Of a DNA stretch of 64,000 nucleotides, positions 1 through 64,000 are shown in pieces. Made by a program: the position numbers and the translations under genes. The notes beneath the pieces were generated by a model. That model did not search any database, had not been told where the DNA came from, and saw nothing but the letters and a program-made list of their open reading frames with translations. The DNA is from an uncultured Parcubacteria group bacterium. Its GTDB lineage: Bacteria > Patescibacteriota > Patescibacteriia > UBA9934 > CAMTUG01. The stretch lies in the NCBI GenBank assembly GCA_947084965.1, contig CAMTUG010000001.1, positions 74,166-138,165 of the forward strand. The letters run 5' to 3'. How positions within the stretch are numbered: position 1 is the first letter of the stretch; each line of letters starts with the position of its first letter.

Positions 1-1
1 T

Positions 2-1552
2 AAAGTTACGCTCGGGCCAAAGGGCCGCAACGTGATTGTGGATCGCGGATTTGGTTCGCCGATGGTGACCAAAGACGGTGTGTCAGTGGCGAAAGAGATC
101 GAGTTGCCAGATAAGTTTGAAAATCTTGGAGCGGAGCTCGTGAAGGAGGCGGCGAGCAAGACGAACGACGTGGCAGGGGACGGCACCACGACCGCGACCG
201 TCCTCGCTCAGGCGATCGTGGAAGAGGGGCTGAAGAACGTGACTGCGGGGACGAATCCTTTGCAGATTCGTCATGGGATCGAAAAGGGCGTGGCCGCGAT
301 CGTGGCTGAACTCAAAGCGAATATTGCCAAACCGGTACAAGGCGATGAGATCGAACATGTCGCCGCAATCAGTGCCAATGATCCAGAGATCGGTAAGATG
401 ATCGCTCAGGCGATGGAGAAGGTCGGTAAGGATGGCGTCATTACGGTTGAAGAGGCACAAACGTTTGGAATCGATGTCGATGTGGTCGAGGGGATGCAGT
501 TCGATAAGGGCTACCTCTCGCCGTACATGGTCACCAATCAGGAACGGATGGAAGCGGTTTTTGAAGATGCCGAAATCTTGATCACCGACCGCAAGATCAG
601 CTCGATCACGGACATCCTTCCGATTCTCGAAAAGCTCGCTGCAAGTGGAAAGAAGCAGTTGGTGATTCTGGCCGAAGATGTAGACGGCGACGCCTTGACC
701 ACCCTTCTGGTGAACAAACTACGTGGGGGATTCCATGCCCTTGCGATCAAAGCGCCGGCGTTTGGTGATCGCCGCAAAGCGATGCTTGAAGATATCGCCA
801 TTTTGACCGGCGGGAAGGTGATCAGCGAAGAAGTTGGATTGAAACTCGAGAACGTGGAGCTCGCGGACCTCGGCCATGCCCGCAAAGTCGTTTCAACCAA
901 AGATACGACGACGATCGTTGAAGGCCGAGGAAGCGCGGAGGCGGTGAAGTCACGCGTGGATCAGTTAAAGGCGCAGGTTGCTGAAACAGAATCTGAGTTT
1001 GATCGCGAGAAGTTGATGGAACGGATGGCCAAGTTGGCTGGCGGCGTGGCCGTTATTAAAGTCGGCGCGGCGACGGAAACGGAAATGAAAGAGATTAAAC
1101 ATCGTGTGGAAGATGCCGTTGCGGCGACCAAAGCGGCGGTGGAAGAGGGGATCGTGCCAGGGGGCGGGGTGGCGCTTCTTCGTGCTGCACACGTGCTCGA
1201 CGATCTGTCGGTTGAGGCGGGGGAAGAGATCGGTTTGAACATCCTGCTTCGTGCGGTTGAAGCTCCGGTGCGGGCGATTGCGGATAACGCCGGCATGGAC
1301 GGCTCGGTCGTTGTGGCCAAGATTAAAGAAGGGACGGGAGCGTTTGGATTCAACGCCCTTGAAAATCGTTATGAAGATATGATCGTTGCGGGGATTATCG
1401 ATCCGGCCAAAGTCAGCCGTACCGCGCTGCAAAATGCTGCGTCCGTCGCGGTCATGATTCTGACCACCGAGTGTGCGATCGTTGATCTACCAAAGGAAGA
1501 AAAGGGAGATGACGGACACGGGCACGGGGGAGGTGGAATGGGGATGTACTAA
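2..1552 (+). CDS. groL: Chaperonin GroEL (Cpn60), 5'-truncated by window edge
   Basis: Frame continues from window start ([24 protein letters not shown]); typical GroEL length and GGM-rich C-terminus. Confidence 0.95.
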
Positions 1553-1573
1553 AAGATTCAAGCAAAGGCGGGG

Positions 1574-1607
1574 CTTTCGAGCCTCGCTTTTGTTCCGCCT
1601 CCCCACG
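1574..1607 (+). terminator. Rho-independent terminator after groL
   Basis: GC hairpin gcggggc-tttcgag-cctcgc followed by ttttgtt. Confidence 0.5.
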
Positions 1608-1698
1608 CGCTACGCAGAATCCCACCACGACATAGATTCTTGGCCATGAATGTCGTGGTGGGATCCTGCTCCGCGGTGGGGATTGCTTGGCCTGACTT

Positions 1699-1708
1699 GT
1701 GCTATACT
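1699..1708 (+). promoter_or_regulatory. Extended -10 promoter TGcTATACT, 9 nt before ATG (near-leaderless)
   Basis: TGCTATACT motif recurs upstream of several genes in this window. Confidence 0.5.
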
Positions 1709-1717
1709 TTTCCTACT

Positions 1718-2068
1718 ATGCAAGAACAACATCTGTCCGAGGTCGATAAGAAAGATATGGAGGAGAACAAGGTCGTGGCCGCCATTGGGTACCTTTTTAT
1801 CCTCTGCCTGTTGCCGCTTCTTGGCAAAAAAGATTCCAAGTTTGCTCAGTTCCATGGCAAACAGGGATTGGTGCTGACGATCGCCGCGGTCGTGCTCTGG
1901 GTCGCTTCGTTCATCCTCGCCTTTATTCCGATCATCGGCTGGCTGGCGATGTTTGTTGGCTGGATCGCCCTTGTGGTCCTCGCGATCATGGGCATCATGA
2001 AAGCGTTGGCAGGTGAGTATTGGGAGATGCCGTTTTTGGGCCAGTACGCTAAAGAGATTAAGTTATAA
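1718..2068 (+). CDS. Small membrane protein, DUF4870-like
   Basis: 3 predicted TM segments, conserved FHGKQ motif; ATG at 1718 just after the promoter motif. Confidence 0.6.
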   Translation: MQEQHLSEVDKKDMEENKVVAAIGYLFILCLLPLLGKKDSKFAQFHGKQGLVLTIAAVVLWVASFILAFIPIIGWLAMFVGWIALVVLAIMGIMKALAGEYWEMPFLGQYAKEIKL

Positions 2069-2181
2069 ATTCGAAATACGAAATCCGAAATTCGAAACAA
2101 ATTCAAATGCCAAATTTAAAAATTCGAATTTTCTCATTCTGATTTACCGATTGTTTCGTATTTCGACATTCGAATTTCGCA
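2068..2181. repeat. Palindromic intergenic repeat, CGAAATACGAAA family, copy a
   Basis: Arms ttcgaaatacgaaa..cgaaacaa and ttgtttcgtatttcg are reverse complements; ends 4 nt before prfB ATG. Confidence 0.7.
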
Positions 2182-2184
2182 TAT

Positions 2185-3319
2185 ATGAGTGATTTACTCA
2201 ATCAGATCCAATCGCTCCAGTCTCGTGTGGCAGAGACGTGGGGCTTACTTTGATGTCGATCAGATGAAAACCGAGCTCAAGAATCTGGAGTCGCAGATGG
2301 CGACACCGGATTTTTGGTCTGATCAGAAGAAGGCGGCAGAGGTGAGTCAGAAGGCCGGGGATATTCGGAATGAAGTTGAACGCTGGGAGAAGGTGAAAGG
2401 AGATATCGATGCTCTGTTTGAGTATGAGCAACTGGCCGAACAAGAAGGAGTGACAGACGTCGCCGAAGGCGAAAGTCTGTTACAGCTTGCTGAACTTGAA
2501 AAAACGTTTACAGAACTCGAGTTCCGTACCTTGTTTAATGAACCGTACGATGTGAACAACGCCATCGTCGCGTTTCATGCGGGGAGCGGCGGAACGGAGG
2601 CTAACGATTGGACGGAGATGCTGGTACGCATGATCATGCGGTTTTGTGAAAAGAAAGGATTCAAAATTGATATTTTGCACGAGTCGCGGGCAGAAGTGAC
2701 CGGATTCAAAAGTTTGATGATGCGGGTCAGCGGTCGCTTCGCCTACGGCAACCTCAAATCTGAAAGTGGTGTCCATCGCTTGGTGCGCATCTCACCGTTT
2801 GATGCGGAGAAGATGCGTCACACCACGTTTGCGCTGATCGAAGTGATGCCGGAATTGGAAGATGTGGCTGAGATCGAGATCGATCCCAAAGATCTGCGCA
2901 TCGATACCTTCCTTGCTGGCGGCCACGGTGGGCAGAGTGTGCAGACGACGTACTCGGCGGTGCGCATCGTTCACTTACCAACAGGAATTACCGTGTCCTG
3001 CCAAAATGAACGTTCACAAGCCCAGAACAAAGAGGTGGCCATGAAGGTGTTGAAATCAAAACTTCATCTGTTGGCCCTCAATGCACGCAAGAAGGAAAAC
3101 TCAGAACTGCGGGGCGAATACACCTCGGCCGAGTGGGGGAACCAAGCACGATCGTACGTTCTGCATCCGTATAAATTAGTGAAAGACCATCGTACGGAGT
3201 ACGAAACGCAGGACGCGGAAGATGTGTTAAACGGCGATCTGGATGCGCTGATCGAATCGTATTTGCGATGGAAGCTCGCGGAAAATTCGAAAATCGAAAA
3301 TCGAAATACGAAACAATAG
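2185..3319 (+). CDS. prfB: Peptide chain release factor 2, programmed +1 frameshift at CTT TGA C (2248-2253)
   Basis: Frame-1 ORF MSDLLNQIQSLQSRVAETWGLL stops at TGA, continues +1 as DVDQ...; GGQ motif; C-terminal tail (ENSKIENRNTKQ) encoded by repeat copy b. Confidence 0.9.
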
Positions 3320-3392
3320 GGAAAATCGAAAACGTTTGCGCATTTCCGGTTTTCCGATTAGGATTTGTTTGAGATTTCGGATTCCGTATTTC
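3283..3392. repeat. Palindromic intergenic repeat, copy b (overlaps prfB 3' end)
   Basis: cgaaaatcgaaatacgaaacaat ... atttgtttgagatttcggattccgtatttc inverted arms. Confidence 0.7.
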
Positions 3393-3398
3393 AACTTT

Positions 3399-4331
3399 AT
3401 GGCCAAATATAAGAAAGCTCTTGTCACCGGTGGCGCCGGGTTCATTGGATCACATATTGTTGATGCCTTGATTAAGCGTCGTATTAAGGTGTACGTCGTT
3501 GATGATCTGTCGGCGGGAAAGCGGTCGAATATCAATCCCAACGCTGTTTTTTATAAGATTTCGGTGGCCAATCCGGCCGTGATGAAACTGATCGAAAAGA
3601 TCAAACCGGATGTCGTTTTTCATCTGGCTGCCCAGATTGATGTGCGTTGTTCGGTGGAAGATCCGCCGCACGATGCCCGAGTGAACGTTCTTGGTACGCT
3701 GCACGTTGCTCACGCCGCGGCCAAGGCCGGGGTTAAGAAGTTTATTATGACCTCAAGCGGAGGGGCGATGTATTCGGACGATGTGCGCCCTCCGTACACC
3801 GAGGCAACGCCCGCTGACCCGATTTCGCCTTATGGCATCGCCAAACGGACCGCCGAGATGTATCTGGATTTTGAACATCGGATCCACAATCTTCCGTGCG
3901 TGGTGTTGCGTTTAGCCAATGCCTACGGACCACGCCAACGACTAAGCGGCGGATACGCTGGGGTTATTTCCAAGTTCGCTTCCAACATGCTACAGGGAAA
4001 GCAATGCATGATCACCGGAAGCGGGAAGCAGACGCGCGATTACGTCTACGTCAGCGACATCGTTCGTGCAGAGATACTGGCGATGGAGAAAGATGTCAAA
4101 GGGATCTATCATATCGGGACAGGCAAGGAGACGAGCGTGACCCAGTTGTTTAAAAAGATCAATGCCATTACTTCGGCCAAACAGAAAGAGGTTCATGTGC
4201 CCGCTTGTCAGGGGGAAGTGATGCGTTCCGCGCTTGATGCGCGTAAGGCGCGGCGTGATTTGGGTTGGAAGCCAGAGGTCATGCTCGACGAAGGATTGAA
4301 ACGAACGATCGAGTGGTTCAAGAAAAAATAG
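3399..4331 (+). CDS. NAD-dependent epimerase/dehydratase (GalE-like)
   Basis: GGAGFIGSH Rossmann motif, YGIAK catalytic YxxxK; start MAKYKK. Confidence 0.8.
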   Translation: MAKYKKALVTGGAGFIGSHIVDALIKRRIKVYVVDDLSAGKRSNINPNAVFYKISVANPAVMKLIEKIKPDVVFHLAAQIDVRCSVEDPPHDARVNVLGTLHVAHAAAKAGVKKFIMTSSGGAMYSDDVRPPYTEATPADPISPYGIAKRTAEMYLDFEHRIHNLPCVVLRLANAYGPRQRLSGGYAGVISKFASNMLQGKQCMITGSGKQTRDYVYVSDIVRAEILAMEKDVKGIYHIGTGKETSVTQLFKKINAITSAKQKEVHVPACQGEVMRSALDARKARRDLGWKPEVMLDEGLKRTIEWFKKK

Positions 4332-4332
4332 T

Positions 4333-4884
4333 ATGGATCTGAAGCAGGCGGTCGCCGTATTGAAACAGGGCGGAGTCGTTGTTTTTCCGACGGAGACGAG
4401 TTACGGGATCGGTTGCGACGCCACGAACGCGCGGGCGGTTGCTCAGGTGTTTGCGTTAAAGGGGCGACCAGAAGGGAAGGGAACGCCGCTGATCGTGGAT
4501 TCTTTAGCGATGGCAGAAACATTTGGGGTATTTAGTGCGATAGCCAAGAAGCTCGCCAAGAAGCATTGGCCTGGAGCGCTGACCCTTGTTGTACCGAAGA
4601 AAGGGAGGATCGCAGACGCGGTGCTCCAGGACGGCACCGTCGCCTTGCGCGTTTCAAGTCACCCGATCGCGCGCGCGCTCGCCAAAGGACTTGGCAAACC
4701 ACTTGTGGCGACGTCCGCGAACAAATCTGGGGAGCCGCCGGCCTTTTCCGTCCGTGCTGCTCAAGCGCTCGGCGCCGACGCTTTTGTTTCTGGTGGCACC
4801 CTGCGCAAGCGGCGGGCCTCGACGTTAGTGCGCATTACGGGTGATGCGGTTGAAGTCCTACGACAAGGACCGGTCAAACTATGA
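4333..4884 (+). CDS. tsaC: L-threonylcarbamoyladenylate synthase (YrdC/Sua5 domain)
   Basis: VVVFPTETSYGIGCDA motif, 183 aa. Confidence 0.85.
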   Translation: MDLKQAVAVLKQGGVVVFPTETSYGIGCDATNARAVAQVFALKGRPEGKGTPLIVDSLAMAETFGVFSAIAKKLAKKHWPGALTLVVPKKGRIADAVLQDGTVALRVSSHPIARALAKGLGKPLVATSANKSGEPPAFSVRAAQALGADAFVSGGTLRKRRASTLVRITGDAVEVLRQGPVKL

Positions 4885-5654
4885 TCGCCAAGAAATCATT
4901 CGGTCAACACTTTTTGCATGATCATCGCGTGATCGAAAAGATTATCGCTGCGGCAGAGATCACCCCCGGTGAAACGGTGATCGAAGTCGGGCCAGGGCAT
5001 GGGGTGCTGACCAAAGCGCTGGTTGAAGCGGGGGCCAAGGTGATCGCTATCGAAGCAGATCGTGATCTGATCACGGAGCTTGAAGTGAAGTTCCCTCAGG
5101 CCAAGATTATTTTTTCCGACGTTTTAAAAGTGGACATTTCTGATCTGTCTCGCATTTCGAATTTCGCATTTCGAAATTATAAAGTTGTTGCTAACTTGCC
5201 GTACAACATTGCCTCTGCGGTGATTGAAAAGTTTTTTACCGCGCCCATTCCGCCGTCGGAGATGATCGTGATGGTGCAGAAAGAAGTTGCAGATCGGATT
5301 CTCGCCGCACCAGGGGAGATGAGCGTTCTGTCGGTCGCTTGTCAGCTGTACGCCGACGTTTCGCGGGTGACCAATGTCGCTCCAGGGGCTTTTTCCCCGC
5401 CGCCCAAAGTAGAATCCGCCGTGATCCGTTTGGAGACCAAAAAACGAAGGATCAAAAACGAGGAGATCATCCAGTTGGCTAAAGTTGGCTTTTCTTCGCG
5501 CCGCAAACAGCTGCACGGTAACCTTGCTGCGGCACAGGTCGCTTCGTCAGAGGAGGTCAAGCGATCCCTGCAGGCGCTCGGTCTGGCCGCGACCGCTCGC
5601 GCCCAAGAACTTTCGGTGGATAACTGGGCTCAGCTCTTCGAGAAGCTCCGTTGA
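4881..5654 (+). CDS. rsmA: 16S rRNA (adenine1518/1519-N6) dimethyltransferase
   Basis: FGQHFL, VIEVGPGHGVLT SAM motif, NLPYNI; ATGA overlap with tsaC. Confidence 0.9.
   Translation: MIAKKSFGQHFLHDHRVIEKIIAAAEITPGETVIEVGPGHGVLTKALVEAGAKVIAIEADRDLITELEVKFPQAKIIFSDVLKVDISDLSRISNFAFRNYKVVANLPYNIASAVIEKFFTAPIPPSEMIVMVQKEVADRILAAPGEMSVLSVACQLYADVSRVTNVAPGAFSPPPKVESAVIRLETKKRRIKNEEIIQLAKVGFSSRRKQLHGNLAAAQVASSEEVKRSLQALGLAATARAQELSVDNWAQLFEKLR
5151..5178. repeat. Partial copy of CGAAAT repeat embedded in-frame in rsmA (encodes SRISNFAFRN)
   Basis: cgcatttcgaatttcgcatttcgaaatt inside the CDS. Confidence 0.4.
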
Positions 5655-5656
5655 TC

Positions 5657-5665
5657 TGCTATACT
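5657..5665 (+). promoter_or_regulatory. Extended -10 promoter TGCTATACT, 10 nt before ATG
   Basis: Same motif as at 1699. Confidence 0.5.
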
Positions 5666-5675
5666 GTGAACGGGT

Positions 5676-6338
5676 ATGGAAGAACGACCCGTTTTAGATT
5701 ATCAACCGCGAGTGTTCTCGAAAGAAGAGAAGGTTGCTTTTGTGTTTCTGATTATCGCCGGGATCGGCGGACTCTTTTTCGGAATGAAGTATCTGGGGAA
5801 GAATCTGGAAGCGCCGTTTGTCTTTTCTTATAACGGAGAAAAGTTTTTAACGAGTGATCAGAAAGAATCAGCCGAGGCCGAAGCGATGAAAGGCCGCGAC
5901 ACCGACGGGGACACATTGAACGATTACGACGAGGTGTATATCTATAAAACGTCTGCCTATCTCGCTGACTCCGATTCCGACGGCTACAACGACAACACAG
6001 AATTAGAAAGCGGCAATGATCCGAACTGTCCGATCGGGAAGGAGTGTACAGGATCAGCATCGGTTGACACGGCGGTCGACGCAAGCGATGCGTTGATTGG
6101 CGGACTGGCTGAACCACAAGCGCCAGATCTCGTCGCCGCTCAGGCGATCCTTGATCAGGCCGAAGATCCGGCGGTGGCAATTACGCAAGTGACCGCAGAG
6201 CAGTTGCGTGATCTCTTGATCGCCAATGGCGCGGACGAAGCGACGGTCAATCAGGTGGATGATTCGCAGCTGATGCTTATGTACGAAGAGGCCCTCAGAC
6301 AGTACGCAGAATCACAATCATCCTCAGGAACACCCTAA
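5676..6338 (+). CDS. Secreted/membrane-anchored acidic protein with thrombospondin type-3-like Ca-binding repeats
   Basis: N-terminal TM; DTDGDTLNDYDE and DSDSDGYNDNTE repeats; 3 nt upstream of the giant gene. Confidence 0.55.
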   Translation: MEERPVLDYQPRVFSKEEKVAFVFLIIAGIGGLFFGMKYLGKNLEAPFVFSYNGEKFLTSDQKESAEAEAMKGRDTDGDTLNDYDEVYIYKTSAYLADSDSDGYNDNTELESGNDPNCPIGKECTGSASVDTAVDASDALIGGLAEPQAPDLVAAQAILDQAEDPAVAITQVTAEQLRDLLIANGADEATVNQVDDSQLMLMYEEALRQYAESQSSSGTP

Positions 6339-6341
6339 GCT

Positions 6342-9300
6342 ATGGACGAACAGAAACCAAAACGGAACGGGTATCTTCTTCGCCGGGCAGGGGCGACCGT
6401 TTGTCTCCTTTTTGTTTTGTTTGCGGCGGTGCTTCCGTCAGCGGTATCCGCTCAGGTTGTTCAGGTTGTCACTGCTCCAGGTGTGCCAATCGAGACGACA
6501 GAAGATCTAAAAAAGGAGCTCATTGAAAAGCCGTTCCAGGTCGCCTTTTTGACGATCATCTGGAATTTCATGACGTTTATTTCGAATCGCATCGCCTACG
6601 ATGCAGCTGTGGCGATCGCGACGGCCGGTAATGGGGAAGAGCCGTTGATTGAATTGCGCGATCCGATGCGTTATTTAGAGGATCTAGGAAAGGACGTCGT
6701 TGGTGCGGGTATCGATGCCTTAAATCAGTCGCTTGAGGCGGTTAACATCCACTTTGATCTGTGTGCTCCAAAAGCGCCACTGGTTAAACTTTCGCTCCAG
6801 CTTGGTATTCGTTCGGCCTACGACCGCCCGGAACCAGATTGTGATTTTCAAGAGCTGACAGAAAACTGGGAGGCCTTTACGGCATCTACGATCTTTTCCG
6901 CCAGCCCGGACGAGGCGGCACTGTTTCAATTTTCCGCCACGATGAATCCGCGCACGACTGATCTCTCCTCTGCTATTACCCTTCTTGATCAGATTTATAC
7001 CGACGAAGCTCTGACAAAATCAAGTAGTTTTGCTGAGTATCTTGCCAACAACGGGTATAAGAACGTCGTTAATAGCATCACGGGTAATGTAGAGACCCCA
7101 GCTGATCTTGTTGAAAATGCATGGAGCAGGTCGGTTGAAATTGCTATTCCAACAAAGGAAGACCGCATCGCTGGGTTTAACTTTTTCTTAGAGTCTAAGG
7201 ATTTATGGAAACAGCTTGGTGTTTCTGCCTTGAGTACATTTGCCAACACGTTGCTTTCTACATTCACCCAGCGCATTTATAGTGGGATGTTTGACATCGA
7301 CATTCCAGAATCTGATGTATTGGACGTCGGAACGATTACGTTTCGCGGTGGTGTCGATGCGGCCGAATCGCATTTCCGGTCGATGTTTACAGCCAAAATC
7401 ATCAGTTTAGATAACTACAGTGTCATTTCAGAATTTTTGACTTGCCCGGGAACGACGACACGACAGCTAAACAACTGCGTGATGGATAGTGGCTTCGGTA
7501 ACGCTGTCGCTGGGGCTGAGGTTGGTGACCCGTTTACGGTACAAGAAGCGATTGATGAAGGATACATTCATGGCGATTGGCCGCTGATCAGCCAGGACGA
7601 TTCTCGCGACCTGGACCAGAATTGTTATAGTTACGGATATTGTTACGGCAACTTAGTTCGCATGCGCAAAGCGCGGATCATCCCGGTGGGATGGGAGATG
7701 GCCGCATCGATCCAGGCGGCTGGAGATTCAGATACTTTACAAGATGTCATCGATCAGTTTGATGACTGTAATGCTGATAATGAACGGGATCCGAGCCATC
7801 CGTATTGCCACCTAATCGACCCAAATTGGGTTTTGAAATATCCCTCGACGCAATGCCGCGCGAGTGTGCCAGGACAATTAGTTGACAACGACGGCATAAA
7901 ACGCGGAACAGAGTGTGTTGATGCTCCGAGCTGTATTCAAGAAGATGCCGGGGGAGAGTGTGTTGGTGGTTATGGCTACTGTGTGCGTGAGCAGAACAGT
8001 TTCGACTTCCGTGGCACTTCTTGTCCCGAGCAATACGCTACCTGTTTGGCAGTCAGTAATGAAGATGACGAATTGTCGGGGAACTATCTCTTTAATACCA
8101 CAGACCTCGAAGAATGCGATGCGGATTCTGCAGGCTGCCGCTGGTATCAGACGACCAAAGAATCAACAGACGATGTCTTTGACTGGCCGACGATCGATGA
8201 CTTGCCAACGCTTGACGCCGCGGCTGGCACGTATGCTTCTCGTTTTTACTACAACAACGACGTCGAGGAATGTGATTCAGACGACGCTGGTTGTACGCGG
8301 GTGATTGAAAAGACGGACGATGTCACCTTGAACCTCATCCGAAATCCGAGCTTTGAAGATGATGAGGATGCCGACGGTGTGCCGGATTACTGGACGTTCA
8401 CGGGAGCGGGAACGTACGACCTTTCAGGGACGACCTCCGCTTTTGCCAGTGATTCAGTAGCTCCAGGGGCTTCCGGATCATCGGCGATTATTTATCAGAC
8501 CGATCTCCCGCTCCAGCAGGCGACGTTCTACACTCTTTCGTTTTATGCCGAGCAGGCCGATGCGACCAGTAGTGAGACATTAACGGTTTATGCCGTTATA
8601 AATTCAGAGGATGGTTCAGCAGAAGTTGACCTGAGTGGTACGAGTTATGGCGGTGACTGTACGATTGCCGATTTAGATAGCTCTGGAGGCGAGGAAACGA
8701 TCCTCATGAGTGTGACCCCGGCCTCGAACACTTCCGAGCGCTTCAGTTGTACCTTTACCTCACCAACGTTCACGGATGAGGATCTTGGAGTGCGAATCCA
8801 GTTCCTCGACTTCATCGGCGAGGAGATTTATGTCGACGCCGTTCAGCTTGAAGCCGACGAGGATCTTTCGGATTTCGTCGTTGGATACGGCACAACGCTT
8901 GAGCAGTTGAATCCGACGTACTATAAATTACCACCGTCTTACCTGGGCTGTACGGGCGATAGCGACGTGGATCCTGCTGAATGCGCTGATTACGCGCCGG
9001 TCTGTACAGCGCAAGACGTTGGATGTTCCGAATACACTCCGGAAAACGGGGATCCGGTGGTGACCGGTATCGCTGGTGCGCTTGATGAATGTCCGGCGGT
9101 TTGTTCAGGGTATGACACCTATAAGCAAGAACCGACGCGGTACGAACCGGACGGAGATTTCCCGTTGTACTTTATCCCTGACACCGCCATCTCGTGCGGC
9201 GCGCAGTACGTTGGATGTGATGAATTCACCAATTTAAATACCGAAGAGCGCGAATCCTACACCTACTTGCGCGCTTGCCAGACGACGACCCAAACGACCG

Positions 9301-12300
9301 ACGAAGCGACCTACTACACCTGGGAAGGCTCAGATCTCGAAGGGTTCCAGCTCGTCTCTTGGTCGCTGATGCAGAGCGACACCACGGACGCTCCGTGTAC
9401 GACCTGGTCAACAACTTCAAGCGCGATCGAGTGTGCGGATCTTTCCACTGCCGGCACGGACGATGCTTGCGATGAGCACGACGATATTTTTGAGAATCCC
9501 GACTGTCGTGAATTCTACGACGCCGATGGCGACATCTTCTATCGTCTTTGGTCAGAAACGGTGACAGTAACGGATTCGTGCACTCCGTATCGCAAGACGC
9601 AGATCGTCGGTGATGATGCCACGGAACAAGCGAGCAACTGCTCCGGTGCCGGTGGTTATTGGGACGGAACGGTCGGGGAGTGTAATTTTTACGGCTACGC
9701 GGATGAGTCCGACGAGTGCCCAGCCACGGCCAACGGGTGTCGTGAATACACCGGCGGCAATAGCCGCAACTCCTCGGTTGTTTATGAGGATGATGTAGAG
9801 GATGAAGACATCGATGAATATATCGTCAACGCAACGACTACCACGGCCGAGGTCAGCAATGAATCGGTCGCCACAGACGGTCACTCGATTCACGTTGAGA
9901 TGTCGGCCGATGACGGCTATGTGGCGGTCGCATCCGCAACGATGGCCGACTGTTCTGAATCGGACGGCTGTACCGCCGATACTGCGGATGAAGACGCCGA
10001 CGGTTCCACCGCTGATTGTGGCGAATCCGACGGTTGTGATGCAGAAGTCGGCACGCTCGGAGTTTCCTGCACGATTAGCGAGGGGGACGCTACGTGTGGC
10101 GCCTTGACCGGGGAACTGGCAGAAGGAAAAGTGTACATCTTAAAATTCTGGGCGAAGACTACGACCAGCAGCTTAGTCATCACTCCGGTATTTATCGAAC
10201 AGGCAGGGACAGGGGATGAATATCAGTTTGATACAGTGACCCTTTCTCCGATCTGGAAGGAATACACCGTCGGCCCGCTCGACACAACGGATGAATCCGG
10301 TTTCGATGATTCAGCCCTTTTGGCCTTCATGGCCGACAGCGGGGCGGAGTTCTATCTCGACAACATCACCTTGCGACAGACCGAAGAAAACATCACCGTT
10401 ATTAAAGATTCTTGGGAAACCCCAGCGACCTGTGATGAAACAGAGGATGGCGTCAGTTCAGATCAGTATCATCTCGGGTGCCAGGAATATCGCGATCAAG
10501 ATGGCGAAACGGTGTACTTGAAGTCCTTCACGCGATTGTGCGACGAAGATCAGGTCGGTTGTGCGGCGTTCTACGACACCCAATCATCGGATTCCGTCTA
10601 CGGCGCGGTGTACAACATCACCTGTGAAGCGGTCACCTCGGCCGGGATCGGCGGAGCGTGCGAAATCGACGGGGAAGAAGTTTGCGACATGGCTGCAGGG
10701 GAGTCTTCCTGCCAGTTTGACTGGATTGGCGGGGTGCCGCGCGAAGATGATGGAACGCTTAAAGATCTGGATAGCACCGATTATCAGTTAGCTCTAAACG
10801 CGGATGCGGTGGTCGTCCCGCCAGACGAAGTGACCTACTTCGTCGCCAGCGATACGTATGCCTGTGACGAAGGCGCTATGGGCTGTATGGAGGTCGGCGT
10901 GCCGACGTACAACCAAGATCAATCGCAGGTAGCCTCCTGGGAAACGAGCTATCTGTTGAATGTGGTCGATGCGTATGATGATATTTTGTGCAACGTCGAT
11001 ACGCTCTTCTGCGAAGCCTGGGACACGACTCAAAATGGGACGTATTACTTCAAGTATCCGCAGGACAAAACGTGCGAATACCGCACCGGAGTGGTGATCG
11101 ACGGATCAGAGTATTCGGGGTGGTTCCGCACGGACACCGATCAATTCTGCTACGGTTCAGGGACCTGTTCGGATGACGCGACCGTTTCCTGCAGCCTTGA
11201 TGCTGATTGTGCCTCTGCCGATGCAGGAACGTGTGAAATCAACGATGGATCGTACGTTCAAGGCGGCACGTTCTCTGGTGTTTGGAGGAACGGGGATACG
11301 GCGTTCGACGGTTGGGTTGGCACGTGTGACGATGAATACGACCTCTGTTCAGAATTTATCGACACACTCGATGTTGGGGAGAACGGCCTTTACGGAACGG
11401 ACGGAGGTTCGTCCAGCTTCTTCTTGAATAACGATGAACTCGATGAGTCAAACTTGCCAGCGTCAAAGCAGTGTTCGGGCCAAGTGAGTCAGAAACAAGG
11501 GTGTATCCTGTTTAATGACACCCTCGATTCTGAATTGAATTATAATGCTTCAGCAACGTATACGCTGAGTGTCCATGCTAACGAATTCTATTCAGGTACA
11601 ATGACCTACGGACTGGTCGATCCGATTAGCTGCCCAGATTCTGGGGTCGTTGAAACGTTGAGTGGCACGTCCTACGATCTTTGCGCGATGCGTTGTACGT
11701 ACCGCAACGATCTGTTGCATCCTTACGAAGACTATTCAACGACCACGGGAGAGGATTTTTACACTTTTACGACTTCTTGTATCTATGACAGTGACTGCCC
11801 ATTGATTGAATCGGACGGCAGCGATCTTGTTGACGGAACGTGCGAAACAGGAACCTTTACTGGTGCAGGAAGCTCAGGGAGCATTACGGTTCCGACTCTT
11901 GAAGACGATACCAATCGTATCCAAAAAGTGAATCTCGACCGCGACTGCGCCGAGTGGCTTTCGTGTTCATCGCAAACAACAGTTTGGGATGAGTCAGCGA
12001 GCGCCTACAAGACCGTCTGTGATGGTATCGGAATGTGTAATGAATACTCCTCGCTCGGTGAAACAAGTTTCTGCACCAACTGGAACATTGATGCCAGTCC
12101 AACTCTGCTGACGAGTAATCATTACGCTTCGCGCGATATTGGTTGGTACGGATATGAATATGCTGGGTATGCCGTTCCGTATAGTCTGCCGGCGCATCTT
12201 TTGAGTCAAAAGAATGTCAATCCTAGCAAATGGTGTACTTACTCAACAGCAGATGGCAGTGTGTATGATGGCCGCGATTACGGATACGAGACCCCGTTTA

Positions 12301-15300
12301 TTGATTGTTCGGCAGATGATGGTATGTGTGATGATGCGACGGGCTCGACGAGCGCCGTCTGTAGTTCGGCTCCAACGGACTATCGCTTGGTCTACGACGC
12401 TGGAACGTGCGACGAGGAAAACGGTGAAAGTTGTGAAGTTGGTTTCTGTGCCTCAAGCGGCGCATCGTGCGGAACCGACAGTGACTGTGATTCGGGCGAC
12501 ACCTGTGAAACAGGGTATTGTGGATACGCCGCATCATCCGGAACGTGCGAGGTTGATGCAGACTGTACCGACTCAGTGTACAACACCTGTAATAACAATC
12601 TCTGCACTACCTTAACAGCCGAAGCCTGTTCCGTCTCTTCAGAATGTACTAATACGTCACTTGGTACCGCTACTTGTATTGATTCAGCTACATCGATGGA
12701 CGGGATGTGCTTTGAAAACGAGTGTTTGGTTGATGTTTCTGATCGAGATGAAGACGGGAATCTTGATGACTTTGATTACGATCTGGCCGAAGCTCTTGAT
12801 TGTCGAGGGTGGCCAGAAAGTTCCGCTCCGTTCCCAAATGAAGTAGTAACGATCTGGCAAAACGCCGACGGGGCGACCGACGCCACCCCAGATGGTGATG
12901 AAAACGCGATCACGACGCTGTCGACCTTTGAAGATGTCAATTTGTGTGCGGGCGGCGAAGAATGTCTCTGTAACTACGATGTGGTTGAGTATGGCACGGG
13001 GAAAACGTGGTATTACGATCAGGCCTCAGACGCGATCCCGACCTATAAGTGCGTTGGTGGGTTGTATGATGGTGGCGAATGTGATGCCACCGCCGGTGGA
13101 GCGATGGTTATTGATGATGTTATTCAGACAGAATTGTGTTCAGAGGGGTCAGGAGTTTGCACGCGCCTTTCTTCCCAACAAACGATGATTGGGCTTGAGG
13201 GTTACTGCTTAGAGCGTGACACGTCGCTCACCCTAAACGGTCAGACCGGGGAAGCACCGTGTCTGACCTGGCTCCCCGTCGATCGTCCAGCGGGCGCGAC
13301 GGACATTTACGGCAAAGCGACCGAAGCGGGATATCCACTCGAAGACACCTTCTACTGCGGCGACATCGATCTGTACATGGATGTTCCGACTTCGTCGATC
13401 GGTTGTGCCCAGCACGAAACTTCGTCTGGTGGTCAAGATTGTAACTATGTAAGTAGTACGGAAGATCCTTACTGGGGTGACTTGCTCCGCGGGGACGGAA
13501 ACGCCGTTTGTCCGGACGGTATGTTCGCTGTGATCGGCCGCTGTATCGATTCGGATGGTAAAACGGACGGTGATTTTGATGACCCGTATGCCTCCTCGAG
13601 TGGAAATTCAGCCGTAGATACCTGCATGGCGGACGCTGCTGATGATTCAAACGATCATCCCTACTTCTGTGTCCCTGAAGGTTCGGTACATACAGAAGGG
13701 ATCGACGAAGGAGATCTTTGCGACATTCCAGATGACGACCTGCTTAATGACTTCGGAGCTGCCTTAAATGAGGTAAAAGAAAGCGACTGGGATTACGATG
13801 ATGTCTGGGACATTAACGGAACGTGGGGTCAGATGGAGACCGTAGCTTCATCGTTATCACTCGGGAACGATGTCTATAAGATTGAGGCCCAGCCGGATGA
13901 ATTCGATACACTGTACGAGTACTATTCTGATTGTGTATTAGAAGGAGTCGACTACTTATCGACTAAGAATAATCCGTACTTAATCCCGACACCGGATAAC
14001 TTACTTAGCGGTTCGTACTACACCTGTTCAAACAGCAGCGGCCCGAGCCGCGAAGCGGCAGTTTGTGCTGATGGAAACTATGATAATCGTGACCTCGTTT
14101 CGGAAGTGGAGAATAGTTACCACGACCTGACATTTGGCACTGTCGTTTATCCAGGGTGTTCTTCGATTGTCCAGGTCGCTTCGACGACAGAAAACAGAGC
14201 CTGGACCGACCGCGTGCTCTTTGATGGTCGCGCGTATGCGATCGATCAGTTCTCGTCCGCTTCGCTCGCCTTCACGATGGATACGGTGGAAAATCCGTTC
14301 GGTGTCTCGGTATCTCCGACCTATTTGAACGAAGAGATTGATCCGAACCCAGCCCGTCCGCTTAGCTGTCTTGGTGACATTGACGGTGACGGCTATGATG
14401 ACATCTATTTGCCGAACGTGAGTGGATCATGTGGTTCTGGCTCATTGATCTCGGATGGCCTCAACCAGGGCCGCGCTTACGACGACTTTGACGGGGAAAC
14501 GGGAGGGTACATCATGGTTAGCGACAGTGAAAATCTGCGCCCAGATCAGGTTCTCTTCGGCCTGATCTCCCCGAGTACGGCTTGGGAAAACGCCATCTCC
14601 GAAATTTTTGCCTTCGCTAATACCTGGTCGAGGTTTGATCAAGGATTGGACGATGATGACGACTTTGAATCGATCGGGTCGTACAGTACTCTTGCAGAAT
14701 CATCCGGCCTGTGGGACATCACGGACTCTGGGGACAGTAATATCGAAGATGGTAATCCGACTGCGCCTGTTGTGCGTGCGGTCGGTGAAACGTGTGTCGA
14801 TCAGTACTGCCGTGAAGGGGTCGAAGATACCTTCAGCGTTAACGGCCAAGACGACAGCGACTTAACCGGTGATGGCGGCCAATTCTTCGCTGACGTGAAG
14901 TTCTTCGTCGAAGCGAACGCCAACCAGATGCCGATTCGTCGTGTGATCGTTGACTGGCAGGATCAGCGCGATACCATGTCCGGTTCGTTGACCGACGATA
15001 ATTACTACAAGAACCGCCGTGGGTTAAACGACAGCAACAACCATTGGTGCGAGCAGGAAACGAACTGGGGCGAAACCGCCGAAGCCTGTGAACCAAACTA
15101 CTTCAATACCACCAATGTCTACACCTGTTCCATGGCACTCGTGGAAACGCTCCCTGTCTGTTCCACTAATGACTCAGGTAACTTGGAAGAATCTCCATGT
15201 CGTGGTGGTGACTCCGGCTACAGCGAAGATGTCTGTATCTTCCAGCCGCGTGTCCACGTTCGCGACAACTGGGGTTGGTGCACAGGGGTGTGTGGGACGG

Positions 15301-15443
15301 ATGGGGAGAGCTGTTATGATGGGGATGGGGAAATTATGACTAATGATAGTACTGATGAGTGTAATTTAGACTACCCGAATGCAGATATGACAGCATGGGA
15401 TCCCTGGGTCTATTACGAAGGACTGATCATCGTTGAGCCATAG
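6342..15443 (+). CDS. Giant secreted Cys-rich acidic surface protein (3033 aa), function unknown
   Basis: Uninterrupted 9.1 kb ORF; signal peptide; >150 Cys, D/T/S/G-rich; no recognisable catalytic motif. Confidence 0.85.
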   Translation: MDEQKPKRNGYLLRRAGATVCLLFVLFAAVLPSAVSAQVVQVVTAPGVPIETTEDLKKELIEKPFQVAFLTIIWNFMTFISNRIAYDAAVAIATAGNGEEPLIELRDPMRYLEDLGKDVVGAGIDALNQSLEAVNIHFDLCAPKAPLVKLSLQLGIRSAYDRPEPDCDFQELTENWEAFTASTIFSASPDEAALFQFSATMNPRTTDLSSAITLLDQIYTDEALTKSSSFAEYLANNGYKNVVNSITGNVETPADLVENAWSRSVEIAIPTKEDRIAGFNFFLESKDLWKQLGVSALSTFANTLLSTFTQRIYSGMFDIDIPESDVLDVGTITFRGGVDAAESHFRSMFTAKIISLDNYSVISEFLTCPGTTTRQLNNCVMDSGFGNAVAGAEVGDPFTVQEAIDEGYIHGDWPLISQDDSRDLDQNCYSYGYCYGNLVRMRKARIIPVGWEMAASIQAAGDSDTLQDVIDQFDDCNADNERDPSHPYCHLIDPNWVLKYPSTQCRASVPGQLVDNDGIKRGTECVDAPSCIQEDAGGECVGGYGYCVREQNSFDFRGTSCPEQYATCLAVSNEDDELSGNYLFNTTDLEECDADSAGCRWYQTTKESTDDVFDWPTIDDLPTLDAAAGTYASRFYYNNDVEECDSDDAGCTRVIEKTDDVTLNLIRNPSFEDDEDADGVPDYWTFTGAGTYDLSGTTSAFASDSVAPGASGSSAIIYQTDLPLQQATFYTLSFYAEQADATSSETLTVYAVINSEDGSAEVDLSGTSYGGDCTIADLDSSGGEETILMSVTPASNTSERFSCTFTSPTFTDEDLGVRIQFLDFIGEEIYVDAVQLEADEDLSDFVVGYGTTLEQLNPTYYKLPPSYLGCTGDSDVDPAECADYAPVCTAQDVGCSEYTPENGDPVVTGIAGALDECPAVCSGYDTYKQEPTRYEPDGDFPLYFIPDTAISCGAQYVGCDEFTNLNTEERESYTYLRACQTTTQTTDEATYYTWEGSDLEGFQLVSWSLMQSDTTDAPCTTWSTTSSAIECADLSTAGTDDACDEHDDIFENPDCREFYDADGDIFYRLWSETVTVTDSCTPYRKTQIVGDDATEQASNCSGAGGYWDGTVGECNFYGYADESDECPATANGCREYTGGNSRNSSVVYEDDVEDEDIDEYIVNATTTTAEVSNESVATDGHSIHVEMSADDGYVAVASATMADCSESDGCTADTADEDADGSTADCGESDGCDAEVGTLGVSCTISEGDATCGALTGELAEGKVYILKFWAKTTTSSLVITPVFIEQAGTGDEYQFDTVTLSPIWKEYTVGPLDTTDESGFDDSALLAFMADSGAEFYLDNITLRQTEENITVIKDSWETPATCDETEDGVSSDQYHLGCQEYRDQDGETVYLKSFTRLCDEDQVGCAAFYDTQSSDSVYGAVYNITCEAVTSAGIGGACEIDGEEVCDMAAGESSCQFDWIGGVPREDDGTLKDLDSTDYQLALNADAVVVPPDEVTYFVASDTYACDEGAMGCMEVGVPTYNQDQSQVASWETSYLLNVVDAYDDILCNVDTLFCEAWDTTQNGTYYFKYPQDKTCEYRTGVVIDGSEYSGWFRTDTDQFCYGSGTCSDDATVSCSLDADCASADAGTCEINDGSYVQGGTFSGVWRNGDTAFDGWVGTCDDEYDLCSEFIDTLDVGENGLYGTDGGSSSFFLNNDELDESNLPASKQCSGQVSQKQGCILFNDTLDSELNYNASATYTLSVHANEFYSGTMTYGLVDPISCPDSGVVETLSGTSYDLCAMRCTYRNDLLHPYEDYSTTTGEDFYTFTTSCIYDSDCPLIESDGSDLVDGTCETGTFTGAGSSGSITVPTLEDDTNRIQKVNLDRDCAEWLSCSSQTTVWDESASAYKTVCDGIGMCNEYSSLGETSFCTNWNIDASPTLLTSNHYASRDIGWYGYEYAGYAVPYSLPAHLLSQKNVNPSKWCTYSTADGSVYDGRDYGYETPFIDCSADDGMCDDATGSTSAVCSSAPTDYRLVYDAGTCDEENGESCEVGFCASSGASCGTDSDCDSGDTCETGYCGYAASSGTCEVDADCTDSVYNTCNNNLCTTLTAEACSVSSECTNTSLGTATCIDSATSMDGMCFENECLVDVSDRDEDGNLDDFDYDLAEALDCRGWPESSAPFPNEVVTIWQNADGATDATPDGDENAITTLSTFEDVNLCAGGEECLCNYDVVEYGTGKTWYYDQASDAIPTYKCVGGLYDGGECDATAGGAMVIDDVIQTELCSEGSGVCTRLSSQQTMIGLEGYCLERDTSLTLNGQTGEAPCLTWLPVDRPAGATDIYGKATEAGYPLEDTFYCGDIDLYMDVPTSSIGCAQHETSSGGQDCNYVSSTEDPYWGDLLRGDGNAVCPDGMFAVIGRCIDSDGKTDGDFDDPYASSSGNSAVDTCMADAADDSNDHPYFCVPEGSVHTEGIDEGDLCDIPDDDLLNDFGAALNEVKESDWDYDDVWDINGTWGQMETVASSLSLGNDVYKIEAQPDEFDTLYEYYSDCVLEGVDYLSTKNNPYLIPTPDNLLSGSYYTCSNSSGPSREAAVCADGNYDNRDLVSEVENSYHDLTFGTVVYPGCSSIVQVASTTENRAWTDRVLFDGRAYAIDQFSSASLAFTMDTVENPFGVSVSPTYLNEEIDPNPARPLSCLGDIDGDGYDDIYLPNVSGSCGSGSLISDGLNQGRAYDDFDGETGGYIMVSDSENLRPDQVLFGLISPSTAWENAISEIFAFANTWSRFDQGLDDDDDFESIGSYSTLAESSGLWDITDSGDSNIEDGNPTAPVVRAVGETCVDQYCREGVEDTFSVNGQDDSDLTGDGGQFFADVKFFVEANANQMPIRRVIVDWQDQRDTMSGSLTDDNYYKNRRGLNDSNNHWCEQETNWGETAEACEPNYFNTTNVYTCSMALVETLPVCSTNDSGNLEESPCRGGDSGYSEDVCIFQPRVHVRDNWGWCTGVCGTDGESCYDGDGEIMTNDSTDECNLDYPNADMTAWDPWVYYEGLIIVEP

Positions 15444-15456
15444 ATATTTGGGCAAT

Positions 15457-15494
15457 TTTAATAGGCGGGAGCCACTGTGCCCCGCCTATTAAAA
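15457..15494 (+). terminator. Terminator hairpin after giant gene
   Basis: taataggcggg-agccactgtg-ccccgcctatta inverted repeat. Confidence 0.55.
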
Positions 15495-15500
15495 TATCAA

Positions 15501-15541
15501 CTAAAAAGCGTTGACCACCATGGAGTGTACATGGTGGTCGT
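15501..15541 (-). terminator. Rho-independent terminator of lipoprotein gene, copy 1 of duplicated hairpin
   Basis: gaccaccatgg-agtgtac-catggtggtc then GCTTTTTAG on minus strand; near-identical copy at 16589-16628. Confidence 0.65.
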
Positions 15542-15586
15542 GCGCGCGCCGGGGATGTGTCCTCGGCGGAAGAAGTTGTGGCCCGA

Positions 15587-16243
15587 TCAGAGGCGGGTGC
15601 AGGTGTAGCGGTAGTTCGCACCCCCGTCGGTGTTGACGACCCGGCCGGTCAGCGTGTCGGTGCCCTCGAGGATGAGCTTGATGTAGCCGTCCTGGTGGGT
15701 GAACTCGACGAAGTTGCCGTTGATCGTCGCCGTGTTGTTGCCGACCGCGATGCCTTCCATCTGGAGAGCACAGCCGTTGTTGATCTCGGCCGTGACCCCG
15801 TTGTACACCGTGGCGCCCGACTCGCTCGAGCAGTCCCAGGTCCCGGACAAGTCGGCGCAGAGGTTGCCGGACAGGTCGGCGATCTCGCTGACGTCGTTCG
15901 ACCCGTAGCCGAGGTAGTTCACGCCGTTCGCGCTGTAGGTGTACGCGGCGGTGTGGATCTCGGGGGAGAGGCCGTCGATGTAGTCGATCGTCTTGCGGCC
16001 GGTCTGGACGCCGTCGATCGCGTAGTCGGCGCTGATCTCCTCGGTGTCGACGAGGGTGAACTCGGTGAAGTCGTCGTTGGCCTCGTAGGTGTTGAGGCTC
16101 GCGGCGGCGAGCACGTCGTTGACGGTCTCCTCGGTGCCGTCGGTGTTGTCGGGGTTGGTGTCGAGATCGCGGCCGTCGGTGACGGTCGGATCGGTGATGT
16201 CCCCGCCGCACGCGGCGAGGAACACGAGGGCGATGAAGCGCAT
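15587..16243 (-). CDS. Lipoprotein, acidic D/T/G-rich, GC-rich gene (paralog of 16676-17284)
   Basis: Start MRFIALVFLAACGG (lipobox LAAC) with AGGAGG RBS; about 68 % GC. Confidence 0.7.
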   Translation of the reverse strand: MRFIALVFLAACGGDITDPTVTDGRDLDTNPDNTDGTEETVNDVLAAASLNTYEANDDFTEFTLVDTEEISADYAIDGVQTGRKTIDYIDGLSPEIHTAAYTYSANGVNYLGYGSNDVSEIADLSGNLCADLSGTWDCSSESGATVYNGVTAEINNGCALQMEGIAVGNNTATINGNFVEFTHQDGYIKLILEGTDTLTGRVVNTDGGANYRYTCTRL

Positions 16244-16588
16244 GGCTTCCTCCTGTGTTGCCTTTCGGCGGGTGGGTGAGTTTCCGTTGGCCGGTAAAAG
16301 AGATACTCGGCTGGCCAGGGATCCTCGGGGGATCAAGGAACTGTCTTTCAGGGATCAGCTCTCTCGAAATTGCTCCGGAAATCTCACTTTCTTAGAGTTT
16401 CCGCTAGGATTGACGATAATCCGAGCAGTTTCGAGAGGGCGATCAACCTGATGACTCAAAATCAACGTACCATGAAATAGGGGAATAGTCAATGCGTCAA
16501 GGTGTGGGCGGTGGATAAGTGCATATTTTAGCCAATTTCTGCTAAAAGTTTTGCGACACATAATCAGGTGGTTTCTGCAAGGTTCGCA

Positions 16589-16628
16589 TAAAAAGCGTTG
16601 ACCACCATGGAGTGTGCATGGTGGTCGT
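16589..16628 (-). terminator. Rho-independent terminator, copy 2 of duplicated hairpin
   Basis: ttgaccaccatggagtgtgcatggtggtc plus T-run on minus strand. Confidence 0.65.
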
Positions 16629-16675
16629 GCGCGCGCCTCGGGGAAGTATCCGTGGCGGAAGAAGTTGTGGCCCGA

Positions 16676-17284
16676 TCAGCGGCGGCAGGTCACGGTCCCG
16701 TATTGGGCACCGGTGTTCCCGTAGACGTTGAGGGTGATCACTGAGCCGTCCAGGGACACGATGCCGTCGTAGTCCTCGGAGGAGAAGTGGTGGCCGTCCA
16801 GCATGATCTCGGTGTCCATCCCTGACTCGACATGACAGTCATCAGAGACCTCGATGTAGTTCTCCCAGCTTGGGTACTCGGTTCCGTCGTACGTGTTCTG
16901 ACATACCCACTCATCCGTCAGGTCCAGACAGAGCTCGGTGGACAGTTCGGCGGTCTCGCCGACGTCGATCGGTGCCTGACCGAAGTACGTCGCGCCCTCG
17001 TCGCTGGTGAAGGCGAAGGTCACGGTGTAGTCCTGGGGGTCGAGGCCGTCGATGGTGTCTGGGGTGGTGCCGGTGATGTCGGTGCCAGCGATCGCGTAGG
17101 TGACGCCTTCCACTTCCTGGAGGTCTTCGATGACCTCGGTCATGTCATCGTTCCAGTCGGCGAAGTTGATCGTGGCGGTGATGGTCACCGTCATGTTGTT
17201 GATCGCGGGCGGGGTGCTCGTGTCCTTGCTCGTCGAGGTGGTGTCGGTGCAGGCGGCGAGGAGGATGAGGGTGATGAGGTGCAT
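16676..17284 (-). CDS. Lipoprotein, acidic, GC-rich (paralog of 15587-16243)
   Basis: Start MHLITLILLAACTD (lipobox LAAC); shared C...W.C...C...TC.R framework with paralog. Confidence 0.7.
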   Translation of the reverse strand: MHLITLILLAACTDTTSTSKDTSTPPAINNMTVTITATINFADWNDDMTEVIEDLQEVEGVTYAIAGTDITGTTPDTIDGLDPQDYTVTFAFTSDEGATYFGQAPIDVGETAELSTELCLDLTDEWVCQNTYDGTEYPSWENYIEVSDDCHVESGMDTEIMLDGHHFSSEDYDGIVSLDGSVITLNVYGNTGAQYGTVTCRR

Positions 17285-17411
17285 GGGGTCTCCAGGGAAC
17301 GAATGTGTACGATCAGGACTCTCGAAGCTAAACGGTTTGTTTAAAGCGCTCAGGTTTAAGGTCCCGATCATCGGACAGACAACCACAAATAACGCGACGC
17401 GTCAATGTCTC

Positions 17412-17804
17412 CTATAAACTCTCTTCGTCGAGGCATTTTTGAAAATACGTTTGCAAGTTTTCGTGACTTATTGTTTTTGTCACATCATCAACAGGCACCC
17501 AGCGCAGGGCATCGCCTTCATGTTCAATACGCAGATCTTGCTTTGGGTTAAGCGGCTCGGCGAGAAACATTGCTGTCGTTACTTCGCCCTCAAACGGAGA
17601 GAGATAGAAATGATCGGGGAGCGACCTGATGATCGTGGTATCAAGTCCTGTTTCTTCCCTAATCTCCCGCACCGCCGCCTGCGTCGCCGTTTCGCCAGAT
17701 TCGATATGTCCTTTCGGAAAGGACCAGTCTTCGGTTCCTTGGCGGTAGACGAGAAGGATTTCGCCTTTTGTGTTTCGGACGATCGCGCCGGCTTTCTTTA
17801 TCAT
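17412..17804 (-). CDS. NUDIX hydrolase
   Basis: Nudix box GHIESGETATQAAVREIREETGL. Confidence 0.85.
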   Translation of the reverse strand: MIKKAGAIVRNTKGEILLVYRQGTEDWSFPKGHIESGETATQAAVREIREETGLDTTIIRSLPDHFYLSPFEGEVTTAMFLAEPLNPKQDLRIEHEGDALRWVPVDDVTKTISHENLQTYFQKCLDEESL

Positions 17805-17961
17805 ATATCGGTACTGTAACGTTTATCCACATTTTTTGAAATCATTGTCAGAAACTTTTGACATCACTTTTTGTTTGATTTAGCGCGGGTGAGATGGATT
17901 TTTTTGAATAGGGTTGTCAGAAAGTATTAACAAAAAGTTTGCTAATTTTAGCCAAAAAGTG

Positions 17962-17990
17962 TTGACAAAAAGCGATTTTTGCGATACAGT
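17962..17990 (+). promoter_or_regulatory. sigma70-like promoter TTGACA-17-TACAGT upstream of M23 lipoprotein, about 220 nt GC-rich leader
   Basis: Consensus -35, 17-nt spacer, -10 TACAGT. Confidence 0.5.
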
Positions 17991-18216
17991 CGAATCATGA
18001 GATTTGAAATGTTCTGACAGTATCTGGTTCCAGCGTGATCACTCAGGCGGTTAATTACGGGGGGACTTGAGCGGCGCGCGGCCCCGGGGCTTCAACACAC
18101 ATTTCTGTCCGGTTTCACCGATCTCCCGACGCTGGGAAAGTACTAGCCCGGCGCGGGAGGGGCGATGAACGGTTCATCGGTACTCTCGTCAACACGAGAC
18201 AATAAAGGAGGGCGCC

Positions 18217-20286
18217 ATGCGCCTCACCAGGCTTCTTTACACCCACATCATCGTCTTCATCCTCGGGATGATCACGATGCTCACGAGCCTCACCGGCTGC
18301 TCGGATCCGTTCGAACAGTGGCAGGAAGAGATGCGTCTGGCCGAGATCGGCGGCCACGAAGGCGACATCATCGATCTGCCGTTCGAGGCGGGCTACGAGG
18401 CGCTCTGCACCCAGGGGGCGCATGGGGAGTACAGCCACGCGAGCGAGTCGACCGAGTACGACATCGACCTCGACACCCCGAACGACAGCGTCGACCTCGT
18501 CTACGCCCCGGTCGGCGGGGTGGCCTACGTCCACATGGACTCGGCGTCCAAGAACTTCGGCTACCACGTCAACATCGACCGCGACGACGGGACCTACGTC
18601 ATCCTCGGACACCTCTCGGACATCTACGTCGAGGACGGGGTCGAGGTGGCGGCCGGGCAGATCGTCGGGACGGAAGGGTGCACGGGCTACTGCTCGGGCG
18701 ACCACGTCCACTTCGGTCTGCACTCCGGCGATGCGGCGAGCCCCGGTGAGCGGGCGACCTCGATCAAGGTCAGCTACCTGGTCGACGACGTGACCGCCGG
18801 GGAGGAGGGCGAGGTCTACACCAGCGAGGAGATGATCTGCGACCTCGAAGGCGGCGGGCACCGCTACCGCTCGCTCCTCACGACCCCGACCTGGCACCCC
18901 AACGGGTCCTTGGTCAAGACCCCGTGGGACGAGGAGGTCTTCCTGATCGAGAACGGCACCAAGCGGTGGATCACCGATCAGGACGTCTTCTGGTCGCTCG
19001 GCTACTCCTTCGAGGACGTGGCGCTCATCTCCGGCACGGAGCTGAACTGCTACGACCAGGGGGATGACGTGGCCACGGCGGACGAGGTGCCGACCGCGTA
19101 CACGAGCGCGGACGGGACGGTGACGCTCCACGAGGGCGAGCTGGTCAAGGAGAGCTCGGAGAGCGACGTCTACGTCATCTCGGAAGGGGTGGCGATGCCG
19201 ATCGAATCCTGGGACGTGCTCCTGAAGCTCGGCTGGGGTGAGCGGCCGATCACCACGATCGACGACGGGACGATCGAGGAGATCGTCGGCGCGGTCGGGA
19301 GCTGTGCGGCCGACATCTGGTGCCTCGACCACGACCTCCTCGAGGCGTGCGAAACGACCAACCCGGCCAACGTCGGCGGGAGCGAGGACACCGCGAGCGA
19401 GGAGGAGAACGAGACCGAGGCTGTGGATCCGTCGTCGATGCTCGAGGGGGAGATCGAGGACGGGGAGTTCGGGCTCGTGTTCCTGCCGCCCGATGGCTAC
19501 GAAGCGGAGCACATCACCCTCACCGGGACCGCGATCGACGCTGAGGGGAACACCCTCTACGCCGAGCGCGAGCTGGCGAGCGAGAACGGGGACACGGCGC
19601 TCTGGTGGACGACCATGGCGTTCGAGGACGGTGGAGTCTTCGACTTCTACGTCACCTACACCGACGGGATGGGCGACCGCTACTCCTGCGAGATCGAGAA
19701 CGACGGGAGCTACCGCATGAACGGCACGCTCTACATGGTCTACGGCGCCGAGGTGATCGACATCGAGACCGTGCTCGAGAGTGCCAACGGCGGGCGGCAC
19801 TGCTACGTGCGGCCGCGGATTCCGCCGGGGTACACGATCGAGATCGATACCGGCGACTCGAACAGCAGCGGGGACACCGGAGAGCCGACGGTCGACACCG
19901 GAACCGCCACCGACGCGGAGGTCGAGATCTGCTACGCCCCCGGGGTGACGATGTCTGGCGGGGAGCTCTACCTCGACGGAGGATTCTTCACCCACTGGGA
20001 TACGAGTCCGGCTGACACCGCCGCTTCCGGCGACACGACGATGTGCGAAACGGTCACCGCTGTCTCAGGAGAGACGATCAAGGTGAACGGTTGGTTCATC
20101 GAGCGCGGCGGATCCGGGACGGTCGAGTGGGCGGCGTACAACAACGTGTGCGCGTCGATCGACTGGCAGGGGAGTGTGACCGTGGACTCGGCGAGCGTCA
20201 GCGTGACGACCGCGCCGTGGAGCGCCGCGTCCTGGGCCAGCGACCCCTGCATGACCGGCGGGGACGGCTACTTCACCGTCCCGTAG
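18217..20286 (+). CDS. Lipoprotein with M23 (LytM-type) metallopeptidase domain, 689 aa, GC-rich
   Basis: Lipobox LTGC; HxxxD (HVNIDRDD) and HxH (GDHVHFGLH) motifs; AGGAGG RBS; about 68 % GC. Confidence 0.75.
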   Translation: MRLTRLLYTHIIVFILGMITMLTSLTGCSDPFEQWQEEMRLAEIGGHEGDIIDLPFEAGYEALCTQGAHGEYSHASESTEYDIDLDTPNDSVDLVYAPVGGVAYVHMDSASKNFGYHVNIDRDDGTYVILGHLSDIYVEDGVEVAAGQIVGTEGCTGYCSGDHVHFGLHSGDAASPGERATSIKVSYLVDDVTAGEEGEVYTSEEMICDLEGGGHRYRSLLTTPTWHPNGSLVKTPWDEEVFLIENGTKRWITDQDVFWSLGYSFEDVALISGTELNCYDQGDDVATADEVPTAYTSADGTVTLHEGELVKESSESDVYVISEGVAMPIESWDVLLKLGWGERPITTIDDGTIEEIVGAVGSCAADIWCLDHDLLEACETTNPANVGGSEDTASEEENETEAVDPSSMLEGEIEDGEFGLVFLPPDGYEAEHITLTGTAIDAEGNTLYAERELASENGDTALWWTTMAFEDGGVFDFYVTYTDGMGDRYSCEIENDGSYRMNGTLYMVYGAEVIDIETVLESANGGRHCYVRPRIPPGYTIEIDTGDSNSSGDTGEPTVDTGTATDAEVEICYAPGVTMSGGELYLDGGFFTHWDTSPADTAASGDTTMCETVTAVSGETIKVNGWFIERGGSGTVEWAAYNNVCASIDWQGSVTVDSASVSVTTAPWSAASWASDPCMTGGDGYFTVP

Positions 20287-20372
20287 CAACAACATCAATC
20301 GACAGGGGGCGGATGGCTACTCCATCCGCCCACCTTCGCTTACGAAACTGAACTAGTTTGAGCGTCAAAACC

Positions 20373-20395
20373 TGAGGTCACAATTTGTGACCTCA
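20373..20395. repeat. Perfect 23-nt palindrome tgaggtcacaatttgtgacctca (operator-like)
   Basis: Self-complementary; 29 nt upstream of ORF6N gene. Confidence 0.7.
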
Positions 20396-20423
20396 AGTTA
20401 CGCAGTCAGAATGATTCTAAAAT

Positions 20424-20927
20424 ATGGAAACGAATATTCCCATCGAACGTATCTATCAAAATATTTATCTCATTCGGGGAAAAAAGGTTATGTTAGATTC
20501 TGATCTGGCTATCCTTTATGGTGTAGAGACAAGATCCCTAAACCAAGCCGTGCGTCGCAATATCGAACGTTTTCCGGAAGACTTTATGTTTGAACTAAGC
20601 TCAGTTGAGCTAAAATCTTTGAGATCACAAATTGTGATCTCAAACGGTCGAGGTGGAGCCAGATATGGCCACATGGTTTTTTCTGAATACGGAATCGCCA
20701 TGTTATCGAGTGTTTTGCGAAGTGAAAAGGCGGTGCAGGTCAATATTCAGATCATTCGGGCATTTATTGCTCTGCGTGACTTTGTGCTTAGTAATGATGA
20801 TTTGCAGATGAAAATCGAAGCACTTGAATTGCGTTATGACGGCGAGTTGCGTTCAGTTTTCGATGCTCTGAATCGTCTTCTGACTGAAGAGGAGAAGCCG
20901 GAACCAGAAATCGGCTTCAAAACTTGA
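20424..20927 (+). CDS. ORF6N/KilA-N domain protein (phage antirepressor-like DNA-binding)
   Basis: KVMLDSDLAILYGVETRSLNQAVRRNIERFPEDFMFEL signature. Confidence 0.7.
   Translation: METNIPIERIYQNIYLIRGKKVMLDSDLAILYGVETRSLNQAVRRNIERFPEDFMFELSSVELKSLRSQIVISNGRGGARYGHMVFSEYGIAMLSSVLRSEKAVQVNIQIIRAFIALRDFVLSNDDLQMKIEALELRYDGELRSVFDALNRLLTEEEKPEPEIGFKT
20619..20643. repeat. Perfect 25-nt palindrome ttgagatcacaaattgtgatctcaa inside ORF6N gene
   Basis: Identical to copy at 20925-20949. Confidence 0.7.
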
Positions 20928-20949
20928 GATCACAAATTGTGATCTCAAA
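20925..20949. repeat. Perfect 25-nt palindrome overlapping ORF6N stop codon
   Basis: ttgagatcacaaattgtgatctcaa. Confidence 0.7.
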
Positions 20950-20987
20950 GATGATCCACCTTATACACACGAAAAAGTTGGTCATCT

Positions 20988-20998
20988 GTGTTATACTT
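20988..20998 (+). promoter_or_regulatory. Extended -10 promoter TGtTATACT, 8 nt before ATG of VirB6-like gene
   Basis: Motif match; possible -35 ttggtc upstream. Confidence 0.45.
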
Positions 20999-21006
20999 TT
21001 ACCGAT

Positions 21007-23787
21007 ATGCAAGCGCTTAAGGTGCACGTCGAGCGTGCTCTGAATTGGCTCCGCGGCCACAAACGAGAGGTCGTCGGGGTGTTTTGCGTTTTGACGATCA
21101 TGCTGGTTGTTGTGCCGGCGTTTGGTCAAGACGGTGGTGCGGGGGGCGGCGGTCTCGACACCTTTGAACGCTTTGCTTTGTGGATCGCTCGGCTCATGTC
21201 CTATATCGCCATCGGTGTTGTTAAACTGATCGTCCTTTTGATCGACGTCGTTCTGATCCCGATCATGCGTTACAACGAATTTTCCACTTCGCCGATTGTG
21301 GCCCAGGGGTGGGTAGTGGTGCGCGACTTGGTCAACATGTTCTTCGTCGTCGTCCTGCTTTTGATCGCCTTCCAAACGATCCTCGGTCTTGGTCGTGCGG
21401 ATTGGAAGACGCAAGTTCCACGTCTTCTCATCATGGCCGTGGTCATCAACTTTTCTCGCACGATCGCCGGGGTCTTGATCGACTTTGGCCAGGTGGTGAT
21501 GATCACCTTTGTGAACGCGATCCAAAATGTGGCGGGTGGAAATTTTATCCAGCTTTTTGGCCTCGACGAACTATTTAAGTTCAGTGAAGTGGCGGTGGCG
21601 AGCGGGGTCGATAACGGCTCAGGGATGCAAACGTTTGATTTTTTGATCGCCTCGTTTTTGACGCTCATCTTGACCTTTGTCATTTTGGCTTCGATGGTCG
21701 TTCTTTCTGGGTTGCTGGCGTTCCGGATCGTGATTTTGTGGTGTTTGATTATTATGGCTCCGCTCACCTTTTTCCTCGGCGGAGCAAAAGGGGTTATCGG
21801 TCCGGCTGGCGGGCATTACGCCGATTGGTGGAAGCGGTTTACCGGTGCGGTGACTCTCGGACCGATTTTGACGTTCTTCATATGGCTAGCGCTCGCTGCG
21901 GCCAGTGCAGGGAATCTTGCTGAAACACAGGGGTTTGATACGTCGAACGCGAATGAAACAGAGACACAGACGACCGGTTTGATCACCGCCGCATTCGAAG
22001 CTGAGAATATGACCTCGCTGATTATTGCGGTGGCGTTGTTGTTTGCTGGGATTGAAGTTTCGCAATCATCGGCCAGTGCGATCGGTTCGCAGGCGGGGAA
22101 GATCGCCTCTGGTGGGATCGCTTCCATCCCTGGCCTCGCCCGCACCATGGGTCGCATGACCGCCACCGCTCCGCTTGCGGCTGCGGGCGCGGCGAAAAAA
22201 GTCGGGTTGGCTGCCACACCAATCGCGGTTCAGCACGGGGTTCGTCAATGGACCGGCGGCACGTTGGCAGGAATCGGACAGCGGATGGCCGCTATCCCGG
22301 TCATCGGCGGTATTGGGCGCGGAGTGCGTAACGCCGGTCTTTCAATTAACGCCGGTGTAGCGTCAGAAAAAGAACACGAGCGTGCCGAAGCGGCCAAAGC
22401 GAACGCTGGGCTTGGCAAAGCCGATCTCATGTCTGTGGCCCGTACCCCAGATTCGGCCTTTATGGGTGAAATGGACAAACTCCGTAAACAGGACGCCGCT
22501 ATTGCGCTTCTCAACAGCAAGAAGAAACTTCAATCCCTTTCACCGGACGAAGTTTTGGAATTTGGTCGCACGTACCACGACATTTCCGGCGAATTGCCTG
22601 ATGACATTAAGGACAAGTTTGGTAAGAATGCTTTGATGATGGCGCCACAGATCGCTGGGGAAGAAGTCAAGCGCGAAGACTTTGCCGACGAGGCCTCGTA
22701 CCGCGAAGCGCGCAAAAACAAGATCAAAGGCCAGCTTGGCGTTATGGCTCAGACGCCGGGTGATCTTCTGAAGATCGAATCACAAGCGTTTCAGGATCAG
22801 GATTTCATCGCGGCGATGCAAGAGACAAAAGGGATCCGTGGCGAGCCGGACAAGAACGTTATGGAATGGATGGAAACACGCGGAAAGCCAGAACAAAAAC
22901 TTGCGCTGCAGGGAGTTTTGGCTAATCGCGAAGCGCAGTCGCGTGGGGAGCTCTTCTCCTCCGCTGCGGCCGTGGCCGGGATTCCGCGCGGCACTGCGGC
23001 TGGCGATCCAGCATTAACGGCGGCGATTGCAGATTTGGCTGCAAGGATTGCGGCGCTAAAGCCGGGGGCGGACGGGAAGTTTGCTGTGCCTGGGGCTTTG
23101 AATGACGTGATGCTGAGCAATCCGAACGTTGCCAAGACATTCATGGAAAATGCGCAGCCTGGTCTTCTCAAAGCTGCGCTTGAAGATCCGGTCCGCGGTG
23201 CGGCGATTGCCGGTTCCGTGAACGTTTCGAACGTCGAAGAATTGCTAGATTCGGAAAATCTTACCCCAGAGAATAAAAATCTACTCGCCAAAGATCCAAA
23301 GATGGCTGAGGCGCTCAACAATGCTCTCGACGCTCGCGACCAGGAGATCTCCGACGCTCAGCCAGACGTTGACCTGCGAGCGGAGGAACTTGCTCCGAAC
23401 GCAGCCCGACGGTTGGAAGCGGGGCTTGGTGCCGGGTCTGTTGGCTACAATCGTGATACGAGAACTTTCAGCAGTCCAGAATCGCAAGCGGCGCTTATTG
23501 CGGCTATCTCTGAGAAGCCAGAGATCGTGGTTAACCTTGGCGATGCCTTGAAGGCGGAGAATTTTGCTGGACCGCTTGGGGCGGCGGTCGCCCAGGCGAT
23601 GAAGAACGTCAACGTCCCAACGCTCAGCCAGCGCGTGTTGAATGCCGGTTCGCAAGTTGAACAGGCCGGTTTGATTGCGGCGATCAATTCACTCGAGCGC
23701 GCATTACGCGCGGATGCATCTGGCGACGCCGTGGTGGCACAGAAACTGGCGCAGTTGATCAGTGCCAAAAAACGCATGAACATTTAG
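21007..23787 (+). CDS. T4SS VirB6/TrbL-like polytopic membrane protein with long hydrophilic C-terminal extension
   Basis: 6-7 N-terminal TM helices, 926 aa, followed by VirB4-type ATPase locus. Confidence 0.6.
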   Translation: MQALKVHVERALNWLRGHKREVVGVFCVLTIMLVVVPAFGQDGGAGGGGLDTFERFALWIARLMSYIAIGVVKLIVLLIDVVLIPIMRYNEFSTSPIVAQGWVVVRDLVNMFFVVVLLLIAFQTILGLGRADWKTQVPRLLIMAVVINFSRTIAGVLIDFGQVVMITFVNAIQNVAGGNFIQLFGLDELFKFSEVAVASGVDNGSGMQTFDFLIASFLTLILTFVILASMVVLSGLLAFRIVILWCLIIMAPLTFFLGGAKGVIGPAGGHYADWWKRFTGAVTLGPILTFFIWLALAAASAGNLAETQGFDTSNANETETQTTGLITAAFEAENMTSLIIAVALLFAGIEVSQSSASAIGSQAGKIASGGIASIPGLARTMGRMTATAPLAAAGAAKKVGLAATPIAVQHGVRQWTGGTLAGIGQRMAAIPVIGGIGRGVRNAGLSINAGVASEKEHERAEAAKANAGLGKADLMSVARTPDSAFMGEMDKLRKQDAAIALLNSKKKLQSLSPDEVLEFGRTYHDISGELPDDIKDKFGKNALMMAPQIAGEEVKREDFADEASYREARKNKIKGQLGVMAQTPGDLLKIESQAFQDQDFIAAMQETKGIRGEPDKNVMEWMETRGKPEQKLALQGVLANREAQSRGELFSSAAAVAGIPRGTAAGDPALTAAIADLAARIAALKPGADGKFAVPGALNDVMLSNPNVAKTFMENAQPGLLKAALEDPVRGAAIAGSVNVSNVEELLDSENLTPENKNLLAKDPKMAEALNNALDARDQEISDAQPDVDLRAEELAPNAARRLEAGLGAGSVGYNRDTRTFSSPESQAALIAAISEKPEIVVNLGDALKAENFAGPLGAAVAQAMKNVNVPTLSQRVLNAGSQVEQAGLIAAINSLERALRADASGDAVVAQKLAQLISAKKRMNI

Positions 23788-23927
23788 GGAATGTTTAAAA
23801 AACTCGCGATCTGCCGGTTTGCGGGGCCCTGCCACCTCTTCGTCGTACGTAGTGTGTACGCCTCAGAGGATGGCTGCCCCGCGCACCGACATCTCATCAA
23901 GTTTTTCAAACATTCCAGCTTTACTTA

Positions 23928-25571
23928 ATGGGGGGTATGCCGACACGGCTGGAACAATATCAACAGTTGCCAAAAGCCGTTTCCGACTTCTTTTTTGATC
24001 TGTCAAAGCAGGAAGCGGCCACGGCTAAACTTGTGACGCACGGGATCACGGAGGACATGGCGTTTGATCTATTACTTATCGCTGAAGATGTCCTTCTAAA
24101 AAACGTGCGCTTACAGGATGTGTATTCTAAAGTCGCGGATTTGACGAAGCTCGATCCAGAAAAAGCAAAGATCGTGGCTCGCGACTTGATCGGCTCGCGA
24201 TTGCTCCCGCTTGAGGCCTTTACGCCAGGGGTCCCTGAAGAGCTCGCTCGTCTTGGGGGAACCGTTGCGGAGTATCCGGCCGAGCGGGTAGAAAAACGCA
24301 AAGTGAGTGCGGAGAGTTTTGTTCGTGAAACGTTGAACGGCTTGAATTTGCGTCTGCCTGATCCGGCTTTGCAGAGTCGACTGGAGTTTATTCTCGTTTC
24401 GTTTGCCCGCGGAGTGCGCACGGCCGATCAGGCGGTCGCCATGATGGGACGATCTGACAAGGTCGGTGGATTGAACTTGTCCGAAGAGCAGGCGAGAAAG
24501 GTCATCACAGTGATCGACGAGCGGAAGAAGTCGGTGGATGTAGAAGAAATGAGTACAGAAGACAGGAAAGAGGAAAGAGGGGAGAGGAAAGAAGAGGAGA
24601 AAACGGAGGTGCGGGTGGCACCAGCCGTAGTGCCAAACGGAATCGATACGTTTGTTGCAGATGTTCTTGCAAAGATTAATCTCTCCTTTCCGTCCTCAGA
24701 TTTGAACACACGCTTGAAGAATGTCGTCACGGCACGTTTGCGTGATTTGCGCACGTTGGCACAGACAAAAGATCTGCTTGTTTCGCCGATCGATAAGAAC
24801 GGTCTCGCGTTGAGTCCTGAGCAGGCTGCTCAGGTGGCGACGATCATCGAATCTGCCGTTGCCGAGCGATCAGGTGCACATCAAGCCGTTGCTAATCAAG
24901 CCAAGTCAACGTACATCGATGATCGTCAGAAGCAGCTCAGTCAGCGCGAAGTCTTGGCGCAACGAGAAGGCGAGGTGCTAGCCAAGCGCTATGCGGCGAT
25001 GACGGGCAAGGCGCCGATCGGTGCGGTGGAGTCGGCAGCCCCAGCTTCTGCTCGTGTTTCTGCTGCTGTTCCCAAAATGGCCGATTTGAGTGCTCATGAA
25101 AGGCGTGTGGATGCTGCGGCCAAAGCGGTCATGACCAGCGCGGCTCCGCGTCCGGCCCCGGTCATGCCGAAACTCTCCACCCCGTCTGTTGCCCCAGCCG
25201 GAGGAGCAGATCGTCCGCCTGTGGCAGACGTGAAATATGCACCCAAGCTCGCTGGCCCCGTTCAGGAACTCCAGATGATGACCCCTGTCGACTTTCGCCG
25301 TCTTTCGAGTGATCCTGAACAAGCGGCGCTTAAAGTTCAAGATATTATCGGCCTTTTGACTCAACAATCCTACGAAAAGCGGGTGGAGGGGGTTCAGGCC
25401 TGGCAATCTTCGCCGGTCAACAAGCTGTATATCGCCATGTCCCAAGACGTTCTCACGACAGGAAAGTCCGTCGTTGATGTATCGGCCGCCTGGAAAGCGG
25501 CGGGGAAGGAGGCGCTGACCCCAGAAGAGCTTCGGGCGATCGTGAAATTGAATGCAGGACTCCACTTTTAG
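23928..25571 (+). CDS. Hypothetical T4SS-associated protein with internal duplicated about 70-aa segment
   Basis: Repeat LNLRLPDPALQSRLEF.. / INLSFPSSDLNTRLKN..; contains in-frame purine-rich insertion at 24557-24600. Confidence 0.5.
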   Translation: MGGMPTRLEQYQQLPKAVSDFFFDLSKQEAATAKLVTHGITEDMAFDLLLIAEDVLLKNVRLQDVYSKVADLTKLDPEKAKIVARDLIGSRLLPLEAFTPGVPEELARLGGTVAEYPAERVEKRKVSAESFVRETLNGLNLRLPDPALQSRLEFILVSFARGVRTADQAVAMMGRSDKVGGLNLSEEQARKVITVIDERKKSVDVEEMSTEDRKEERGERKEEEKTEVRVAPAVVPNGIDTFVADVLAKINLSFPSSDLNTRLKNVVTARLRDLRTLAQTKDLLVSPIDKNGLALSPEQAAQVATIIESAVAERSGAHQAVANQAKSTYIDDRQKQLSQREVLAQREGEVLAKRYAAMTGKAPIGAVESAAPASARVSAAVPKMADLSAHERRVDAAAKAVMTSAAPRPAPVMPKLSTPSVAPAGGADRPPVADVKYAPKLAGPVQELQMMTPVDFRRLSSDPEQAALKVQDIIGLLTQQSYEKRVEGVQAWQSSPVNKLYIAMSQDVLTTGKSVVDVSAAWKAAGKEALTPEELRAIVKLNAGLHF

Positions 25572-25580
25572 TGCTATACT
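25572..25580 (+). promoter_or_regulatory. Extended -10 promoter TGCTATACT, 6 nt before ATG
   Basis: Motif match. Confidence 0.5.
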
Positions 25581-25586
25581 TCCTTC

Positions 25587-26018
25587 ATGCCTGATCAATT
25601 TGTCGTCCCTCAATTTATCGATGTCGAGGATAAAATTTTAGGACCGCTTTCGGTGCGGCAGTTTGTGATTTTGCTCCTGGTGCTGCTAACGGACGCCTTG
25701 CTCTATAAGCTCCTCACCTTTGGAAAGTTTATGATGGTGGGGATTCCGGTGATCATCATCGGTGGGGTGTTCGCTTTTGTGAAGATTAACGGCCAGCCGT
25801 TTCATTATGCTCTTCTGAATATCGTACAGACGCTTCGTAAACCGGGGATTCGGGTGTGGGATAAGCACCTGACCGACGGCGAGGTGCGTAGTTTTATTAC
25901 AGAAGAAGCAGCCCCGCCACCGCCACCACCGGTCCGTAAGGCTGCGCTTACTTCGAGCCGTTTGTCTGAGCTGTCCCTCGTCGTCAACACAGGTGGGGTT
26001 TACAATCCAGAGGAATAG
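25587..26018 (+). CDS. Small 2-TM membrane protein, possibly VirB3/PrgI-like
   Basis: Two hydrophobic helices, poly-Pro stretch; position in T4SS-like locus. Confidence 0.35.
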   Translation: MPDQFVVPQFIDVEDKILGPLSVRQFVILLLVLLTDALLYKLLTFGKFMMVGIPVIIIGGVFAFVKINGQPFHYALLNIVQTLRKPGIRVWDKHLTDGEVRSFITEEAAPPPPPPVRKAALTSSRLSELSLVVNTGGVYNPEE

Positions 26019-26021
26019 TAT

Positions 26022-26137
26022 GAAATTCGAAATACGAAGTACGAAACAATCGGAAAATCAGAAAGGGAAAGTTTCAAAATTTCCTCTTTCCGATTCGAAT
26101 TTGTTTCGGATTTCGATATTCGAATTTCGTATTTATA
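26022..26137. repeat. Palindromic intergenic repeat, copy d
   Basis: gaaattcgaaatacgaagtacgaaacaat ... attcgaatttgtttcggatttcgatattcgaatttcgtattt. Confidence 0.75.
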
Positions 26138-26146
26138 GCGAGCGGT

Positions 26147-26851
26147 ATGGCCAAAGATAAGAACACCTTAGCAAAACCGAAGCCGGGTCCAGCGACCCAG
26201 CGGTATTTGGATATCGCCGAAATCCGCGATGACATGGTGCTGTTGAAGGACGGCACGGTTCGCGGGGTGTTGATCGTCTCTTCGCTTAACTTTGCGTTGA
26301 AGTCGCACGATGAACAGCAGGCGATTATTCAGGCATACATGTCCTTCTTGAACGGGATCGAATATCCAATTCAGATCGTGGTGCAGTCGCGCAAAATGAA
26401 CATTGATAAGTATATTGAGGAGATGCGCGAACAGTGGCGCAATCAAACAAATGAGTTGCTGAAAACGCAGATCCAGGAATATATCGGTTTCATCACCCAG
26501 CTCGTCACCCTTGGGGAGATCATGACCAAGCGTTTCTTCGTCGTCGTTCCCTATGACCCGGTGACCAACAGCAAGAAAAAGTTTTTGTCGCGGGTGGGGG
26601 AAGCATTTTCCCCAGCGAAACTTTTCAAACTCAAGCGGAAGCAGCTTGAAGAGCGCAAGCGCGAATTAGATCAGCGCCTATCTCTCATTCAAAGTGGGCT
26701 CGGTTCGATGAGTTTGCAGTCCGTGCGGCTCGATACCCAGGGGCTGATTGAACTCTATTATTCGGTGTACAATCCTGAGCAGGCCGAAGTACAAAAATTG
26801 GAAGACGTCAATAAATTGCGGGTCGAAGATTCGGGTGCAGTAAGTCTCTAG
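26147..26851 (+). CDS. Hypothetical protein, VirB4 N-terminal-domain-like
   Basis: KDGTVRGVLIVSSLNF...IEYPIQIVVQS resembles VirB4/TraC N-domain logic. Confidence 0.35.
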   Translation: MAKDKNTLAKPKPGPATQRYLDIAEIRDDMVLLKDGTVRGVLIVSSLNFALKSHDEQQAIIQAYMSFLNGIEYPIQIVVQSRKMNIDKYIEEMREQWRNQTNELLKTQIQEYIGFITQLVTLGEIMTKRFFVVVPYDPVTNSKKKFLSRVGEAFSPAKLFKLKRKQLEERKRELDQRLSLIQSGLGSMSLQSVRLDTQGLIELYYSVYNPEQAEVQKLEDVNKLRVEDSGAVSL

Positions 26852-26855
26852 TATG

Positions 26856-26950
26856 AAATTCGAAATACAAAATACGAAGTACGAAACAATCGGAACATCT
26901 GAAGGAGAAAATCAGAAAATTTCGAATTTCGATATTCGGATTTCGTATTT
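26856..26950. repeat. Palindromic intergenic repeat, copy e
   Basis: Near-identical to copy d at both ends. Confidence 0.75.
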
Positions 26951-26958
26951 ATCATAGT

Positions 26959-28947
26959 ATGGCGATTGAAATTGGCAAATTAGATTTTCCCAAAGAGATT
27001 CGGCCGCCGGCGCCGGTGAAACCGCCTTCTGCGGAAGAGTTGCGCGCGGCGCAAGAACGGGTGGCGCTGGAAGAAGAGCGGATCTATCGCCGCGGGGTCG
27101 TTTCGATTAAGGATCTGATCGCTCCGGCGAGTTTTGAAGTCACCCCGGAATATGTTCGGCTCGGCGACACGTATGTGCGGACGATGTTTGTCGTCAACTA
27201 TCCGCGCTACGTTGGGGTGGGCTGGTCTGCACCGATCATTAATTTCAACGCCACGCTCGATATCGGGATGTTCTTTTATCCCGTGCCGGCGCCGATTATT
27301 TTGAAGCAGTTGAAAAAGAAGGTCGGTATTCTCGAAGCGACGATCGTGGCGGACTCAGAAAAAGGGATGCCGCGCGATCCGATGCGCGAAACGGCGTTGC
27401 GCGACATTGAATCGTTACGCGATAATCTGACGCAGGGGGTCGAGCATTTTTTCCAGTTTGCTTTTTACGTTTCCATTTACGCCAAAAACAAGGATGAACT
27501 GGATAACCTTTCCAAGCAGATTGAATCGCAGTTCGGTTCGAAGTTGATTTACACCAAGACCGGTTATTATCAGAGCGAGCAAGGGTTCAACTCGACGATG
27601 CCGCTTGGCAACGACGAATTGACGATCACCTTCAACATGAACACCAGCCCGATCGCTTCGTCCTTTCCGTTCATTTCGGCGGACTTAACGAGCGATCATG
27701 GGATTTTGTACGGGATCAATCGTCATAACAACTCGCTCATTCTCTTCGACCGTTTTTCGTTGCCGAACGCCAACGCCTGTGTTTTTGCGACCTCTGGTGC
27801 AGGGAAGTCGTACACGGTGAAACTCGAAGTACTGCGCTCGATGATGATGGGGTGTGACGTCTTGATTATCGATCCGGAAATGGAATACAAGCATCTTTCG
27901 GACGCGGTTGGCGGAAGTTACATCAACATTTCACTCGCTTCAGAATCGAAGATCAATCCGTTCGACCTGCCGCGTGCGAAAGGGGAAGAGACGAAATCTG
28001 AAGATATCATTCGCAGCGCGGTTATCACCATCAAGGGGCTGTTGCGCATCATGATCGGTCTGCCTTCGGGTGAGCAGGGCAAGCTTGGATTTACGCCAGA
28101 AGAAGATTCGATTCTCGACCGGGCGTTGCTCGAAGCGTACGCCAAGCGCGACATCACCGCGGATACCCGCGATCTTTCCGTGGTTGAGCCGCCAATTTTG
28201 CAAGATTTGATCGATGTGCTTGAAGGGATGGAAGGGGCCAATCAGCTCGTTGCGCGTCTGAATAAATATACGGACGGAACGTTCGCTGGGTTACTCAACT
28301 CGCCAACTACGGTCGAAACCCGCAATCAGCTTGTTGTCTTTTCGGTCCGCGATTTGGAAGACGAGCTGCGTCCGATCGCCATCTATACGATCGTCAACTA
28401 CATTTGGAACGTGGTGCGTTCGGAACGCAAGAAGCGCATTTTGGTGATTGATGAAGCCTGGTGGTTGATGCAGCACGAAGATTCAGCTAAGTTTATTTTT
28501 GCTCTGGTCAAACGCTGCCGCAAATATTATCTTGGAGTCACAACGATCACTCAGGATGTGAATGATTTCTTAGGCTCACCGTACGGACAGGCGATTGTCA
28601 CCAACTCGCAGATGCAGATTTTGATGAAACAATCTCCGGCGTCGGTAGATCTGATTCAAAAAACGTTCAACCTGACGGACGGAGAAAAGTTCTTGCTGAT
28701 GGAATCCGGCGTTGGGGAAGGGATCTTCTTTGCCGGACGCAATCACGCGGCGATCAAGATCGTTGCCTCCTACGCAGAAGATCAGATCATCACGACCGAC
28801 CCGCGGCAATTACTGCAGATTGAGGAATCTAAAAAAGAGTTTGAGGCGGCGTTAGCCGAAGCGGCTGGGCCAGAGGACGAAGTCGTTTCTGATGAACCGG
28901 CATCAGCCCCAACAACGGAATCAACCCCTCAACCACCAACAGCATAA
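26959..28947 (+). CDS. T4SS ATPase VirB4/TrbE/CagE family
   Basis: Walker A FATSGAGKSYTV, Walker B VLIIDPE. Confidence 0.85.
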   Translation: MAIEIGKLDFPKEIRPPAPVKPPSAEELRAAQERVALEEERIYRRGVVSIKDLIAPASFEVTPEYVRLGDTYVRTMFVVNYPRYVGVGWSAPIINFNATLDIGMFFYPVPAPIILKQLKKKVGILEATIVADSEKGMPRDPMRETALRDIESLRDNLTQGVEHFFQFAFYVSIYAKNKDELDNLSKQIESQFGSKLIYTKTGYYQSEQGFNSTMPLGNDELTITFNMNTSPIASSFPFISADLTSDHGILYGINRHNNSLILFDRFSLPNANACVFATSGAGKSYTVKLEVLRSMMMGCDVLIIDPEMEYKHLSDAVGGSYINISLASESKINPFDLPRAKGEETKSEDIIRSAVITIKGLLRIMIGLPSGEQGKLGFTPEEDSILDRALLEAYAKRDITADTRDLSVVEPPILQDLIDVLEGMEGANQLVARLNKYTDGTFAGLLNSPTTVETRNQLVVFSVRDLEDELRPIAIYTIVNYIWNVVRSERKKRILVIDEAWWLMQHEDSAKFIFALVKRCRKYYLGVTTITQDVNDFLGSPYGQAIVTNSQMQILMKQSPASVDLIQKTFNLTDGEKFLLMESGVGEGIFFAGRNHAAIKIVASYAEDQIITTDPRQLLQIEESKKEFEAALAEAAGPEDEVVSDEPASAPTTESTPQPPTA

Positions 28948-28950
28948 CGT

Positions 28951-29526
28951 ATGACAGTCTCAAATCGTGCCAAAGCGATTATCGCCGGCGTCCTCGTGCT
29001 TATCGCTCTTATTTTGATCATCATCTTTTTGCCGCGCCCGGGCGCGGAGCCGGCTCCTGAACCGACGGTGACGCCGACAGAGCTGCCGGTTACGGATACA
29101 ACTCCGAAGACACCGACGCCAGAACCTGAGCCGACGATCACTCCAGAACGCCAGCAGGAAGTGTCGCTCTCGACGGTCGGGAAGATTTTCGTCGAGCGTT
29201 ACGGATCATATTCATCAGAAAGTGACCTGGCGAATATCGAAGACATCTTGCCTCTGGCGACGACGCGCTACCAAACGGAGCTTGAAAATTTCATCGAGGA
29301 TTCCCGTGCGGGGGGTTCGGCAACGACCTACTACGGCGTCTCCACACGCGTCTTGTCTGTCGAGGTGACGGAAAGCACAGCCGGGACAGCGACACTTACT
29401 GTTTTGACGCAACGTGAAGAATCGCGTGGAAGCGTCCAGGACGCGTCCATTCGCTATCAATCGATCGTTTTAGAACTCGTTAAAACGGGGGACACATGGT
29501 TGGTCGACAGCGCCATTTGGCAATAA
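28951..29526 (+). CDS. Bitopic membrane protein with Pro/Thr linker and NTF2-like C-domain (VirB8-like candidate)
   Basis: N-terminal TM, PEPTVTPTELP linker, globular C-domain. Confidence 0.35.
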   Translation: MTVSNRAKAIIAGVLVLIALILIIIFLPRPGAEPAPEPTVTPTELPVTDTTPKTPTPEPEPTITPERQQEVSLSTVGKIFVERYGSYSSESDLANIEDILPLATTRYQTELENFIEDSRAGGSATTYYGVSTRVLSVEVTESTAGTATLTVLTQREESRGSVQDASIRYQSIVLELVKTGDTWLVDSAIWQ

Positions 29527-30128
29527 TTCTCAACGCTCTCTTTCCGGAGTATTGCCTGCGGTGCAGAAAGGAGGGGAGCGTTTTGTGTTCTTGGTGTGAA
29601 ATGAATTACGTCCCTCATCCGATCTGGCGCGATGCCGTTTTTTCCGTCGGGGCCTACCATGATCCGGTTCTACAGGGATTACTGCGGACCTGGAAGTATC
29701 ACGGAGTTACGAGTGCGCGCCAGGCTCTGTTTCGACTGACTGAACGGACGATCGAGGATTATGCGGCGGTGCTTCCTGCGATCGATGCCGTCAGTTTTGT
29801 GCCGCTCCATAAACGAAAGCGCAATCTGCGAGGGTTTGATCAAGCAGAGATGATCGCTGTAGGTGTGGCTCGGGTGCTTGAAGTTCCGATGATTTCTTTC
29901 GTCCGCAGAACACGCTTTACCGAATCACAAGCACAGACCGATCGCGAAGATCGTGATACGACGGAGTTTTTCAACGCGTTTGCTCTTCGTGATTCTTTGC
30001 AATCTGTTCCTGGGAGCGTTCTTCTGGTCGATGATGTCTATACGACCGGCACGACGTTTCGTTCCGCGGCCGCAGCTCTTGAGGCGGCAGGAACAACGAT
30101 CACAGGACTTACGATTGCCAGAGGATAA
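29496..30128 (+). CDS. comFC: ComF family phosphoribosyltransferase-domain competence protein
   Basis: N-terminal Cys4 finger CLRC..CSWC, C-terminal PRTase motif LLVDDVYTTGTT. Confidence 0.75.
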   Translation: MVGRQRHLAIILNALFPEYCLRCRKEGSVLCSWCEMNYVPHPIWRDAVFSVGAYHDPVLQGLLRTWKYHGVTSARQALFRLTERTIEDYAAVLPAIDAVSFVPLHKRKRNLRGFDQAEMIAVGVARVLEVPMISFVRRTRFTESQAQTDREDRDTTEFFNAFALRDSLQSVPGSVLLVDDVYTTGTTFRSAAAALEAAGTTITGLTIARG

Positions 30129-30130
30129 AT

Positions 30131-30159
30131 TTGACACCCATTTTTTTCGGTGCTATTCT
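30131..30159 (+). promoter_or_regulatory. sigma70 promoter TTGACA-17-TGcTATTCT driving a 155-nt leader of the GC-rich gene
   Basis: Consensus -35, 17 nt, extended -10. Confidence 0.55.
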
Positions 30160-30313
30160 TGCATTGTATGAAGCGTTTGATCAGCAATTTCTGCCATCAC
30201 AACCTCCTCTCTTCGAGAGCGGGTTGAGTTGATGTTGCATCGCAAACATAAAAGCAGCCCCCTCTCGCAAGAGAGGGGGCTTTGCATTCAGCGAAACAAA
30301 CACGGAGTGAAAG

Positions 30314-31222
30314 ATGAACTCGAAGGAACTTCTTCGCGGTTGGTTCGAGGCGTCCGGTGATGACATGAAGGTCGGCGAGACGATTGGGGCGGAGGTGGAG
30401 ACGAGCGTTGTCGGCGAAGACGGTCAGCCGATCACGGTCGAGAAGTCTCAGGAGATCTTCCGGCTTCTCGCGACCTCCGGTCGTGAATGGACGGTCCGCA
30501 CGCGGAAGGGGAATCTCGTGACCGAGATCGTGCATGATCATGTCGGCTCGATGCTCTATGAGCTCGGGCGGCAGAACATCGAGATCGCCACGCTTCCGGC
30601 CACGTCGCGGGAGCGCTGTCAGGGCAAAGTTTTCCAGGGCATCTGGGACCTGAAGTGGGCGGCGGAAGAGGTCGGTGCTCGTTTGTGGCACCGCCCGATC
30701 ATCAACACCGATGAGGATCTTCTCGTCATCCCGGATGAGCGCGACGCGACCTGGCTCGATCTCGACGGCCGTGAGGCGCTCACCCTCCTGACCAAGTGCT
30801 CCGCCGTGCAGTTCACGGTCGGTGTGCCGCGCAGCCGGGCGATCGGGGTCATCAACCGCCTCGGGGATCGTATCGATGACTTCCTCAAGGACTACCCTCA
30901 GGAGGCGCTCTGGCGGGACTACATCGCCACGTCCAAGGCGGGGTATCGTCCTGATCGCTATGGTGGCCCGCTCCACTTCCGTGACCTCGAGCACTACTGC
31001 GAAGAGCTGGTGCGTCACGATGTGGTCCAGAACGGTCGGCTCGTCCCGCACAGCGAGATCGCCGATCTCGACATCCCGCTCTTCCTGCGCTCGGTCTGGT
31101 GGTACTTTCGTCTGAAGAAGTACGGCCGCCGCCTGGCGATCGAAGTCCGTCCGATGCCCCGTCGCGAAGATGCCTACATCTTCGAGCAGCTCGACACCGT
31201 TCTCCAGATCATGGGACAATAG
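30314..31222 (+). CDS. Carboxylate-amine ligase / glutamate-cysteine-ligase family 2-like protein (tentative), GC-rich
   Basis: N-terminal GxExE (TIGAEVETSV), IEIATLP, C-terminal IEVRPMP resemble the GCS2/YbdK family; GGAG RBS; about 62 % GC. Confidence 0.35.
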   Translation: MNSKELLRGWFEASGDDMKVGETIGAEVETSVVGEDGQPITVEKSQEIFRLLATSGREWTVRTRKGNLVTEIVHDHVGSMLYELGRQNIEIATLPATSRERCQGKVFQGIWDLKWAAEEVGARLWHRPIINTDEDLLVIPDERDATWLDLDGREALTLLTKCSAVQFTVGVPRSRAIGVINRLGDRIDDFLKDYPQEALWRDYIATSKAGYRPDRYGGPLHFRDLEHYCEELVRHDVVQNGRLVPHSEIADLDIPLFLRSVWWYFRLKKYGRRLAIEVRPMPRREDAYIFEQLDTVLQIMGQ

Positions 31223-31267
31223 TCCTGGAAAAATCAGAGGGGAGGCGCTCCTCCCCTCGCTCCTCTT

Positions 31268-32023
31268 ATGAAAATTCTTTTTCTCGATATTCTCGGTGAT
31301 GACCCGGCGCTGTACAGGTCGATTGAAACGATTATCTATCGTGGTGCGGCATTTCCAGAGCGGACCCGCATAAGCGGCGGACTCAAACCTGGAGAACTTA
31401 CGCGGGTAGTGGCGTACAAAGGGGTCTTTCCGGAGCCAAAAGGGTTTGATGGTGTGATCATCAGCGGTTCGGCGATGAATTCGGTCAAGGGCGAAGAGAA
31501 ACCGTGGATGAAAAAGACGTACGCCTACATTCGGCGGCTGATCCGCGCGGATCTACCGATCCTCGGTATTTGCGGCGGGCTGCAGTTTACCGCGCGTGCT
31601 CTCGGCGAAGAGGTGGTCTATAACAAGCACGGGCGGAATATGGGGACGGATAAGACAGAACTTACGCCTGCAGGGCAGAAGGATCCTCTATTTCATGGAG
31701 TTTCAAAAGGGTTTTTGGCTCAAGTGAGTCACCGTTGCATTGTGAAGAAGATCCAACCGTCCTGGAGATTATTAGCCAAGTCCGCCAAGTCCCCGTACGC
31801 CGCCTTTTCGATCGGCGACAAGATTCGGTTGGTTCAGTTTCATCCAGAGATCCCTCCCACGGTGATGCGTCGTATGGCACGCCAGCGACGACCAGCTCTT
31901 GAAGCCGAGGGGCGTGTGAGGCGAGGGGAGATGGGGGCGTTCCTCGCGGCGATTCATGATCCTAAAAGGGATGGACGAAGGATTTTGCGCAATTTTATCC
32001 GCTCTTTTATCGCTCCGCGGTGA
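31268..32023 (+). CDS. Class I glutamine amidotransferase-like (C26 peptidase fold) protein
   Basis: Catalytic ILGICGGLQ Cys and VQFHPE His motifs. Confidence 0.7.
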   Translation: MKILFLDILGDDPALYRSIETIIYRGAAFPERTRISGGLKPGELTRVVAYKGVFPEPKGFDGVIISGSAMNSVKGEEKPWMKKTYAYIRRLIRADLPILGICGGLQFTARALGEEVVYNKHGRNMGTDKTELTPAGQKDPLFHGVSKGFLAQVSHRCIVKKIQPSWRLLAKSAKSPYAAFSIGDKIRLVQFHPEIPPTVMRRMARQRRPALEAEGRVRRGEMGAFLAAIHDPKRDGRRILRNFIRSFIAPR

Positions 32024-32064
32024 CTTTACGAAATGGCCTGAATCGGCTATGATCGCTGTCGCAT

Positions 32065-32155
32065 GGAGAGGTACCCAAGTGGTTGAAGGGGACGGTTTGC
32101 TAAATCGTTAGGGGTCGCAAGGCCCGCGAGGGTTCGAATCCCTCCCTCTCCGCCA
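32065..32155 (+). tRNA. tRNA-Ser (anticodon GCU), CCA encoded
   Basis: Cloverleaf with long variable arm; anticodon loop ttGCTaa. Confidence 0.85.
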
Positions 32156-32175
32156 TGCAAATTTTGTGCTATGAT

Positions 32176-32265
32176 GGTGGGGTGCTCGAGTGGTTTAAGA
32201 GAACAGTCTTGAAAACTGTCGTGGGTGAAAGCTCACCGTGAGTTCGAATCTCACCCCCACCGCCA
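32176..32265 (+). tRNA. tRNA-Ser (anticodon UGA), CCA encoded; preceded by TGcTATGAT -10
   Basis: Acceptor ggtgggg/ccccacc, anticodon loop ctTGAaa, long variable arm. Confidence 0.85.
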
Positions 32266-32267
32266 TT

Positions 32268-32762
32268 ATGGAAACAACGACAACGCCTTCCTACGGAAAA
32301 TCAATTATCTCCTGGGACACTTGGGACGGAGCCAAACATGATCGTTCGGTTTGGTGGTACGTCCTCACCGGAGCGATCGGTGTGGCCTTACTCCTTTACG
32401 CTATTTTGACCGCCAGTTTTCCGTTTGCGGTGATCATCCTGATGGTCGGGATTATCACCCTCATGTCCCATTTGCGTGATCCGGAACAGATCACCGTTCA
32501 TATTACGACGAGTGGAGTGTTGGTAGGTCGACACTTTTATGGCTGGAAGGAGATCAAGAATTTTTCGATCGTTTATAACCCCCCGCGCGTCAAATTGCTC
32601 TACCTCGATTTTCAAAGTCGGTGGATCCCACTAACCTCTGTTCCCCTCGATGACATGGATCCAAATGACGTCCGTGACGCCTTGAAACCGTACGCGGTTG
32701 AAAATCTTGAGCGGGACGAGGAATCATTGACAGACTTCCTCAACCGGGTGTATAAACTCTAA
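32268..32762 (+). CDS. Small membrane protein (2 TM), unknown function
   Basis: Starts METTTTPSY 3 nt after tRNA; two hydrophobic helices. Confidence 0.55.
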   Translation: METTTTPSYGKSIISWDTWDGAKHDRSVWWYVLTGAIGVALLLYAILTASFPFAVIILMVGIITLMSHLRDPEQITVHITTSGVLVGRHFYGWKEIKNFSIVYNPPRVKLLYLDFQSRWIPLTSVPLDDMDPNDVRDALKPYAVENLERDEESLTDFLNRVYKL

Positions 32763-32902
32763 GCTTAGCGAGTGAAACCGCTCCAAACGTTCAGTTACAA
32801 GGCGCGGGGAGGCGACGAGGAGACGTCCAAAACGTACGTTGACGAAGTCGTCGGGGCCCCGCAACGCAGTAAATGAATGTTTGGTGCGGTTTCACATTAC
32901 AA

Positions 32903-32979
32903 GCGCCCGTAGCTCAGTTGGATAGAGCGTCAGGTTGCGGACCTGAAGGTCGCATGTTCGAGTCATGCCGGGCGCACCA
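32903..32979 (+). tRNA. tRNA-Arg, anticodon reads GCG (unusual), CCA encoded
   Basis: Acceptor gcgcccg/cgggcgc, D-loop with A20, T-loop TTCGAGT, anticodon loop ttGCGga. Confidence 0.75.
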
Positions 32980-32985
32980 CAAAAT

Positions 32986-33016
32986 AAAAAACACCCACCG
33001 GGTGATTTTTTATTTT
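32986..33016 (+). terminator. Rho-independent terminator after tRNA-Arg
   Basis: caccc-acc-gggtg hairpin then ATTTTTTATTTT. Confidence 0.6.
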
Positions 33017-33162
33017 GCGGCATGACTCGAAATGGGGAAAGGGGTTCGGGGAAAACGGGAGTTTTCCCCGCGAGGCCGCGGCGGAGGAAGGGGTGACAGC
33101 GAGCATATGCGAGCGCCAGAGGGGAAACGACGTTTCCCCATGGAGAGGAGCGGAGCGACGAT

Positions 33163-33222
33163 GTTCGCGTCATGCCGGGCGCACCACAAAATAAAAAACA
33201 CCCACCGGGTGATTTTTTATTT
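33163..33222 (+). repeat. 60-nt direct duplicate of tRNA-Arg 3' end plus terminator (attR-like)
   Basis: 59/60 identity to 32956-33015. Confidence 0.7.
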
Positions 33223-33245
33223 CTGGCGTGTTACTGTGCGCCCAT

Positions 33246-35243
33246 ATGCTGCCCCTTAGTGCAATCCCTGGACTCGGTCCTAAAGCGATCGCTGATTTAA
33301 AGCGGCTGGGGGTTTTGTCTGTCGCCGATCTGCTGGCTCATTATCCTTTGCGTTACCAAGATCTGTCACACAAGGTGACGACGGCAGAGTTGCATGCAGG
33401 GGAAACAGTGACGATCGATGGGGTAATAAAGTCGATCGCATCGCGCATCACGCCGCATCGCCGGATGACCTTAATCGAAGCCGTTTTGAGTGATGATCAT
33501 GGATCGGTCAAAGTGATCTGGTTTAATCAACGCTATTTGATGAAAGCTCTGCATCCCGGAAGCCTAGTGAGGTTATCTGGGCAGGTGACGCTCGGTCCGC
33601 GCGGGTTGCAGTTCACCAATCCGACCTTTGAACTGCAGCGGGCGGGGGAGTCGGTGCATACCGGACGGATCGTGCCGATCTATCCGCTGACCGGCGGAAT
33701 CACCCAGAAACGGATTCGTTCGGCTGTGGCGTGGGCGATGAAGGTCGTGCCGATCGCAGACTGGTTGCCAGAGGAGGTCAAAGAACGCGAGGATTTGATC
33801 GACTTGGTGGAGGCGGTCCAGCAGATTCATCTGCCAGATTCTTTTAAGGCGGTCGAAGAGGCCAGGAAGCGGTTGCAATTTGATGAACTGTTTTTGTACG
33901 AGTTGACGCATCTGAAGTCACGGGCTGAGTTGAAGAAGCTCACCGCGCCGTCGATCCCTTCGTCGATCGATGCGGTTAAAACATTCGTGGCGTCCCTTCC
34001 GTTTGAGTTAACCGGAGCACAGCGCAAAGCGGCTTGGCAGATTATGCAGGATATGGAGCGGGGTGAGCCGATGAATCGACTGCTCGAAGGGGACGTTGGA
34101 TCAGGAAAGACGGTGGTGGCCGCGATCGCGGCGTTCAATGCCGCTCAGAGTGGATTTCAAACCGCCGTATTGGCACCAACGGAGATTCTTGCGGAACAGC
34201 ACGATCGATCATTTGAGAAGCTCGGTCTGAACGTTTCGTTAATTACAAGTTCGCACGATGGAGACCCGTTGGCCGATGTCGTTGTTGGTACACACGCCTT
34301 ACTCGAGACGAAGATTCAGTTTCGTAAGCTTGGATTAGTTGTCGTTGATGAACAGCATCGTTTCGGGGTGCGCCAGCGGCAGGCGCTACAAGAGAAAGAG
34401 ATCGAGAACGTTGGTGTGCCGCATTTATTGTCGATGACCGCCACGCCGATTCCGCGTACACTGGCCCTAACGCTCTACGGAGATCTTGATCTATCCGTGC
34501 TCGATGAACTTCCGAAGGGTCGCAAACCGATTGCGACACGACTGGTGAAGTACGGCAAAGAGGCGGAGATGTACAAGCATGTGCGGAGTGAGCTTGATCT
34601 GGGGCGTCAGGCGTTTGTTGTCTGCCCCCTGATCGATTCTTCTGAAGAAGTTGCAGCAAAGTCCGTCACCGATCTGTTCGCGCTGCTCACAGCAGGGGAG
34701 CTGAAGGCGTACCGTTGTGTGATGCTGCATGGGCGGATGAAGAGCGAGGAGAAAGATGCGATCATGCAGGCGTTCAAGCGCGGAGAGATAGACGTGTTGG
34801 TGGCGACCACGGTGATCGAGGTTGGCGTTGATGTGCCGAATGCGACGGTGATGTGCATCGAGGGGGCAGAGCGGTTTGGACTAGCTCAAATGCACCAGCT
34901 GCGTGGGCGTGTTGGGCGTTCGGACAAGCCGTCGTTTTGTTATCTAAATCCGAGTGGGTTTGTTCCTGAAAAAACATACGAGCGCCTTAAGGCGCTCGTC
35001 GATTGTCAGAATGGGTTTGAGCTTGCCGAACGTGATTTGGCATTGCGCGGGTCAGGGGAGCTCTATGGCACGCAGCAGTCTGGCTACCCAGAGTTTAAGA
35101 TCGCAAATATTTTTGATGCGCCGCTTATTTCGAAGGCGCGGAACGCGGCGGCGGATCTGTTAAAAGAGGATGGGGAATTGGTGGAGCATCCGGCCGTGCG
35201 TGCTCGATTGGAGGAATATGTGCATCGAGTGCACTTTGAGTAG
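33246..35243 (+). CDS. recG: ATP-dependent DNA helicase RecG
   Basis: Wedge domain, DVGSGKTVVA Walker A, DEQHRFG; possible GTG start at 33228. Confidence 0.9.
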   Translation: MLPLSAIPGLGPKAIADLKRLGVLSVADLLAHYPLRYQDLSHKVTTAELHAGETVTIDGVIKSIASRITPHRRMTLIEAVLSDDHGSVKVIWFNQRYLMKALHPGSLVRLSGQVTLGPRGLQFTNPTFELQRAGESVHTGRIVPIYPLTGGITQKRIRSAVAWAMKVVPIADWLPEEVKEREDLIDLVEAVQQIHLPDSFKAVEEARKRLQFDELFLYELTHLKSRAELKKLTAPSIPSSIDAVKTFVASLPFELTGAQRKAAWQIMQDMERGEPMNRLLEGDVGSGKTVVAAIAAFNAAQSGFQTAVLAPTEILAEQHDRSFEKLGLNVSLITSSHDGDPLADVVVGTHALLETKIQFRKLGLVVVDEQHRFGVRQRQALQEKEIENVGVPHLLSMTATPIPRTLALTLYGDLDLSVLDELPKGRKPIATRLVKYGKEAEMYKHVRSELDLGRQAFVVCPLIDSSEEVAAKSVTDLFALLTAGELKAYRCVMLHGRMKSEEKDAIMQAFKRGEIDVLVATTVIEVGVDVPNATVMCIEGAERFGLAQMHQLRGRVGRSDKPSFCYLNPSGFVPEKTYERLKALVDCQNGFELAERDLALRGSGELYGTQQSGYPEFKIANIFDAPLISKARNAAADLLKEDGELVEHPAVRARLEEYVHRVHFE

Positions 35244-35285
35244 TCGTGGGGTCTCGAAAAGTACTTTTTTCGAAGGTATATCGGT

Positions 35286-35362
35286 CAGGTTAACATCGGG
35301 TTAATCCTAGGTAACGATTAGGTAACATCCAGGTTAAGGTTCAAAAAATAGTTTTTTGAGAT
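35286..35362. repeat. Iteron-like repeat (five helically phased AGGTWAC units plus A/T hairpin), copy A
   Basis: About 80 % identical to 57934-58005. Confidence 0.6.
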
Positions 35363-35397
35363 GCCCAGAGCCGCGAGGATAATTCGTGAATTTGCCC

Positions 35398-36657
35398 CTA
35401 CAGCAAATCACGCACATGTTTGATGGACGTGAACGGCTGCATCCCAAACCGTACAACCTCGGCCGCACGCCGATCCATAAAAGGAACTGCCCGGACCTCC
35501 CCGCCCAATCCGACTTCACCGACCACGACCTGATCTTTAAATGACGTCTCCCGTTTCGCGGAAAGAATCGCCGCGAGCACAGCCAAATCAACGGCCGGTT
35601 CTTTGATCTTCAGCCCTCCGACGATATTGACATAGACATCGCTCTCGTCGAGTTTCGCTCCAGCGTGACGATTCGCGATGGCGATGAGTAACTGCAATCG
35701 ATTAACATCAAAGCCCGATGCGCGACGGACAGGGTAGCCGTAACTTGTTTTATCGACGAGCGCCTGCACTTCAACGAGCACAGGTCGTTTGCCTTCCATC
35801 ACACAGGTCACGACTGATCCTGGTCCAGCCGTCCGTTCGGATAAGAATCGTTCTGAAGGATTTGGTACGGCGACGAGTCCAGCGCTCGTCATCTCAAAGA
35901 TCCCGACTTCATCCGTTGAACCAAATCGATTTTTCTCTGCGCGCAAAATACGGTAGGCGCTCGCTGGATCTCCTTCAAGGGTCATCACGACGTCAACCAA
36001 GTGCTCGAGCATTTTTGGCCCAGCCACAGATCCGTCTTTGGTGATCTGCCCCACGATAATGATCGGCGTTCCGCTGCGTTTGGCAAGTTCGACGAGCTTA
36101 ACGGCACTCGCCCGTACTTGCGAAGGCGACCCCGGCAATCCCTCAACGTCTTGCGTCGAGCAGGTTTGAATCGAATCGACGATCACAAGAGTAGGGGAGA
36201 GTTTTTCCACGGCGCCGGCGATCGCTTCGACAGTGGTCTCTTCAATCATCTTCACATGTTCCAGTGCTGCTCCCACGCGCTCCAGACGCATCCGGATCTG
36301 CGTCGGTGACTCTTCACCAGAAGAGAGTAAGACATTTTTAAACGAGGAAGAAAGGAGCTGGCTGAGCAATGTCGATTTGCCGATTCCAGGTTCGCCTGCG
36401 AGCAAGATGATGCCACCAGGCACGACCCCTCCTCCGAGCACACGATCTAATTCACTAATTCCTGTCGGAGTGTGTTTGGTCCCACCGACAGACTTCGTAT
36501 CCCAATCAACGACCGTTGCTTTGCCAACGGCCGCGCGATTCGCTGTCTTTCCGGTCGGCACATCGTCCTCCTCGCTGAGCGTCCCCCACGCCCCGCACGT
36601 CCCGCACCGTCCGGCCCACTTCAGGTGCTGGGCGTCACACTTGGTGCAATGGAACAT
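35398..36657 (-). CDS. radA: DNA repair protein RadA/Sms
   Basis: N-terminal C4 zinc finger, GEPGIGKST Walker A, KNRFG motif, Lon-like C-domain. Confidence 0.9.
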   Translation of the reverse strand: MFHCTKCDAQHLKWAGRCGTCGAWGTLSEEDDVPTGKTANRAAVGKATVVDWDTKSVGGTKHTPTGISELDRVLGGGVVPGGIILLAGEPGIGKSTLLSQLLSSSFKNVLLSSGEESPTQIRMRLERVGAALEHVKMIEETTVEAIAGAVEKLSPTLVIVDSIQTCSTQDVEGLPGSPSQVRASAVKLVELAKRSGTPIIIVGQITKDGSVAGPKMLEHLVDVVMTLEGDPASAYRILRAEKNRFGSTDEVGIFEMTSAGLVAVPNPSERFLSERTAGPGSVVTCVMEGKRPVLVEVQALVDKTSYGYPVRRASGFDVNRLQLLIAIANRHAGAKLDESDVYVNIVGGLKIKEPAVDLAVLAAILSAKRETSFKDQVVVGEVGLGGEVRAVPFMDRRAAEVVRFGMQPFTSIKHVRDLL

Positions 36658-36663
36658 AAGTGA

Positions 36664-38094
36664 TTATTCGCAGGTAATCTGACCTGTATCCGAGTTTGTT
36701 TCGCAGACGCGCTCTTCGGTCGAGGATTCTCCCGCTCCTACCGTCGAGAGATCGGTGTAATTTTCGTCTAAACAGGCGATCAGCGGCGTACGGGAGCTGC
36801 CGTAGAAGAGGGAACCGTGGGCGTGTGGCCCGGAGGTATTGCCGGACGCTTTCCAGTTTTGGCAGTCACAGTCCGTGTTGCCGCCATATGGGCTGCCACA
36901 TTCTGTTCCTTGGTCCGTACACCAACCGCGCTGAGACATCGACCATCCTTGTGGAACGTCTTCGGCCGAGGTAGCGCAACAGCGGCCACCGATGTAACCG
37001 ATGACATCTCCGGCCTTTACGTTCGGAGGATTTCCTTCCAGATTCGTTGCGAACGCTTTAACGTGGCAGATCGTGAATCGTCCGCCGCCTGTTAGATTGA
37101 CGTCAATATAGTTTCCACAACGATTTGATCCATCGCCAGCGACAAATTCGACTGTCCCATCACCTGGTGCAACGACTTCGCTCCCCCACGCAGCGGGAAA
37201 ATCCAAACCAGCGGTCATCTCCTCCCAATCATAGTCGGCATCGCGAAAATGGTAGTTGCACGAGAATGGTTGGCCGTTCGGGGAGTAGAGCGGCTGGGAG
37301 AGTGGACAGGAATCTGACGCTTGAGCCAAATCAAAGGCTCCCTCACAATCCGATGCTGATCCGCCCCCGCTTTCTCCTTCAAGCCCTGAAGTGTCGAGGT
37401 CGAGCGTTACCGCTTCAACTTCGACCAGCTGAATTGATTTGAGCTCTGTTAATTCGGGGTTGACTACGCGAAGGATGACGTACGCTCCCATAATCAGGAT
37501 CAATCCGATCGCCGCGTTCTGAATGCGTTTCTTCGCTGCGTCGGCATGGCCAACCGAGGAGCCGATCATATATTGCACCCCGCCGATCATGATCATGACG
37601 ATCGCTACGATCGCGGATGCTCCCAGCAAGTAGATGTAAACGCCGTTAATGTACTCTGCCAGAAAATTGATCTGCAATTTTCCATCGCGACTCAAAACAT
37701 CCCCAAAGGAAAGCCCGGGAATATCGATCGCGAGGTCCGGGGTAAGGTACGTGTGGCGAATCGCTTCGGCGGCCTGCGAGGTGATCTCTTCACTACTGAA
37801 GACGTACGTGCTGTCAAAAATTTTATAGATGCTTCCGGGGTTCTCCGACTGTTCAATCTCGGCCCAAATCCTACACGTCTCATCACAAGATGCTTCATCC
37901 GTGATTCCTTCATCCGTCATGTCAATCTTCTGGATGTTACTGGTTACGCATGTTCCACTTCTTCCGCTGATTTCGACATCATAGCTGCACTCTTTGACGG
38001 TGTATTCACACGTACAGCTTCCGGGAACCTGTGGCTCCTGAGCGAGGACCGATTGAGGAAGGAAGAGGAGTGACAATACGATGAAGAATCGCAT
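36664..38094 (-). CDS. Secreted/membrane M23 family metallopeptidase
   Basis: Signal peptide; GNYIDVNLTGGGRFTICHV...GDVIGYIGG...GPHAHG motifs. Confidence 0.65.
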   Translation of the reverse strand: MRFFIVLSLLFLPQSVLAQEPQVPGSCTCEYTVKECSYDVEISGRSGTCVTSNIQKIDMTDEGITDEASCDETCRIWAEIEQSENPGSIYKIFDSTYVFSSEEITSQAAEAIRHTYLTPDLAIDIPGLSFGDVLSRDGKLQINFLAEYINGVYIYLLGASAIVAIVMIMIGGVQYMIGSSVGHADAAKKRIQNAAIGLILIMGAYVILRVVNPELTELKSIQLVEVEAVTLDLDTSGLEGESGGGSASDCEGAFDLAQASDSCPLSQPLYSPNGQPFSCNYHFRDADYDWEEMTAGLDFPAAWGSEVVAPGDGTVEFVAGDGSNRCGNYIDVNLTGGGRFTICHVKAFATNLEGNPPNVKAGDVIGYIGGRCCATSAEDVPQGWSMSQRGWCTDQGTECGSPYGGNTDCDCQNWKASGNTSGPHAHGSLFYGSSRTPLIACLDENYTDLSTVGAGESSTEERVCETNSDTGQITCE

Positions 38095-38096
38095 AT

Positions 38097-38756
38097 CTAA
38101 CGAGCACTGATCAGTGAACGAACGATCGCTTCGAGGTCGGCAAGGGACGTCGCGCCGGTAAAGCGTTCTTCCCCGATAAAGAGCGTGGGAGTTGATTTGA
38201 GATCAAGGGCGAGACCTTCGTTAAACGTTTTCTTGACGATCGGGAGCGGTTCCTGGCTGGCGTAGCATTCTTGGAACGCTCGGGTATCTAATTGTAAGTC
38301 CTGAGCGATCGCCAGATAGGTCTGATCGTTTTGTTGGGATTGACGCAAAAAGAGTTCATCGTGGTACGGCCAGAATGCATCCTGTGCTCCTGCGCACCGT
38401 GCTGCGAGAGCGGCTGGAGTTGCCTGTGTGTGCAACGATTCATTGGGAAAATCTTTCCAAACGACACGAACATCTTCTGGAAATTTTTGTTGGAGCGAAG
38501 CGAGCGTTGAGGCCATCTTGGCGCATGGCTCGCAGGCAAAATCGCCGAACTCCACGATCGTCACCGCTGCTTCTGCCGGCCCTTTGCTCGGATCGATGAA
38601 GGTGATCGTCGGTTTGGAGAGCATGATTCGTTCCGGCTCGGTGATCTGAATCTTCTCTTCATCGCGGGACGCAAAGGCAAAGAAGATCATCGTCACCACG
38701 AGAAAAAATCCGAGTACGATCAGGATATGCCATCGATAGACATGAGCGGTTGCCAT
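38097..38756 (-). CDS. DsbA-like thiol:disulfide oxidoreductase
   Basis: N-terminal TM, thioredoxin CEPC active site. Confidence 0.75.
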   Translation of the reverse strand: MATAHVYRWHILIVLGFFLVVTMIFFAFASRDEEKIQITEPERIMLSKPTITFIDPSKGPAEAAVTIVEFGDFACEPCAKMASTLASLQQKFPEDVRVVWKDFPNESLHTQATPAALAARCAGAQDAFWPYHDELFLRQSQQNDQTYLAIAQDLQLDTRAFQECYASQEPLPIVKKTFNEGLALDLKSTPTLFIGEERFTGATSLADLEAIVRSLISAR

Positions 38757-38757
38757 A

Positions 38758-39996
38758 TTATTTCAATCGCATTTGTTGCAAGCGGCCGTCTTCATCTGTG
38801 TAGTACAAATAACGACCGTCTGCCGAAACAGCCAAGTTGGACATCTGGGTCCGGTCTTCTGGCTCGCCAATCAGCCGAACCTTTCCGCTATCGACGTCGA
38901 TGCGGTAGATGGAATCTTGGATCGTGTTTATGGCTGGTTGGAGCCCGGCATTTTCTGGTAAGTATTGGGGCACGGCGCAGTAGATCGTTGAAGCGTCGGC
39001 AAAGGTGCATTTTTCAACCCAGGTGTTGAGACCGAGCGAGCGACGGTCGTCTCCCATCGTTTTTGGAGTACCGTCGACGATCCACAGCAGCGGCCGATAA
39101 CTGCTTGTTGGACCGGTGACGTCATAGAGAATTCGGGCGCCATCCGGTGACCAGATCGCATGAAACGCTAACCCTTCGACTACCAGTCCTTTGAAATTTT
39201 CGTCGTTCTTGCCAATGGGGAGGATCATGTTGCGGCCGAATCCGCTTTGCGAACCTCCGGTGTTAGAAAAGGCGACGACCTGATCGTTTGGCGACCAGGC
39301 AACATCGACGAGGTCGGCGTTGTCGCCAAGAGCGGCGATGACCTGTGTCTTGCTTCCGTCCGTTGAAGTGACGACCAGCGCTCGCGCATTCGGGTCATTG
39401 CCGATCGATTTGGCGATGACCTCTGTGCCTGTACTTGAGAAATCAAACTCTTCCCAGTGGGCGGGGAGGGTGGTTTGGTCTTCGCTTTCAAAGTCGTAAA
39501 TGATGTTTGATCCGTCCGGGAATTCAATGACCACCGTATCGGCCGCTTCGTCCAAGACGATCGTTTCGGCGTCGGGGAACGTTGCGTCTGAGAGAGGGCT
39601 TATTTCGCCGTCACTATTGACGGTATAGAATTTTCCGTCATCCGGGTCGTAATAGTTGACGCCCGAGCCATCGCCCGCGAGGGTTGCGGCCATGATTTCA
39701 CTTGCGGTTAACCGTTCCGTTTGGGTAATGCCGCCATCGGCCACCTCCGCCACGGGAAGATCGGTCGTTCCCGTTGTAGGTGAGGTCGGTCTTGTGGGGC
39801 TCCCTTCGCCCGCACCTGGGAGTCCGCTCGTGCCGCCTGGTTCTTCCTCAACCGACGGTGGTGTCGTAATGACCTGGGACGGGGATCGGAAAAAGACGGC
39901 GTAAATGGCATAAGCCACGACGACAATGATTCCAAGGAAACCGGCGATAAATAAAATACGCTTAAGTCGTTCTGACATATAAGCGTATTTTATCAC
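38758..39996 (-). CDS. Membrane-anchored beta-propeller protein (TolB C-terminal/PD40-like repeats)
   Basis: N-terminal TM, Pro/Thr/Gly linker, repeated SPDG/SADG..Y motifs. Confidence 0.5.
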   Translation of the reverse strand: MIKYAYMSERLKRILFIAGFLGIIVVVAYAIYAVFFRSPSQVITTPPSVEEEPGGTSGLPGAGEGSPTRPTSPTTGTTDLPVAEVADGGITQTERLTASEIMAATLAGDGSGVNYYDPDDGKFYTVNSDGEISPLSDATFPDAETIVLDEAADTVVIEFPDGSNIIYDFESEDQTTLPAHWEEFDFSSTGTEVIAKSIGNDPNARALVVTSTDGSKTQVIAALGDNADLVDVAWSPNDQVVAFSNTGGSQSGFGRNMILPIGKNDENFKGLVVEGLAFHAIWSPDGARILYDVTGPTSSYRPLLWIVDGTPKTMGDDRRSLGLNTWVEKCTFADASTIYCAVPQYLPENAGLQPAINTIQDSIYRIDVDSGKVRLIGEPEDRTQMSNLAVSADGRYLYYTDEDGRLQQMRLK

Positions 39997-40002
39997 GATC
40001 TG

Positions 40003-40866
40003 TTAGTTGTCGCTAACGGTGGCCACATCGATCAGGTTGACGTTTAATTCCGACGCCGCTTGGCGCACCTCTGGTATGGTTGCTCCAGTGAGTGGGTCGA
40101 CAAAGAAGTAGTAGAGGAGGTACATCAGGAAGAGGACGAGGAAGAGGACGAGGAGCCCAAAAACAATTCCGACGATCGCTTCCCCCAGAGCCGTAAGGTC
40201 CGTAGCGATACGCGAAAGGTTCTCGGTCATTTTGACCGGGTTTTTTGTGAGGAATCGAACTTTTGGCGGGGTGAGGATCGTTGCCACGCTGTTGAGTGGC
40301 TCTTCGCTCGTTCGGTATTTTATCCCTTTATTCAAACGATACAGAATGATGCCGAACGCCATCCAAGAAAAAAGGCCGAAATCCAAGCCCCAGACCGTGT
40401 CGGTTATTGCTGGGAGGGACGTTTGAACAGATTGCCAAAGTTTGATGCGGAATCCTTCCAGTTGTTCGCGCTGCTCTTCGGTGAGGGCCTTGTCAAGAAT
40501 TGAACCTTCCCGTTCCTTGATCTGTTGCAGCAGTGCACTGACCATTGCCACGGAACTGGCAGAGCGAATTTTCTGCGTTTGTTCCTGCAAGAACTTGGTG
40601 TATTCATCAAACTCATCCCCTTGGACAAACCCGCTGTCGTTCATGCGAGAGACAGCTGGATTCGTGTCGAGTGCGCCTTGGTTTGCCTGCGTCTGGGCGG
40701 TTTGGGCATCGAACTGCTCTTGGGCAGAGAGATTTTGAGGGATCGAAGTGGGCAGTGGGGAGCTTACGTCCATCGGCTGTGAACCATTAACGCGATCTTG
40801 CGCCTGCGAAGTTTGCAGGCGCTCGGCGCGGTCACGTTCTAAGGCTTGAGCCACGGCCATACGCAA
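40003..40866 (-). CDS. Hypothetical membrane protein
   Basis: C-terminal TM helices, 287 aa. Confidence 0.45.
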   Translation of the reverse strand: MRMAVAQALERDRAERLQTSQAQDRVNGSQPMDVSSPLPTSIPQNLSAQEQFDAQTAQTQANQGALDTNPAVSRMNDSGFVQGDEFDEYTKFLQEQTQKIRSASSVAMVSALLQQIKEREGSILDKALTEEQREQLEGFRIKLWQSVQTSLPAITDTVWGLDFGLFSWMAFGIILYRLNKGIKYRTSEEPLNSVATILTPPKVRFLTKNPVKMTENLSRIATDLTALGEAIVGIVFGLLVLFLVLFLMYLLYYFFVDPLTGATIPEVRQAASELNVNLIDVATVSDN

Positions 40867-40888
40867 TGTCGGGGATCAGGCGCGATCC

Positions 40889-43351
40889 TTAACGCTTCTT
40901 GACCGCAATTGTACCACGGCTGACTTTAGCAGAGAGCGAAAGGGGACGGCTGTGAGCGAGGGCGAAGTCGGCTACGGCATTTTCGAGATCAGTTTGAATC
41001 AGGCGACGTAGATCGCGGGCGCCAAGTTTCTGATTGGCTTTACTGGCGAGGTGGGCGCCGAGGTCGTCGGTAACGTTGAGATCAATCCGTTCGAGGGCAA
41101 GTCGGGCGGTCAATTCGTTCAGGAGTTTGTTGGCGATCAGGGCGAGTGTTTCATTCCCGAGAGGTTGGAAGACCGCTGTGTGATCGATGCGATTGAGTAA
41201 TTCTGGGCGGAAGGACTCCTCGAGCTCCTGACGGAGATCGTGAGTCAGAAGAGTGGGCTTTTCTCCGGCAGCGTTGAAGCCAATGTCGCCTCGTTCGAGT
41301 TTGTCTGCTCCGGCATTGGTGGTCATCACCACGATCGTATTTTTGAAGTTGACGTTGCGGCCGGTCGCATCCGCGAGGGTGCCTGTTTCCAGAATCTGGA
41401 GCAAAAGATTGTGTACGTCGCGATGTGCTTTATCGATTTCGTCGAACAGCACCAAGCAATACGGCCGCGTTTTGACGCGATCCGTCAGCTTGGTCGGTTC
41501 ACGATAGCCGACATACCCGGCCGGCGCGCCGACGAGTTTGCTCACAGAAAATCCTTCGACAAATTCGCTCATGTCGAGCGAGACGAGAGCGGACGGATCT
41601 TGAAAGACTTCGGTCGCGAGGGCTCGGGCAAGTTCTGTCTTGCCGACCCCAGACGGCCCCATGAAGAGGAACGAGGCGAGCGGACGACGAGGATCACTGA
41701 TGTGGGCATGTGCCCGACGTACCGCGGCTGCAACCGCTTTAACCGCCATGTCCTGTCCGATCACCTGTGTGGCCAGCGTTGCTTCGAGGGTGTCTAGCCG
41801 ATGTTGCTCTCCGACCAACGTCGCCAGAGGGATGCCGGTCATACGGGTAATCGTTTCGGCCACGTCGCGATCGGTCAGGGTGGCGTGCCGATCAGCTTCC
41901 TTGGTACCGGGTTTGGCCAGCTCGGCAAGCAGTCGTGTTTCTTCGTCTTTCAGTGCAGCTGCATCATCAAATTGTTCCTCAATGATGGCCTGGCGCTTTT
42001 TCTCGCGAAGATCGCGCAGACGACGTTCAAGGTCAAGATGGGCTGGCGGGGCGGCATTTTTTACCGCGCGCAATCGCACCGCCGACCCTGTTTCGTCGAT
42101 CAGATCAAGCGCTTTGTCTGGCTGATGGCGTTCCGGGATGTAACGATTAGAAAGGGTGATCGCTGCGTTTAACGCCTGATCTGCGATCGTCACATGGTGG
42201 TACGATTCGTACTGTGCTTTTACACCGTTCAAAATTTGGAGAGTCTCTTCCGCATCCGGTTCTGTCACCATAAGTGGACAGAATCGGCGCTCAAGGGCGG
42301 CGTCGGTTTCAAAATTCTTTTTGTACTCCGCTTGGGTGGTAGCCCCAATGCAGTGGATGTCGCCGCGAGCCAGCGCTGGTTTTAAAATATTAGCTGCGTC
42401 CATCGAACCGGTCGCCGCGCCAGCACCGATCATGGTGTGTACTTCGTCGATGAAGAGAATGACGTCCGTGCGCTTCTGCACTTCGTCCACGATCTGTTTT
42501 AAGCGCCCTTCGAATTCACCGCGATAGGCCGTGCCAGCGACGACAAGCGAGAGATCAAGGGCATACAACCGCTTGCCAGCGAGCGGGGGAGGGACGCGAC
42601 CCTCGACGATCCGTTTGGCCAGCCCTTCGACGATCGCGGTTTTTCCCACGCCCGGTTCGCCGAGCAAGATCGGATTATTTTTCATCCGGCGGCAGAGAAT
42701 CTGTTGGACGCGCTCAATTTCCGGTTCGCGGCCGATGACCGGATCGATCTTTTTTTGTGCTTCCGGACTCGTCAGTTCATAACAGAAATAATCAAGGGCA
42801 GGGTTTTTTTGTTCTTCTTTCGTCACCGCGCCATCTTTGGTTTGCACTTCTTCTTTTCTTTTTCCTCGTTCCTCTTTCCCAACCACCCCAGACGCCAGAT
42901 CGGGGAATCGTGAAGTGCTTTTGAGAACGGTGGCCACCTCGTCACTTAGATGTTCAACATCAATCCCTTCCGCATGGAGAAAATCCATCACCGTTGTCGG
43001 GGCGATCTGTAAAAGTCCGCTGAGCAGGTGTTCGGTCCCGACATAGCGATGGTCATACGTATTGGCAGTGAGAACCGCTTTTTCTACTATGCGGCGTGCT
43101 TCGTCCGAGAGCACAGGCAGGACGTTACCGATCGTGGCCCGAGGGACACGCAACAGTAAGGCACGCACACCGTCGAGTTTGACTTCGGCTTTGACGAGGA
43201 GCTCCGCACCGATCGATCCTTTTTGTGATGCGAGAGCCCACAAGAGATGCTCGGGTAGCACCGCCTCCTGACCATTTTCGACAACAAAAGTCAACGCGCG
43301 CGTGAGCACGTTTTTTAAGTGGGTCGTAAATTTGTTGACGATCTCTTGCAT
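40889..43351 (-). CDS. clpC: AAA+ chaperone ClpC/ClpB family ATPase
   Basis: Clp_N repeats, two Walker A ([22 protein letters not shown]); start MQEIVNKF at 43351; ORF upstream of it is repeat-encoded. Confidence 0.85.
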
Positions 43352-43357
43352 AAGGTT

Positions 43358-43470
43358 AGAAATCCGAAATTCGAATATCGAAATACGAAATAAGCGGAAA
43401 CCGGAAAGTTCGAATTTCAAATTTTTCTCTTTCCGATTCGAATTTGTTTCGTATTTCGAATTTCGTATTT
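43358..43470. repeat. Palindromic intergenic repeat, copy f (between htpX stop and clpC start)
   Basis: gaaatacgaaat...ttgtttcgtatttcgaatttcgtattt. Confidence 0.75.
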
Positions 43471-43477
43471 TTTATCT

Positions 43478-44392
43478 TCATACCCCCATGCTACGCAGGC
43501 GTTTAATGCGTTCTTCAACAGGCGGATGTGTGGAGAACCAGGAGGCGAGTTTGTTTCCCGGCCCGAACGGGTTTGAGATGTAGAGGTGGGCGGTGGCGTG
43601 GTTGGCCTTTTTCATCGGAGCGCCGTACGCCCGGATCTTTTCGAGAGCGCTGGCTAATCCTTCAGGGTAGCGGGTCAGAAGCGCACCGGATGCGTCTGCC
43701 AAATATTCGCGTTGGCGTGATACGGCGAGTTTAATCAGTTCGGCAAAAAACGGAGAGAGGATCGAGAGGACGAGGCCGATCACAAAGAGGGCGATCGTTG
43801 CTTGATTGTGTTCGCGATTGCGACCAAACATGAACGAGCGTAGCATCCAGTCTGCAAGCAAGGTCACGATACCGACGAGGACGATGACGATCGTCATCAC
43901 GAGGATGTCGTAGTTTTTGATGTGCGACATCTCGTGAGCCAGCACCCCTTCAAGTTCTTTTTTCTCCATGATACGCAGAAGCCCGGTCGTCACGGCTACG
44001 CTCGCATGTTCAGGGTTGCGGCCGGTAGCGAAGGCGTTTGGGGCATCGTCTTGAACGATGTAGACCTTGGGCATTGGGGTGCCGTTGGTGATCGCCAGAT
44101 TCTCGATAATTCTCCAGAGTTCCGGGGCCTGATCCTTTTCAATCTGTTTTGCTCCGGAAGTGGCGAGGGCTAATTTGTCGCCGCCGAAGTAACTGATGAG
44201 CGACATCGTCGTCGCAAGGATCGTCGCAAGAACGATTCCGCTCGTGGCATCGCCATTTGCTTCCCCGAAGACCCAACCGATCGTCAGAATCAGGACGGAG
44301 AAGAGGGTGACCAGCAAAACGGTTTTGCGTTTGTTGGAAGCAATCTGGTTATACACAGAAATACGAAATACGAATATCGAAATTCGAAACAA
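43478..44392 (-). CDS. htpX: Zinc metalloprotease HtpX (M48); annotated N-terminus (MFRISIFVFRISV) is repeat-encoded and start is uncertain
   Basis: HEMSHIKNYD HExxH motif, 4 TM. Confidence 0.8.
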   Translation of the reverse strand: MFRISIFVFRISVYNQIASNKRKTVLLVTLFSVLILTIGWVFGEANGDATSGIVLATILATTMSLISYFGGDKLALATSGAKQIEKDQAPELWRIIENLAITNGTPMPKVYIVQDDAPNAFATGRNPEHASVAVTTGLLRIMEKKELEGVLAHEMSHIKNYDILVMTIVIVLVGIVTLLADWMLRSFMFGRNREHNQATIALFVIGLVLSILSPFFAELIKLAVSRQREYLADASGALLTRYPEGLASALEKIRAYGAPMKKANHATAHLYISNPFGPGNKLASWFSTHPPVEERIKRLRSMGV

Positions 44393-44478
44393 TTGGAAAC
44401 GTGAAAGGGAAACGTGTTTGCGAATTTTCTCTTTTCATTTCGAATGTGTTTCGTATTTCGTTTTTCGAATTTAGAATT
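44357..44478. repeat. Palindromic intergenic repeat, copy g (between lemA stop and htpX start)
   Basis: gaaatacgaaatacgaatatcgaaattcgaaacaat ... gtgtttcgtatttcgtttttcgaattt. Confidence 0.75.
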
Positions 44479-45025
44479 TAACCGCTGGAGCCTGGTGGAC
44501 TTCATCTGGGGCGTCAAAGAAATCGCGTTTGGTGAATTTGAGCATTCCAGCGATCAGGTTGGCAGGGAAGGTCTGTTGGGTCGTGTTGAAGTCGCGGACG
44601 TTGGCGTTGTAGAATCGGCGCGCGGCTTGGATTTTATCTTCGGCGTCTGAAAGCTCGGTCTGCAAGTGCAAGAAGTTTTGTGACGCTTGGAGGGCCGGAT
44701 AATTTTCGGCGACCGCGAAGAGGGACTTCAAGGTGTTGGTCAGCATGTTTTCTGCTTCGGCGTGCTGAGCAGCAGTTGTTGCGCCCATGGCGGCGGAACG
44801 CGCTTTGGTCACGTTCTCAAAGACCGACGATTCGTGTTTGGCATACCCTTTGACCGATTCGACCAAGTTCGGGATCAGATCGTAGCGGCGTTTCATCTGC
44901 ACTTCGATGTCCGACCAGGCTTCATCTGTACGATTGCGAAGCGTGATAAGCTTGTTAAACAACATCACGATCCAGAGGATCAACACCACGATCACGGCCC
45001 CGAGGATCAGCGGCAAATACATCAT
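44471..45025 (-). CDS. lemA: LemA family protein
   Basis: N-terminal TM plus conserved LemA region (NRTDEAWSDIEVQMKRRYDLIPNLV). Confidence 0.8.
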   Translation of the reverse strand: MMYLPLILGAVIVVLILWIVMLFNKLITLRNRTDEAWSDIEVQMKRRYDLIPNLVESVKGYAKHESSVFENVTKARSAAMGATTAAQHAEAENMLTNTLKSLFAVAENYPALQASQNFLHLQTELSDAEDKIQAARRFYNANVRDFNTTQQTFPANLIAGMLKFTKRDFFDAPDEVHQAPAVKF

Positions 45026-45090
45026 ACGAATATAGGCGTTAATTTACGTTTATGTTATCGTAGTAACTCGACAATGTCAAAAGAAAAATT

Positions 45091-46428
45091 ATGCCAATCT
45101 CAGAGGAAATTTTCCGCGCCTACGACATCCGTGGTTTGCTCGAACAGGTCACACCTGAGGTAGCTAAAGCCGCCGGGATGGCCTTGGTCAGAAAAACAGG
45201 GGCCAAGACGGTTATTGTCGGTCGAGATATGCGCTCTACCAGCCCCGAATTACAGGCGGCGGCGATCGAAGGGATCACCGAGGCGGGGGCGAACGTGATC
45301 GATATCGGTTTGTGCACAACATCGATGTACAATTTCGCTGTTTCGAGCCAGCCCCATGTGGATGCGGGGCTGATGGTCACCGCTTCGCACAATCCGCCGG
45401 AATACAACGGAATCAAAATGGCCCTTGCGAGCGGGATGCCGGTTTCTGGGATCGAGATCCTTTCTGTCATCAAGGAAGGCACGACGTCGTCCGCAACAAA
45501 AGGAGCGGTTAGTGAGCAAGACATTCTTTCTGCTTACATTGATTTTTGTCTCCGCGCGACCGACGTTTCAGATCTAAAAGGGACAAAGCTGGTTGTCGAT
45601 TATGGCAACGGGATGGGCGCGTTGTCCGTTCGTCCGCTTGCCAAGCGACTTGGAATCACGCTCATCGAACTCTATCCAGAACCAGATGCCCGTTTCCCAA
45701 ATCATGAAGCGAACCCGGCCAATGAAAAGAATTTGGCTGACGCCCGTGCAGCGGTTGTGCGCGAAGGGGCTGACTTCGCGATCGCGATTGATGGGGATGC
45801 GGATCGCATGGCATTCATCGATAACGAAGGTGTGCCACTGCGCGGAGATCAGACGCTTGCGCTCATGGCCGAAGATCTTTTGGTCAAGCGTCCAGGTGCA
45901 AAGGTGGTCTCGGCGCCAAACCAAGGGTGGGCTGTTCGTGATGCAGTTGAAAAGCATGGCGGTACGATCGTGGAACAACGCATCGGACGCACCTTTGTGA
46001 TTAAAGCGATGCACGATACTCATGCTCAGCTCGGCGGTGAAGTTTCTAGTCATTTCTTTTTCGAAGAGACGCATGGACTCGAAGCGATCGACTACGCTTT
46101 GGTACGGGTGTTGTCGATCTGGAAGCGTTCAGGAAAAACGTTTGCCGAATTGGTGCGACCGCTGCGTCAGTACGCCAACAGCTGGGAGGTCAACATTCAC
46201 GTTGCCGATAAAGCATCAGTGCTGGCGCGACTTGAAGAAACGTACGTCTCGGCGGCAACGGCTGTAAATCGTCTCGACGGCTTGCGTTGCGAGTTTGATC
46301 GCGACTGGTGGTTCATCGTCCGTCCATCAAACACCGAACCATTGTTGCGCCTGACCGTCGAAGCGAACTCACAGGAGTTGATGGAACAGAAACGCGACGA
46401 ATTAGCGACATTTATTCAAGCGATGTGA
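45091..46428 (+). CDS. Phosphoglucomutase/phosphomannomutase
   Basis: Active-site TASHNP, Mg-binding DGDADR. Confidence 0.85.
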   Translation: MPISEEIFRAYDIRGLLEQVTPEVAKAAGMALVRKTGAKTVIVGRDMRSTSPELQAAAIEGITEAGANVIDIGLCTTSMYNFAVSSQPHVDAGLMVTASHNPPEYNGIKMALASGMPVSGIEILSVIKEGTTSSATKGAVSEQDILSAYIDFCLRATDVSDLKGTKLVVDYGNGMGALSVRPLAKRLGITLIELYPEPDARFPNHEANPANEKNLADARAAVVREGADFAIAIDGDADRMAFIDNEGVPLRGDQTLALMAEDLLVKRPGAKVVSAPNQGWAVRDAVEKHGGTIVEQRIGRTFVIKAMHDTHAQLGGEVSSHFFFEETHGLEAIDYALVRVLSIWKRSGKTFAELVRPLRQYANSWEVNIHVADKASVLARLEETYVSAATAVNRLDGLRCEFDRDWWFIVRPSNTEPLLRLTVEANSQELMEQKRDELATFIQAM

Positions 46429-47222
46429 TCGGTGTATTCGATTCAGGATTTGGAGGGCTGACCATTTTGAAAGAACTTTTGGCAAAGATGCCGGAGTACG
46501 ATTTTGTGTACCTTGGCGATAATGCACGGAATCCATATGGACCACGGAGTGCAGAAGAAATTTTTCTGTTCACCCTCGAGGGGATTGAGGAGCTTTTTTC
46601 TCGCGGTTGTCCGCTCGTGATTCTCGCTTGTAACACGAGTTCGGCGAATGCTTTGCGCAGAATCCAACAAGAAGTATTGCCGGAGAAGTACCCTGATCGT
46701 CGTGTACTCGGGATTTTAGTGCCAACGATTGAACAACTCGAAGCGGGGAGTGTGGTTGGGATCTTGGCGACAGAGGCAACGGTGCGATCAAACGCGTATG
46801 TGAAAGAAGCGGCGGAGAAGAATCCGAGCGCCATGATCGTGCAGCAGGCCTGCCCAAATTTGGTGCCGCTCATCGAACGCGGGGCCTCGGGCGAAGAGCT
46901 ACAAACGGAAGTTCGCGGGTATGTTGAAGCCTTGATCGCCCAAAACCCGAAGATTGAGACCGTTCTGCTTGGCTGCACCCATTATGCCCTGATTGCTGAC
47001 CACATTTCCCAAGAACTGCCAAAAGGCGTAAAATTACTCGGCCAAAGTGCGATCGTGGCCGAAGCCCTTGCGGATTATTTGGCGCGGCATCCGGAGATCG
47101 ATCAGCGACTTACAAAGGGCGGTTCACGTACATTCCTCACGACCGGCGACGCGAACGAAGTCTCGCGACTTGGTAGTAAGTTCTTTGGTGATCCGATCCA
47201 ATTCGAAAACGTCCGTCTCTAA
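46425..47222 (+). CDS. murI: Glutamate racemase
   Basis: VIGVFDSGFGGLT, LACNTSSA motifs; GTG start overlapping pgm stop (GTGA). Confidence 0.8.
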   Translation: MIGVFDSGFGGLTILKELLAKMPEYDFVYLGDNARNPYGPRSAEEIFLFTLEGIEELFSRGCPLVILACNTSSANALRRIQQEVLPEKYPDRRVLGILVPTIEQLEAGSVVGILATEATVRSNAYVKEAAEKNPSAMIVQQACPNLVPLIERGASGEELQTEVRGYVEALIAQNPKIETVLLGCTHYALIADHISQELPKGVKLLGQSAIVAEALADYLARHPEIDQRLTKGGSRTFLTTGDANEVSRLGSKFFGDPIQFENVRL

Positions 47223-47249
47223 TTACTGCTTTCCACTTACCATTTTTCC

Positions 47250-48347
47250 ATGTCGATTCTTCTCTTCATCGTTATCCTTTCTGTTCTCGTGCTCGTTCAT
47301 GAAGCTGGGCATTTTTTCACGGCGCGTTGGATAGGGGCACAGGTCGAAGAATTTGGTGTCGGATTTCCACCCCGGGCCTGGTCGTTCGTGCGTAAAGGGG
47401 TGCGTTACTCGCTCAATTGGATCCCGCTCGGCGGATTTGTGAAGATTCGTGGCGAGTCCGGCGATGGCCGCAACGATCCGTTGTCATTTTCGAGCAAGCC
47501 GGCGTGGAAACGCTTGGTCGTGCTTTCTGCTGGTGTCATCATGAACTTCGTTCTCGCCGCCTTTTTACTTGCGATCGGTTTTATGGTCGGTGTGCCGCAA
47601 GCGATCGAGAGCAACCTTTCATCTTCGGCCATTGTTCGCGAGCGGGCGATCGCGGTCGTTCAGGTCGCCGAAGGTTCAGCTGCGGCGCTTGCAGGTGTGC
47701 AGTTTGGCGATGAAGTCGCCTCGATCGACGGAGCGATGTTTGAAAGCGCGGAAGAGGCACGGACGTATATTCAAGCGCATCTCGAAAGTGAGATGCAGGT
47801 CACGGTCAAACGCGGGGAAGAATATTTTACCTATCCGATGACCGCAACAGAGCTTGAAGCGGCAGACAACGCACGCGTTCTTGGGATCGGCCTCGCGACG
47901 AGCGGTGTTGTGTCTTATCCCTGGTATCTCGCTCCGATCGAAGGGGTGAAGTCTGCGGCGTTCCTAACAAAAGAAGTCGTGCTTGCGTTTTACGGATTGC
48001 TCAAAAACCTAGTTGTGCATCAGGAGGTCGCGGTTGATCTTTCCGGACCGATTGGGATTGCAGTCATGACGGGCGAAGTGGCTAAGCTTGGATTCGTCTA
48101 TCTGTTGTACTTCGCCGCGCTCCTTTCCATCAATCTTGCGGTCATTAACTTTATCCCGTTCCCGGCGCTTGATGGCGGTCGCGCCCTGTTCGTGATTATT
48201 GAAAAGATTAAAGGGAGCCCGGTTCACGAAAAGTTTGAAGCGACCGCCCACACGGTCGGGTTTGCCTTGTTGATGATTCTCGTCGTTTTGGTAACGTATC
48301 GAGATCTGGTACGTTTTGGAGGTGATATTCTCTCGGTATTCAAGTAA
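47250..48347 (+). CDS. rseP: RIP zinc metalloprotease RseP (site-2 protease)
   Basis: HEAGHFF HExxH, PDZ domain, LDGG motif. Confidence 0.85.
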   Translation: MSILLFIVILSVLVLVHEAGHFFTARWIGAQVEEFGVGFPPRAWSFVRKGVRYSLNWIPLGGFVKIRGESGDGRNDPLSFSSKPAWKRLVVLSAGVIMNFVLAAFLLAIGFMVGVPQAIESNLSSSAIVRERAIAVVQVAEGSAAALAGVQFGDEVASIDGAMFESAEEARTYIQAHLESEMQVTVKRGEEYFTYPMTATELEAADNARVLGIGLATSGVVSYPWYLAPIEGVKSAAFLTKEVVLAFYGLLKNLVVHQEVAVDLSGPIGIAVMTGEVAKLGFVYLLYFAALLSINLAVINFIPFPALDGGRALFVIIEKIKGSPVHEKFEATAHTVGFALLMILVVLVTYRDLVRFGGDILSVFK

Positions 48348-48349
48348 GT

Positions 48350-49399
48350 ATGGATCTCGGACAGCTAGAAAAAGCATTAGAACAGGCCCTTTCTTCCGTT
48401 TCTGACGAAGCGGGGTTGGAAGGGGTGCGCGTTGAATATCTTGGCCGAAAAGGCAAGCTAGCCGAAGCTATGAAGACCCTTGCCAACCTCCCGGAGGCAG
48501 AACGCAAGGCGATGGGTTTGCAGGCGAACGAAGTGAAGACAAAGATGGAAGCGATGTTCGCCGCAAAGCAGAGCGCGTTCGAAACACAGAAGGCGTCCAA
48601 GCTTGCCGAGAGTGAGTGGATCGACGTCACCCTTCCTGGCCTTGCGCTCGAAGAAGGGCATCTGCATCTCACCAGCCAGGCGATCGAAGAGATCAGCGAT
48701 ATTTTTTCGCGCATCGGATTTTCCCGCGTGCTCGCTCCGGACGTTGATTGGGATTGGTACGCCTTTGAATCGTTGAACATCCCGGCCGATCATCCTGCCC
48801 GCGACAACTGGGAAACGTTTTTCATTGATCAACCGGCGGGGAAAAAAGGCCGCGTGGTGCTGACTCCACACACGAGCAATTCGCAAGTGCGTGAGCTGGA
48901 AAAAGGAAAACTGCCGATTCGCATGATCAACATCGGTCGCTGTTATCGCCGTCAATCAGACGTGAGCCACGTCCCGATGTTTCATCAGTTTGAAGGGTTC
49001 ATGGTTGATAAAGGATTGTCCGTCGCTCACTTGAAAGGGGTGCTCGATTATTTTGCTCAGACGTTTTTTGGTCCGACGCGCAAGATTCGTTTGCGACCGC
49101 ATCACTTCCGTTTCACCGAACCGAGTTTTGAGGTGGATATCACCTGTGGTGTTTGCAACGGGACAGCGATGGTCGGTCTCGACAAGTGTCGATTGTGCAA
49201 AGCAGGTTGGCTTGAACTTGGCGGCGCGGGGATGACCCATCCGAACGTCTTGAAAGCTGGTGGCCTTGATCCAAATGAATATTCTGCGTTTGCTTTTGGT
49301 TGGGGTGTTGAACGCACCCTCATGATGCGTGAGGGGATCAAGATCGCCGACATCCGCGAACTGTACAAAAACGATCTGCGTTTCATCCAGCAATTCTAG
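48350..49399 (+). CDS. pheS: Phenylalanine--tRNA ligase alpha subunit
   Basis: Class II aaRS motifs, FRFTEPSFEVD. Confidence 0.9.
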   Translation: MDLGQLEKALEQALSSVSDEAGLEGVRVEYLGRKGKLAEAMKTLANLPEAERKAMGLQANEVKTKMEAMFAAKQSAFETQKASKLAESEWIDVTLPGLALEEGHLHLTSQAIEEISDIFSRIGFSRVLAPDVDWDWYAFESLNIPADHPARDNWETFFIDQPAGKKGRVVLTPHTSNSQVRELEKGKLPIRMINIGRCYRRQSDVSHVPMFHQFEGFMVDKGLSVAHLKGVLDYFAQTFFGPTRKIRLRPHHFRFTEPSFEVDITCGVCNGTAMVGLDKCRLCKAGWLELGGAGMTHPNVLKAGGLDPNEYSAFAFGWGVERTLMMREGIKIADIRELYKNDLRFIQQF

Positions 49400-49400
49400 T

Positions 49401-51797
49401 ATGGCCAATATTCTCGCTTCTTACGACTGGATCAAAGAGCATCTTAAAACAGACGCCTCCGTGGCTGAGTTTGCCAAAAAGATGACTGACGCGGGGAACA
49501 GTGTCGAACACATTCATGATGTTGCTGAAGCCTACAACGGGATCGTTGTTGGTCGTATTTTGGTCGTTGATGCCCATCCGAATGCGGACAAGCTTCGCGT
49601 GGTCACGGTAGACGTTGGTAAGAAGGTGCAGATCGTTTGTGGTGGGTTAAATCTCGAAGTTGATCAGTTGGTCTGCGTTGCTCTGCCTGGAGCAAAAGTG
49701 CGTTGGCATGGGGAAGGTGAGTTGATTGAGTTGAAAGAGGCCGAGCTCCGTGGTGTGCAATCGTTTGGGATGATCTGTGCGCCTGACGAAGTTGGATTTG
49801 AAAAGTTGCAGGCCGGGGAAAAGATGATTTGGGATCTGACCAACGTTACGGATGCGAAACCCGGGACGCCACTTGTCAAAGCGCTCGGGCTCGAAGATAC
49901 TTTGTTTGATATTGAAGTGACGACCAATCGACCGGACGCCATGTCGATTGTTGGGCAAGCAAGAGAGGCAAGTGCTTGTGGGTTAGGAAAATTCGAAATG
50001 CGAAAATCGAAATTCGAAACAAGTGGAAAGTCAGAAGGAAAAAATGGGAAAATGGATCTCAAGGTGTCGGTCAAAGATAAAGATTTGTGCCCACGCTACC
50101 AAGCGGTGGTGATCGAAGGGGTCAAGGTTGCGCCATCACCGTGGTGGATGCAGAAGCGTTTATTGCTCTCTGGTCATCGTCCGATTAACAACGTGGTCGA
50201 TGTGACTAATTACGTTTTGCACGAGCTCGGTCAGCCGCTGCATGCTTTTGACGCCGACACGCTTGAAGGGCAAGAGATCATCGTGCGCAAAGCCAAAAAG
50301 GGAGAGAAGATCCTGGCGCTCGATGGGAAAGAATACGAACTCGATGCCTCGATGCTGGTGATTGCTGATGCAAAGAAACCGGTTGCCGTTGCTGGGGTGA
50401 TGGGGGGAGAGCTTACAGGAACAAAAGAAGGAACAACACGCCTCGTGATTGAATCTGCGGTGTTCGATGCTGTATCTGTCCGTCGCACGGCTCGCACCCT
50501 CAACTTGTATTCTGACTCTTCCAGCTTGTTTGAAAAGGGGCTTTCGCCGGAAGCGACAACCGGAGCGATTGAACGAGCGATTGAACTTATCTGTGAATTG
50601 ACCGGTGGTCACGTTGCCTCGGTCATCTACGATGCGCGTGCGGAAAAGTACAAACCGGAAGTGTATCCGTATGACGCCAAGCGCATCAGTGATGTGATCG
50701 GCCTTGATGTCCCAGAGAAAAAGCAAAAGGAGATTTTGGAAGCACTCGGGTTTGTTATCGATGGAAAAAAAGCGACCGTTCCGTATTGGCGCGATCATGA
50801 CATCGAAGATGCGATCGACTTGGCTGAAGAGGTCGCCCGGGTGGTGGGTTATGCCAATGTGCCGTCGGTCATTCCAACAGGGGAGATTCCGGTTACGTTG
50901 CCCGATCCAAAGATTGTCTGGGAGCGGAAGCTGAAAAATATTCTGAAAGGCGCTGGCGTCAGCGAGGTGTACAGCAACGCCTTTGTTTCCGAAGCGATAC
51001 TCGGCAAGTACAAGATTCCGCTCGATGCGGCCAGTAAATTGGAAAATCCGCTGACCGATGAATGGGTGTACATGCGCCCGACGCTTGTACCGAGTATGCT
51101 CACAGTAATTGAAGAAAATCAGCGACGCTTTGAAGCGGCCGCATTATTCGAGCTCAACCACGTGCACCATCCGCGCAAAGGGGATATTCCTTCCGAAGAT
51201 TGGCGCCTGTTAATTGCCGGTTACGGTCCAGACGGCGGGGCGCAAGCGTTCCGTTATGTCAAAGGAATCCTCGAGCGCGTGTTGCGAGAAGCGGGCGTGG
51301 CTGCGGTTAGCTTTGAATCGGGCGGAGCAGACGATCACTTCCACCCAGGCCGCAGCGCCAAAGTCATCGCTGGAAAAGATATGGTCGGGACGATCGGCGA
51401 ACTCGCGCCGCACTACGCGCAGGCGTTCGGTATCGACCGTCGCGTTGTTCTGGCTGACCTGAATCTCGATCATCTCTTGCCACACTTAGGTGCTGGCAAG
51501 CGCTATCAGCCAACCCCAGAGTTCCAAGACCTGATCCGCGACTTGTCATTCGTCCTCCCGGAACGCAAAACGCACGCCGAAGTGCAGGCGGCGCTGGTTG
51601 GAGTTGATCCATTGATCAGTAGTGTTTCCCTCGTCGACGTCTATCAAGGGAAAGGGATCGAGGCGGGACAGAAGTCAATGACGTATCGCTTATCTCTGCG
51701 TGCCTCTGATCGCACATTGTCTTCCGACGAAGCTGATGCGGTCATGAACTCTGTTGGAAAGATGCTCACTTCCGATTTTGGTGCTATACTACGGTAG
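49401..51797 (+). CDS. pheT: Phenylalanine--tRNA ligase beta subunit (contains in-frame repeat insertion 49988-50030)
   Basis: tRNA-binding, B3/B4, B5, FDX-ACB domains; start MANILASYDW. Confidence 0.9.
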   Translation: MANILASYDWIKEHLKTDASVAEFAKKMTDAGNSVEHIHDVAEAYNGIVVGRILVVDAHPNADKLRVVTVDVGKKVQIVCGGLNLEVDQLVCVALPGAKVRWHGEGELIELKEAELRGVQSFGMICAPDEVGFEKLQAGEKMIWDLTNVTDAKPGTPLVKALGLEDTLFDIEVTTNRPDAMSIVGQAREASACGLGKFEMRKSKFETSGKSEGKNGKMDLKVSVKDKDLCPRYQAVVIEGVKVAPSPWWMQKRLLLSGHRPINNVVDVTNYVLHELGQPLHAFDADTLEGQEIIVRKAKKGEKILALDGKEYELDASMLVIADAKKPVAVAGVMGGELTGTKEGTTRLVIESAVFDAVSVRRTARTLNLYSDSSSLFEKGLSPEATTGAIERAIELICELTGGHVASVIYDARAEKYKPEVYPYDAKRISDVIGLDVPEKKQKEILEALGFVIDGKKATVPYWRDHDIEDAIDLAEEVARVVGYANVPSVIPTGEIPVTLPDPKIVWERKLKNILKGAGVSEVYSNAFVSEAILGKYKIPLDAASKLENPLTDEWVYMRPTLVPSMLTVIEENQRRFEAAALFELNHVHHPRKGDIPSEDWRLLIAGYGPDGGAQAFRYVKGILERVLREAGVAAVSFESGGADDHFHPGRSAKVIAGKDMVGTIGELAPHYAQAFGIDRRVVLADLNLDHLLPHLGAGKRYQPTPEFQDLIRDLSFVLPERKTHAEVQAALVGVDPLISSVSLVDVYQGKGIEAGQKSMTYRLSLRASDRTLSSDEADAVMNSVGKMLTSDFGAILR
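49988..50030. repeat. Half copy of CGAAAT repeat inserted in-frame in pheT (encodes KFEMRKSKFETSGK)
   Basis: ttcgaaatgcgaaaatcgaaattcgaaacaagtggaaag. Confidence 0.6.
51782..51790 (+). promoter_or_regulatory. Extended -10 promoter TGCTATACT inside pheT 3' end, 8 nt before next ATG
   Basis: Motif match. Confidence 0.45.
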
Positions 51798-51798
51798 T

Positions 51799-52074
51799 AT
51801 GATTGAATCAAAAGATATTTTATTCTTCGTCCTCGCCTTTTGCGTGCTTTGGTTCACGCTCTTCCTGTCCTGGCTCATCTGGCAGGTGGCGATGATTCTG
51901 AAGAACGTCAACGATGTGATTACCGAGGCTAAGGAGAAGTTGTCGTTGATCGAAAAGGCGATTTCCGGCATCCGCGATCGTTTGGAAAAGGCGACGAGTA
52001 TGTTTGCCGTCGTCGGTAAAGGGATCGAACAGGTGGTAGACTACGCGATGGAAAAACGCCGCGAGAAGAAATAA
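51799..52074 (+). CDS. Small membrane protein (92 aa), unknown
   Basis: One TM then a predicted coiled-coil segment. Confidence 0.45.
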   Translation: MIESKDILFFVLAFCVLWFTLFLSWLIWQVAMILKNVNDVITEAKEKLSLIEKAISGIRDRLEKATSMFAVVGKGIEQVVDYAMEKRREKK

Positions 52075-52202
52075 GAAGACCGTTTATCGAGGAGGAGAAG
52101 ATCTTGTGCGGGACCCCCTGCGCTGGGGTCTTCTTCTTGGGTTTTGGCCCCTCCCCAAACCGCTGGCGAAAGCAGGCGGCGCGTGTTAATCTGAGGGGCG
52201 AT

Positions 52203-55200
52203 ATGGCCAGCAAATTCGTCCATCTTCACGTGCATTCGCACTATTCGCTTCTTGAGGCGTTGCCTAAGATTAAAGCGCTTTTAAAGCAGGCCAAAGCGAT
52301 GGAGATGGATGCGATGGCACTCACCGATAATGGGGTGATGTACGGCTCGATCGAGTTTTATCAAAAGTTTTCAGAAGAGGGGATCAAACCGATCATCGGG
52401 ATCGACGCTTACTTGGCGCCATTTACGCGGTTTGATAAGCGGCACAAGATCGATACCAAGTCGCATCGACTCGTCTTGCTCGCCGAGAATATGGTCGGCT
52501 ACAAAAACATGATGAAGATCGCCACGCTCGGATTCATGGAAGGATTTTATTACAAGCCGCGGATCGACAAGGATGTTTTACGATCATTCTGCCTAGGGAA
52601 GTCCCATGGACTGATCGTCTTATCTGGTGGATTTTACGGCGAGATTCCGACCTTGGTGCGTCACGGCGAAACGGACAAGGCAAAAGAAGTGATCAAGGAG
52701 TTCGTTGAAGTCTTTGGAGCCGGTAATTTTTTTCTTGAGCTCGTTGATCGCCCGGAATTGCCCGAAGACAAAGCCGTCAACGCCACACTGATCACGATCG
52801 GACAGGAACTCGGTGTGCCACTTGTCGTCACCAAAGACGCGTATTATTTGAAGCCGGACGATGCAGAGGCTTGGAAAGTTTTAGCCTGTGTGAAGAGCGG
52901 AAAGTCGCTCGAAGAGTTTGAGCGCCAGAACCCGACGGAGTTTGACGCATCTTTGTGTTCACCCTCAGAGATTGAAGAACGTTGGGCAGATGTACCGGAA
53001 GCGATTGAGAATACGCGTCGGATCGCCGATCGTTGTAACGTCACGCTTGAACTCGGAACGTGGAACTTTCCGATTATTGAAATTCCTGAAGGGTACACCC
53101 ATGATGCGTGGCTAAAAGAACGCGCTCATAAAGAGATTGAAGCGAAGGTGCCAGCGGTGACGCAGATGATGCGCGATCGTATTGATTACGAACTGTCCGT
53201 CATCAGCCAAAAAGGATTCGCTCCGTACTTTCTCGTCGTGTCAGATTACATCGAGTGGGCGCGCCGCAACGGAATCGTCACCACCACACGCGGATCGGCC
53301 GCCGGTTCCTTGGTTGGTTTCTCGATCGGCATTTCTACTGTTAATCCGATTACCTACAAACTTCCGTTCGAGCGTTTCTTGAACCCGGAACGTCCGAGCG
53401 CGCCAGACGTCGACGGTGACTTCGCGGATAATCGTCGTGAAGAGGTGTATAAATACGTGCAAGAAAAGTATGGGGAAGATAAGGTAGCGCAGATCTGTAC
53501 GTTCGGGACGATGATGGCTCGCGGTTCGGTGCGCGACGTCGGTCGCGCGCTCGGCTTCCCGCACCACGAGTGCGATCGGATCGCCAAGATGGTCCCGCAA
53601 GGGTCGCAAGGGTTTCCGATGTCGTTGAAGCGCGCCCTCGAAGAGAATCCAGATTTGGGCAAGTTGTATAAGGAAAACGCCCAAGTTCGGCGGCTGATCG
53701 ATCTCGCCATGCAGATTGAAGGGTGTGGCCGTCACGTCTCGATTCACGCCGCCGGGGTCGTTATTTCGCCGCTTCCGTTGACCGAATTCACTCCGCTGCA
53801 AGTTGATACAAAGGAAGGGAAAGTGCTCACCCAATACGAAATGAAAACGGTCGAAGCGGCCGGGGTGTTGAAGATGGACTTTTTGGGGATTCGCAACTTG
53901 TCGATTCTTGGAGATGCCGTCGCACTGGTGAAAACGTTGAAGGGCGAAACGATCGTGCTCGAAGAGATTCCGATTGATGATAAAAAGACGTTTGAACTGC
54001 TCGCTGCCGGAAAGACGATGGGGGTGTTCCAATTAGGCGGTGATGGGATGACCAAGTATTTGATGGAGCTGAAGCCGGAACGCGTCGAAGACATCATGGC
54101 CATGGTCGCCTTGTACCGCCCAGGGCCGATCGAATCGATCCCGGAATATATCAAGCGCAAACACGACCGTTCGCTGGTGAGTTATCTTGACCCGCGCATG
54201 GAGAAGATTCTCGATCAGTCGTTCGGAGTTATTACGTATCAAGACGACGTCATGTTGCTGGCGATTGAACTGGCCGGCTATAGCTGGCTCGAGGCGGACA
54301 AGTTGCGCAAGGCGATGGGGAAGAAAATTCCAGAAGAGATGGCGGCGCAGAAAGAAAAGTTGCTCGACGGGTTTGTGAAGAAAGGGAAGTTGAGTAAATC
54401 TCTTGCTCAACAGCTTTGGAAGTTGATTGAGCCGTTTGCCGCCTATGGGTTTAACAAAGCCCACGCGGCGAGCTACGGCATGGTCGCTTATCAGACGGCC
54501 TACATGAAGGCCAACTATCCGGCGATGTACATGACCGCTCTCATGACCGCAGAATCGGCTGATCTAGAAAAGATCGCCGAAGCGTTTGTGGAATGCGAAC
54601 GCATGGGAATCAAAGTTTTGCCGCCGGACATCAACGAATCGCGTAAGAACTTTACCTACATTGACGATCAGAATATTCGTTTTGGATTGTTGGCGATTAA
54701 AAACTTGGGACAGGATGTGATCGAATCGATGATCGCAGAGCGCGAGGCGAACGGCCCGTTCGTTGACTTGGCTGACTTTGTTAGTCGAATCCACCATCGT
54801 GCGTTTAACAAAAAGTCTCTTGAAGCGCTGACCAAAGCGGGGGCACTCGATCGATTCAGCGAACGTGGACAGATCCTGGCCAACATGGATCAGATTTTAC
54901 TCTACAACAAAGCGGTGCAGCAGGAGAAGTTGCAAAATCAAGTTTCGTTGTTCGCCAGCGCCCCAAATATGGAGATCGCCACCTTGCGGTTGCGTCCCGC
55001 GCCAGAAGTTTCCGGATTTGTGAAACTTGCCTGGGAGCGCGAACTCCTGGGGCTGTATGTAAGCGCCCATCCGACGGAGGCACTTATTTCTCGGGCCCCG
55101 GATGCGATCACGCGTATGGCCAAAGCGATGACGTCGCCGGACGGGACGTTTGTTTATCTGTGCGTCGGGGTAGGCGAACCTAAGGTGATCATGACCAAAA

Positions 55201-55757
55201 AACAGGAGCCGATGGCCTTTGTGCCGATCAATGATCTTTCTGGGGCAGGGGAGTTGATCGTCTTCCCGCGCACCTTTGCCACAAGTAAGGAGAAGGTTGT
55301 TGAAGGGGCGGTGTTGCTTGTGAGTGCCAAAGTCTCGGTCCGTGACGGTGCCACCGCACTTATTTGCAATAGTGTGATCCCGGTCACGGAGGCGAATACG
55401 GATGGTCTGATCGAAATGATGCGCAATGGGATGTGGATTCTGGATGGGGAAGTGGGGGGAGGAACGACAGAGGAAAGAGGGGAGAGGAAAGAGGAGGGGG
55501 GCGGGAGACGAGAGGAAAGGACGGAAAAGCGGACGGGGGTGGAGATTCTGTTGCGCGGCAAACCGAGTCCGGAGATGATCGCGGATCTGCGCGAAGCGCT
55601 CCAGGCATTCCCTGGCACGAGCCGAGTTTCATTTATTGTGGAGTCGGCTGGGACGGAGCGGCGCATCGAAACGGAGTACGCGATCAATCCAGTATCTGAG
55701 GCGTTGGGACGTGTCCGTGCGATTGTCGGTGCCGAAAATGTACGCACGGCGGGCTAA
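52203..55757 (+). CDS. dnaE: DNA polymerase III alpha subunit (contains in-frame purine-rich insertion 55468-55515)
   Basis: PHP domain HVHSHYSLL, palm/fingers motifs; start MASKFVHLHVHS. Confidence 0.9.
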   Translation: MASKFVHLHVHSHYSLLEALPKIKALLKQAKAMEMDAMALTDNGVMYGSIEFYQKFSEEGIKPIIGIDAYLAPFTRFDKRHKIDTKSHRLVLLAENMVGYKNMMKIATLGFMEGFYYKPRIDKDVLRSFCLGKSHGLIVLSGGFYGEIPTLVRHGETDKAKEVIKEFVEVFGAGNFFLELVDRPELPEDKAVNATLITIGQELGVPLVVTKDAYYLKPDDAEAWKVLACVKSGKSLEEFERQNPTEFDASLCSPSEIEERWADVPEAIENTRRIADRCNVTLELGTWNFPIIEIPEGYTHDAWLKERAHKEIEAKVPAVTQMMRDRIDYELSVISQKGFAPYFLVVSDYIEWARRNGIVTTTRGSAAGSLVGFSIGISTVNPITYKLPFERFLNPERPSAPDVDGDFADNRREEVYKYVQEKYGEDKVAQICTFGTMMARGSVRDVGRALGFPHHECDRIAKMVPQGSQGFPMSLKRALEENPDLGKLYKENAQVRRLIDLAMQIEGCGRHVSIHAAGVVISPLPLTEFTPLQVDTKEGKVLTQYEMKTVEAAGVLKMDFLGIRNLSILGDAVALVKTLKGETIVLEEIPIDDKKTFELLAAGKTMGVFQLGGDGMTKYLMELKPERVEDIMAMVALYRPGPIESIPEYIKRKHDRSLVSYLDPRMEKILDQSFGVITYQDDVMLLAIELAGYSWLEADKLRKAMGKKIPEEMAAQKEKLLDGFVKKGKLSKSLAQQLWKLIEPFAAYGFNKAHAASYGMVAYQTAYMKANYPAMYMTALMTAESADLEKIAEAFVECERMGIKVLPPDINESRKNFTYIDDQNIRFGLLAIKNLGQDVIESMIAEREANGPFVDLADFVSRIHHRAFNKKSLEALTKAGALDRFSERGQILANMDQILLYNKAVQQEKLQNQVSLFASAPNMEIATLRLRPAPEVSGFVKLAWERELLGLYVSAHPTEALISRAPDAITRMAKAMTSPDGTFVYLCVGVGEPKVIMTKKQEPMAFVPINDLSGAGELIVFPRTFATSKEKVVEGAVLLVSAKVSVRDGATALICNSVIPVTEANTDGLIEMMRNGMWILDGEVGGGTTEERGERKEEGGGRREERTEKRTGVEILLRGKPSPEMIADLREALQAFPGTSRVSFIVESAGTERRIETEYAINPVSEALGRVRAIVGAENVRTAG

Positions 55758-55758
55758 T

Positions 55759-55767
55759 GTGCTATAC
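55759..55767 (+). promoter_or_regulatory. Extended -10 promoter TGCTATACT overlapping dnaE stop
   Basis: Motif match; 44 nt to ATG 55812. Confidence 0.4.
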
Positions 55768-55811
55768 TTTTGCTATCCGTTCGTCGTCCGTCGCTTGTTT
55801 TAGATAAATCT

Positions 55812-56993
55812 ATGGAGGCTACACCTATTAAAAAGATCGCGAAGAAAAAACCGGCCGTGGCAGCACCGTTACCACCACCGAGCCCTTCCATGCATATGTA
55901 TCGACGCATTGCTGTAACCTTTGTGGCGATCACCTTTCTCGCTCTTGCAGCGGTCGTCTATCTTTCGTTTTCGCGTGCGACGGTGCACATCACCCCTGAG
56001 GCGATCAACGTTGAAACGTCGTTTGTCGCCGACGTTGTCGCCACTCCGCTCGCAGAGAACGAAGTCGAGGGGCGTGTTGTAAACAATACATTCGAACAGG
56101 CGAAGACCGTCGAGTTGGCAGGCGAGGGGAACAAACCGGTGGAAGGAAAAGCCGGCGGGACGGTGACGATTTACAACAACAGTGGGAGCGCCCAGCCGCT
56201 GGTGGCGACGACTCGTCTTTTGACGCCAGAAGGGATCCTCTTCCGTATTGATTCAGGTGTGACCGTGCCGGCCGGGGGATCGGTACAGGCCACGGCTCAT
56301 GCTGACGTCGCCGGCGCATCTGGGGACATCGGTCCTTCCAAGTTTACGATTCCTGGGTTGAATCCAACGCTGCAGACGCTTATTTATGCGGAAAGCACTC
56401 AGCCGATGGTCGGTGGGGTGAGCTATGTGCGCGTCGTGACACAGGAAGATTTAGACGCAGCTGCCGAGGCACTTCGTCTCGAGATGTTAGAAGCGGCAAA
56501 ATCTACTCTGCGATTGGCCGTCGGTGGAACGTACAGCGGCGAAGTATTTTTCGATGAAATTTTGGAACGCAAGTCTGATACCGAACCTGGTGGAGAAACG
56601 GGCGTGATTGTCGTTTCGGTCAAGCTGAGTGTGGTCGGTGTTTTCTTCCAGCGTGAGGATCTGCGCTCGATCGCCGAAGGGAAGTTGTATGAAAAGATGC
56701 CGAGCGGCATGGAGGTCATCGGCGTTGATGCAGATTCCTTGCAATTCACCGTCATGCGGTATGACGTTGAACAACAGTTGGCAAATGTGAATGTGACGCT
56801 GGTCGCATCAACGACCCTTTCGCCGACGAGCAACGTTCTTGATCGCGATGCTATGCTCGGGAAATCGCCGACAGAAGTGAAGGCCAACCTCGAAGCGTCT
56901 GATGCGATCAAGTCTGTCGACATTTCGTTCACGCCGTTCTGGCTCCAGCGCATGCCGACGCTTAAGGATCACATTCACCTGATCATCGAGTAG
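55812..56993 (+). CDS. Hypothetical signal-anchored protein
   Basis: N-terminal TM IAVTFVAITFLALAAVVYL; no recognisable domain. Confidence 0.5.
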   Translation: MEATPIKKIAKKKPAVAAPLPPPSPSMHMYRRIAVTFVAITFLALAAVVYLSFSRATVHITPEAINVETSFVADVVATPLAENEVEGRVVNNTFEQAKTVELAGEGNKPVEGKAGGTVTIYNNSGSAQPLVATTRLLTPEGILFRIDSGVTVPAGGSVQATAHADVAGASGDIGPSKFTIPGLNPTLQTLIYAESTQPMVGGVSYVRVVTQEDLDAAAEALRLEMLEAAKSTLRLAVGGTYSGEVFFDEILERKSDTEPGGETGVIVVSVKLSVVGVFFQREDLRSIAEGKLYEKMPSGMEVIGVDADSLQFTVMRYDVEQQLANVNVTLVASTTLSPTSNVLDRDAMLGKSPTEVKANLEASDAIKSVDISFTPFWLQRMPTLKDHIHLIIE

Positions 56994-56999
56994 AACGTT

Positions 57000-57827
57000 C
57001 TATAATTCTTGGCACTTGGGGCAATAGGCGGTCGTCCGACCACCTATTGTTTCTTTTTTGAGCAGTGTTTTGCATCGGCGGCAGGGGAGGCCTTCGCGGC
57101 CGTAGACGTTTAACTTTGGCACGAAGGTGCCTTGATGGCCGTAGACGTCGACGTACGAATCGGCAGATGCGCCGCCGGCGGGGATGGCACGTTTGAGAAC
57201 GGAGATTAGGCCTTTGCAGAGTTGTTTCATCTGGGCGTCCGTGATCTTCTCGACGTTGGTCATCGGATGCAGCTTCGCATACCATACCCCTTCGGCCGCA
57301 TAAATATTTCCGATCCCGGCGATGCAGGACTGCTCGAGTAAAAGTGGCTTGATCCGCTTTTTGGGATGAGCGCGTAGACACATCGCCATTCTCTTCCAGG
57401 TAAAAGACTTTTCAAGTGGCTCGGGTCCATACGCCTGCGCTTCGAGGTGCTTTTCTACTTCGGCATCATCGAGCGCTTTCATAAATCCAAACCGGCGCCA
57501 GTCTTCCCAATGGATCTCTTTTCCTCCGCTCAGTTTGAATACGACGTGTGTATGTTTCGTCGGCTCTGTTCCTGCACGACGTAGAAGTACCCGACCGGTC
57601 ATCTTCAGGTGAATCAAGATGTTCATCCCACCGGAGAGTTTTACAATAACCAACTTTGCTCGTCGTTCAACACGGAGAATCTTTCGTCCTTTGGTTCGTT
57701 TTATAAATGTGTTCGCACTTGGTTCTAACTTCTGCCCAAATCGAACGACCACGTCCTTGATTGTCGTTCCTTTGGTTTCTGTTTCTAATTGTCGGCGCAC
57801 GGTTTCGACTTCTGGGAGTTCGGGCAT
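57000..57827 (-). CDS. mutM: Formamidopyrimidine-DNA glycosylase
   Basis: MPELPEVE N-terminus, C-terminal zinc finger CRRC..CPKC. Confidence 0.9.
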   Translation of the reverse strand: MPELPEVETVRRQLETETKGTTIKDVVVRFGQKLEPSANTFIKRTKGRKILRVERRAKLVIVKLSGGMNILIHLKMTGRVLLRRAGTEPTKHTHVVFKLSGGKEIHWEDWRRFGFMKALDDAEVEKHLEAQAYGPEPLEKSFTWKRMAMCLRAHPKKRIKPLLLEQSCIAGIGNIYAAEGVWYAKLHPMTNVEKITDAQMKQLCKGLISVLKRAIPAGGASADSYVDVYGHQGTFVPKLNVYGREGLPCRRCKTLLKKETIGGRTTAYCPKCQEL

Positions 57828-57933
57828 AGTGATCGAATTATACTCGGGCGGGGGGTTCATTTAAAGACGGTGGGCGGCGGCTCGCCAGCAAGTTGTGTGG
57901 TGAAAAATCGCATTTTTCGATCATATATCATTC

Positions 57934-58005
57934 TGGTTATTAGGAGGTTAATCGTAGGTAACAGTTAGGTTACATCTAGGTTAAGGTTGAAAAAGTGACT
58001 TTTTT
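57934..58005. repeat. Iteron-like repeat, copy B
   Basis: tggttattaggaggttaatcgtaggtaacagttaggttacatctaggttaaggttgaaaaagtgactttttt. Confidence 0.6.
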
Positions 58006-58117
58006 AGCTAACTACAGCCACGGACCATTGACAAAATGGCTTTTTTGTGCTATCCTGCTCGGTCCGGCATCTGGTCCATACAGATGATTTCCCCCGGGTC
58101 CGGCCCCAAGGATTGTC

Positions 58118-58612
58118 ATGCGTTACCTCTTCTTCCACCTCTCGATGTTTTTCTTCGTGGCCTGCAGCGAGGCCCCCGAAGTTCGGACCATCCAGGGCAC
58201 CCTGGCGCTCGAGACCGCCAAGGCGGAACTCGACGCCGAGAAGGCCAAGTCCGCGGACCTCGCCAAGAAGCTCGCCGACGAGCAGGCCAAGGTGCGGGAC
58301 TGTGCCTCGCGCGCGCAGGCGGCCAACTCCGAGCTCTACGACCTGCGCATCGTCGCCGAGACCTACGTGGCGACGCAGCGGCAGCGTGGTGACACGCTCA
58401 TCGTCTGCGAGCTCCTGGAGGGCGAGGGCGAGGGTCGCGCCCCCGTCGGCGAGGCGGTGCTCCTCGTCACCGGCGACGGGGACGCGATCATCAACGGCGA
58501 GCAGGCGGTGGAGTTCGGCGGCAAGTCCTTCGTGACCGACATCCAGAAGGACTGCACCGGCTACCACGTCGTGTACGCCGCCGACGGGACCCCCTCGATC
58601 ACCTGGAACTGA
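58118..58612 (+). CDS. Lipoprotein with coiled-coil segment, GC-rich gene
   Basis: Lipobox FVAC; about 65 % GC. Confidence 0.6.
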   Translation: MRYLFFHLSMFFFVACSEAPEVRTIQGTLALETAKAELDAEKAKSADLAKKLADEQAKVRDCASRAQAANSELYDLRIVAETYVATQRQRGDTLIVCELLEGEGEGRAPVGEAVLLVTGDGDAIINGEQAVEFGGKSFVTDIQKDCTGYHVVYAADGTPSITWN

Positions 58613-59054
58613 CCGCCCCCCGTCGTGGCTGAGAGCTGTACTAGCTCGTACGAGGCCGCGCATCTCTTGGGGAGGCGGTCTTGTATTTTTAGAGACATTT
58701 TTAAAAAAACAGAAAGGGCCCCTGAGATCATCTTGTGTGATGATTCTCAAGGGCCACCTTTCCGTGACACCGAGAGCTAAGGTTCATCGATAAACCCCGC
58801 TTGGATATTTCGATTAAATCATAAATCGCACAAAATGTCAATCGTTTTGTTGTGGATAGTTGACACTATTGGCAGGCGAAGTATCATGTGTCTACGGCGT
58901 TGATTGGGCTACCAACCCAGGAGTCGACGGAGCACGAACGCGTCGTGCAACAAAGAGGTTTGGTGGACGAGAATCGCCAAACAACTCGGGTGGAACCGTC
59001 TGGCGCGAGCTGGATCCCGGGATCTAATACATTTAGGTCGCGGTTTTTGTTTTT

Positions 59055-60842
59055 ATGAGCACAGACACGTTGTTCGCGATGCGGCATTCGGCTGCCCACG
59101 TTATGGCTAAGGCGATCCAGGAATTGTATCCGGGAGCCAAACTTGGTGTTGGTCCGGTGATTGAGAACGGGTTTTATTATGACGTGCAATTTCCTAAACC
59201 GGTTGGTGAGGAAGAACTGCCAACGATTGAAGCGAAGATGCACGAGATCATTAAACGCAACGATGCCTTCCGTCGCGAAGAGATGTCGTTGGATGATGCT
59301 GTCGGATTTTTCCGCAAAGAGGGGCAGGATTTTAAAGTGGAGTTGTTGAAGAGTTTGAAAGAGAAGGGGACGACCTCTGTGAAAGAGGATGAAGCTCTCG
59401 ATGTGGATGCGGCTAAGCCGGACGTGGCGAGCGTCTATTACACCGGCGACTTCGTCGACCTCTGTCGCGGTCCGCATATTGCGCAGGCGAGCGAGATTGG
59501 CGGTGCCTTCAAGCTGACCAAAGTTGCTGGGGCCTACTGGCGTGGAGATGAAAAGAATCCACAGTTGACCCGCATCTACGGCGTTTTGTTTGCCACACAG
59601 GAAGAACTCGACGCGCACTTGACCATGCTTGAAGAAGCGAAGAAACGCGATCATCGCAAGCTCGGGCAAGAGTTGGATCTGTTTGCCTTTTCGCCGCTCG
59701 TTGGTTCGGGTCTCCCGCTCTTTACGCCAAAAGGAACGGTCATTCGCAAGTTGCTTGAAGAATTTGTTTGGTCGCTGATGAAACCGCATGGCTATATGCG
59801 CGTGGATATTCCACACATGGCCAAGGCGGATTTGTACAAGACGAGCGGACACTACGAAAAATTTGCCGACGACATCTTTCACGTCCACAGCAAAAAGTCC
59901 GACGACGAGTTCATCATGAAACCGATGAACTGTCCGCATCACACCCAGATTTACGCTTCGCGTCCGCGTTCGTATCGCGATCTGCCATTGCGCTACTCTG
60001 AAGTGACCAAAGTGTATCGCGACGAAAATACGGGTCAGCTCGCCGGGTTGTCGCGGGTGCGTTCGATTACGCAAGACGACGCGCATATTTTCTGTACGCT
60101 CGACCAGGTGAAAGCCGAGGCGTTGAAGATTCACGATATCATCACCGCCTTCTACGCCATGTTCGACATGCCACTGCGTATTCGTCTGTCCGTGCATGAT
60201 CCAAAAAACCCGGAGAAGTATCTTGGGACGCCAGAGACGTGGACCAACGCCGTTGGAATTCTCGAGGGGTTGTTGAAAGAGCTTGGGAAGGAATACGAAG
60301 TCGGCGTCGGTGAAGCGGCGTTTTATGGACCAAAGATCGACTTTATCGCCAAAGATGCGATCGGCCGCGAATGGCAGTTAGCTACGATCCAGCTCGACTT
60401 CAACTTGCCGGAGCGCTTTGAGCTTGAGTACGTTGATTCGGACGGCACGAAGAAGCGTCCGGTCATGATCCACCGCGCGATCAGCGGTTCGATCGAACGA
60501 TTCATGTCCGTTCTCATCGAACACTACGCCGGCGCCTTCCCGCTCTGGCTTGCTCCGGTACAGGTCCGCCTCTGCCCAGTTGGAGAAGCACATATGGAGT
60601 TCTGCCAATCACTTGCGGCGAAGTTGACCGAGATCGACGCCCGTGTGGACATGGATGAATCTGGCGACAAAGTTGGCGCCAAGATTCGTCGTGCTGCATC
60701 GGAAAAGATTCCATGGACGATCGTCATCGGTGACAAAGAAGTCGCGGGTGAGGATTTCCAGATTCGTGTCTTTGGACAAGAAGATGCGCTAATCCTCTCT
60801 GGTTCTGCGCTCCTCCAGGAACTCAAAAAACAGATCATCTAA
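59055..60842 (+). CDS. thrS: Threonine--tRNA ligase lacking N-terminal TGS domain
   Basis: Starts at editing-domain HSAAH motif; class II motifs; anticodon-binding domain. Confidence 0.9.
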   Translation: MSTDTLFAMRHSAAHVMAKAIQELYPGAKLGVGPVIENGFYYDVQFPKPVGEEELPTIEAKMHEIIKRNDAFRREEMSLDDAVGFFRKEGQDFKVELLKSLKEKGTTSVKEDEALDVDAAKPDVASVYYTGDFVDLCRGPHIAQASEIGGAFKLTKVAGAYWRGDEKNPQLTRIYGVLFATQEELDAHLTMLEEAKKRDHRKLGQELDLFAFSPLVGSGLPLFTPKGTVIRKLLEEFVWSLMKPHGYMRVDIPHMAKADLYKTSGHYEKFADDIFHVHSKKSDDEFIMKPMNCPHHTQIYASRPRSYRDLPLRYSEVTKVYRDENTGQLAGLSRVRSITQDDAHIFCTLDQVKAEALKIHDIITAFYAMFDMPLRIRLSVHDPKNPEKYLGTPETWTNAVGILEGLLKELGKEYEVGVGEAAFYGPKIDFIAKDAIGREWQLATIQLDFNLPERFELEYVDSDGTKKRPVMIHRAISGSIERFMSVLIEHYAGAFPLWLAPVQVRLCPVGEAHMEFCQSLAAKLTEIDARVDMDESGDKVGAKIRRAASEKIPWTIVIGDKEVAGEDFQIRVFGQEDALILSGSALLQELKKQII

Positions 60843-61801
60843 TGATCCCCAAGATTCTCGCCATCGTCGGACCGACCGCGTCCGGCAAATCAGATCTCGC
60901 CATCACCTTCGCCAAACAATTGGGCGGCGAGGTGATTTGCGTTGATTCACGCACGGTCTATCGCGGGATGACGATCGGGACTGCCAAGCCGATCGGACAA
61001 AAAGAATGGAGTGGAGGAGAAGTGATCTGGAAGATTGGGGACGCGGCGCTGATCGTCGACGGTGTGCGGCACTGGGGGATCGACCTGGTTGATCCGAACG
61101 TAGAGTACTCGATCGCAGACTTTAAAAAATACGCCGAAGAAAAGATCGAAGAGATTCTCCATCGGGGGAATCTCCCGATTTTGGTCGGTGGCACCGCGCT
61201 TTGGATGAATGCAATCACGCAGAACCTTGATCTGCCAGAAGTTCCACCTGATCCGACATTACGTGCAGAGCTTGAAACGCAAACAGCAGAAGCACTGTAT
61301 CAACAACTTCTCAAGCTCGATCCAGGAAGTGAGGCGTTTATCGATCCGTTCAACAAACGCCGTCTAATTCGTGCACTTGAAGTTTGTATCAAAACGGGCA
61401 AGCCGTTTTCCGAGCTTCGTCGGGCAGGGGAGTTGAAGTATGACGTGACGACGATCGGCATCGAGATCGATCGCGACGAGCTGCGTAGACGGATTGACGC
61501 ACGCGTCGATCAGATGATTGCACATGGCCTGATCGACGAAGTGCGTTACTTGAAAGATAAATTTGGTTGTGATGTGCCGGCAATGAGTGGAATTGGCTAT
61601 CGTCAGATCTGTTTTTTTCTCGAAGGCCGCGCCAACTTAGAAGCGGCGATTGCCGATACAAAAGCTGACACCTGGCAATTTGCCAAGCGTCAGCTGACCT
61701 GGTGGAAATCTCGTACGGACATTCACTGGGTTACTGGAGTTTTGACGCCAGAATATTTTTTGCAGCTCCGGGATCAGCTTGACCGTCCGTCTCTTTCATA
61801 A
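60842..61801 (+). CDS. miaA: tRNA dimethylallyltransferase
   Basis: P-loop GPTASGKS; TAATG overlap with thrS. Confidence 0.85.
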   Translation: MIPKILAIVGPTASGKSDLAITFAKQLGGEVICVDSRTVYRGMTIGTAKPIGQKEWSGGEVIWKIGDAALIVDGVRHWGIDLVDPNVEYSIADFKKYAEEKIEEILHRGNLPILVGGTALWMNAITQNLDLPEVPPDPTLRAELETQTAEALYQQLLKLDPGSEAFIDPFNKRRLIRALEVCIKTGKPFSELRRAGELKYDVTTIGIEIDRDELRRRIDARVDQMIAHGLIDEVRYLKDKFGCDVPAMSGIGYRQICFFLEGRANLEAAIADTKADTWQFAKRQLTWWKSRTDIHWVTGVLTPEYFLQLRDQLDRPSLS

Positions 61802-63212
61802 TCATCCCGAGGAAGAACTTGATCAGCTGGACTTCGCCGGCTTTGTAGCGTTCGACGTCTTGGGGGAAGTTGGCGAGCACACGATCAACAACTTCGGCTA
61901 ATGCTTCCGTGTCCTCCATCTTGCCGAGTTTGGCGTCTTCCATGATGTGTGTTGGGTCGCCTCCACTTTCGAGCATCTGCGTTAAAATTTTGAGCGCCGT
62001 TGCCTGGGTGACCTGGTTGGAACCGATCAACCCAATCAGTTCGGCAAAGTTTTCTGCCGTAACTTTCATCGTGCGAAGATCCCCGCCACGTTCGTTTAAT
62101 GCCCCAGCAAGTTTGTTGATGATCCAGTTGCCGACCAGTCTCACAAATTTCTTTTGAGCAGCCGGGAGATCTTCTGGGGTAATGTTCACCTGCGATTCCA
62201 TCCAACCGCCAAGCTCCGAAACAACCTGTTCGGCAAACTCAGCCAGCGCTGGATCGGCAACGAGCGCCCGGGCATCGGCCGCGTTAAATCCGTATTCTTC
62301 CATAAACCGCGCGCGCTTGGTGGCAGGAAGTTCTGGTACCCGACCGCGTAACTCTTCCAGTAGATCGCTCAAATCAAGCGATGGGATGTCCGGCTCAGGG
62401 AAGTAGCGATAGTCTGCCTCGGCTTCTTTGGTGCGTTGTTCGACTGTTTTCATCGTATCACCGTTCCATCCGCGAGTGGTCGTGATACTCGGCGGGGAAC
62501 CGGCCTCCCACATCTTTGTTTGGCGATCAATTTCGAACTTGAGCGCTCGCTCAACGTTTCTGAATGAGTTGATATTTTTGACCTCGGTTTTTGGATGGTA
62601 CTGCAGGCCGACGTAATTGCCGTTTCCATCTACCTCACGCAAAGAGATATTGGCATCACAGCGCATCTGCCCTTTTTCCATGTCTGCGTCGCTGATGCCG
62701 AGCGTGCGTACCAAGAGCTGTAGTTCTTGCAAAAAAGTTTTGGCTTCTTCCGGGGAGCGCAGATCTGGCTCGGTCACAATCTCGAGGAGCGGGGTGCTCG
62801 CGCGATTAAAATCAACGAGCGATGCGTCGCCGGCGTGAATGTTTTTTGCCGAATCCTCTTCCAGATGCGCGCGGGTGATCGCTACGCCTTCGATTCGCCC
62901 ACCGCGGACGATCGGTTGATCATACTGTGAGATCTGATAGCCCTTTGGTAAGTCCGGATAAAAATAATGCTTACGATCAAATTTGGAATGGGCTGGCACA
63001 TCGGCCCCGATCGCTAAACCAAATAACACCGCGCGGCGGATCGCTTCGCCGTTGGCGACGGGGAGGGTTCCTGGGTGCCCAAGACAGATCGCGCAGACGT
63101 TCACGTTCGGAGCATCGTGGGCACTGGCGTGGGCCGAACAGGAACAGAACATCTTGGACTTGGTGTTCAGCTGGACGTGAATTTCTAATCCAATAACCGG
63201 CTCGAGGTTCAT
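61731..63212 (-). CDS. gatB: Asp/Glu-tRNA amidotransferase subunit B
   Basis: MNLEPVIGLEIHVQL N-terminus, 493 aa. Confidence 0.9.
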   Translation of the reverse strand: MNLEPVIGLEIHVQLNTKSKMFCSCSAHASAHDAPNVNVCAICLGHPGTLPVANGEAIRRAVLFGLAIGADVPAHSKFDRKHYFYPDLPKGYQISQYDQPIVRGGRIEGVAITRAHLEEDSAKNIHAGDASLVDFNRASTPLLEIVTEPDLRSPEEAKTFLQELQLLVRTLGISDADMEKGQMRCDANISLREVDGNGNYVGLQYHPKTEVKNINSFRNVERALKFEIDRQTKMWEAGSPPSITTTRGWNGDTMKTVEQRTKEAEADYRYFPEPDIPSLDLSDLLEELRGRVPELPATKRARFMEEYGFNAADARALVADPALAEFAEQVVSELGGWMESQVNITPEDLPAAQKKFVRLVGNWIINKLAGALNERGGDLRTMKVTAENFAELIGLIGSNQVTQATALKILTQMLESGGDPTHIMEDAKLGKMEDTEALAEVVDRVLANFPQDVERYKAGEVQLIKFFLGMIMKETDGQADPGAAKNILASKLQ

Positions 63213-63958
63213 ACGCTTTTGGGTTTTTTTCCTTTCGCATCCTCCGCCTTTATATCTAAATAGAGCATCGTTGTGAAGATCACGAAGGGAGCCATGAAGA
63301 AGGCGTCCACAATCGCTTGGACGGTGAGCGCTGCAACAGACGGCGTTTCGTTCATGAAGGTGATTGCACCGGTGGTAGCGACTTCGATCAGAGCAGTGAG
63401 TCCAGAGGACGTCGTGAGGTAGACGGCCAGGAGGACGAGCGTTCCCACCAGAATACGAATGAGGACAGGCCAGAATTTTCCTCGGGTGAGCTCACGACTG
63501 CTGGTCAGTGCTGCGACCCCACGCTTATCATTGAGGACGACTTCCATCTCGGCAAAGGCGTACCAAACGGTTAGAATCACACCAGGAACGATCAGAAGAA
63601 GAAAGCCGATGAGTTGGATGATCCCCGCCAGGAGAGCGATCCAGAATACCGAAGCGATGATCGGGAGTGAGGTGCGGGAGATTATCTCCAGATCGAGTTT
63701 TTTGCGCAATAAAATCCCGGCAGTGATTTTTGTCATGACGATTCCGATCCAGATGGCGAGCACCATGACGAGGATGCTGATCGCCGCTTGGCCGATGAGG
63801 AAATCATCCGGCAGGGCGCCGCTGAGAAAGATCAGCACCGCTTCTGGAATCAAAATCCAGGCAGCGTAACCAAAGTACAACCCAAAATTGCGTTTGTAGA
63901 CCGCGGCAGTCAGTTGCAGGAGTTCGATCGTCGACAGCATATTATTTCGCTGTCTCAC
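63209..63958 (-). CDS. Polytopic membrane protein, unknown
   Basis: 6 predicted TM helices; ATGA overlap with gatB. Confidence 0.5.
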   Translation of the reverse strand: MRQRNNMLSTIELLQLTAAVYKRNFGLYFGYAAWILIPEAVLIFLSGALPDDFLIGQAAISILVMVLAIWIGIVMTKITAGILLRKKLDLEIISRTSLPIIASVFWIALLAGIIQLIGFLLLIVPGVILTVWYAFAEMEVVLNDKRGVAALTSSRELTRGKFWPVLIRILVGTLVLLAVYLTTSSGLTALIEVATTGAITFMNETPSVAALTVQAIVDAFFMAPFVIFTTMLYLDIKAEDAKGKKPKSV

Positions 63959-64000
63959 GCAAGTTTTTGTAGACGATGGTATTGGCAGAGAGGATAAGTG

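Follow-up and report, generated by a model that had tools for sequence, protein, structure and literature searches.

The locus described here lies in a stretch of DNA of 64 kb, analysed as a whole (the window). The six open reading frames reported in the preliminary description are present at positions 21007–29526 and code for a polytopic membrane protein of 926 residues, a soluble protein of 547 residues (p547), a PrgI/VirB3-like protein, a TrsD-like protein, a VirB4 ATPase and a bitopic VirB8-like protein (Table 1). The system reaches past these coordinates, with the gene of an M23 lipoprotein upstream, comF downstream and, ~7 kb further on and on the opposite strand, the gene of a fusion of a VirB2-like pilin with an M23 peptidase. 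All ORFs of the locus are intact, and the nucleotide composition does not break across the genes from VirB6 to comF. The flanking genes encode GroEL, RF2, KsgA, RecG, RadA, ClpC, PheST, DnaE and similar proteins.

Table 1. Coordinates of the genes and sequence elements of the locus in the window
Feature	Position	Strand	Description
Promoter-like site TTGACA-17-TACAGT	17962..17990	+	Candidate operon promoter; consensus scan only, 10/12 matches; 400-nt gap before first gene
M23 lipoprotein, 689 aa	18217..20286	+	Peptidase_M23 at aa 84–171; candidate cell-wall hydrolase (VirB1 analogue)
ORF6N (KilA-N-like) gene	20424..20927	+	Pfam ORF6N, E 2.7e-32; between M23 hydrolase and VirB6-like genes
Polytopic membrane protein, 926 aa	21007..23787	+	Candidate "extended VirB6" from TM profile
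p547, 547 aa	23928..25571	+	Soluble all-alpha protein; conserved operon member
PrgI/VirB3-like protein, 143 aa	25587..26018	+	Pfam PrgI; 2 TM segments
Palindromic hairpin element, ~110–120 nt	26016..26136		PrgI–TrsD junction; RNA fold -45.6 kcal/mol, z -5.7
TrsD-like protein, 234 aa	26147..26851	+	VirB4 N-terminal domain as separate gene
Palindromic hairpin element, second copy	26849..26952		TrsD–VirB4 junction; RNA fold -25 kcal/mol, z -3.0
VirB4 ATPase, 662 aa	26959..28947	+	Middle and C-terminal domains; NF045971, Walker motifs, 4ag5
Bitopic VirB8-like protein, 191 aa	28951..29526	+	N-terminal TM segment, Pro/Thr-rich linker, NTF2-like domain
comF (ComFC-type)	29496..30128	+	CxxC...CxxC zinc ribbon and phosphoribosyltransferase domain; overlaps or abuts VirB8-like gene
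Strong GC-rich hairpin, T-runs on both strands	30256..30281		Candidate operon end just past comF; terminator-like scan (pattern match only), 11 pairs, 8 GC
Pilin–M23 fusion, 476 aa	36664..38094	-	Exported, Cys-rich; VirB2-like pilin hairpin at aa 147–211, Peptidase_M23 at aa 293–373

The loci used for comparison throughout belong to the 80 top-ranking VirB4 relatives, out of at least 569 found among species-representative genomes, and were thus picked by their VirB4 similarity.

Components of the apparatus

The small protein with two transmembrane segments, known from the preliminary description, is a PrgI homologue. It matches the Pfam PrgI model with an E value of 3.7e-9 (37.5 bits, curated cutoff 27), its best matches among the reference proteins are TrsC and PrgI, and its gene is present in 79 of the 80 related loci. 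The TrsD-like protein that follows aligns with positions 110–255 of the NCBIfam model VirB4_plasma (NF045975; E 1.3e-10) as well as with the TrsD model (E 3.1e-7), in agreement with its former designation as VirB4-N-like, and the HMM built from its family recognizes TrsD of pGO1 (E 8.2e-10; hhalign probability 76%). The gene is found in all 80 related loci, as a separate ORF every time.

The 662-residue protein was correctly described as a canonical VirB4 ATPase. Its alignment with NF045971 (conju_CD1110) covers profile positions 170–730 and, with 346 bits, exceeds the model's cutoff (325), and the top match among PDB structures is VirB4 (4ag5, E 2.4e-46). Pfam matches include P-loop_TraG, AAA_10 and DUF87; the Walker A motif ATSGAGKS is located at about residues 276–283 and Walker B, ILVIDE, at residue 494. 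A single VirB4 model of 752 positions is tiled by two ORFs, with the TrsD-like protein aligned to positions 28–142 and the ATPase to positions 170–730. As read from these alignments, VirB4 is split over two genes, one coding for the TrsD-like N-terminal part and the other for the ATPase.

The assignment of the 926-residue protein is less firm. Its polytopic character, as first described, is evident from about seven to eight transmembrane segments within residues 18–356, which are followed by a hydrophilic tail of ~570 residues. Conservation is confined to residues ~87–351, the tail being poorly conserved. Homology to VirB6/TrbL, the other part of the original claim, is weak: the protein itself has no Pfam match and no match among PDB sequences, its best reference match is TrsL of pGO1 (E 0.075; hhalign probability 3.6%), and its orthologues reach TrbL only below the threshold, one with E 4.3e-4 and, in a set of 30, two with a best E of 5e-5. 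Both the topology and the position of the gene agree with VirB6, and we regard the protein as weakly assigned, possible VirB6. Of the profile searches proposed in the preliminary description, that for PrgI gave a match above the cutoff, and that for VirB6 weak ones in orthologues.

The structure prediction proposed for the unassigned proteins was informative for the 191-residue protein. The NTF2-like fold of this bitopic protein stood, and the structure model confirmed that the predicted fold is that of VirB8, which is more specific than "NTF2-like". The gene is followed, as already noted, by comF, whose product matches TIGR00201 with E 7.8e-20 (below the cutoff of that model), GntX with E 4.3e-18, and Pfam Pribosyltran and DZR_2. 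This gene is present in 74 of the 80 related loci; its start overlaps the stop codon of the VirB8-like gene in 43 of 64 loci and is no more than 50 nt away in 51 of 64. As the last gene, comF is tightly coupled to the T4SS operon. The start codon is uncertain in the window, since one gene caller puts it 57 nt past the VirB8-like stop.

The internal duplication noted earlier in p547 is borne out by an alignment of residues ~127–200 with ~236–312 (BLASTP E 3e-10), which defines a module of ~70 residues; the conserved C-terminal domain comprises residues 444–547. The protein is a member of a large, very widespread family that has neither annotation nor a known fold, and profile comparison with the pGO1/pSK41 and pCF10 systems found no counterpart of it there.

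Two predicted cell-wall hydrolases accompany these components. The 689-residue lipoprotein (lipobox LTGC, 15 cysteines) matches Pfam M23 with E 1.4e-13 and contains HxxxD at residue 117 and HxH at residue 163; in 39 related loci its gene keeps this syntenic position, preceding that of the VirB6-like protein. The 476-residue fusion matches both T4SS_pilin (E 3e-8) and M23 (E 2.6e-8) in Pfam, includes 20 cysteines, and has two transmembrane segments in the pilin hairpin. Its gene lies within a tight minus-strand run, clpC–h287–h412–dsbA–[fusion]–radA. In the syntenic orthologues the pilin hairpin is kept, whereas the hydrolase domain varies by species and may be of the M23, VanY/M15, NlpC/P60, C39-like, Amidase_2 or SLT type. 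The pilin-like protein of the window is this fusion and not a small VirB2, so that a pilus is only a possible product.

Two further elements lie between the genes. The palindromic repeat had been described as preceding each of the two genes around virB4; of the two copies here, one lies before the TrsD-like gene and the other before virB4, but there is none before the gene after virB4. The TrsD–VirB4 junction, which carries the second copy, is 107 nt long here compared with a median of 4 nt in the relatives. Related copies occur in the window at ~2060–2190, 43345–43470 and 44340–44460, and the repeat is a dispersed, genome-wide hairpin element that is not specific to the T4SS. The ORF6N gene is bracketed by a 23-nt palindrome that also occurs inside it (20373, 20620 and 20925). 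ORF6N is present in none of the 80 related loci; it was therefore inserted later, in this genome only, and does not belong to the conserved system.

Conservation of the locus and comparison with known systems

The gene order in the relatives is M23 hydrolase, VirB6-like, p547, PrgI, TrsD, VirB4, VirB8-like and comF, followed by recG, radA and the VirB2-like pilin. It is shared, amid housekeeping genes, by essentially all of the best 80 related loci (species representatives of Uhrbacteria/Patescibacteria), and an order common to 80 of 80 loci places the locus far beyond chance. These best 80 of at least 569 VirB4 relatives are all from metagenome-assembled genomes of Patescibacteria (Uhrbacteria, Falkowbacteria and others), with 70–84% identity, and the grouping with VirB4 of Patescibacteria is read from this identity ranking. 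The median identity of VirB4 is 74%, compared with 47% for the nearby RecG and 51% for RadA, in loci chosen by VirB4 similarity.

In agreement with the preliminary description, neither a relaxase nor a coupling protein, which together with an oriT nearby would have indicated an integrative conjugative element, was detected by Pfam in any plausible ORF of the window of at least 100 residues; an integrase was likewise not found in these 64 kb. The coupling proteins PcfC/TrsK and the relaxases PcfG/Nes gave no tblastn match in 1.3 Mb comprising the window and the related loci, and no flanking direct repeats were found around the locus. The result for the relaxase and the coupling protein covers 64 kb of this genome, with copies elsewhere in it possible; the majority of Patescibacteria genomes are reported to carry VirD4 homologues, usually well away from virB4 (PMC12102498).

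The description of the locus as a non-conjugative, T4SS-like system of the CPR type is upheld by the synteny in 80 relatives, by the VirB4 kin, which are all Patescibacteria, and by the lack of a relaxase, coupling protein and integrase in the window. It is very probably a chromosomal T4SS cluster of Patescibacteria, with a layout of the Uhrbacteria type that adjoins comF. Uhrbacteria are presumably placed in the GTDB class ABY1. This placement would be consistent with the ABY1-specific features described in PMC12102498. The order recurring among housekeeping genes and the absence from the window of a relaxase, coupling protein, integrase and flanking repeats indicate, with high confidence, that the apparatus belongs to the Patescibacteria clade, has the layout typical of ABY1 and is inherited vertically rather than being a mobile element. 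In all likelihood the apparatus originated from the conjugation machinery of monoderms (MPF-FATA), minus its DNA-processing half.

This kind of locus is already known (published in 2025 by Quinonero-Coronel et al., PMC12102498), and the window contains no new kind of system. In that study VirB4 was present in 2417 of 3035 genomes, with TrsD as the commonest partner and relaxases rare; VirB8 occurred almost only in ABY1, and comF, recG and radA were found near virB4 in ABY1. Features shared by the ABY1 system and the locus are a VirB4 that falls within MPF-FATA, TrsD encoded separately beside it, PrgI/VirB3, VirB8 and (here weakly assigned) VirB6-like proteins, a PF18895 pilin nearby, hydrolases of the M23 type, a chromosomal location, the proximity of comF, recG and radA, and the lack of a relaxase. 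Nothing essential differs, the locus being distinguished only by the ORF6N insertion and by hairpin elements in two junctions. Related T4SS clusters are carried by nearly all ultra-small bacteria of the "candidate phyla radiation".

The T4SS cluster of Southlakia epibionticum ML1 (SEML1_0006–0019, PMC10633639) has a Gram-positive-like set of subunits with VirB4, TrsD, PrgI, VirB6 (weakly assigned in the locus) and peptidoglycan hydrolases, as well as VirB2-like pilins, and has neither a relaxase nor a coupling protein. However, it contains some six small pilin genes in an array and no structural homologue of VirB8 was found in it, whereas the locus described here codes for a clear VirB8-fold protein, counts comF among its operon genes and has one pilin–hydrolase fusion, at a distance of 7 kb. 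Only for the Southlakia system has essentiality been established, this Saccharibacteria homologue being essential to epibiotic growth (PMC10633639).

Among the conjugation systems of the MPF-FATA type, pGO1/pSK41 (trs) has an identical order of trsC (VirB3), trsD and trsE (VirB4), and both it and pCF10 (prg/pcf) have in common with the locus a PrgL/VirB8-like protein, a cell-wall hydrolase and, at the strength of the weak assignment here, a TrbL/VirB6-like protein. Unlike the locus, these systems are mobile and include a coupling protein (TrsK/PcfC), a relaxase (Nes/PcfG), oriT and adhesins. ComB of Helicobacter pylori and the archaeal Ced system are inward-directed, VirB4-based machines without a relaxase, and the host of ComB also needs ComFC (PMC9005727). 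ComB differs from the locus, however, in being of the diderm MPF-T type and having VirB7, VirB9 and VirB10, and Ced uses CedA/CedB, whereas the match of the window's VirB4 to the CedB model is only a partial one (E 1.2e-12; 47 bits, cutoff 700).

Possible function of the apparatus

VirB3, TrsD and VirB4 would form an energizing base at the cytoplasmic membrane, with VirB6 and VirB8 as the putative translocon and scaffold. The hydrolases would open peptidoglycan, that of the cell itself or of its host, and the VirB2-like protein may form or anchor an extracellular conduit. Such a machine would move macromolecules of some kind, in one direction or the other, between the ultra-small cell and a host cell and would not conjugate DNA. 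DNA uptake, a pilus and attachment, the functions suggested in the preliminary description, have all been raised before for such systems (PMC12102498, PMC10633639).

One tentative reading is that of an exporter or a device for attachment and penetration, which would deliver effectors or hydrolases onto or into the host, or would use a VirB2-based pilus or anchor to breach the host wall and create a feeding junction. The two Cys-rich, exported peptidoglycan hydrolases that go with the system argue for it, as does dsbA, which adjoins the pilin fusion, and the variation of the hydrolase type by species fits adaptation to differing (host) walls. Protein export or another role was suggested by Wang et al. 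(PMC10633639), and the potential to make pili was noted in a FEMS review. On the other hand, hydrolases (PrgK, TrsG) are also standard parts of monoderm T4SSs, where they remodel the wall of the cell itself, neither an effector nor a secretion signal was identified, there is no adhesin gene in the operon, and the coupling of comF is left without explanation.

That coupling is the starting point of a somewhat more doubtful reading, in which the apparatus works inward, in the manner of ComB or Ced, and takes up DNA, or RNA, of host or environmental origin. Single strands would be passed to ComFC and processed by RadA and RecG, supplying nucleotides, genes or both to a cell unable to make nucleotides. 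In favour of this are the retention of comF as the end of the operon in most of the related loci, its frequent overlap with the VirB8-like gene, the partial match of VirB4 to CedB, and the lack of a relaxase and coupling protein, as in ComB. H. pylori pairs a T4SS with ComFC in DNA transport (PMC9005727), import of DNA or other macromolecules was proposed in PMC12102498, and a 2026 preprint describes a cultivated relative that feeds on RNA of its host and may have T4SS pili where the two meet. The usual partners of ComFC are, however, ComEC and ComFA rather than a T4SS (PMC12663950), the window contains no comEC, comEA or dprA, and Saccharibacteria require their T4SS but can do without comEC. 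The uncertain start of comF also weakens the case for its overlap with the VirB8-like gene. A further point in favour is that the genes recG (33228–35243) and radA (35398–36657) lie near virB4 and are conserved in the relatives, as also reported in PMC12102498. Against it, unrelated genes and three tRNAs separate recG from comF, and radA is directly downstream of the clpC-led run. In Firmicutes the linkage of clpC and radA is an ancestral trait, seen in the clpC operon of B. subtilis, so the proximity of radA need not be functional.

We can speculate further, at a level that makes it an unlikely proposal as a whole, that the T4SS of ABY1 is a nucleic-acid importer translationally coupled to ComFC, in which p547 would replace the coupling protein as the cytoplasmic subunit that handles the substrate, and pilin-anchored hydrolases would open the host wall. 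If this were true, a repurposed conjugation channel would allow ABY1 cells to live on the DNA or RNA of their hosts.

That the locus is an integrative conjugative element, or what is left of a decaying one, is very improbable and largely refuted: although VirB4, TrsD, PrgI and the VirB8-like protein are homologous to conjugation proteins of plasmids and such elements, and the ORF6N gene with its palindromes and the tRNA genes ~2 kb downstream resemble traits of mobile elements at first glance, neither a relaxase, a coupling protein or an integrase in the window nor direct repeats around the locus were found, the locus lies among the same housekeeping genes, in identical synteny, in 80 species, its ORFs are intact with VirB4 70–84% conserved, and ORF6N is lacking in all relatives.

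The window thus provides a clean and complete example of the ABY1 layout, with the comF coupling, the VirB8 fold, p547 and the species-varying pilin–hydrolase fusions as handles; PMC12102498 names neither the p547 family nor the joining of the pilin with hydrolases that are interchangeable. The T4SS of Patescibacteria is among the few conserved envelope machines of a huge, mostly uncultured radiation and is essential in the one organism tested, and its cargo bears on how minimal cells live off their hosts.

Components of the core

The preliminary description had placed six ORFs in a type IV secretion-like locus, and their coordinates proved exact, all on the plus strand (Table). The canonical VirB4 ATPase recognized there (662 aa) is a member of the CD1110 family: its score of 346 bits exceeds the curated cutoff, and the match spans positions 170–730 of the 752 in the profile. 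It carries the motifs ATSGAGKS (Walker A) and ILVIDE (Walker B), and its match to the Thermoanaerobacter VirB4 structure 4ag5 has E 2.4e-46. The 234-aa protein, likened earlier to the N-terminal part of VirB4, matches the N-terminal part of VirB4 models, absent from the 662-aa protein, as well as the TrsD family (an HMM of its 80 orthologues matches TrsD of the plasmid pGO1 at 8.2e-10), and VirB4 is therefore split over two genes. The trsD–trsE pair of pGO1/pSK41 likewise represents VirB4 in two genes, and the order trsC–trsD–trsE in pGO1 is the same as that of VirB3, TrsD, and VirB4 here. TrsD and VirB4 occupy separate ORFs in all 80 related loci, taken as the best 80 of at least 569 VirB4 relatives among GTDB species-representative genomes; an apparent fusion of the two in L073 was dismissed, since a stop codon is present. 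The small protein with two TM segments (143 aa) belongs to the VirB3-like PrgI family (Pfam E 3.7e-9, above the cutoff).

The bitopic 191-aa protein, rightly credited with an NTF2-like domain, can be narrowed to VirB8-like by its AlphaFold2 model and its match to PrgL. A variable linker rich in Pro/Thr connects its single N-terminal TM helix to a conserved domain of ~120 aa. The model, built with 20 homologues, is confident (pLDDT 86.7), and the family HMM singled out PrgL from 32 transfer proteins of pCF10/pGO1 (E 1.4e-5); a sequence-profile search against the PDB found nothing, and the fold search alone succeeded. As described, comF follows directly, its longest ORF overlapping the 191-aa ORF by 31 nt. 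In the related loci the median gap between these genes is -10 nt, with an overlap in 43 of 64, a figure that hinges on the choice of start codon. On identical sequence, one gene caller places the comF start 57 nt past the stop of the VirB8-like gene; this later start would cost the zinc ribbon its first CxxC.

The 926-aa protein has ~7–8 TM segments within its first 356 residues, followed by a poorly conserved hydrophilic tail of ~570 aa, a layout that PMC12857230 refers to as "extended VirB6". Sequence comparison gives no more than a hint of homology to VirB6/TrbL: comparison with pGO1 TrsL and pCF10 PrgH by family HMM and by hhalign, as well as Pfam on 30 orthologues, gave weak TrbL signals only. 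Pfam TrbL appeared below threshold in two of the 30 (best E 5e-5) and in one database homologue (E 4.3e-4), and the best reference match of the family HMM was pGO1 TrsL, at an E value of only 0.075. Profiles of the full-length protein and of its TM domain, run against PDB sequences, had no match.

The internal duplication noticed in the 547-aa protein (p547) is genuine (residues ~127–200 against ~236–312, E 3e-10). The protein has no TM segments, and its confident model consists of all-α domains on flexible linkers (pLDDT 84.8, pTM 0.41). No match was found in Pfam or NCBIfam, no counterpart among the pCF10 or pGO1 proteins, and nothing structurally related in the PDB. In 78 of the 80 related loci the gene is flanked by the VirB6-like gene and prgI. 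In 1.84 billion proteins, its profile retrieves 4360 representatives of 50%-identity clusters with a threshold of E<=1e-3, of which 1802 reach E<=1e-30; judged by such profile matches, p547 is a member of a very large family without annotation.

Conserved gene order and absence of a mobility module

Comparison of 23 window proteins with the best-80 loci by tblastn reveals a single conserved order: M23 hydrolase, VirB6-like, p547, PrgI, TrsD, VirB4, VirB8-like, and comF, with median gaps of 6 nt (PrgI–TrsD), 4 nt (TrsD–VirB4), and 6 nt (VirB4–VirB8). Past comF, where the flanks reach, come h174 and recG, and then, on the opposite strand, radA, pilin, dsbA, and h412 (h denotes a hypothetical protein, named by length). 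These best 80 of at least 569 VirB4 relatives (70–84% identity) are all from Uhrbacteria, Falkowbacteria, or unclassified Patescibacteria MAGs. Many public MAG records with this Uhrbacteria-type locus bear the title "uncultured Gammaproteobacteria bacterium" (L002, L004, L006, and others, including the complete 1.0-Mb chromosome OZ246408.1); they look like mislabelled Patescibacteria genomes.

The reported lack of a relaxase and a coupling protein holds throughout the window, which contains no integrase either. Coupling proteins and relaxases of pCF10/pGO1 had no tblastn match over 1.3 Mb (window and related loci). The remaining window genes are housekeeping ones (GroEL, RF2, Sua5, KsgA, RecG, RadA, ClpC, PheST, DnaE, ThrRS, MiaA, GatB, Fpg). 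Since there are no mobility genes in the window, no direct repeats were found flanking the locus, and no integrase accompanies the trio of tRNA genes 2 kb downstream, the locus is a vertically inherited chromosomal apparatus; its reading as an integrative conjugative element was discarded, with no mobility gene at all and a conserved synteny. Correlation of VirB4 identity with RecG/RadA identity, as a test of vertical inheritance, was uninformative because the relatives are all about equally distant. The 3' end of the second tRNA-Ser falls within a 174-aa ORF, which thus probably has its true start further downstream.

The palindromic repeat is present in the locus in two copies, as described, which precede the TrsD-like gene and virB4, so that assigning them to "the two genes around virB4" was imprecise. 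Each copy, ~110–120 nt long and built of CGAAAT(A/T) units, fills a junction (PrgI–TrsD and TrsD–VirB4; RNA fold z -5.7 and -3.0). Related copies at three unrelated intergenic sites of the window identify the element as a genome-wide REP/MITE-like repeat, and a T4SS-specific regulatory site was dismissed on the same ground. In about 12 other species these two junctions, otherwise 1–6 nt long, contain hairpin elements that are species-specific and unrelated to this one (z -6 to -14).

The M23 hydrolase and VirB6-like genes are separated by an inserted ORF6N (KilA-N-like) gene, found in none of the 80 related loci. The palindrome TGAGATCACAAATTGTGATCTCA occurs there three times: upstream, within the gene (encoding the LRSQIVIS motif), and across the stop codon. 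The nearest matches in a phage collection are unannotated gut phage contigs (40–46% identity).

Envelope genes beyond the core

The system exceeds the limits drawn in the preliminary description. Upstream lies a gene for a 689-aa lipoprotein (lipobox LTGC), syntenic in 39 loci, with an M23 domain carrying HxxxD and HxH motifs; its C-terminal ~200 aa are not conserved in relatives. A promoter-like site precedes this gene and a strong hairpin follows comF, both as pattern matches only; in a search for a riboswitch or leader ahead of the M23 gene, Rfam gave no match at E<=1, and folding was not significant (z -1.0). GC content rises over the gene, which also faces an antisense ORF. Further upstream is the gene of a giant protein, possibly a surface adhesin, that has a TM or signal segment at its N terminus and a CBM_4_9 domain; its C terminus recurs ahead of the M23 gene in a few relatives whose flanks extend that far (L050, L061, L062).

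Downstream, a VirB2-like pilin hairpin is fused to an M23 domain in a Cys-rich protein (20 Cys) whose gene adjoins dsbA. Syntenic orthologues keep the pilin hairpin, always fused, and the C-terminal wall-hydrolase domain varies by species: M23, VanY/M15, NlpC/P60, Peptidase_C39_2 (C39-like), Amidase_2, or SLT with an N-terminal GDSL lipase. The tight minus-strand run that includes this gene looks like a Firmicutes-type clpC...radA operon with four inserted envelope genes. The clpC–radA linkage is ancestral in Firmicutes (B. subtilis clpC operon), so the position of radA close to the T4SS says less about function than it would at first suggest.

Coordinates of the locus, of surrounding features, and of counterparts in related loci (L plus number)
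Feature	Sequence	Position	Strand	Remarks
Giant protein, 3033 aa	window	6342-15443	+	~3 kb upstream
GC 65%	window	18001-20000		~53% elsewhere; over M23 lipoprotein gene
Antisense ORF, 626 aa	window	18115-19995		opposite M23 lipoprotein gene
ORF6N gene region	window	20351-20950
VirB6-like, 926 aa	window	21007-23787	+
p547	window	23928-25571	+
PrgI, 143 aa	window	25587-26018	+
TrsD-like, 234 aa	window	26147-26851	+
VirB4, 662 aa	window	26959-28947	+
VirB8-like, 191 aa	window	28951-29526	+
comF	window	29496-30128
Hairpin element	window	~2060-2190, 26016-26136, 26849-26952, 43345-43470, 44340-44460		5 in 64 kb, all intergenic
Junction hairpins	L010, L011, L014, L016, L022, L024, L034, L038, L054
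tRNA-Ser(GCT), tRNA-Ser(TGA), tRNA-Arg(GCG)	window	32065-32979		cluster
174-aa ORF	window	32238-32762		GTG start
CACCCACCGGGTG	window	32992, 33199		identical short hairpin and T-run
clpC-h287-h412(PD40)-dsbA-pilin/M23-radA	window	35398-43420	-	gaps 1-22 nt
Pilin (PF18895)-M23 fusion, 476 aa	window	36664-38094	-	~7 kb downstream, opposite strand
Pilin-fusion orthologue	L006	18227-19549
Pilin-fusion orthologue	L008	18111-19364
Pilin-fusion orthologue	L014	12611-13918
Pilin-fusion orthologue	L021	19861-21015
Pilin-fusion orthologue	L036	20034-21647
Pilin-fusion orthologue	L044	20840-21832
Pilin-fusion orthologue	L073	19071-20855

Relation to known systems and possible function

Quinonero-Coronel et al. 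2025 (PMC12102498) found VirB4 in 2417 of 3035 Patescibacteria genomes, as a monophyletic clade nested in MPF-FATA, with TrsD as its commonest associated component. They also report PrgI/VirB3, VirB6, and PF18895 pilins in Patescibacteria, VirB8 homologues almost confined to the class ABY1, comF, recG, and radA near virB4 in ABY1, rare relaxases, and coupling proteins far from virB4, and propose that DNA or other macromolecules are imported from hosts. For epibiotic growth the Saccharibacteria homologue, with neither relaxase nor coupling protein, is indispensable (Wang et al. 2023, PMC10633639). Work on the T4SS of Patescibacteria has been reviewed (PMC12857230), and a 2026 preprint connects feeding on host RNA with possible T4SS pili. 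With these reports published, both the finding and its interpretation are already in the literature, and the locus is a system of an already known kind. The original observation of a T4SS-like, non-conjugative locus was real and accurately described, and component profiles, synteny, and the lack of mobility genes support its interpretation.

Starting from this component set, which is conserved and has no DNA-processing module nearby, one may envisage a translocon that would be energised by VirB3/TrsD/VirB4, with the VirB6-like and VirB8-like proteins as its membrane parts. Wall hydrolases would open the peptidoglycan, a VirB2-like element would lie outside the cell, and the machine would be used at the host interface. 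Export or penetration, to which the hydrolase arsenal points, is tentatively a possible use. Import of nucleic acids, argued for by the coupling of comF to the operon and by the ComB–ComFC precedent of H. pylori (PMC9005727), is an equally tentative and only slightly less likely use. Conjugation is highly improbable. For the non-conjugative, T4SS-like apparatus described here, only the p547 family, the comF coupling, and the pilin–hydrolase fusions are points worth carrying forward.

Follow-up and report, generated by a model that had tools for sequence, protein, structure and literature searches.

Similar purine tracts in three inter-domain linkers of a Patescibacteria genome read as decayed remnants of one heptanucleotide repeat

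How do three unrelated genes come to carry nearly the same purine-rich sequence in frame? The question is raised by a 547-aa hypothetical gene (23928-25571, (+) strand), dnaE and clpC, all of which lie in the window, the 64-kb stretch of DNA analyzed here, which comes from an uncultured, Uhrbacteria-like member of the Patescibacteria. A preliminary description attributed the tracts to a short in-frame mobile sequence that is inserted into genes and adds charged linkers to their proteins. Here we describe the tracts, their periodicity and their setting, and weigh the processes that may have produced them.

Results

The tract in the 547-aa gene is an unbroken run of 40 purines (24564-24603, (+) strand) encoding RKEERGERKEEEK at about residues 213-225. 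An exact 24-mer, AGAGGAAAGAGGGGAGAGGAAAGA, is common to this gene (24569-24592) and dnaE (55469-55492), on the (+) strand in both; the identity noted previously is thus real, its length being 24 nt and not 23. The frame is identical at both copies, which encode the peptide EERGERKE. No match to the 24-mer, with up to three mismatches allowed, was obtained in 100 dinucleotide-preserving shuffles of the 64-kb window. The two genes share an ungapped block of 30 identical nucleotides out of 32 (24565-24596 and 55465-55496). Homology extending past the 24-mer was considered and rejected, as the alignment of the flanks to the left and right of the block did not surpass that of shuffled sequence (p about 0.2-0.27). 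The clpC tract matches that of the 547-aa gene at 31 of 40 nucleotides and represents a more diverged third copy; together, the three tracts are the only purine or pyrimidine runs of at least 20 nt in the window. Purine tracts are therefore present in the three genes as first described, exact over 24 nt in two and diverged in clpC, and they encode linker sequence rich in E, R and K. The designation of the 547-aa gene as T4SS-associated holds for its surroundings, with PrgI and a TraG/VirB4-like ATPase adjoining it; the gene itself has no Pfam match.

Codon usage points to a relation at the level of DNA. AGA and AGG account for only 3.3% and 2.4% of the arginine codons in the window, and two independent encodings of EERGERK would agree in all codons with a probability of 1.3e-3. 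The identical codons, including the rare AGA and AGG, therefore indicate a DNA-level origin and uphold the earlier view that the resemblance is not one of convergent peptide composition. A six-frame search of the window with the cyclic peptide (RKEERGK)n yielded matches at the three tracts only, and no copy of the motif encoded by other codons was found in the window. The three peptides have KEERGxRKEE in common. Among 272 homologues, the words EERGE, RGERK and ERGKR occur only in the three proteins of this genome.

The feature that the preliminary description overlooked is a periodicity of seven nucleotides, which makes in-frame reading automatic. TRF reported a period of 7 at the tracts of the 547-aa gene and dnaE, with 4.1 and 3.9 copies, respectively. 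Compared with a perfect 28-base (AGGAAAG)n array, the tracts of the 547-aa gene, dnaE and clpC score 26, 25 and 25 of 28; they are the only sites in the 64 kb that reach at least 20 of 28, and the best shuffle scored 19. Their head-to-tail periodic units place them in the heptanucleotide class of tandem simple-sequence repeats (microsatellite/VNTR). These sequence features lead us to read all three tracts as what decay has left of a single heptanucleotide array, (AGGAAAG)n.

The extent of decay and the number of units differ between the genes (four units in the 547-aa gene, eight in dnaE and about five in clpC). The 547-aa gene contains AGGAAAG, AGGAAAG, AGGGGAG and AGGAAAG (24564-24591, (+) strand; 7, 7, 5 and 7 of 7 positions matching AGGAAAG), followed by AAGAGGAGAAAA. 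The array in the C-terminal linker of dnaE (55464-55519, (+) strand) encodes TTEERGERKEEGGGRREER and consists of eight in-phase units, namely ACGACAG, AGGAAAG, AGGGGAG, AGGAAAG, AGGAGGG, GGGCGGG, AGACGAG and AGGAAAG, with 5, 7, 5, 7, 5, 3, 4 and 7 matching positions; a single phase is kept throughout, and the last unit is perfect. The whole dnaE linker (55443-55540) is 90% purine. In clpC, the array lies in the linker between the N-domain and D1 (42846-42880, coding strand (-)), encodes a 12-residue peptide and is made up of GGGAAAG, AGGAACG, AGGAAAA, AGAAAAG and AAGAAGT (6, 6, 6, 6 and 4 matching positions).

Because 7 and 3 share no factor, (AGGAAAG)n yields the same cyclic charged peptide, (RKEERGK)n, in whichever frame it is read. 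Its purine strand contains neither a stop codon nor a hydrophobic codon, and the array is therefore tolerated by a linker. The 7-nt periodicity thus accounts for the peptide and for the seemingly precise in-frame placement, and it lowers the weight of the 24-nt identity. In ClpC, a 10-residue peptide corresponds at 10 of 10 positions to the cyclic translation of (AGGAAAG)n; over these ten codons the DNA differs from a perfect array at four nucleotides, all four differences being synonymous (P about 6e-4 if all substitutions are equally probable; about 0.012 if only transitions are considered). This pattern suggests that the peptide may now be under some purifying selection, and with these substitutions the clpC tract is probably older than the other two.

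The tracts of the 547-aa gene and dnaE share the variant unit AGGGGAG, in the order AGGAAAG-AGGGGAG-AGGAAAG. If the two arrays had decayed independently, the probability of a shared 24-mer with at least two derived changes would be 0.0005-0.013 under the most favourable model. This common derived order makes it probable that one of the tracts served as template for the other, or that a third array gave rise to both; copying is favoured over independent decay. No non-coding (AGGAAAG)n array that might have served as donor was found within the 64-kb window. Long, perfect switching arrays of the phase-variable neuO type are also not what is seen here, as the arrays comprise 4-8 imperfect units and two of them reside in genes, dnaE and clpC, for which an off state would presumably be deleterious.

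All three tracts are located in inter-domain linkers that vary in sequence and length in every orthologue, so that DnaE, the 547-aa protein and ClpC each carry the tract in a low-complexity linker between conserved domains. The DnaE tract comes after the OB fold, and the linker that contains it is variable in 59 of the 59 orthologues examined. At the corresponding position, orthologues of the 547-aa protein have unrelated linkers rich in P, A and K. AlphaFold2 predicts a lack of fixed structure for the linker of the 547-aa protein, the one linker modelled, with pLDDT below 50 at residues 208-234 between well-predicted domains (about 90); a low-confidence helix is drawn at residues 217-227. Linker lengths are ordinary: 32 residues in DnaE compared with an orthologue median of 25 (range 16-59), 31 in ClpC compared with a median of 30, and 32 in the 547-aa protein compared with a range of 11-161. 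Total protein lengths likewise equal those of the orthologues. Measured against orthologues devoid of the tract, the linkers consequently show no net gain, and the term "inserted" is not borne out.

None of the orthologues of DnaE, ClpC or the 547-aa protein carries the tract, so that the segment is not vertically conserved, as the earlier proposal requires, and the syntenic DNA of the closest relatives contains no (AGGAAAG)n array (best scores 17-21 of 28). The nearest sampled relatives, at 62-76% amino acid identity (76% for DnaE), are too far removed for the event to be visible in a comparison. For the dnaE tract, inheritance by descent was considered in view of a purine run, AGGAGAAAAGAAAAAGGAAGAG, in the DnaE linker of the relative L020, and was rejected; this run is not heptameric (best score 20 of 28), the other members of that clade have no purine run in the DnaE linker, and we treat it as independent.

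To place the repeat in a wider context, we collected its occurrences in other genomes and assemblies. Among GTDB representative genomes, which do not include this organism, a 20-mer was found in 18 genomes of other phyla, in unrelated purine arrays; the viral contigs scanned gave no match. A degenerate 23-mer retrieved at least 120 loci from metagenome contigs, dominated by perfect (GAGGAAA)n microsatellites, and none of the matches listed was a relative of the window. In metagenome contigs, (AGGAAAG)n is common, mostly non-coding and shows no coding bias. The low complexity that the preliminary description named as grounds for giving up its proposal is thus partly in evidence, with arrays widespread in metagenomes and without preference for coding sequence. 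A distant homologue from another lineage carries (AGGAAAG)n in a different linker (L143, 4295-4322; 26 of 28), a sequence that fits recurrent birth of simple sequence in such linkers. In terms of density, the three arrays in the 64-kb window contrast with a single one in about 780 kb of coding sequence of homologues in other genomes. Over 20615-26121 (5.5 kb), the window is 100% identical to an independently assembled Logan contig (ERR3478686, L142), and the exact DnaE and 547-aa proteins are recorded in both NCBI and Logan, as singleton protein clusters.

The proposed mobility of the tracts found no counterpart in their structure. Three dispersed copies are present in the 64-kb window, itself part of a 476.5-kb contig, and at these we saw no defined termini, terminal inverted repeats or palindrome, no target duplication and no similarity of the flanks; the tracts consist of purines only, which precludes inverted repeats, and in the mRNA the tract is predicted to be fully unpaired. 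A link to a heptamer-armed palindromic intergenic element of this genome, two of whose arms end in GGAAAGAGGAAA or GGAAAGAGAAAA, was likewise rejected; nhmmer searches with full-length and half-element profiles gave no match at the three tracts at E<=100 or E<=1000, and tracts and element have only a word of 11-12 nt in common. A half copy of this palindromic element lies in frame in pheT, indicating that the genome tolerates in-frame repeat insertions. Rfam matches in the window are limited to three tRNAs, with no known RNA family at the tracts. A diversity-generating retroelement, prompted by the A/G differences between copies, was dismissed because the tracts are far shorter than template and variable repeats, and an H-DNA mirror repeat because the heptamer lacks mirror symmetry.

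Discussion

We consider the tracts to be what remains, in frame and decayed, of a single heptanucleotide simple repeat in unconstrained linkers, a reading that needs no dedicated mobility machinery (estimated probability about 0.6). What has happened is probably simple-sequence turnover plus one copying event between genes, and not the movement of a demonstrated mobile element. The arrays would have arisen, or been renewed, through DNA-level repeat processes after the split from the nearest sampled relatives, either by slippage in steps of three units (21 nt) or by replacement of linker DNA through recombination or template switching between purine-rich tracts. Template switching or ectopic gene conversion over the roughly 31 kb between the 547-aa gene and dnaE may account for the copying, be it from one of these genes into the other or from a third array into both, and the linkers would tolerate the array and use (RKEERGK)n as a flexible charged spacer. 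Two observations argue against slippage alone. A 7-nt unit cannot grow singly in essential genes without a frameshift, which makes slippage in situ an awkward origin and implies import of a preformed block, as a mobile cassette would also look. Furthermore, three arrays per 64 kb constitute a strong local excess that simple slippage alone does not account for.

These two points lend some weight to a non-autonomous in-frame mobile cassette, a preformed purine block of about 30-40 nt that would enter or replace linker DNA at numerous places in the genome through a trans-acting or recombinational mechanism, with an outcome like that of Rickettsia palindromic elements. We regard it as unlikely. 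The identity of 30 of 32 nucleotides between two unrelated genes 31 kb apart, the occurrence of the heptamer three times within 64 kb and its absence from the syntenic DNA of relatives are what such a cassette would leave behind, the frame argument would favour it, a homologous protein of another lineage has the same array at a different site, and the half palindromic element in pheT attests to tolerance of in-frame repeats. However, the tracts have no ends, terminal repeats or target duplication, their flanks are dissimilar, they bring no net gain in length over orthologues, and they differ in length and units (4, 8 and about 5). The palindromic-element HMMs miss them even at E<=1000, the 20-mer is absent from the viral contigs scanned, and its matches in reference genomes are unrelated purine arrays of other phyla. 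Rather doubtful is also a broader, lineage-specific process that relocates or renews preformed (AGGAAAG)n blocks within the linker DNA of Patescibacteria, as a minimal in-frame cassette without ends, by microhomology-mediated template switching or by an enzyme; here tolerance of the array would follow from the charged peptide being identical whatever the frame, and the Shine-Dalgarno-like units might in addition signal translational pausing or internal starts at the boundaries of domains. A role of the latter kind, in which GAGG/GGAGG arrays make translation pause or act as internal ribosome-binding sites from which the downstream domain is expressed separately, is very improbable when taken by itself. 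It would agree with the position of the three tracts at domain boundaries with the purines on the sense strand, with the predicted lack of pairing in the mRNA, with AGGAGG in dnaE (55492-55497) and with GGAGG in the 547-aa gene (24605-24609), beyond which a spacer of 5 nt leads to an in-frame GTG (24615); yet no such combination of Shine-Dalgarno sequence and start codon follows the dnaE or clpC tract, orthologues do without any such sequence, and the anti-Shine-Dalgarno sequence of the organism's 16S rRNA lies outside the window. Shine-Dalgarno-mediated pausing is itself disputed.

Selection on the peptide would explain the resemblance if KEERG[EK]RKEE were a functional short linear motif, such as a binding site or a charged single-helix spacer, that had converged in the three proteins. 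The shared KEERGxRKEE, the four synonymous changes out of four in ten clpC codons and the low-confidence AlphaFold2 helix at residues 217-227 are in line with this idea, which we nonetheless find improbable: two copies use identical codons with rare AGR arginine codons, no copy of the motif in other codons exists in the window, every orthologue lacks the motif, the peptide is the plain translation of the heptamer in any frame, and glycine suits a single-alpha-helix spacer poorly. Chance similarity of three unrelated E/R/K-rich linkers would gain from the finding of the same 20-mer in purine arrays of 18 unrelated reference genomes and from the abundance of perfect (GAGGAAA)n in metagenomes, and given heptamer ancestry, 24 identical nucleotides are much less extreme than 4^-24 would imply. 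It remains decidedly improbable in view of the shuffles (0 of 100 with a match), the restriction of runs of at least 20 nt and of heptamer-like sites to three each in the window, the rare codon use, and the value of 0.0005-0.013 obtained even under the most favourable model for the shared 24-mer with two or more derived changes. Because the sequence comes from a metagenome-assembled genome, and G-rich runs are sometimes artefactual, an assembly or sequencing error was considered as well; its probability is practically negligible with three open reading frames, conserved domains on either side, a Logan contig that is 100% identical over 5.5 kb, and NCBI and Logan records that each contain the exact DnaE and 547-aa proteins.

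Decay of a heptanucleotide repeat, the reading we prefer, has a well-described parallel. Heptanucleotide repeats in coding sequence that keep the frame only as multiples of three units are well established: in neuO of the CUS-3 prophage in E. coli K1, a coding (AAGACTC)n array is in frame only if the number of units is divisible by three; strand slippage alters the array, and three units encode a peptide repeat of 7 residues (PMC13001214). The likeness lies in a 7-nt unit repeated within a coding region and in frame in multiples of three. In contrast to the 3-53 perfect units that form a phase-variation switch at the 5' end of the accessory gene neuO, the arrays described here occur at three loci, consist of 4-8 units in a decayed state, encode linkers in the middle of the products of housekeeping or essential genes and give no sign of on/off switching. 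The tracts also resemble slippage-made low-complexity or cryptically simple protein regions in their hypervariable disordered linkers, biased codons, fast turnover and absence from orthologues. Such regions, however, are usually built from tri- or hexanucleotide units or single-residue runs, whereas the unit here is a heptamer and a derived variant is common to two loci, implying transfer between them. The combination of a coding heptamer microsatellite with a low-complexity linker is real but modest.

If this reading is right, the tracts illustrate clearly, on a small scale, how inter-domain linkers are renewed in the reduced genomes of uncultured bacteria, with a frame-independent heptamer supplying ready-made charged spacers that can be copied between genes, even in the essential dnaE and clpC. 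They would be of larger importance only if the family proved to be large and to have common ends, that is, to be a real in-frame mobile cassette. For repeat hunting they carry a caution, as a 24-nt identity of low-complexity tracts is far less informative once the period is recognised.

Two further comparisons concern the peptide and the dispersed arrangement. ER/K single alpha-helix linkers are likewise charged spacers between folded domains and rich in E, R and K; the present peptides differ from them in having a glycine every 7 residues and in being short (10-20 aa), and are unfit for a stable single alpha-helix, with AlphaFold2 confidence below 50. Rickettsia palindromic elements are in-frame repeats in coding genes, about 100-150 bp long and palindromic, with recognisable ends and a net insertion relative to orthologues. 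Like them, the tracts form a dispersed repeat in unrelated ORFs that leaves the frame unbroken and adds surface or linker peptide, but they measure 28-56 nt, have a composition that rules out a palindrome, lack ends and do not lengthen the protein. The feature of this window that does resemble a Rickettsia palindromic element is the separate, heptamer-armed palindromic element.

Heptanucleotide structure of the purine tracts

Three purine-rich tracts, situated in the gene of a 547-aa hypothetical protein (24564-24603, plus strand), in dnaE (55464-55519, plus strand) and in clpC (42846-42880, minus strand), are the only purine or pyrimidine runs of at least 20 nt in the window. The 24-mer AGAGGAAAGAGGGGAGAGGAAAGA occurs in two exact copies, at 24569-24592 and 55469-55492, which both read EERGERKE in the same frame; no match to it with up to three mismatches was obtained in 100 dinucleotide-preserving shuffles of the window. 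The tracts of the 547-aa gene and dnaE share 30 of 32 bases without a gap. At the clpC site the nucleotide match is poorer (31 of 40 nt identical to the 547-aa-gene tract), and the encoded peptide is close to those of the other two. The near-identity claimed in the preliminary description is therefore exact over 24 nt for two genes, with clpC as a diverged third site. The purine feature is real and above chance. An assembly artefact was rejected on the grounds that positions 20615-26121 are 100% identical in an independent Logan assembly (run ERR3478686) and that all three reading frames are open, with conserved domains on either side of the tracts.

Tandem Repeats Finder assigned a period of 7 to both main tracts (AGGAAAG x4.1 and AGAGGAA x3.9). 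Each 28-nt stretch of both strands was compared with perfect (AGGAAAG)n in its seven phases. A score of at least 20/28 was reached at exactly three sites in the window, namely the tracts (26, 25 and 25); the maximum in shuffled sequence was 19/28. The 547-aa gene contains the units AGGAAAG, AGGAAAG, AGGGGAG and AGGAAAG (24564-24591). In dnaE, eight units in a single phase (55464-55519) match the consensus at 5, 7, 5, 7, 5, 3, 4 and 7 of seven positions, and the complete linker of 98 nt is 90% purine. The clpC units are GGGAAAG, AGGAACG, AGGAAAA, AGAAAAG and AAGAAGT. Because 7 and 3 have no common factor, a heptamer array has a coding period of 21 nt and yields one cyclic peptide, (RKEERGK)n, whichever of the three frames is read; the in-frame position and the common frame of the tracts are thus automatic and have no evidential weight.

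The clpC peptide agrees with the cyclic translation at 10 of 10 residues. Over these ten codons its DNA departs from the perfect array four times (AGA>CGA, AAG>AAA, AGG>AGA, GAG>GAA), in each case synonymously, as counted from the sequence. Of the 90 single-base changes that the ten codons allow, only 14 are synonymous (10 of 30 for transitions), so that the four-out-of-four outcome (P ~6e-4 to 0.012) hints at purifying selection now acting on the peptide. Elsewhere in the window, the plus-strand repeat (AGGAAGAGGACG)x2.3 (40127-40154) is antisense to a hydrophobic stretch, LLVLFLVLFLMYLL, encoded by the minus-strand gene 40003-40866; it is an instance of a purine-rich repeat read from the opposite strand, and its unit is not a heptamer.

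The tracts occupy pre-existing linkers

The DnaE linker, which lies between ...GMWI and ...IxLRGKPS, is of low complexity and 16-59 residues long in 59 orthologues, and its composition is unrelated between genomes; it measures 32 residues in the window genome against a median of 25. The linker between the N-domain and D1 of ClpC spans 16-36 residues in 49 orthologues (31 in the window genome, median 30), and homologues of the 547-aa protein carry a P/A/K-rich linker of 11-161 residues at the tract region (32 in the window genome). An AlphaFold2 model of the latter protein, computed from the homologue alignment, has pLDDT values <50 at residues 208-234, which include the tract, and of ~90 in the flanking domains. 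The peptides EERGE, RGERK and ERGKR were found in none of the other 269 homologues retrieved, and the two nearest relatives, over ~40 kb of syntenic DNA, contained no heptamer array (best scores 17-21/28). Judged from these alignments, the tract segment is without vertical conservation. This agrees with the preliminary description, but the ordinary linker lengths speak against insertion: since linkers pre-exist in all relatives and their length is unchanged, replacement or turnover of linker sequence fits better.

One of these relatives, L020, has purine-rich simple repeats of other units (7489-7508, 13267-13288 and 20545-20569; for example GGAAAAGGGAAAGGGAAAGG and (GGAGAAAGAA)x2.5), one of which sits in its own DnaE linker. 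Coding tracts rich in purines seem to be widespread in this clade, with a lineage-specific unit. Directly 3' of the tract in the 547-aa gene, at 24605-24617, a perfect GGAGG is followed at 5 nt by an in-frame GTG (codon 230), and a small hairpin is predicted at ~24603-24628, after the GTG; the pair might allow translation of the C-terminal half of the protein to start internally.

Origin of the tracts

AGA and AGG, which make up 3.3% and 2.4% of the arginine codons of the window genes, are used repeatedly in the tracts. Two independent encodings of EERGERK would have identical codons with a probability of 1.3e-3, and none of the six frames of the window encodes a cyclic-repeat-like peptide by other codons. 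Codon choice accordingly places the origin of the tracts at the DNA level, not the peptide level. The common origin that had been proposed is supported, at the DNA level, by these rare codons and by the shared AGGGGAG; the accompanying insertion is not, as there is no gain in length.

With a heptamer ancestry granted, what remains of the 24-nt identity is a common unit and a common derived AGGGGAG between consensus units. In simulations of two arrays that start as perfect repeats and decay independently, shared 24-mers with at least two derived changes arose in 0.05-0.15% of trials with all substitutions and in 0.4-1.3% with transitions only. Independent decay of the dnaE and 547-aa-gene tracts is therefore unlikely, although much less so than a naive estimate implies, and copying between the two, or from a third array, is the better explanation. 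Homology between the two genes does not extend beyond the array, the flanks being at the level of shuffled sequence (left p ~0.27, right ~0.20).

Gain or loss of one 7-nt unit would shift the frame, and essential genes, dnaE and clpC among them, would be expected not to tolerate this; the arrays would hence have changed in 21-nt steps or come as preformed blocks. This consideration is the strongest point for an in-frame mobile block that was inserted into, or replaced, linker-coding DNA. We regard such a block as improbable; the tracts are not palindromic, lack defined ends and add no length, and their structure does not support the mobile sequence of the preliminary description. Our preferred reading, to which we assign a probability of about 0.6, is that the tracts are remnants of a coding heptamer microsatellite in unconstrained linkers, with one probable copying event between loci.

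The nearest known case in mechanism is the coding heptanucleotide repeat of neuO, in which strand slippage alters the unit number and translation occurs only with a multiple of three units (PMC13001214). Unlike it, the purine arrays are short and decayed and lie in the middle of the proteins of housekeeping genes, and phase variation is not plausible for them; their evolutionary behaviour is that of ordinary low-complexity linker sequence. As dispersed repeats within ORFs they recall the Rickettsia palindromic elements in outcome, but lack the palindrome, defined ends and net insertion of these elements.

Occurrence in other genomes

Among GTDB representative genomes, the 20-mer at the centre was matched in 18 stretches. 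These belong without exception to unrelated phyla and have unrelated flanks, and several are inside longer purine arrays of GAGGAAA, GAGGGGA and GAGGAGA units. A degenerate 23-mer matched at least 120 loci in metagenome contigs, and nearly all of those listed are perfect (GAGGAAA)n microsatellites. None of the 18 stretches or the metagenome matches listed came from the window organism or a close relative. An array was counted as coding if an ORF ran through it and continued for at least 60 codons in both directions. Of the 152 arrays in the metagenome loci listed and the 18 reference-genome loci, 16 were sense by this simple rule, 17 were antisense and 119 were neither or both. Hence (AGGAAAG)n is a common simple repeat, mostly non-coding and without coding bias among the matches listed, which partly bears out the caveat that the motif might be ubiquitous low-complexity sequence with no coding excess. 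Within Patescibacteria the phenomenon recurs: P0132, a protein from another lineage that is distantly homologous to the 547-aa protein (33% identity), has its own heptamer tract, AGAGGAAAGAGGAAAGAAAAAAGAGGAA (L143, from Logan SRR22388141, 4295-4322), which scores 26/28, encodes REERGKKKEE and lies in a different linker. This may reflect repeated birth or repeated insertion.

A palindromic element with heptamer arms

The window also harbours a family of palindromic elements of ~125 nt, the arms of which are heptamer arrays (GAAATNC)n with the units GAAATTC/GAAATAC; two arms end in GGAAAGAGGAAA or GGAAAGAGAAAA. It is probably the first repeat presupposed by the preliminary description, where the purine element is called a second one. 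Full copies (2060-2191, 3276-3406, 26014-26140, 26847-26954, 43353-43477 and 44353-44485) are accompanied by half copies (5133-5181 and 49988-50053). The elements are intergenic and often end just before a start codon; the copy at 26014-26140 is predicted to form a single extended hairpin (-45.6 kcal/mol, z = -7.2). No Rfam family matched. The family is shared with L020 (13576-13705, 14924-15079 and 7441-7493), whose DnaE is 74% identical, and is absent from L019, another relative. Kinship with the purine tracts was rejected, as profiles of the full and half element gave no tract match at E<=1000, and the two are treated as unrelated on this comparison.

Half copies lie in frame within pheT (ORF 49329-51797, at 49988-50053) and within ORF 4881-5654 (at 5142-5179), resembling in-frame insertions of Rickettsia palindromic elements. 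The pheT copy reads GKFEMRKSKFETSGKSEGKNGKM in the window and GKCEMRNPKFETNPKTEKGKGKAKM at the equivalent place in L020 (7441-7493), and in PheT of L019 this place is taken by a shorter, unrelated segment; two lineages appear to have received the half copy by descent.

Genomic context

The window has a G+C content of 53.5%. The 547-aa gene (23928-25571), the product of which had no Pfam match, adjoins a PrgI-like gene and that of a TraG/VirB4-like ATPase; dnaE is ORF 52104-55757 (likely start 52203) and clpC lies at 40889-43420 on the minus strand (likely start 43351). The best named relatives of DnaE and ClpC are Candidatus Uhrbacteria/Patescibacteria MAGs, with nearest non-self identities of only 76% and 62%, respectively. 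The exact window proteins are singletons in the protein collection, from one 476.5-kb contig with NCBI and Logan records. Several DnaE homologues (P0007, P0051, P0060 and P0077) are ~1600-1630 aa long with intein/LAGLIDADG Pfam domains (PF14890, PF14528), which the window DnaE does not have. Upstream of the T4SS-like genes, a single ORF at 6342-15443 encodes 3033 aa. The 13-nt unit TTGAGATCACAAA is present twice in each of two identical arrays of 26 nt, at 20619-20644 and 20924-20949 (spacing 305 nt), which lie around the 3' part of ORF 20424-20927, and the Logan contig of ERR3478686 (L142) begins at 20615, just upstream of the first array.

Follow-up and report, generated by a model that had tools for sequence, protein, structure and literature searches.

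An intact tRNA gene together with a 3' tRNA fragment and a direct repeat that begins in the T-arm and exceeds 40 nt is an arrangement which, among the mechanisms known to us, typically arises when a circular element that brings a replacement gene end integrates. Williams 2002 reportedly counts the T-loop among the canonical sublocations at which integrases cross over in tRNA genes. The identity blocks at tRNA genes can reach far past the 7-bp core, up to about 250 bp and into the rho-independent terminator, because attP supplies the replacement gene end (PMC10111431), and tRNA fragments are well-documented attR relics (PMC9897764). The island PYG1, for instance, is flanked by 44-bp repeats with a 1-bp difference (PMC9897764).

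Here, we analysed a 64-kb stretch of DNA from an uncultured Parcubacteria group bacterium, referred to as the window, in which the 3' end and the terminator of a tRNA-Arg gene are present twice. The locus shares with the tRNA fragments of van der Gulik et al. 2023 (PMC9897764) a partial 3' copy with one mismatch in a downstream direct repeat; the copies of that study are separated by 9-23 kb (or 121 kb) of foreign DNA as compared to 145 bp here, and the present fragment, being so short, would not be mistaken for a tRNA gene. It also resembles the attL/attR pairs of tRNA-gene islands and prophages (Islander/TIGER type, Williams 2002 classes) in that an intact tRNA gene is paired with a 3' fragment, the repeat runs from the T-arm past the gene end into the terminator and the unoccupied site is seen elsewhere. 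The distance between the repeats of such islands is in the range of kilobases, whereas the 145 bp at this locus hold no integrase, no cargo and no recognisable element, and there is an extra inverted copy of the T-arm. Regarding the features by which attL/attR pairs are recognised, we found a 3'-tRNA direct repeat with an intact gene and a fragment, a repeat start at a canonical sublocation and an unoccupied site in relatives; we found neither an integrase inside the element, the 145-bp insert showing no trace of coding, nor the element or its attP in the viral contigs, phages, plasmids and 169 related loci that were searched.

A further comparison can be made with the CIMEs, which are cis-mobilisable, att-flanked remnants of ICESt1/ICESt3 of Streptococcus thermophilus without recombination and conjugation genes. 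These remnants likewise combine functional-looking att copies with the lack of a recombinase and, by analogy, the copies described here could in principle serve an incoming related element. CIMEs differ from the present scar, however, in that they measure kilobases, derive from known ICEs and have reportedly been mobilised in experiments.

Duplicated tRNA-Arg 3' end and terminator

The locus consists of the following parts, besides the insert that is dealt with below:

32903-32979, plus strand: intact tRNA-Arg(GCG) gene with encoded CCA (ARAGORN; Rfam RF00005, 70.8 bits)
32954-33015, plus strand: direct repeat copy 1, attL-like, made up of the last 26 nt of the tRNA and a 36-nt trailer with terminator (repeat search; BLAST)
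32980-33015, no strand assigned: terminator 1, palindromic, bidirectional and intrinsic, with an A-run, the CACCCACCGGGTG stem-loop at 32992-33004 and a T-run (terminator scan of both strands; inverted repeat I6)
33161-33222, plus strand: direct repeat copy 2, attR-like, made up of the tRNA 3' fragment (33161-33186) and terminator 2 (33187-33222) (repeat search, family D1)
33246-35243, plus strand: recG, the downstream neighbour, by which the comparative loci were anchored (the identical product has the Pfam domains RecG_wedge, DEAD and Helicase_C)

The repeat search defined a direct repeat of 62 nt, in which 32954-33015 and 33161-33222 are 98% identical with one mismatch, and local BLAST returned the pair with E = 2e-30. 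The sequence-only reading had described this repeat as 60 nt long with one mismatch, covering the last 24 nt of tRNA-Arg plus the terminator and enclosing an insert of 147 bp; it was confirmed and proved to be 2 nt longer, and with the 62-nt boundaries it includes 26 nt of the tRNA and leaves 145 bp between the copies. The tRNA part of the repeat comprises 3 nt of the T-stem 5' strand, the T-loop, the T-stem 3' strand, the acceptor 3' strand and ACCA, with the repeat start at 32954 lying 3 nt ahead of the T-loop TTCGAGT. The sole mismatch is an A to C change in this loop (TTCGAGT in copy 1, TTCGCGT in copy 2), by which the conserved A58 is replaced by C in the fragment while the working tRNA is unchanged. 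This mismatch would fit a difference between attP and attB to the left of the crossover as well as decay of the unselected copy. The 36-nt trailer in the repeat was recognised on both strands as an intrinsic terminator, with an A-run on one side and a T-run on the other, and so was the terminator of copy 2 (33187-33222). ARAGORN counted three tRNAs in the window and made no call at copy 2, and Rfam gave no tRNA match over 33100-33190 at E values up to 10. As read from the sequence, the T-stem of the fragment is down to 3 bp. A tRNA gene or a tRNA-like RNA at copy 2 was rejected, as the tRNA models recognised no cloverleaf there.

A duplication of this kind could also be produced by the assembly itself, if a loop or a strain-variant bubble of a metagenome assembly were written out as A-B-A, and the source genome is indeed a Patescibacteria contig from a metagenome. 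The window codes for a RecG identical to protein P0001, which is recorded from an NCBI source (a 476-kb contig) and from Logan, and the sole other record of these genes is this one-run Logan assembly, which is broken exactly at the repeats: the Logan contig carrying recG (L081, run ERR3478686) opens with the final 30 nt of the repeat and continues with C. The Logan contig upstream, which was sought via the membrane protein with two start choices, was not on record. On the other hand, a k=31 graph must branch at the start of L081 if the repeat end has two continuations, and the fact that this contig begins exactly at the k-1 overlap of the repeat end points to two continuations in the reads. 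Furthermore, the copies differ at one base and therefore form distinct k-mer paths in the graph instead of one collapsed node, and both the A to B and the B to A junctions are needed in the reads for the assembled path. The break point of L081 and the one-base difference between the copies make a collapsed-loop artefact unlikely, and we regard an artefact of the assembly as highly improbable altogether.

Insert between the repeat copies

The insert and the features recognised within it are the following:

33016-33160, plus strand: 145-bp insert between the repeat copies (G 43%, purine 67%, GC 64%)
33018-33031, minus strand: inverted copy of the T-loop and the T-stem 3' strand, TTCGAGTCATGCCG (inverted repeats I5 and I7; pattern search; BLAST)
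33034-33059, plus strand: G tract with four runs, GGGGAAAGGGGTTCGGGGAAAACGGG (regular-expression scan)
33048-33069, plus strand: hairpin 1, GGGGAAAACGGGAGTTTTCCCC (sequence; pattern search; paired in minimum-free-energy folds)
33121-33139, plus strand: hairpin 2, GGGGAAACGACGTTTCCCC (sequence; pattern search; self-complementary in BLAST; paired in folds)

The composition of the insert is foreign-looking, as its G and purine contents make it an outlier in the top 0.4-0.6% of 145-nt segments. A canonical G-quadruplex motif (four runs of 3 or more G, loops of no more than 7) occurs just once on the two strands of the 64 kb, at 33034-33059, and about 127 of the 145 bp are without detectable template in the flanks or in the window on both strands. 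The inverted T-arm with which the insert had been said to begin turned out to be a perfect complement, with 33018-33031 matching 32957-32970 at 14 of 14 nt (BLAST E = 3.5e-4), and the 14-nt inverted repeats at 33018-33031 and 33164-33177 are tRNA-derived. On the minus strand, this inverted copy abuts the terminator trailer directly and reads as a tRNA 3' end minus 9 nt (GGCGCACCA). The two similar hairpins of the sequence-only reading were also recovered, at 33048-33069 and 33121-33139; both are of the GGGGAAA/TTTCCCC type, and their shared pattern has three overlapping matches in the 64 kb, all of them within the insert, as compared to 0.17 expected by chance. By eye, five GGGGAAA/TTTCCCC heptamers were counted in the insert versus 15 in the whole window. 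The fold of 33016-33190 was moderately more stable than shuffled controls (z = -3.3).

The location of the inverted T-arm invites an explanation by a local replication or repair error that involves no mobile element and whose product is a neutral indel. In such an event, switching or fold-back at the palindromic terminator would have given rise to the inverted T-arm, a second switch would have re-copied the tRNA 3' end plus the terminator, and the filler between the copies would be untemplated or distantly templated. Quasipalindrome template switching (the Ripley model) yields inverted duplications, and the locus resembles such events in that an inverted copy of the flank lies directly across an existing perfect hairpin, here the terminator, and lengthens the palindrome. 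Accordingly, the terminator is a strong palindrome between A and T runs, and the inverted T-arm on its far side extends it (inverted repeats I5 and I6; long hairpin in the fold). In addition, the G-quadruplex motif and the hairpins of the insert can stall replication. Ripley-type events leave, however, the 127 bp of unrelated G-rich DNA and the 62-nt direct duplication unexplained. Both the lack of a template for most of the insert and a composition far from that of the local DNA argue against an error of this kind, and so do the junctions at 33015/33016 and 33160/33161, which, by reading the sequence, show no microhomology. Moreover, the inverted copy departs from a simple fold-back product by deletions of 9 nt and 1 nt, and the three T-arm copies have nearly the same T-stem boundary, which is predicted by a site-specific process and not by random switching. 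We consider a repair error to be a rather unlikely origin, although the comparison with related genomes (see below) adds to the points in its favour.

When sought elsewhere, the insert was not found a second time: local BLAST returned no other copy in the window, no copy was present in the 169 related loci, viral contigs gave zero matches with five patterns, phages gave chance-level matches only and plasmids gave none. On neither strand was the insert significantly similar to the upstream or the downstream flank, and its halves resemble each other significantly only in the hairpin stems; two tandem 72-nt units were rejected, as nothing significant was left past the common hairpin stem. Several other identities of the insert were considered. 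Coding DNA was rejected, since the six ORFs across the insert are absent from a collection of 15 billion proteins and the 75-aa ORF, which is the longest plus-strand ORF over the insert, has no homolog among 1.8 billion representatives. A known RNA family was rejected as well, since Rfam gave chance-level matches only over the insert. The suggestion that the insert might be expressed as a small RNA gained no support, with neither a promoter-like site inside the insert nor an RNA-family match. A second, decayed tRNA gene or a tandem tRNA duplication was unsupported, the alignment of the insert to the 174 nt upstream, among them the 5' part of the tRNA, being no better than that of shuffles and no tRNA-model match being obtained. 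An invertible switch acting via the inverted T-arm copies was rejected, as the segment has no promoter and no invertase was found; furthermore, one of the two possible inversions would wreck the tRNA. A MITE or another transposon with terminal inverted repeats does not agree with a duplication of 62 nt instead of 2-15 bp or with a single copy in the window and the loci. An IS200/IS605-derived PATE or a REP-like element would account for two similar hairpins, but not for the 62-nt duplication and the lack of other copies, and no Y1 transposase match was obtained among the ORFs scanned.

The recombinase survey covered 45 large ORFs of the 64-kb window, 38 by a Pfam scan and seven by the Pfam annotation returned for them, and none matched an integrase, recombinase, invertase or transposase family. 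An integrase nearby was thus rejected, the scanned ORFs consisting of housekeeping and T4SS-like genes only. The core genes of the window include those of GroEL, release factor, KsgA, PheRS, DnaE, Fpg, ThrRS, MiaA, GatB, a ClpB-like protein, RadA and RecG; the T4SS-like genes, which are of a sort common in these bacteria, code for PrgI, a VirB4-like ATPase and T4SS_pilin with M23 peptidase. Two further observations were made in the same region. An ORF of 3033 aa (6342-15443, plus strand), with the carbohydrate-binding CBM_4_9 as its sole Pfam match, probably codes for a large surface protein. The GC content peaks at 65% in 18001-20000 as compared to about 53% elsewhere, and this peak lies inside the gene of a 689-aa M23 peptidase (18217-20286).

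A distinctly unlikely explanation is that nothing was ever lost from the locus and that it represents a miniature non-autonomous element that was small from the outset, or a small functional RNA or DNA element. In a first version, a unit of about 207 bp, consisting of the att block and the 145 bp, would be mobilised in trans by an integrase encoded elsewhere; in a second version, a functional element with hairpins, a tRNA-like 3' end and its own terminator would have been captured downstream of tRNA-Arg. Repeats of 98% identity with a mere 145 bp between them are easiest to understand if no deletion took place, and the two similar hairpins, the repeated GGGGAAA and the stability of the fold of 33016-33190 (z-score as given above) look organised rather than decayed. 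Besides, the terminator is carried within the unit, and GCGCCAG (33113-33119) can pair at six of seven positions with CGGGCGC in an acceptor-like manner and at tRNA-like spacing within 33113-33186, as read from the sequence. This pairing may be due to chance, as the insert aligns to the upstream 174 nt no better than shuffles do. Against such an element, there is a single copy in the 64-kb window and none in the viral contigs, phages, plasmids and 169 loci searched, the insert is without a promoter-like site, and copy 2 neither matches an RNA family nor looks tRNA-like to ARAGORN and Rfam. In addition, we know of no trans-acting integrase for it and, to our knowledge, there is no precedent for an excised circle of about 200 bp as an integrase substrate. 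It is very doubtful that the 207-bp unit is a complete miniature integrative element of Patescibacteria, specific for the tRNA-Arg T-loop and mobilised in trans, or else a small regulatory RNA or DNA with a mimic of the tRNA 3' end. As a miniature element, it would have as its cargo only binding sites for an integrase or accessory proteins, in the form of the reiterated GGGGAAA, and the replacement tRNA end.

Single-copy arrangement in related genomes

By its RecG homologs, the source organism belongs to the Patescibacteria and is related to Uhrbacteria-like genomes, with a RecG identity of only 58-69% to the nearest relatives; the best RecG matches were 44% in the genome scan and 58% in the metagenome scan, and the RecG search returned no homologs between 69% and 100% identity. 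Two of the related loci, L163 (RecG 67% identical) and L083 (58%), have the order tRNA-Ser(TGA), 164-aa membrane protein, tRNA-Arg(GCG), terminator and recG, and both possess one tRNA 3' end and one terminator, located 54 nt and 40 nt upstream of recG, respectively. Since these loci are single-copy with the same gene order, the extra 207 bp of the window (the 62-nt block plus 145 bp) are an insertion in its lineage. In copy 2, the tRNA 3' end precedes recG by 59 nt, which is comparable to the 54 and 40 nt in L163 and L083, so that copy 2 holds the ancestral position. The empty site with a single tRNA-terminator copy that the sequence-only reading had proposed to look for was thus found, in two genomes that are both distant.

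The terminator sequences are unrelated among the window, L163 and L083, and the duplicated block therefore includes lineage-specific sequence. The block stops exactly where this lineage-specific terminator of the host ends, which speaks for a repair error as described above, and the lack of a recombinase match in the scanned ORFs and of a donor sequence can be read in the same way. A tRNA-Arg gene is likewise present in L083, L163, L164 and L165. The anticodon of the tRNA-Arg next to recG is GCG in the window, L083, L085, L163, L164 and L165, unlike the ACG (inosine) type that is the usual anticodon of this arginine tRNA in bacteria; this may reflect the decoding strategy of the lineage.

The junction upstream of recG varies among other relatives. 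In L164 and L165, tRNA-Arg and recG are about 1.8 kb apart, with unrelated genes in the gap (670-2500); we rejected these genes as island cargo, as neither integrases nor direct repeats were found there. An inverted tRNA-Ser(GCT) is located upstream of recG in L166 (1-110) and L169 (1-180), and an inverted block of core genes, GATase/302-aa gene, occupies this place in L168 (400-2240). The variants in these five loci indicate that the junction is prone to rearrangement in this group, and such rearrangements next to recG in several relatives are a further point in favour of a repair error.

Two non-coding segments were observed in the course of this comparison. The first is a rod-like hairpin of about 125 nt at 32772-32895 (plus strand) of the window, between the gene of the 164-aa membrane protein and tRNA-Arg, with a minimum free energy of -67 kcal/mol (z = -7.0). 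It is 87% identical in L163 (689-812), despite a RecG identity of 67%, with compensatory changes in 6 of 43 pairs, and it is absent from L083, where the gap between gene and tRNA is 17 nt. It is single-copy in the window and belongs to no Rfam family; it could be a structured RNA of a new type, a tRNA processing stem or a palindromic insertion. The second, which is about 100-150 nt long and contains hairpins, is conserved upstream of recG in L164 (2300-2400), L165 (2320-2400), L167 (1040-1150) and L168 (2270-2380). It reads roughly ...CCCTCTCC..GGAGAGGGG..TTTATG..CATCAA..CCGCTCTCCGAA.GGAGA..., followed by the promoter-like TTGTCAAAGTTTGCTATACT, and is absent from the window.

Possible origin and meaning of the scar

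The explanation that we tentatively favour, at somewhat below an even chance, is that the feature is the relic of a Campbell-type insertion, probably by a tyrosine integrase, at the T-loop of tRNA-Arg, and that the element was later almost entirely deleted. A circular foreign DNA would have carried a replacement tRNA 3' end plus terminator as the attP identity block and would have recombined with the chromosomal tRNA-Arg(GCG) gene at or near the T-loop. This would leave an intact tRNA with terminator as attL (copy 1) on the left, whereas the original 3' fragment with its terminator would have been pushed to the right, just upstream of recG, as attR (copy 2). Subsequently, the element would have been lost nearly completely, including any integrase gene and probably by one deletion, with the 145 bp of G-rich, hairpin-forming DNA as a remnant. 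That an integrase was at work, which way the event went and that a deletion followed are inferred from the present arrangement. The tRNA-Arg and its terminator likely remain functional, and recG likely retains its native upstream sequence. The fragment in copy 2 is probably silent, because it is not a tRNA and is flanked by two terminators, and the relic as a whole is probably inert.

An integration relic is consistent with an intact tRNA and a 3' tRNA fragment at opposite ends, which have a 62-nt repeat of 98% identity in common, and with an insert that looks non-local in its composition, its sole G-quadruplex motif and the lack of significant similarity to the flanks and the window. Speculatively, the five GGGGAAA resemble the reiterated protein-binding sites of an att arm. 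The anatomy and the unoccupied site uphold in part the earlier interpretation of the repeats as products of integrase-mediated attL/attR formation, while the actors of such an event did not come to light: no recombinase family was matched by the 45 large ORFs of the 64-kb window that were scanned, and no donor element, attP or second insert copy was found in the viral contigs, phages, plasmids and 169 related loci. Other points also weigh against a relic. The identity block spans the whole lineage-specific terminator, and the incoming element would need to have gained this sequence beforehand. Simple integration would not be expected to give an inverted T-arm copy right behind terminator 1. 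One difference in 62 nt together with the near-total loss of the element would require a rapid, large deletion, and the unoccupied sites are those of distant relatives only (RecG 58-67%).

The locus is best filed as a very small example of the known kind of tRNA-island scar, in Patescibacteria. As such, it is an ordinary kind of genomic scar which by itself raises no new question, and it would be a real surprise only if a 200-bp integrative element mobilised in trans turned out to be true. If it is indeed an integration relic, it would testify to the former passage of a mobile element through a tRNA gene of a streamlined Patescibacteria chromosome, and it would mean that an integrated element can be reduced to about 150 bp in such genomes before the att copies have diverged to any extent. 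The scar would then be useful for the calibration of island-finding tools, which may mistake scars for live att sites, and for the annotation of tRNA fragments.

Follow-up and report, generated by a model that had tools for sequence, protein, structure and literature searches.

The question raised by this locus is what a set of five regularly spaced GGTWA repeats does between the convergent genes recG and radA, and why a homologous set lies 22.6 kb away, between the divergent mutM and lipoprotein genes of the same 64-kb stretch of DNA, the whole of which was analysed and is referred to as the window. The homologues of RecG and MutM are assigned to Patescibacteria group bacterium and Candidatus Uhrbacteria, and by these protein sequences the host is a Uhrbacteria-like member of the Patescibacteria, whose nearest relatives share 58-73% amino-acid identity with it. 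To our knowledge, transcriptional regulation in the Patescibacteria/CPR bacteria is almost uncharted, and nothing useful was found in the literature on intergenic repeat elements or Pho-type regulators of the CPR. A five-box array that carries a response-regulator signature offers a concrete handle on CPR regulation.

The GGTWA cores of the first copy start at positions 35288, 35299, 35310, 35321, and 35332, and those of the second copy at 57935, 57946, 57957, 57968, and 57979, a period of exactly 11 bp in both; past the fifth core, which is GGTTA in each copy, an additional A GGTT follows, its GGTT at 6 nt from this last core. The initial annotation had described units about 10-11 bp apart at two loci that are about 80% identical over about 70 nt, and both statements are borne out, with five units at each locus and a homology that is longer, at ~120 bp. 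By blastn the two copies are 78.5% identical over 93 nt (E 5e-12), the homology found by nhmmer runs from 35253 to 35369 and from 57896 to 58015, and the best local alignment pairs 35242-35375 with 57891-58022. Outside the limits of the local alignment the flanks of the two copies are no more similar than shuffled sequence, and tests of flank homology for the direction of copying between the loci were not significant. Both copies lie on the plus strand in direct orientation. A three-unit pattern with at most two mismatches has 8 matches, of which the 6 exact ones fall within the two loci (0.11 expected from shuffles), and the two-unit pattern KGTWAH-N5-KGTWAH has 10 matches, 9 of them in the two loci (0.29 expected). 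No similar array exists elsewhere in the window, and a third copy was found neither there nor in the further 3.6 kb that contigs of run ERR3478686 supply past its right end (~68 kb read).

The arrays are part of a larger layout that is common to both copies and consists of an A/T palindrome, 5 nt, the hexamer TATATC, 5 nt, the five 11-bp units, and a second A/T palindrome, all within an element of 34-36% G+C in a window of 53.5% G+C. The A/T-only hairpin that had been noted after the array is a real palindrome at both loci, while the palindrome ahead of the array and the conserved TATATC had been missed. The features of the two copies, together with the promoter-like sites beside the second, are as follows.

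35256 to 35271, plus strand: left A/T palindrome of copy 1, GAAAAGTACTTTTTTC, 12 nt past the recG stop codon.
35277 to 35282, plus strand: TATATC hexamer of copy 1, 5 nt ahead of the first core.
35287 to 35341, minus strand: five 11-bp units of copy 1, CTTAACCT gga TGTTACCT aat CGTTACCT agg ATTAACCC gat GTTAACCT.
35342 to 35358, plus strand: right A/T palindrome of copy 1, CAAAAAATAGTTTTTTG, overlapping a sigma-70-like TTGAGA-16-GATAAT.
57837 to 57865, minus strand: mutM promoter-like site, TTTAAA-17-TATAAT, with a -10 that ends ~10 nt before the ATG at 57827.
57902 to 57918, plus strand: left A/T palindrome of copy 2, GAAAAATCGCATTTTTC.
57924 to 57929, plus strand: conserved TATATC hexamer of copy 2.
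57934 to 57988, minus strand: five 11-bp units of copy 2, CTTAACCT aga TGTAACCT aac TGTTACCT acg ATTAACCT cct AATAACCA.
57989 to 58006, plus strand: right A/T palindrome of copy 2, GAAAAAGTGACTTTTTTA.
58028 to 58056, plus strand: lipoprotein promoter, TTGACA-17-TGcTATCCT, 43 bp downstream of the array and conserved in three relatives.

Several simple explanations of such a pair were considered and dropped. The copies are only ~80% identical and have housekeeping genes between them, which does not suit the attL and attR sites of an island; they are direct and not inverted, which does not suit the ends of a transposon; and a period of 11 is not a multiple of 3, which does not suit repeats within a coding sequence.

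The genomic setting of the two copies had been described correctly from the start as a convergent recG/radA pair and a divergent pair of mutM and a GC-rich lipoprotein gene. The first copy occupies a 154-nt spacer between recG, recognized by its Pfam families, and a RadA/Sms-like gene, and the second lies between mutM, for which the true start is 57827, and a gene of 68% G+C for a 164-aa lipoprotein with the lipobox MRYLFFHLSMFFFVAC. Gene order near both loci is conserved in related genomes, and the element is absent from all seven of the relatives' orthologous spacers (recG-radA spacers L123-L125; mutM spacers L247, L249, L250, and L251), so conservation is seen only between the two paralogous copies. 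Candidate remnants in these spacers, a few unphased AGGT in L123 and a single CATCCAAGGTTA in L125, were judged too weak. Three relatives do share the lipoprotein promoter, as TTGACA-17-TGnTAT, together with an upstream TTTTT(C/A)GCTAAC...AGCC block; since the T-run and AGCTAAC of the right palindrome of copy 2 are thereby common to relatives that have no element, at least part of that palindrome is ancestral flank. In another relative, GCA_964588955.1, both of the same spacers hold a different repeat, a GC-rich hairpin AGGCGGGGC...GCCCCGCCTATAC, and the spacers therefore behave as variable slots for lineage-specific repeats.

This setting brings forward the possibility that the element is a selfish or neutral dispersed repeat of the REP or MITE kind, in which an old 11-bp minisatellite has settled in two permissive spacers without any function that depends on its sequence. 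In keeping with it are a unit of ~120 bp with sharp boundaries, palindromic ends and unrelated flanks, its absence from the orthologous spacers, the use of the same two spacers by a different repeat in GCA_964588955.1, and the presence in the window genome of another abundant repeat family, the heptad hairpins. Against it, there are only two copies in ~68 kb, with no clear target-site duplication and no transposase; as the ends of the element are A/T palindromes, their orientation is ambiguous. Against it, too, is the manner in which the units vary. Between the two copies 24 of 25 core positions are identical, compared to 20 of 30 linker positions (Fisher P = 0.0076), and this greater conservation of the cores argues for selection on the boxes of both copies. 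A single core site has changed, by a T/A exchange in the middle of GTWAC that leaves the DNA motif self-complementary. Across all ten units each of the five core columns is either invariant or limited to W, and variation is mostly in the linker columns, a pattern that a decaying minisatellite would not yield. A dispersed repeat devoid of specific function is, on this balance, an unlikely description of the element. Furthermore, corresponding units of the two arrays are far more alike than are units within one array, which implies that the five-unit array is older than the duplication and that its cores have been held since. The ~120-bp unit with both of its A/T palindromes would have been copied en bloc from one spacer to another.

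The constraint on the cores could act at the level of DNA or of RNA. The element may be imagined as a small RNA gene, in which the left module would be a promoter (TCGAAA or GTGAAA, 17-18 nt, TATATC) for an unstructured transcript of ~75 nt that carries five AGGUWA motifs, as a protein sponge or a Shine-Dalgarno mimic, and that ends at the right A/U hairpin and U-run. Two good local promoters have TTGACAAAA-N4-TTTTTG in common, namely TTGACAAAAAGCGATTTTTGCGATACAGT at 17962 and TTGACAAAATGGCTTTTTTGTGCTATCCT at 58028, and the A/T palindromes look like the -35 and spacer part of those two promoters. The left palindrome and TATATC of copy 1 resemble this local promoter layout, with a -35-like TCGAAA and a T-run spacer. 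A small RNA gene would fit a left module that resembles local promoters of the form TTGACAAAA-N4-T-run-..-TAT, the hairpin and T-run that follow the repeats, and the copying of the entire unit, promoter-like part included. Nevertheless, TATATC does not end in the T of a -10 element, the stem of the supposed terminator is A-U only, and the T-run is the stem's own 3' arm. On neither strand does copy 1 fold better than shuffles (plus strand z = -0.56); of the four strands folded, only the plus strand of copy 2 beats shuffles, by way of pairing between its two A/T palindromes, and this is not reproduced in copy 1. No Rfam family was found at the gathering threshold, and at E values up to 10 only noise appeared (E = 8 and 4.4). 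The T/A exchange within GTWAC leaves the symmetry of the DNA untouched but would alter an RNA motif. A period of 11 nt comes naturally to duplex DNA, and we know of no RNA-binding protein with such a period. These considerations make a small RNA gene quite improbable. Among known RNA-level systems, motifs of the CsrA, TRAP, and HutP type had been rejected because the motif or the period is wrong, and pairing with the anti-Shine-Dalgarno sequence because it involves 4 nt only.

Read on the minus strand, both arrays resolve into 8-bp boxes separated by 3-bp linkers, and the boxes include CTTAACCT, GTTAACCT, ATTAACCT, and TGTWACCT. Sites of the cyanobacterial regulator SphR, an orthologue of PhoB, consist of at least three tandem 8-bp boxes with a 3-bp linker and the consensus CTTAACCT (PMC1906773). 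A weight matrix was built from the 61 distinct Pho boxes published in the table of that paper (PMC1906773), and every position of the window was scored on both strands. Among five-box tandems of the window the two arrays rank first and second, at 27.2 and 26.7 bits, with the next unrelated site at 9.3 bits and a background of -38 +/- 11. Box by box, the matrix gives 10.2, 0.9, 1.5, 6.4, and 7.7 bits in copy 1 and 10.2, 2.7, 0.9, 8.5, and 4.9 bits in copy 2, such that boxes one, four, and five score well while the two middle boxes are poor (0.9-2.7 bits) because of a G at position 2. The arrays also resemble the sites of WalR/VicR, for which the consensus is TGTWAH-N5-TGTWAH (PMC4168254). All ten plus-strand units fit xGTWAH-N5, with G at position 1 where the WalR consensus has T, and there is one exact WalR dimer site, on the minus strand at 57958-57974. 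Four units hold the self-complementary GTWAC, and the orientation of the array is therefore not fixed by the motif alone. A chance resemblance to one of the many A/T-rich consensus sequences of response regulators is not very improbable.

The explanation that we favour, with a confidence somewhat short of even, is that each copy is a candidate cooperative binding array for one winged-helix regulator of the OmpR/PhoB family (PhoB/SphR/PhoP/WalR type). With boxes at intervals of exactly 11 bp, one to each turn of the helix, bound monomers would align on one face, and five boxes would dock five monomers or tandem dimers of a single regulator. As in multi-box Pho operators, binding would nucleate at the best boxes, CTTAACCT, ATTAACCT, and GTTAACCT, and would spread from there over the weak middle boxes. 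There is precedent for such a mixture, as a study of Streptomyces PhoP describes 11-nt repeat units, up to six of them in a complex operator (PMC2275107), and, among these, units that are poorly conserved and are filled through cooperative binding, with a 10-nt unit drastically cutting binding (PMC2275107). The initial annotation had suggested a helically phased array of protein-binding sites, possibly for a regulator, and with invariant cores and boxes that match response-regulator sites this is the best-supported reading.

A gene for such a regulator was not found nearby. Those window ORFs that were scanned with Pfam include no regulator gene, a search of 202 kb made up of the window and the relatives' loci turned up neither a receiver domain nor an OmpR-type DNA-binding domain, and neither copy is adjoined by a typical Pho gene (pst, phoA) or by a gene for a cell-wall hydrolase of the WalR type. 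Another kind of DNA-binding protein could be envisaged, whether ribbon-helix-helix, ParR/StbA-like, or nucleoid-associated, that coats the five repeats and creates an architectural or insulating site between transcription units, with the flanking A-tract and T-tract palindromes acting as bends. At parC of R1, ParR occupies sets of five 11-bp repeats, as does StbA in R388. Exact 11-bp phasing and conserved cores are as expected for such a protein, as are A/T palindromes at a conserved spacing on both sides, and positions between convergent genes or divergent promoters are sensible for an insulator or a roadblock; that a response regulator was not found nearby also speaks for it. On the other hand, there is no par, stb, or ribbon-helix-helix gene among the Pfam-scanned window ORFs, array neighbors included, plasmids and phages gave no match, and the box sequence fits published consensus sequences of response regulators well. 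We know of no comparable consensus match for ribbon-helix-helix centromeres. Coating by a protein of another family is thus considered unlikely.

An indirect check comes from other genomes. In a scan of a genome collection for four GGTWA units, at least 121 arrays were listed, and among these 7 of the 21 degenerate ones, meaning those with an adjacent-unit identity of 0.65 or less, have a response-regulator gene at most 350 bp away, versus 1 of the 100 near-perfect tandem arrays. The seven comprise four orthologous cyanobacterial loci, one locus of the Omnitrophota with a kinase-regulator pair, and two of the Anaerolineae. By Pfam the cyanobacterial and Omnitrophota proteins (two lineages) carry Response_reg and Trans_reg_C domains, while the Anaerolineae proteins consist of two receiver domains without a DNA-binding domain. 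These counts favour the view that degenerate GGTWA arrays are, in general, linked to response regulators; the arrays themselves are analogues and not homologues of the element. A metagenome collection was scanned with the pattern GGTWA-N6-GGTWA-N6-GGTTAAGGTT, and the listed matches of the two scans are mostly perfect tandem 11-mers, arrays of DnaA boxes, and telomere-like GGTTAG repeats; an nhmmer profile of the element found no homologue among 240 loci drawn from the matches listed. A specific four-unit pattern had no match in viral contigs, and blastn found none in plasmids and phages.

The lack of plasmid, phage, or viral similarity also bears on the suggestion, made in the initial annotation, that the arrays are iteron-like and connected with replication or partition. 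Direct repeats with A/T-rich flanks would be appropriate for the iterons or the partition centromere of an integrated or chromosomal replicon. Yet the units are 11 bp and not ~17-22 bp, no rep, dnaA, or par gene occurs among the Pfam-scanned window ORFs, including the neighbors of the arrays, cumulative GC skew rises through both loci with no switch, and the order of the housekeeping genes between and around the copies is kept in relatives that have no element. Similarly, a type II centromere like parC is not indicated by the adjoining genes, which are recG, radA, mutM, and the lipoprotein gene, with no operon of the parM-parR type among the Pfam-scanned window ORFs. The suggestion is unsupported and the idea of a replication or partition site very improbable; what was found, two copies and no array at seven related loci, comes close to the outcome that the initial annotation itself had named as speaking against an iteron.

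Returning to the favoured regulator array, its consequences would differ between the two loci. The second copy, positioned between the divergent promoters of mutM and the lipoprotein gene, would modulate one or both of them. Its array occupies the stretch from 107 to 161 nt ahead of the mutM start codon, within the range of published Pho-box positions, and the minus-strand sequence TATGAT (57925-57920), which is -10-like (5/6) and fits TAN3T, lies 8 nt past the last box, towards mutM. The orientation of the Pho boxes together with this TAN3T could provide a regulator-dependent start towards mutM. A canonical -10 at the 10-bp distance that is found in E. coli (PMC1906773) does not follow the array, the TAN3T being at 8 nt. 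The separate promoter-like site of mutM has a -10 that ends so near to the ATG that the mRNA would be nearly leaderless. The lipoprotein promoter is 43 bp from the array on the other side, and hence either gene or both may respond. Promoter placement like that of Pho boxes at phosphate-acquisition genes is not seen here, with recG/radA and mutM/lipoprotein as flanks and an orientation that fits mutM only.

The first copy, between convergent genes, would have no protein-coding target; its role would be that of a decoy or titration site, of a roadblock, or of a promoter for a short antisense RNA. Decoy or titration sites have been studied as a concept for PhoB (PMC8599769). As to promoters, TACCTT (35278-35273, minus strand) is a weak fit to TAN3T that lies 8 nt past the last box and is antisense into the end of recG, and the sigma-70-like TTGAGA-16-GATAAT (35356-35383) runs antisense into the 3' end of radA. 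An extension of these ideas, rather unlikely in our estimation, is that the ~120-bp unit is a portable cis-regulatory cassette that rewires or titrates a scarce factor, or that drives regulator-dependent antisense RNAs. The promoter-like A/T palindrome, the five-box array, and the second palindrome may be the parts of such a cassette, copied between spacers; the site between recG and radA may, for example, titrate the factor as a decoy, or, alternatively, short antisense RNAs may arise beside the three DNA-repair genes recG, radA, and mutM.

What the element means depends on which of these explanations is true. If it is bound by a response regulator, a reduced genome keeps at least one regulator of the OmpR/PhoB type, and the motif would locate the regulon; the finding would be notable mainly for the rarity of known cis-regulatory sites in Patescibacteria and for the placement of copy 1, which, should binding be confirmed, would be a natural site outside a promoter, either decoy or roadblock. 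If the unit is a portable cassette, regulons would evolve, or a factor would be buffered, in a way that is undescribed for these reduced genomes, and if the element is merely a dispersed repeat, the finding is an ordinary one.

Of the known systems to which the element can be compared, REP/BIME and MITE repeats are likewise short, lineage-specific, and palindromic at their ends, and likewise occupy convergent and divergent spacers in slots shared with other repeats; unlike them, the element has a phased array with invariant cores, was seen in two copies, and forms no long stable hairpin. The parC site of R1, bound by ParR, and the stbS site of R388, bound by StbA, share with it five direct repeats of 11-bp period, and in both systems the repeats are coated cooperatively by a small DNA-binding protein. 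These sites occur on plasmids, in paired sets that flank the promoter of their own par or stb operon, whereas the arrays here lie among chromosomal housekeeping genes without par or stb genes. The WalR/VicR boxes of Firmicutes are hexamer direct repeats with the same 11-bp period, but number two where there are five units here, and no WalRK was seen and no cell-wall hydrolase gene lies directly downstream of the arrays. Streptomyces PhoP has a unit consensus that is GTTCACC-like, and its operators differ from the element both in this consensus and in promoter context; its class III operators nevertheless have the same strict 11-nt units and the same combination of well-conserved core units with weak ones beside them. 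In the case of the Pho boxes of SphR, the differences are the five boxes, the G at position 2 of the middle two boxes (TGTWACCT, CGTTACCT), which is near-absent from published boxes, the flanking recG/radA and mutM/lipoprotein genes in place of pst, sphX, phoA, and nucH, and a Patescibacteria host with no SphR/PhoB identified and with one copy that has no downstream gene. The likeness lies in the boxes themselves, as both arrays start with a perfect CTTAACCT, and GTTAACCT, ATTAACCT, and AATAACCA all occur in the published table.

The window carries a second repeat family, commoner than the 11-bp array element (the unit of five GGTWA-core boxes), that consists of long imperfect hairpins of 110-130 nt with minimum free energies of -24 to -46 kcal/mol. 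The arms of these heptad hairpins are built of 7-nt units, four to five copies of CGAAATN followed by CGAAACA, and half arrays also occur:

Window 2072-2179, hairpin
Window 26028-26129, hairpin
Window 26860-26945, hairpin
Window 43358-43465, hairpin
Window 44357-44467, hairpin
Window 3288-3315, half array
Window 5153-5173, half array
Window 49994-50021, half array
L247 (mutM locus of a relative) 10855-11006 and 18453-18480, members of the family

The hairpin sites lie between co-directional genes, in a T4SS-like PrgI/VirB4 cluster and around ClpB/M48/LemA, and several, including 26028-26129 and 26860-26945, begin at a stop codon or immediately past one. The family is also present in a relative with ~70% protein identity, and searches of the hairpins against Rfam returned no match. 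The hairpins may act as intercistronic terminators or stabilisers, or may be heptad arrays of protein-binding sites.

Relatives possess a GC-rich hairpin repeat of the form AGGCGGGGC-N6-8-GCCCCGCCTATAC, sometimes doubled:

L123 (recG-radA locus) 12300-12345
L247 9900-9980 and 16270-16315
L250 (mutM locus) 4040-4125
L249 (mutM locus) ~10150-10190

In GCA_964588955.1, this hairpin occupies exactly the two spacers, recG-radA and mutM-small gene, where the window has its 11-bp array element, and is found additionally upstream of dnaE.

Two promoters of the window (17940-17990 and 58006-58056) share an unusual layout, in which the palindrome GCTAAnnTTAGCC is followed after 8-10 nt by TTGACAAAA-N4-TTTTTG and then by the -10 element, which is TACAGT for the promoter at 17962 and TATCCT, preceded by an extended -10 TG, for that at 58028. 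The genes downstream of both are markedly GC-rich compared with the 53.5% G+C of the window:

Window 18217-20286, M23 peptidase gene, 66% G+C
Window 58118-58612, lipoprotein gene, 68% G+C

The layout is kept in L247, L249 and L250, upstream of the small gene beside mutM. The arrangement has the look of a minor regulon controlled from an operator of its own. The longest mutM ORF begins 11 codons too early: both the N-terminal domain in Pfam and the gene as called on the Logan contig place the start at 57827. Because this start is ~10 nt past a TATAAT (region 57827-57865), the mutM transcript probably has little or no leader. In the thrS leader (58860-59054), a good promoter at 58860 (TTGACA-17-TATCAT) is accompanied by the stretch GGGTGGAACCG, which resembles a T-box; against Rfam, the leader matched neither the T-box nor any other family, even at E values up to 1.

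The window has two copies of the perfect 25-bp palindrome TTGAGATCACAAATTGTGATCTCAA, at 20619-20644, within the 5' part of an ORF6N-domain gene, and at 20924-20949, at the stop of the same gene:

Window 20424-20927, ORF6N-domain (antirepressor-like) gene, 167 aa

The two palindromes may serve as operators, or may mark where a small inserted module begins and ends.

Among the matches listed from the genome-collection scan for four GGTWA units, a Binatia MAG and a Halanaerobiales MAG have perfect TTATCCACAGG units in runs of five to ten (L039 655-758; L048 2949-2997), which are tandem DnaA-box 9-mers at an 11-bp period. In the window, TTATCCACA is present once, at 17824-17832.

One relative (L249 5297-10168) has a DnaE of 1623 aa with an intein (Intein_splicing, LAGLIDADG_3), and the DnaE of the window (52104-55757, 1217 aa) is intein-free. 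A single ORF of 3033 aa at 6342-15443, with only a faint CBM_4_9 match on record, appears to encode a giant surface-type protein, a class reported in CPR genomes.
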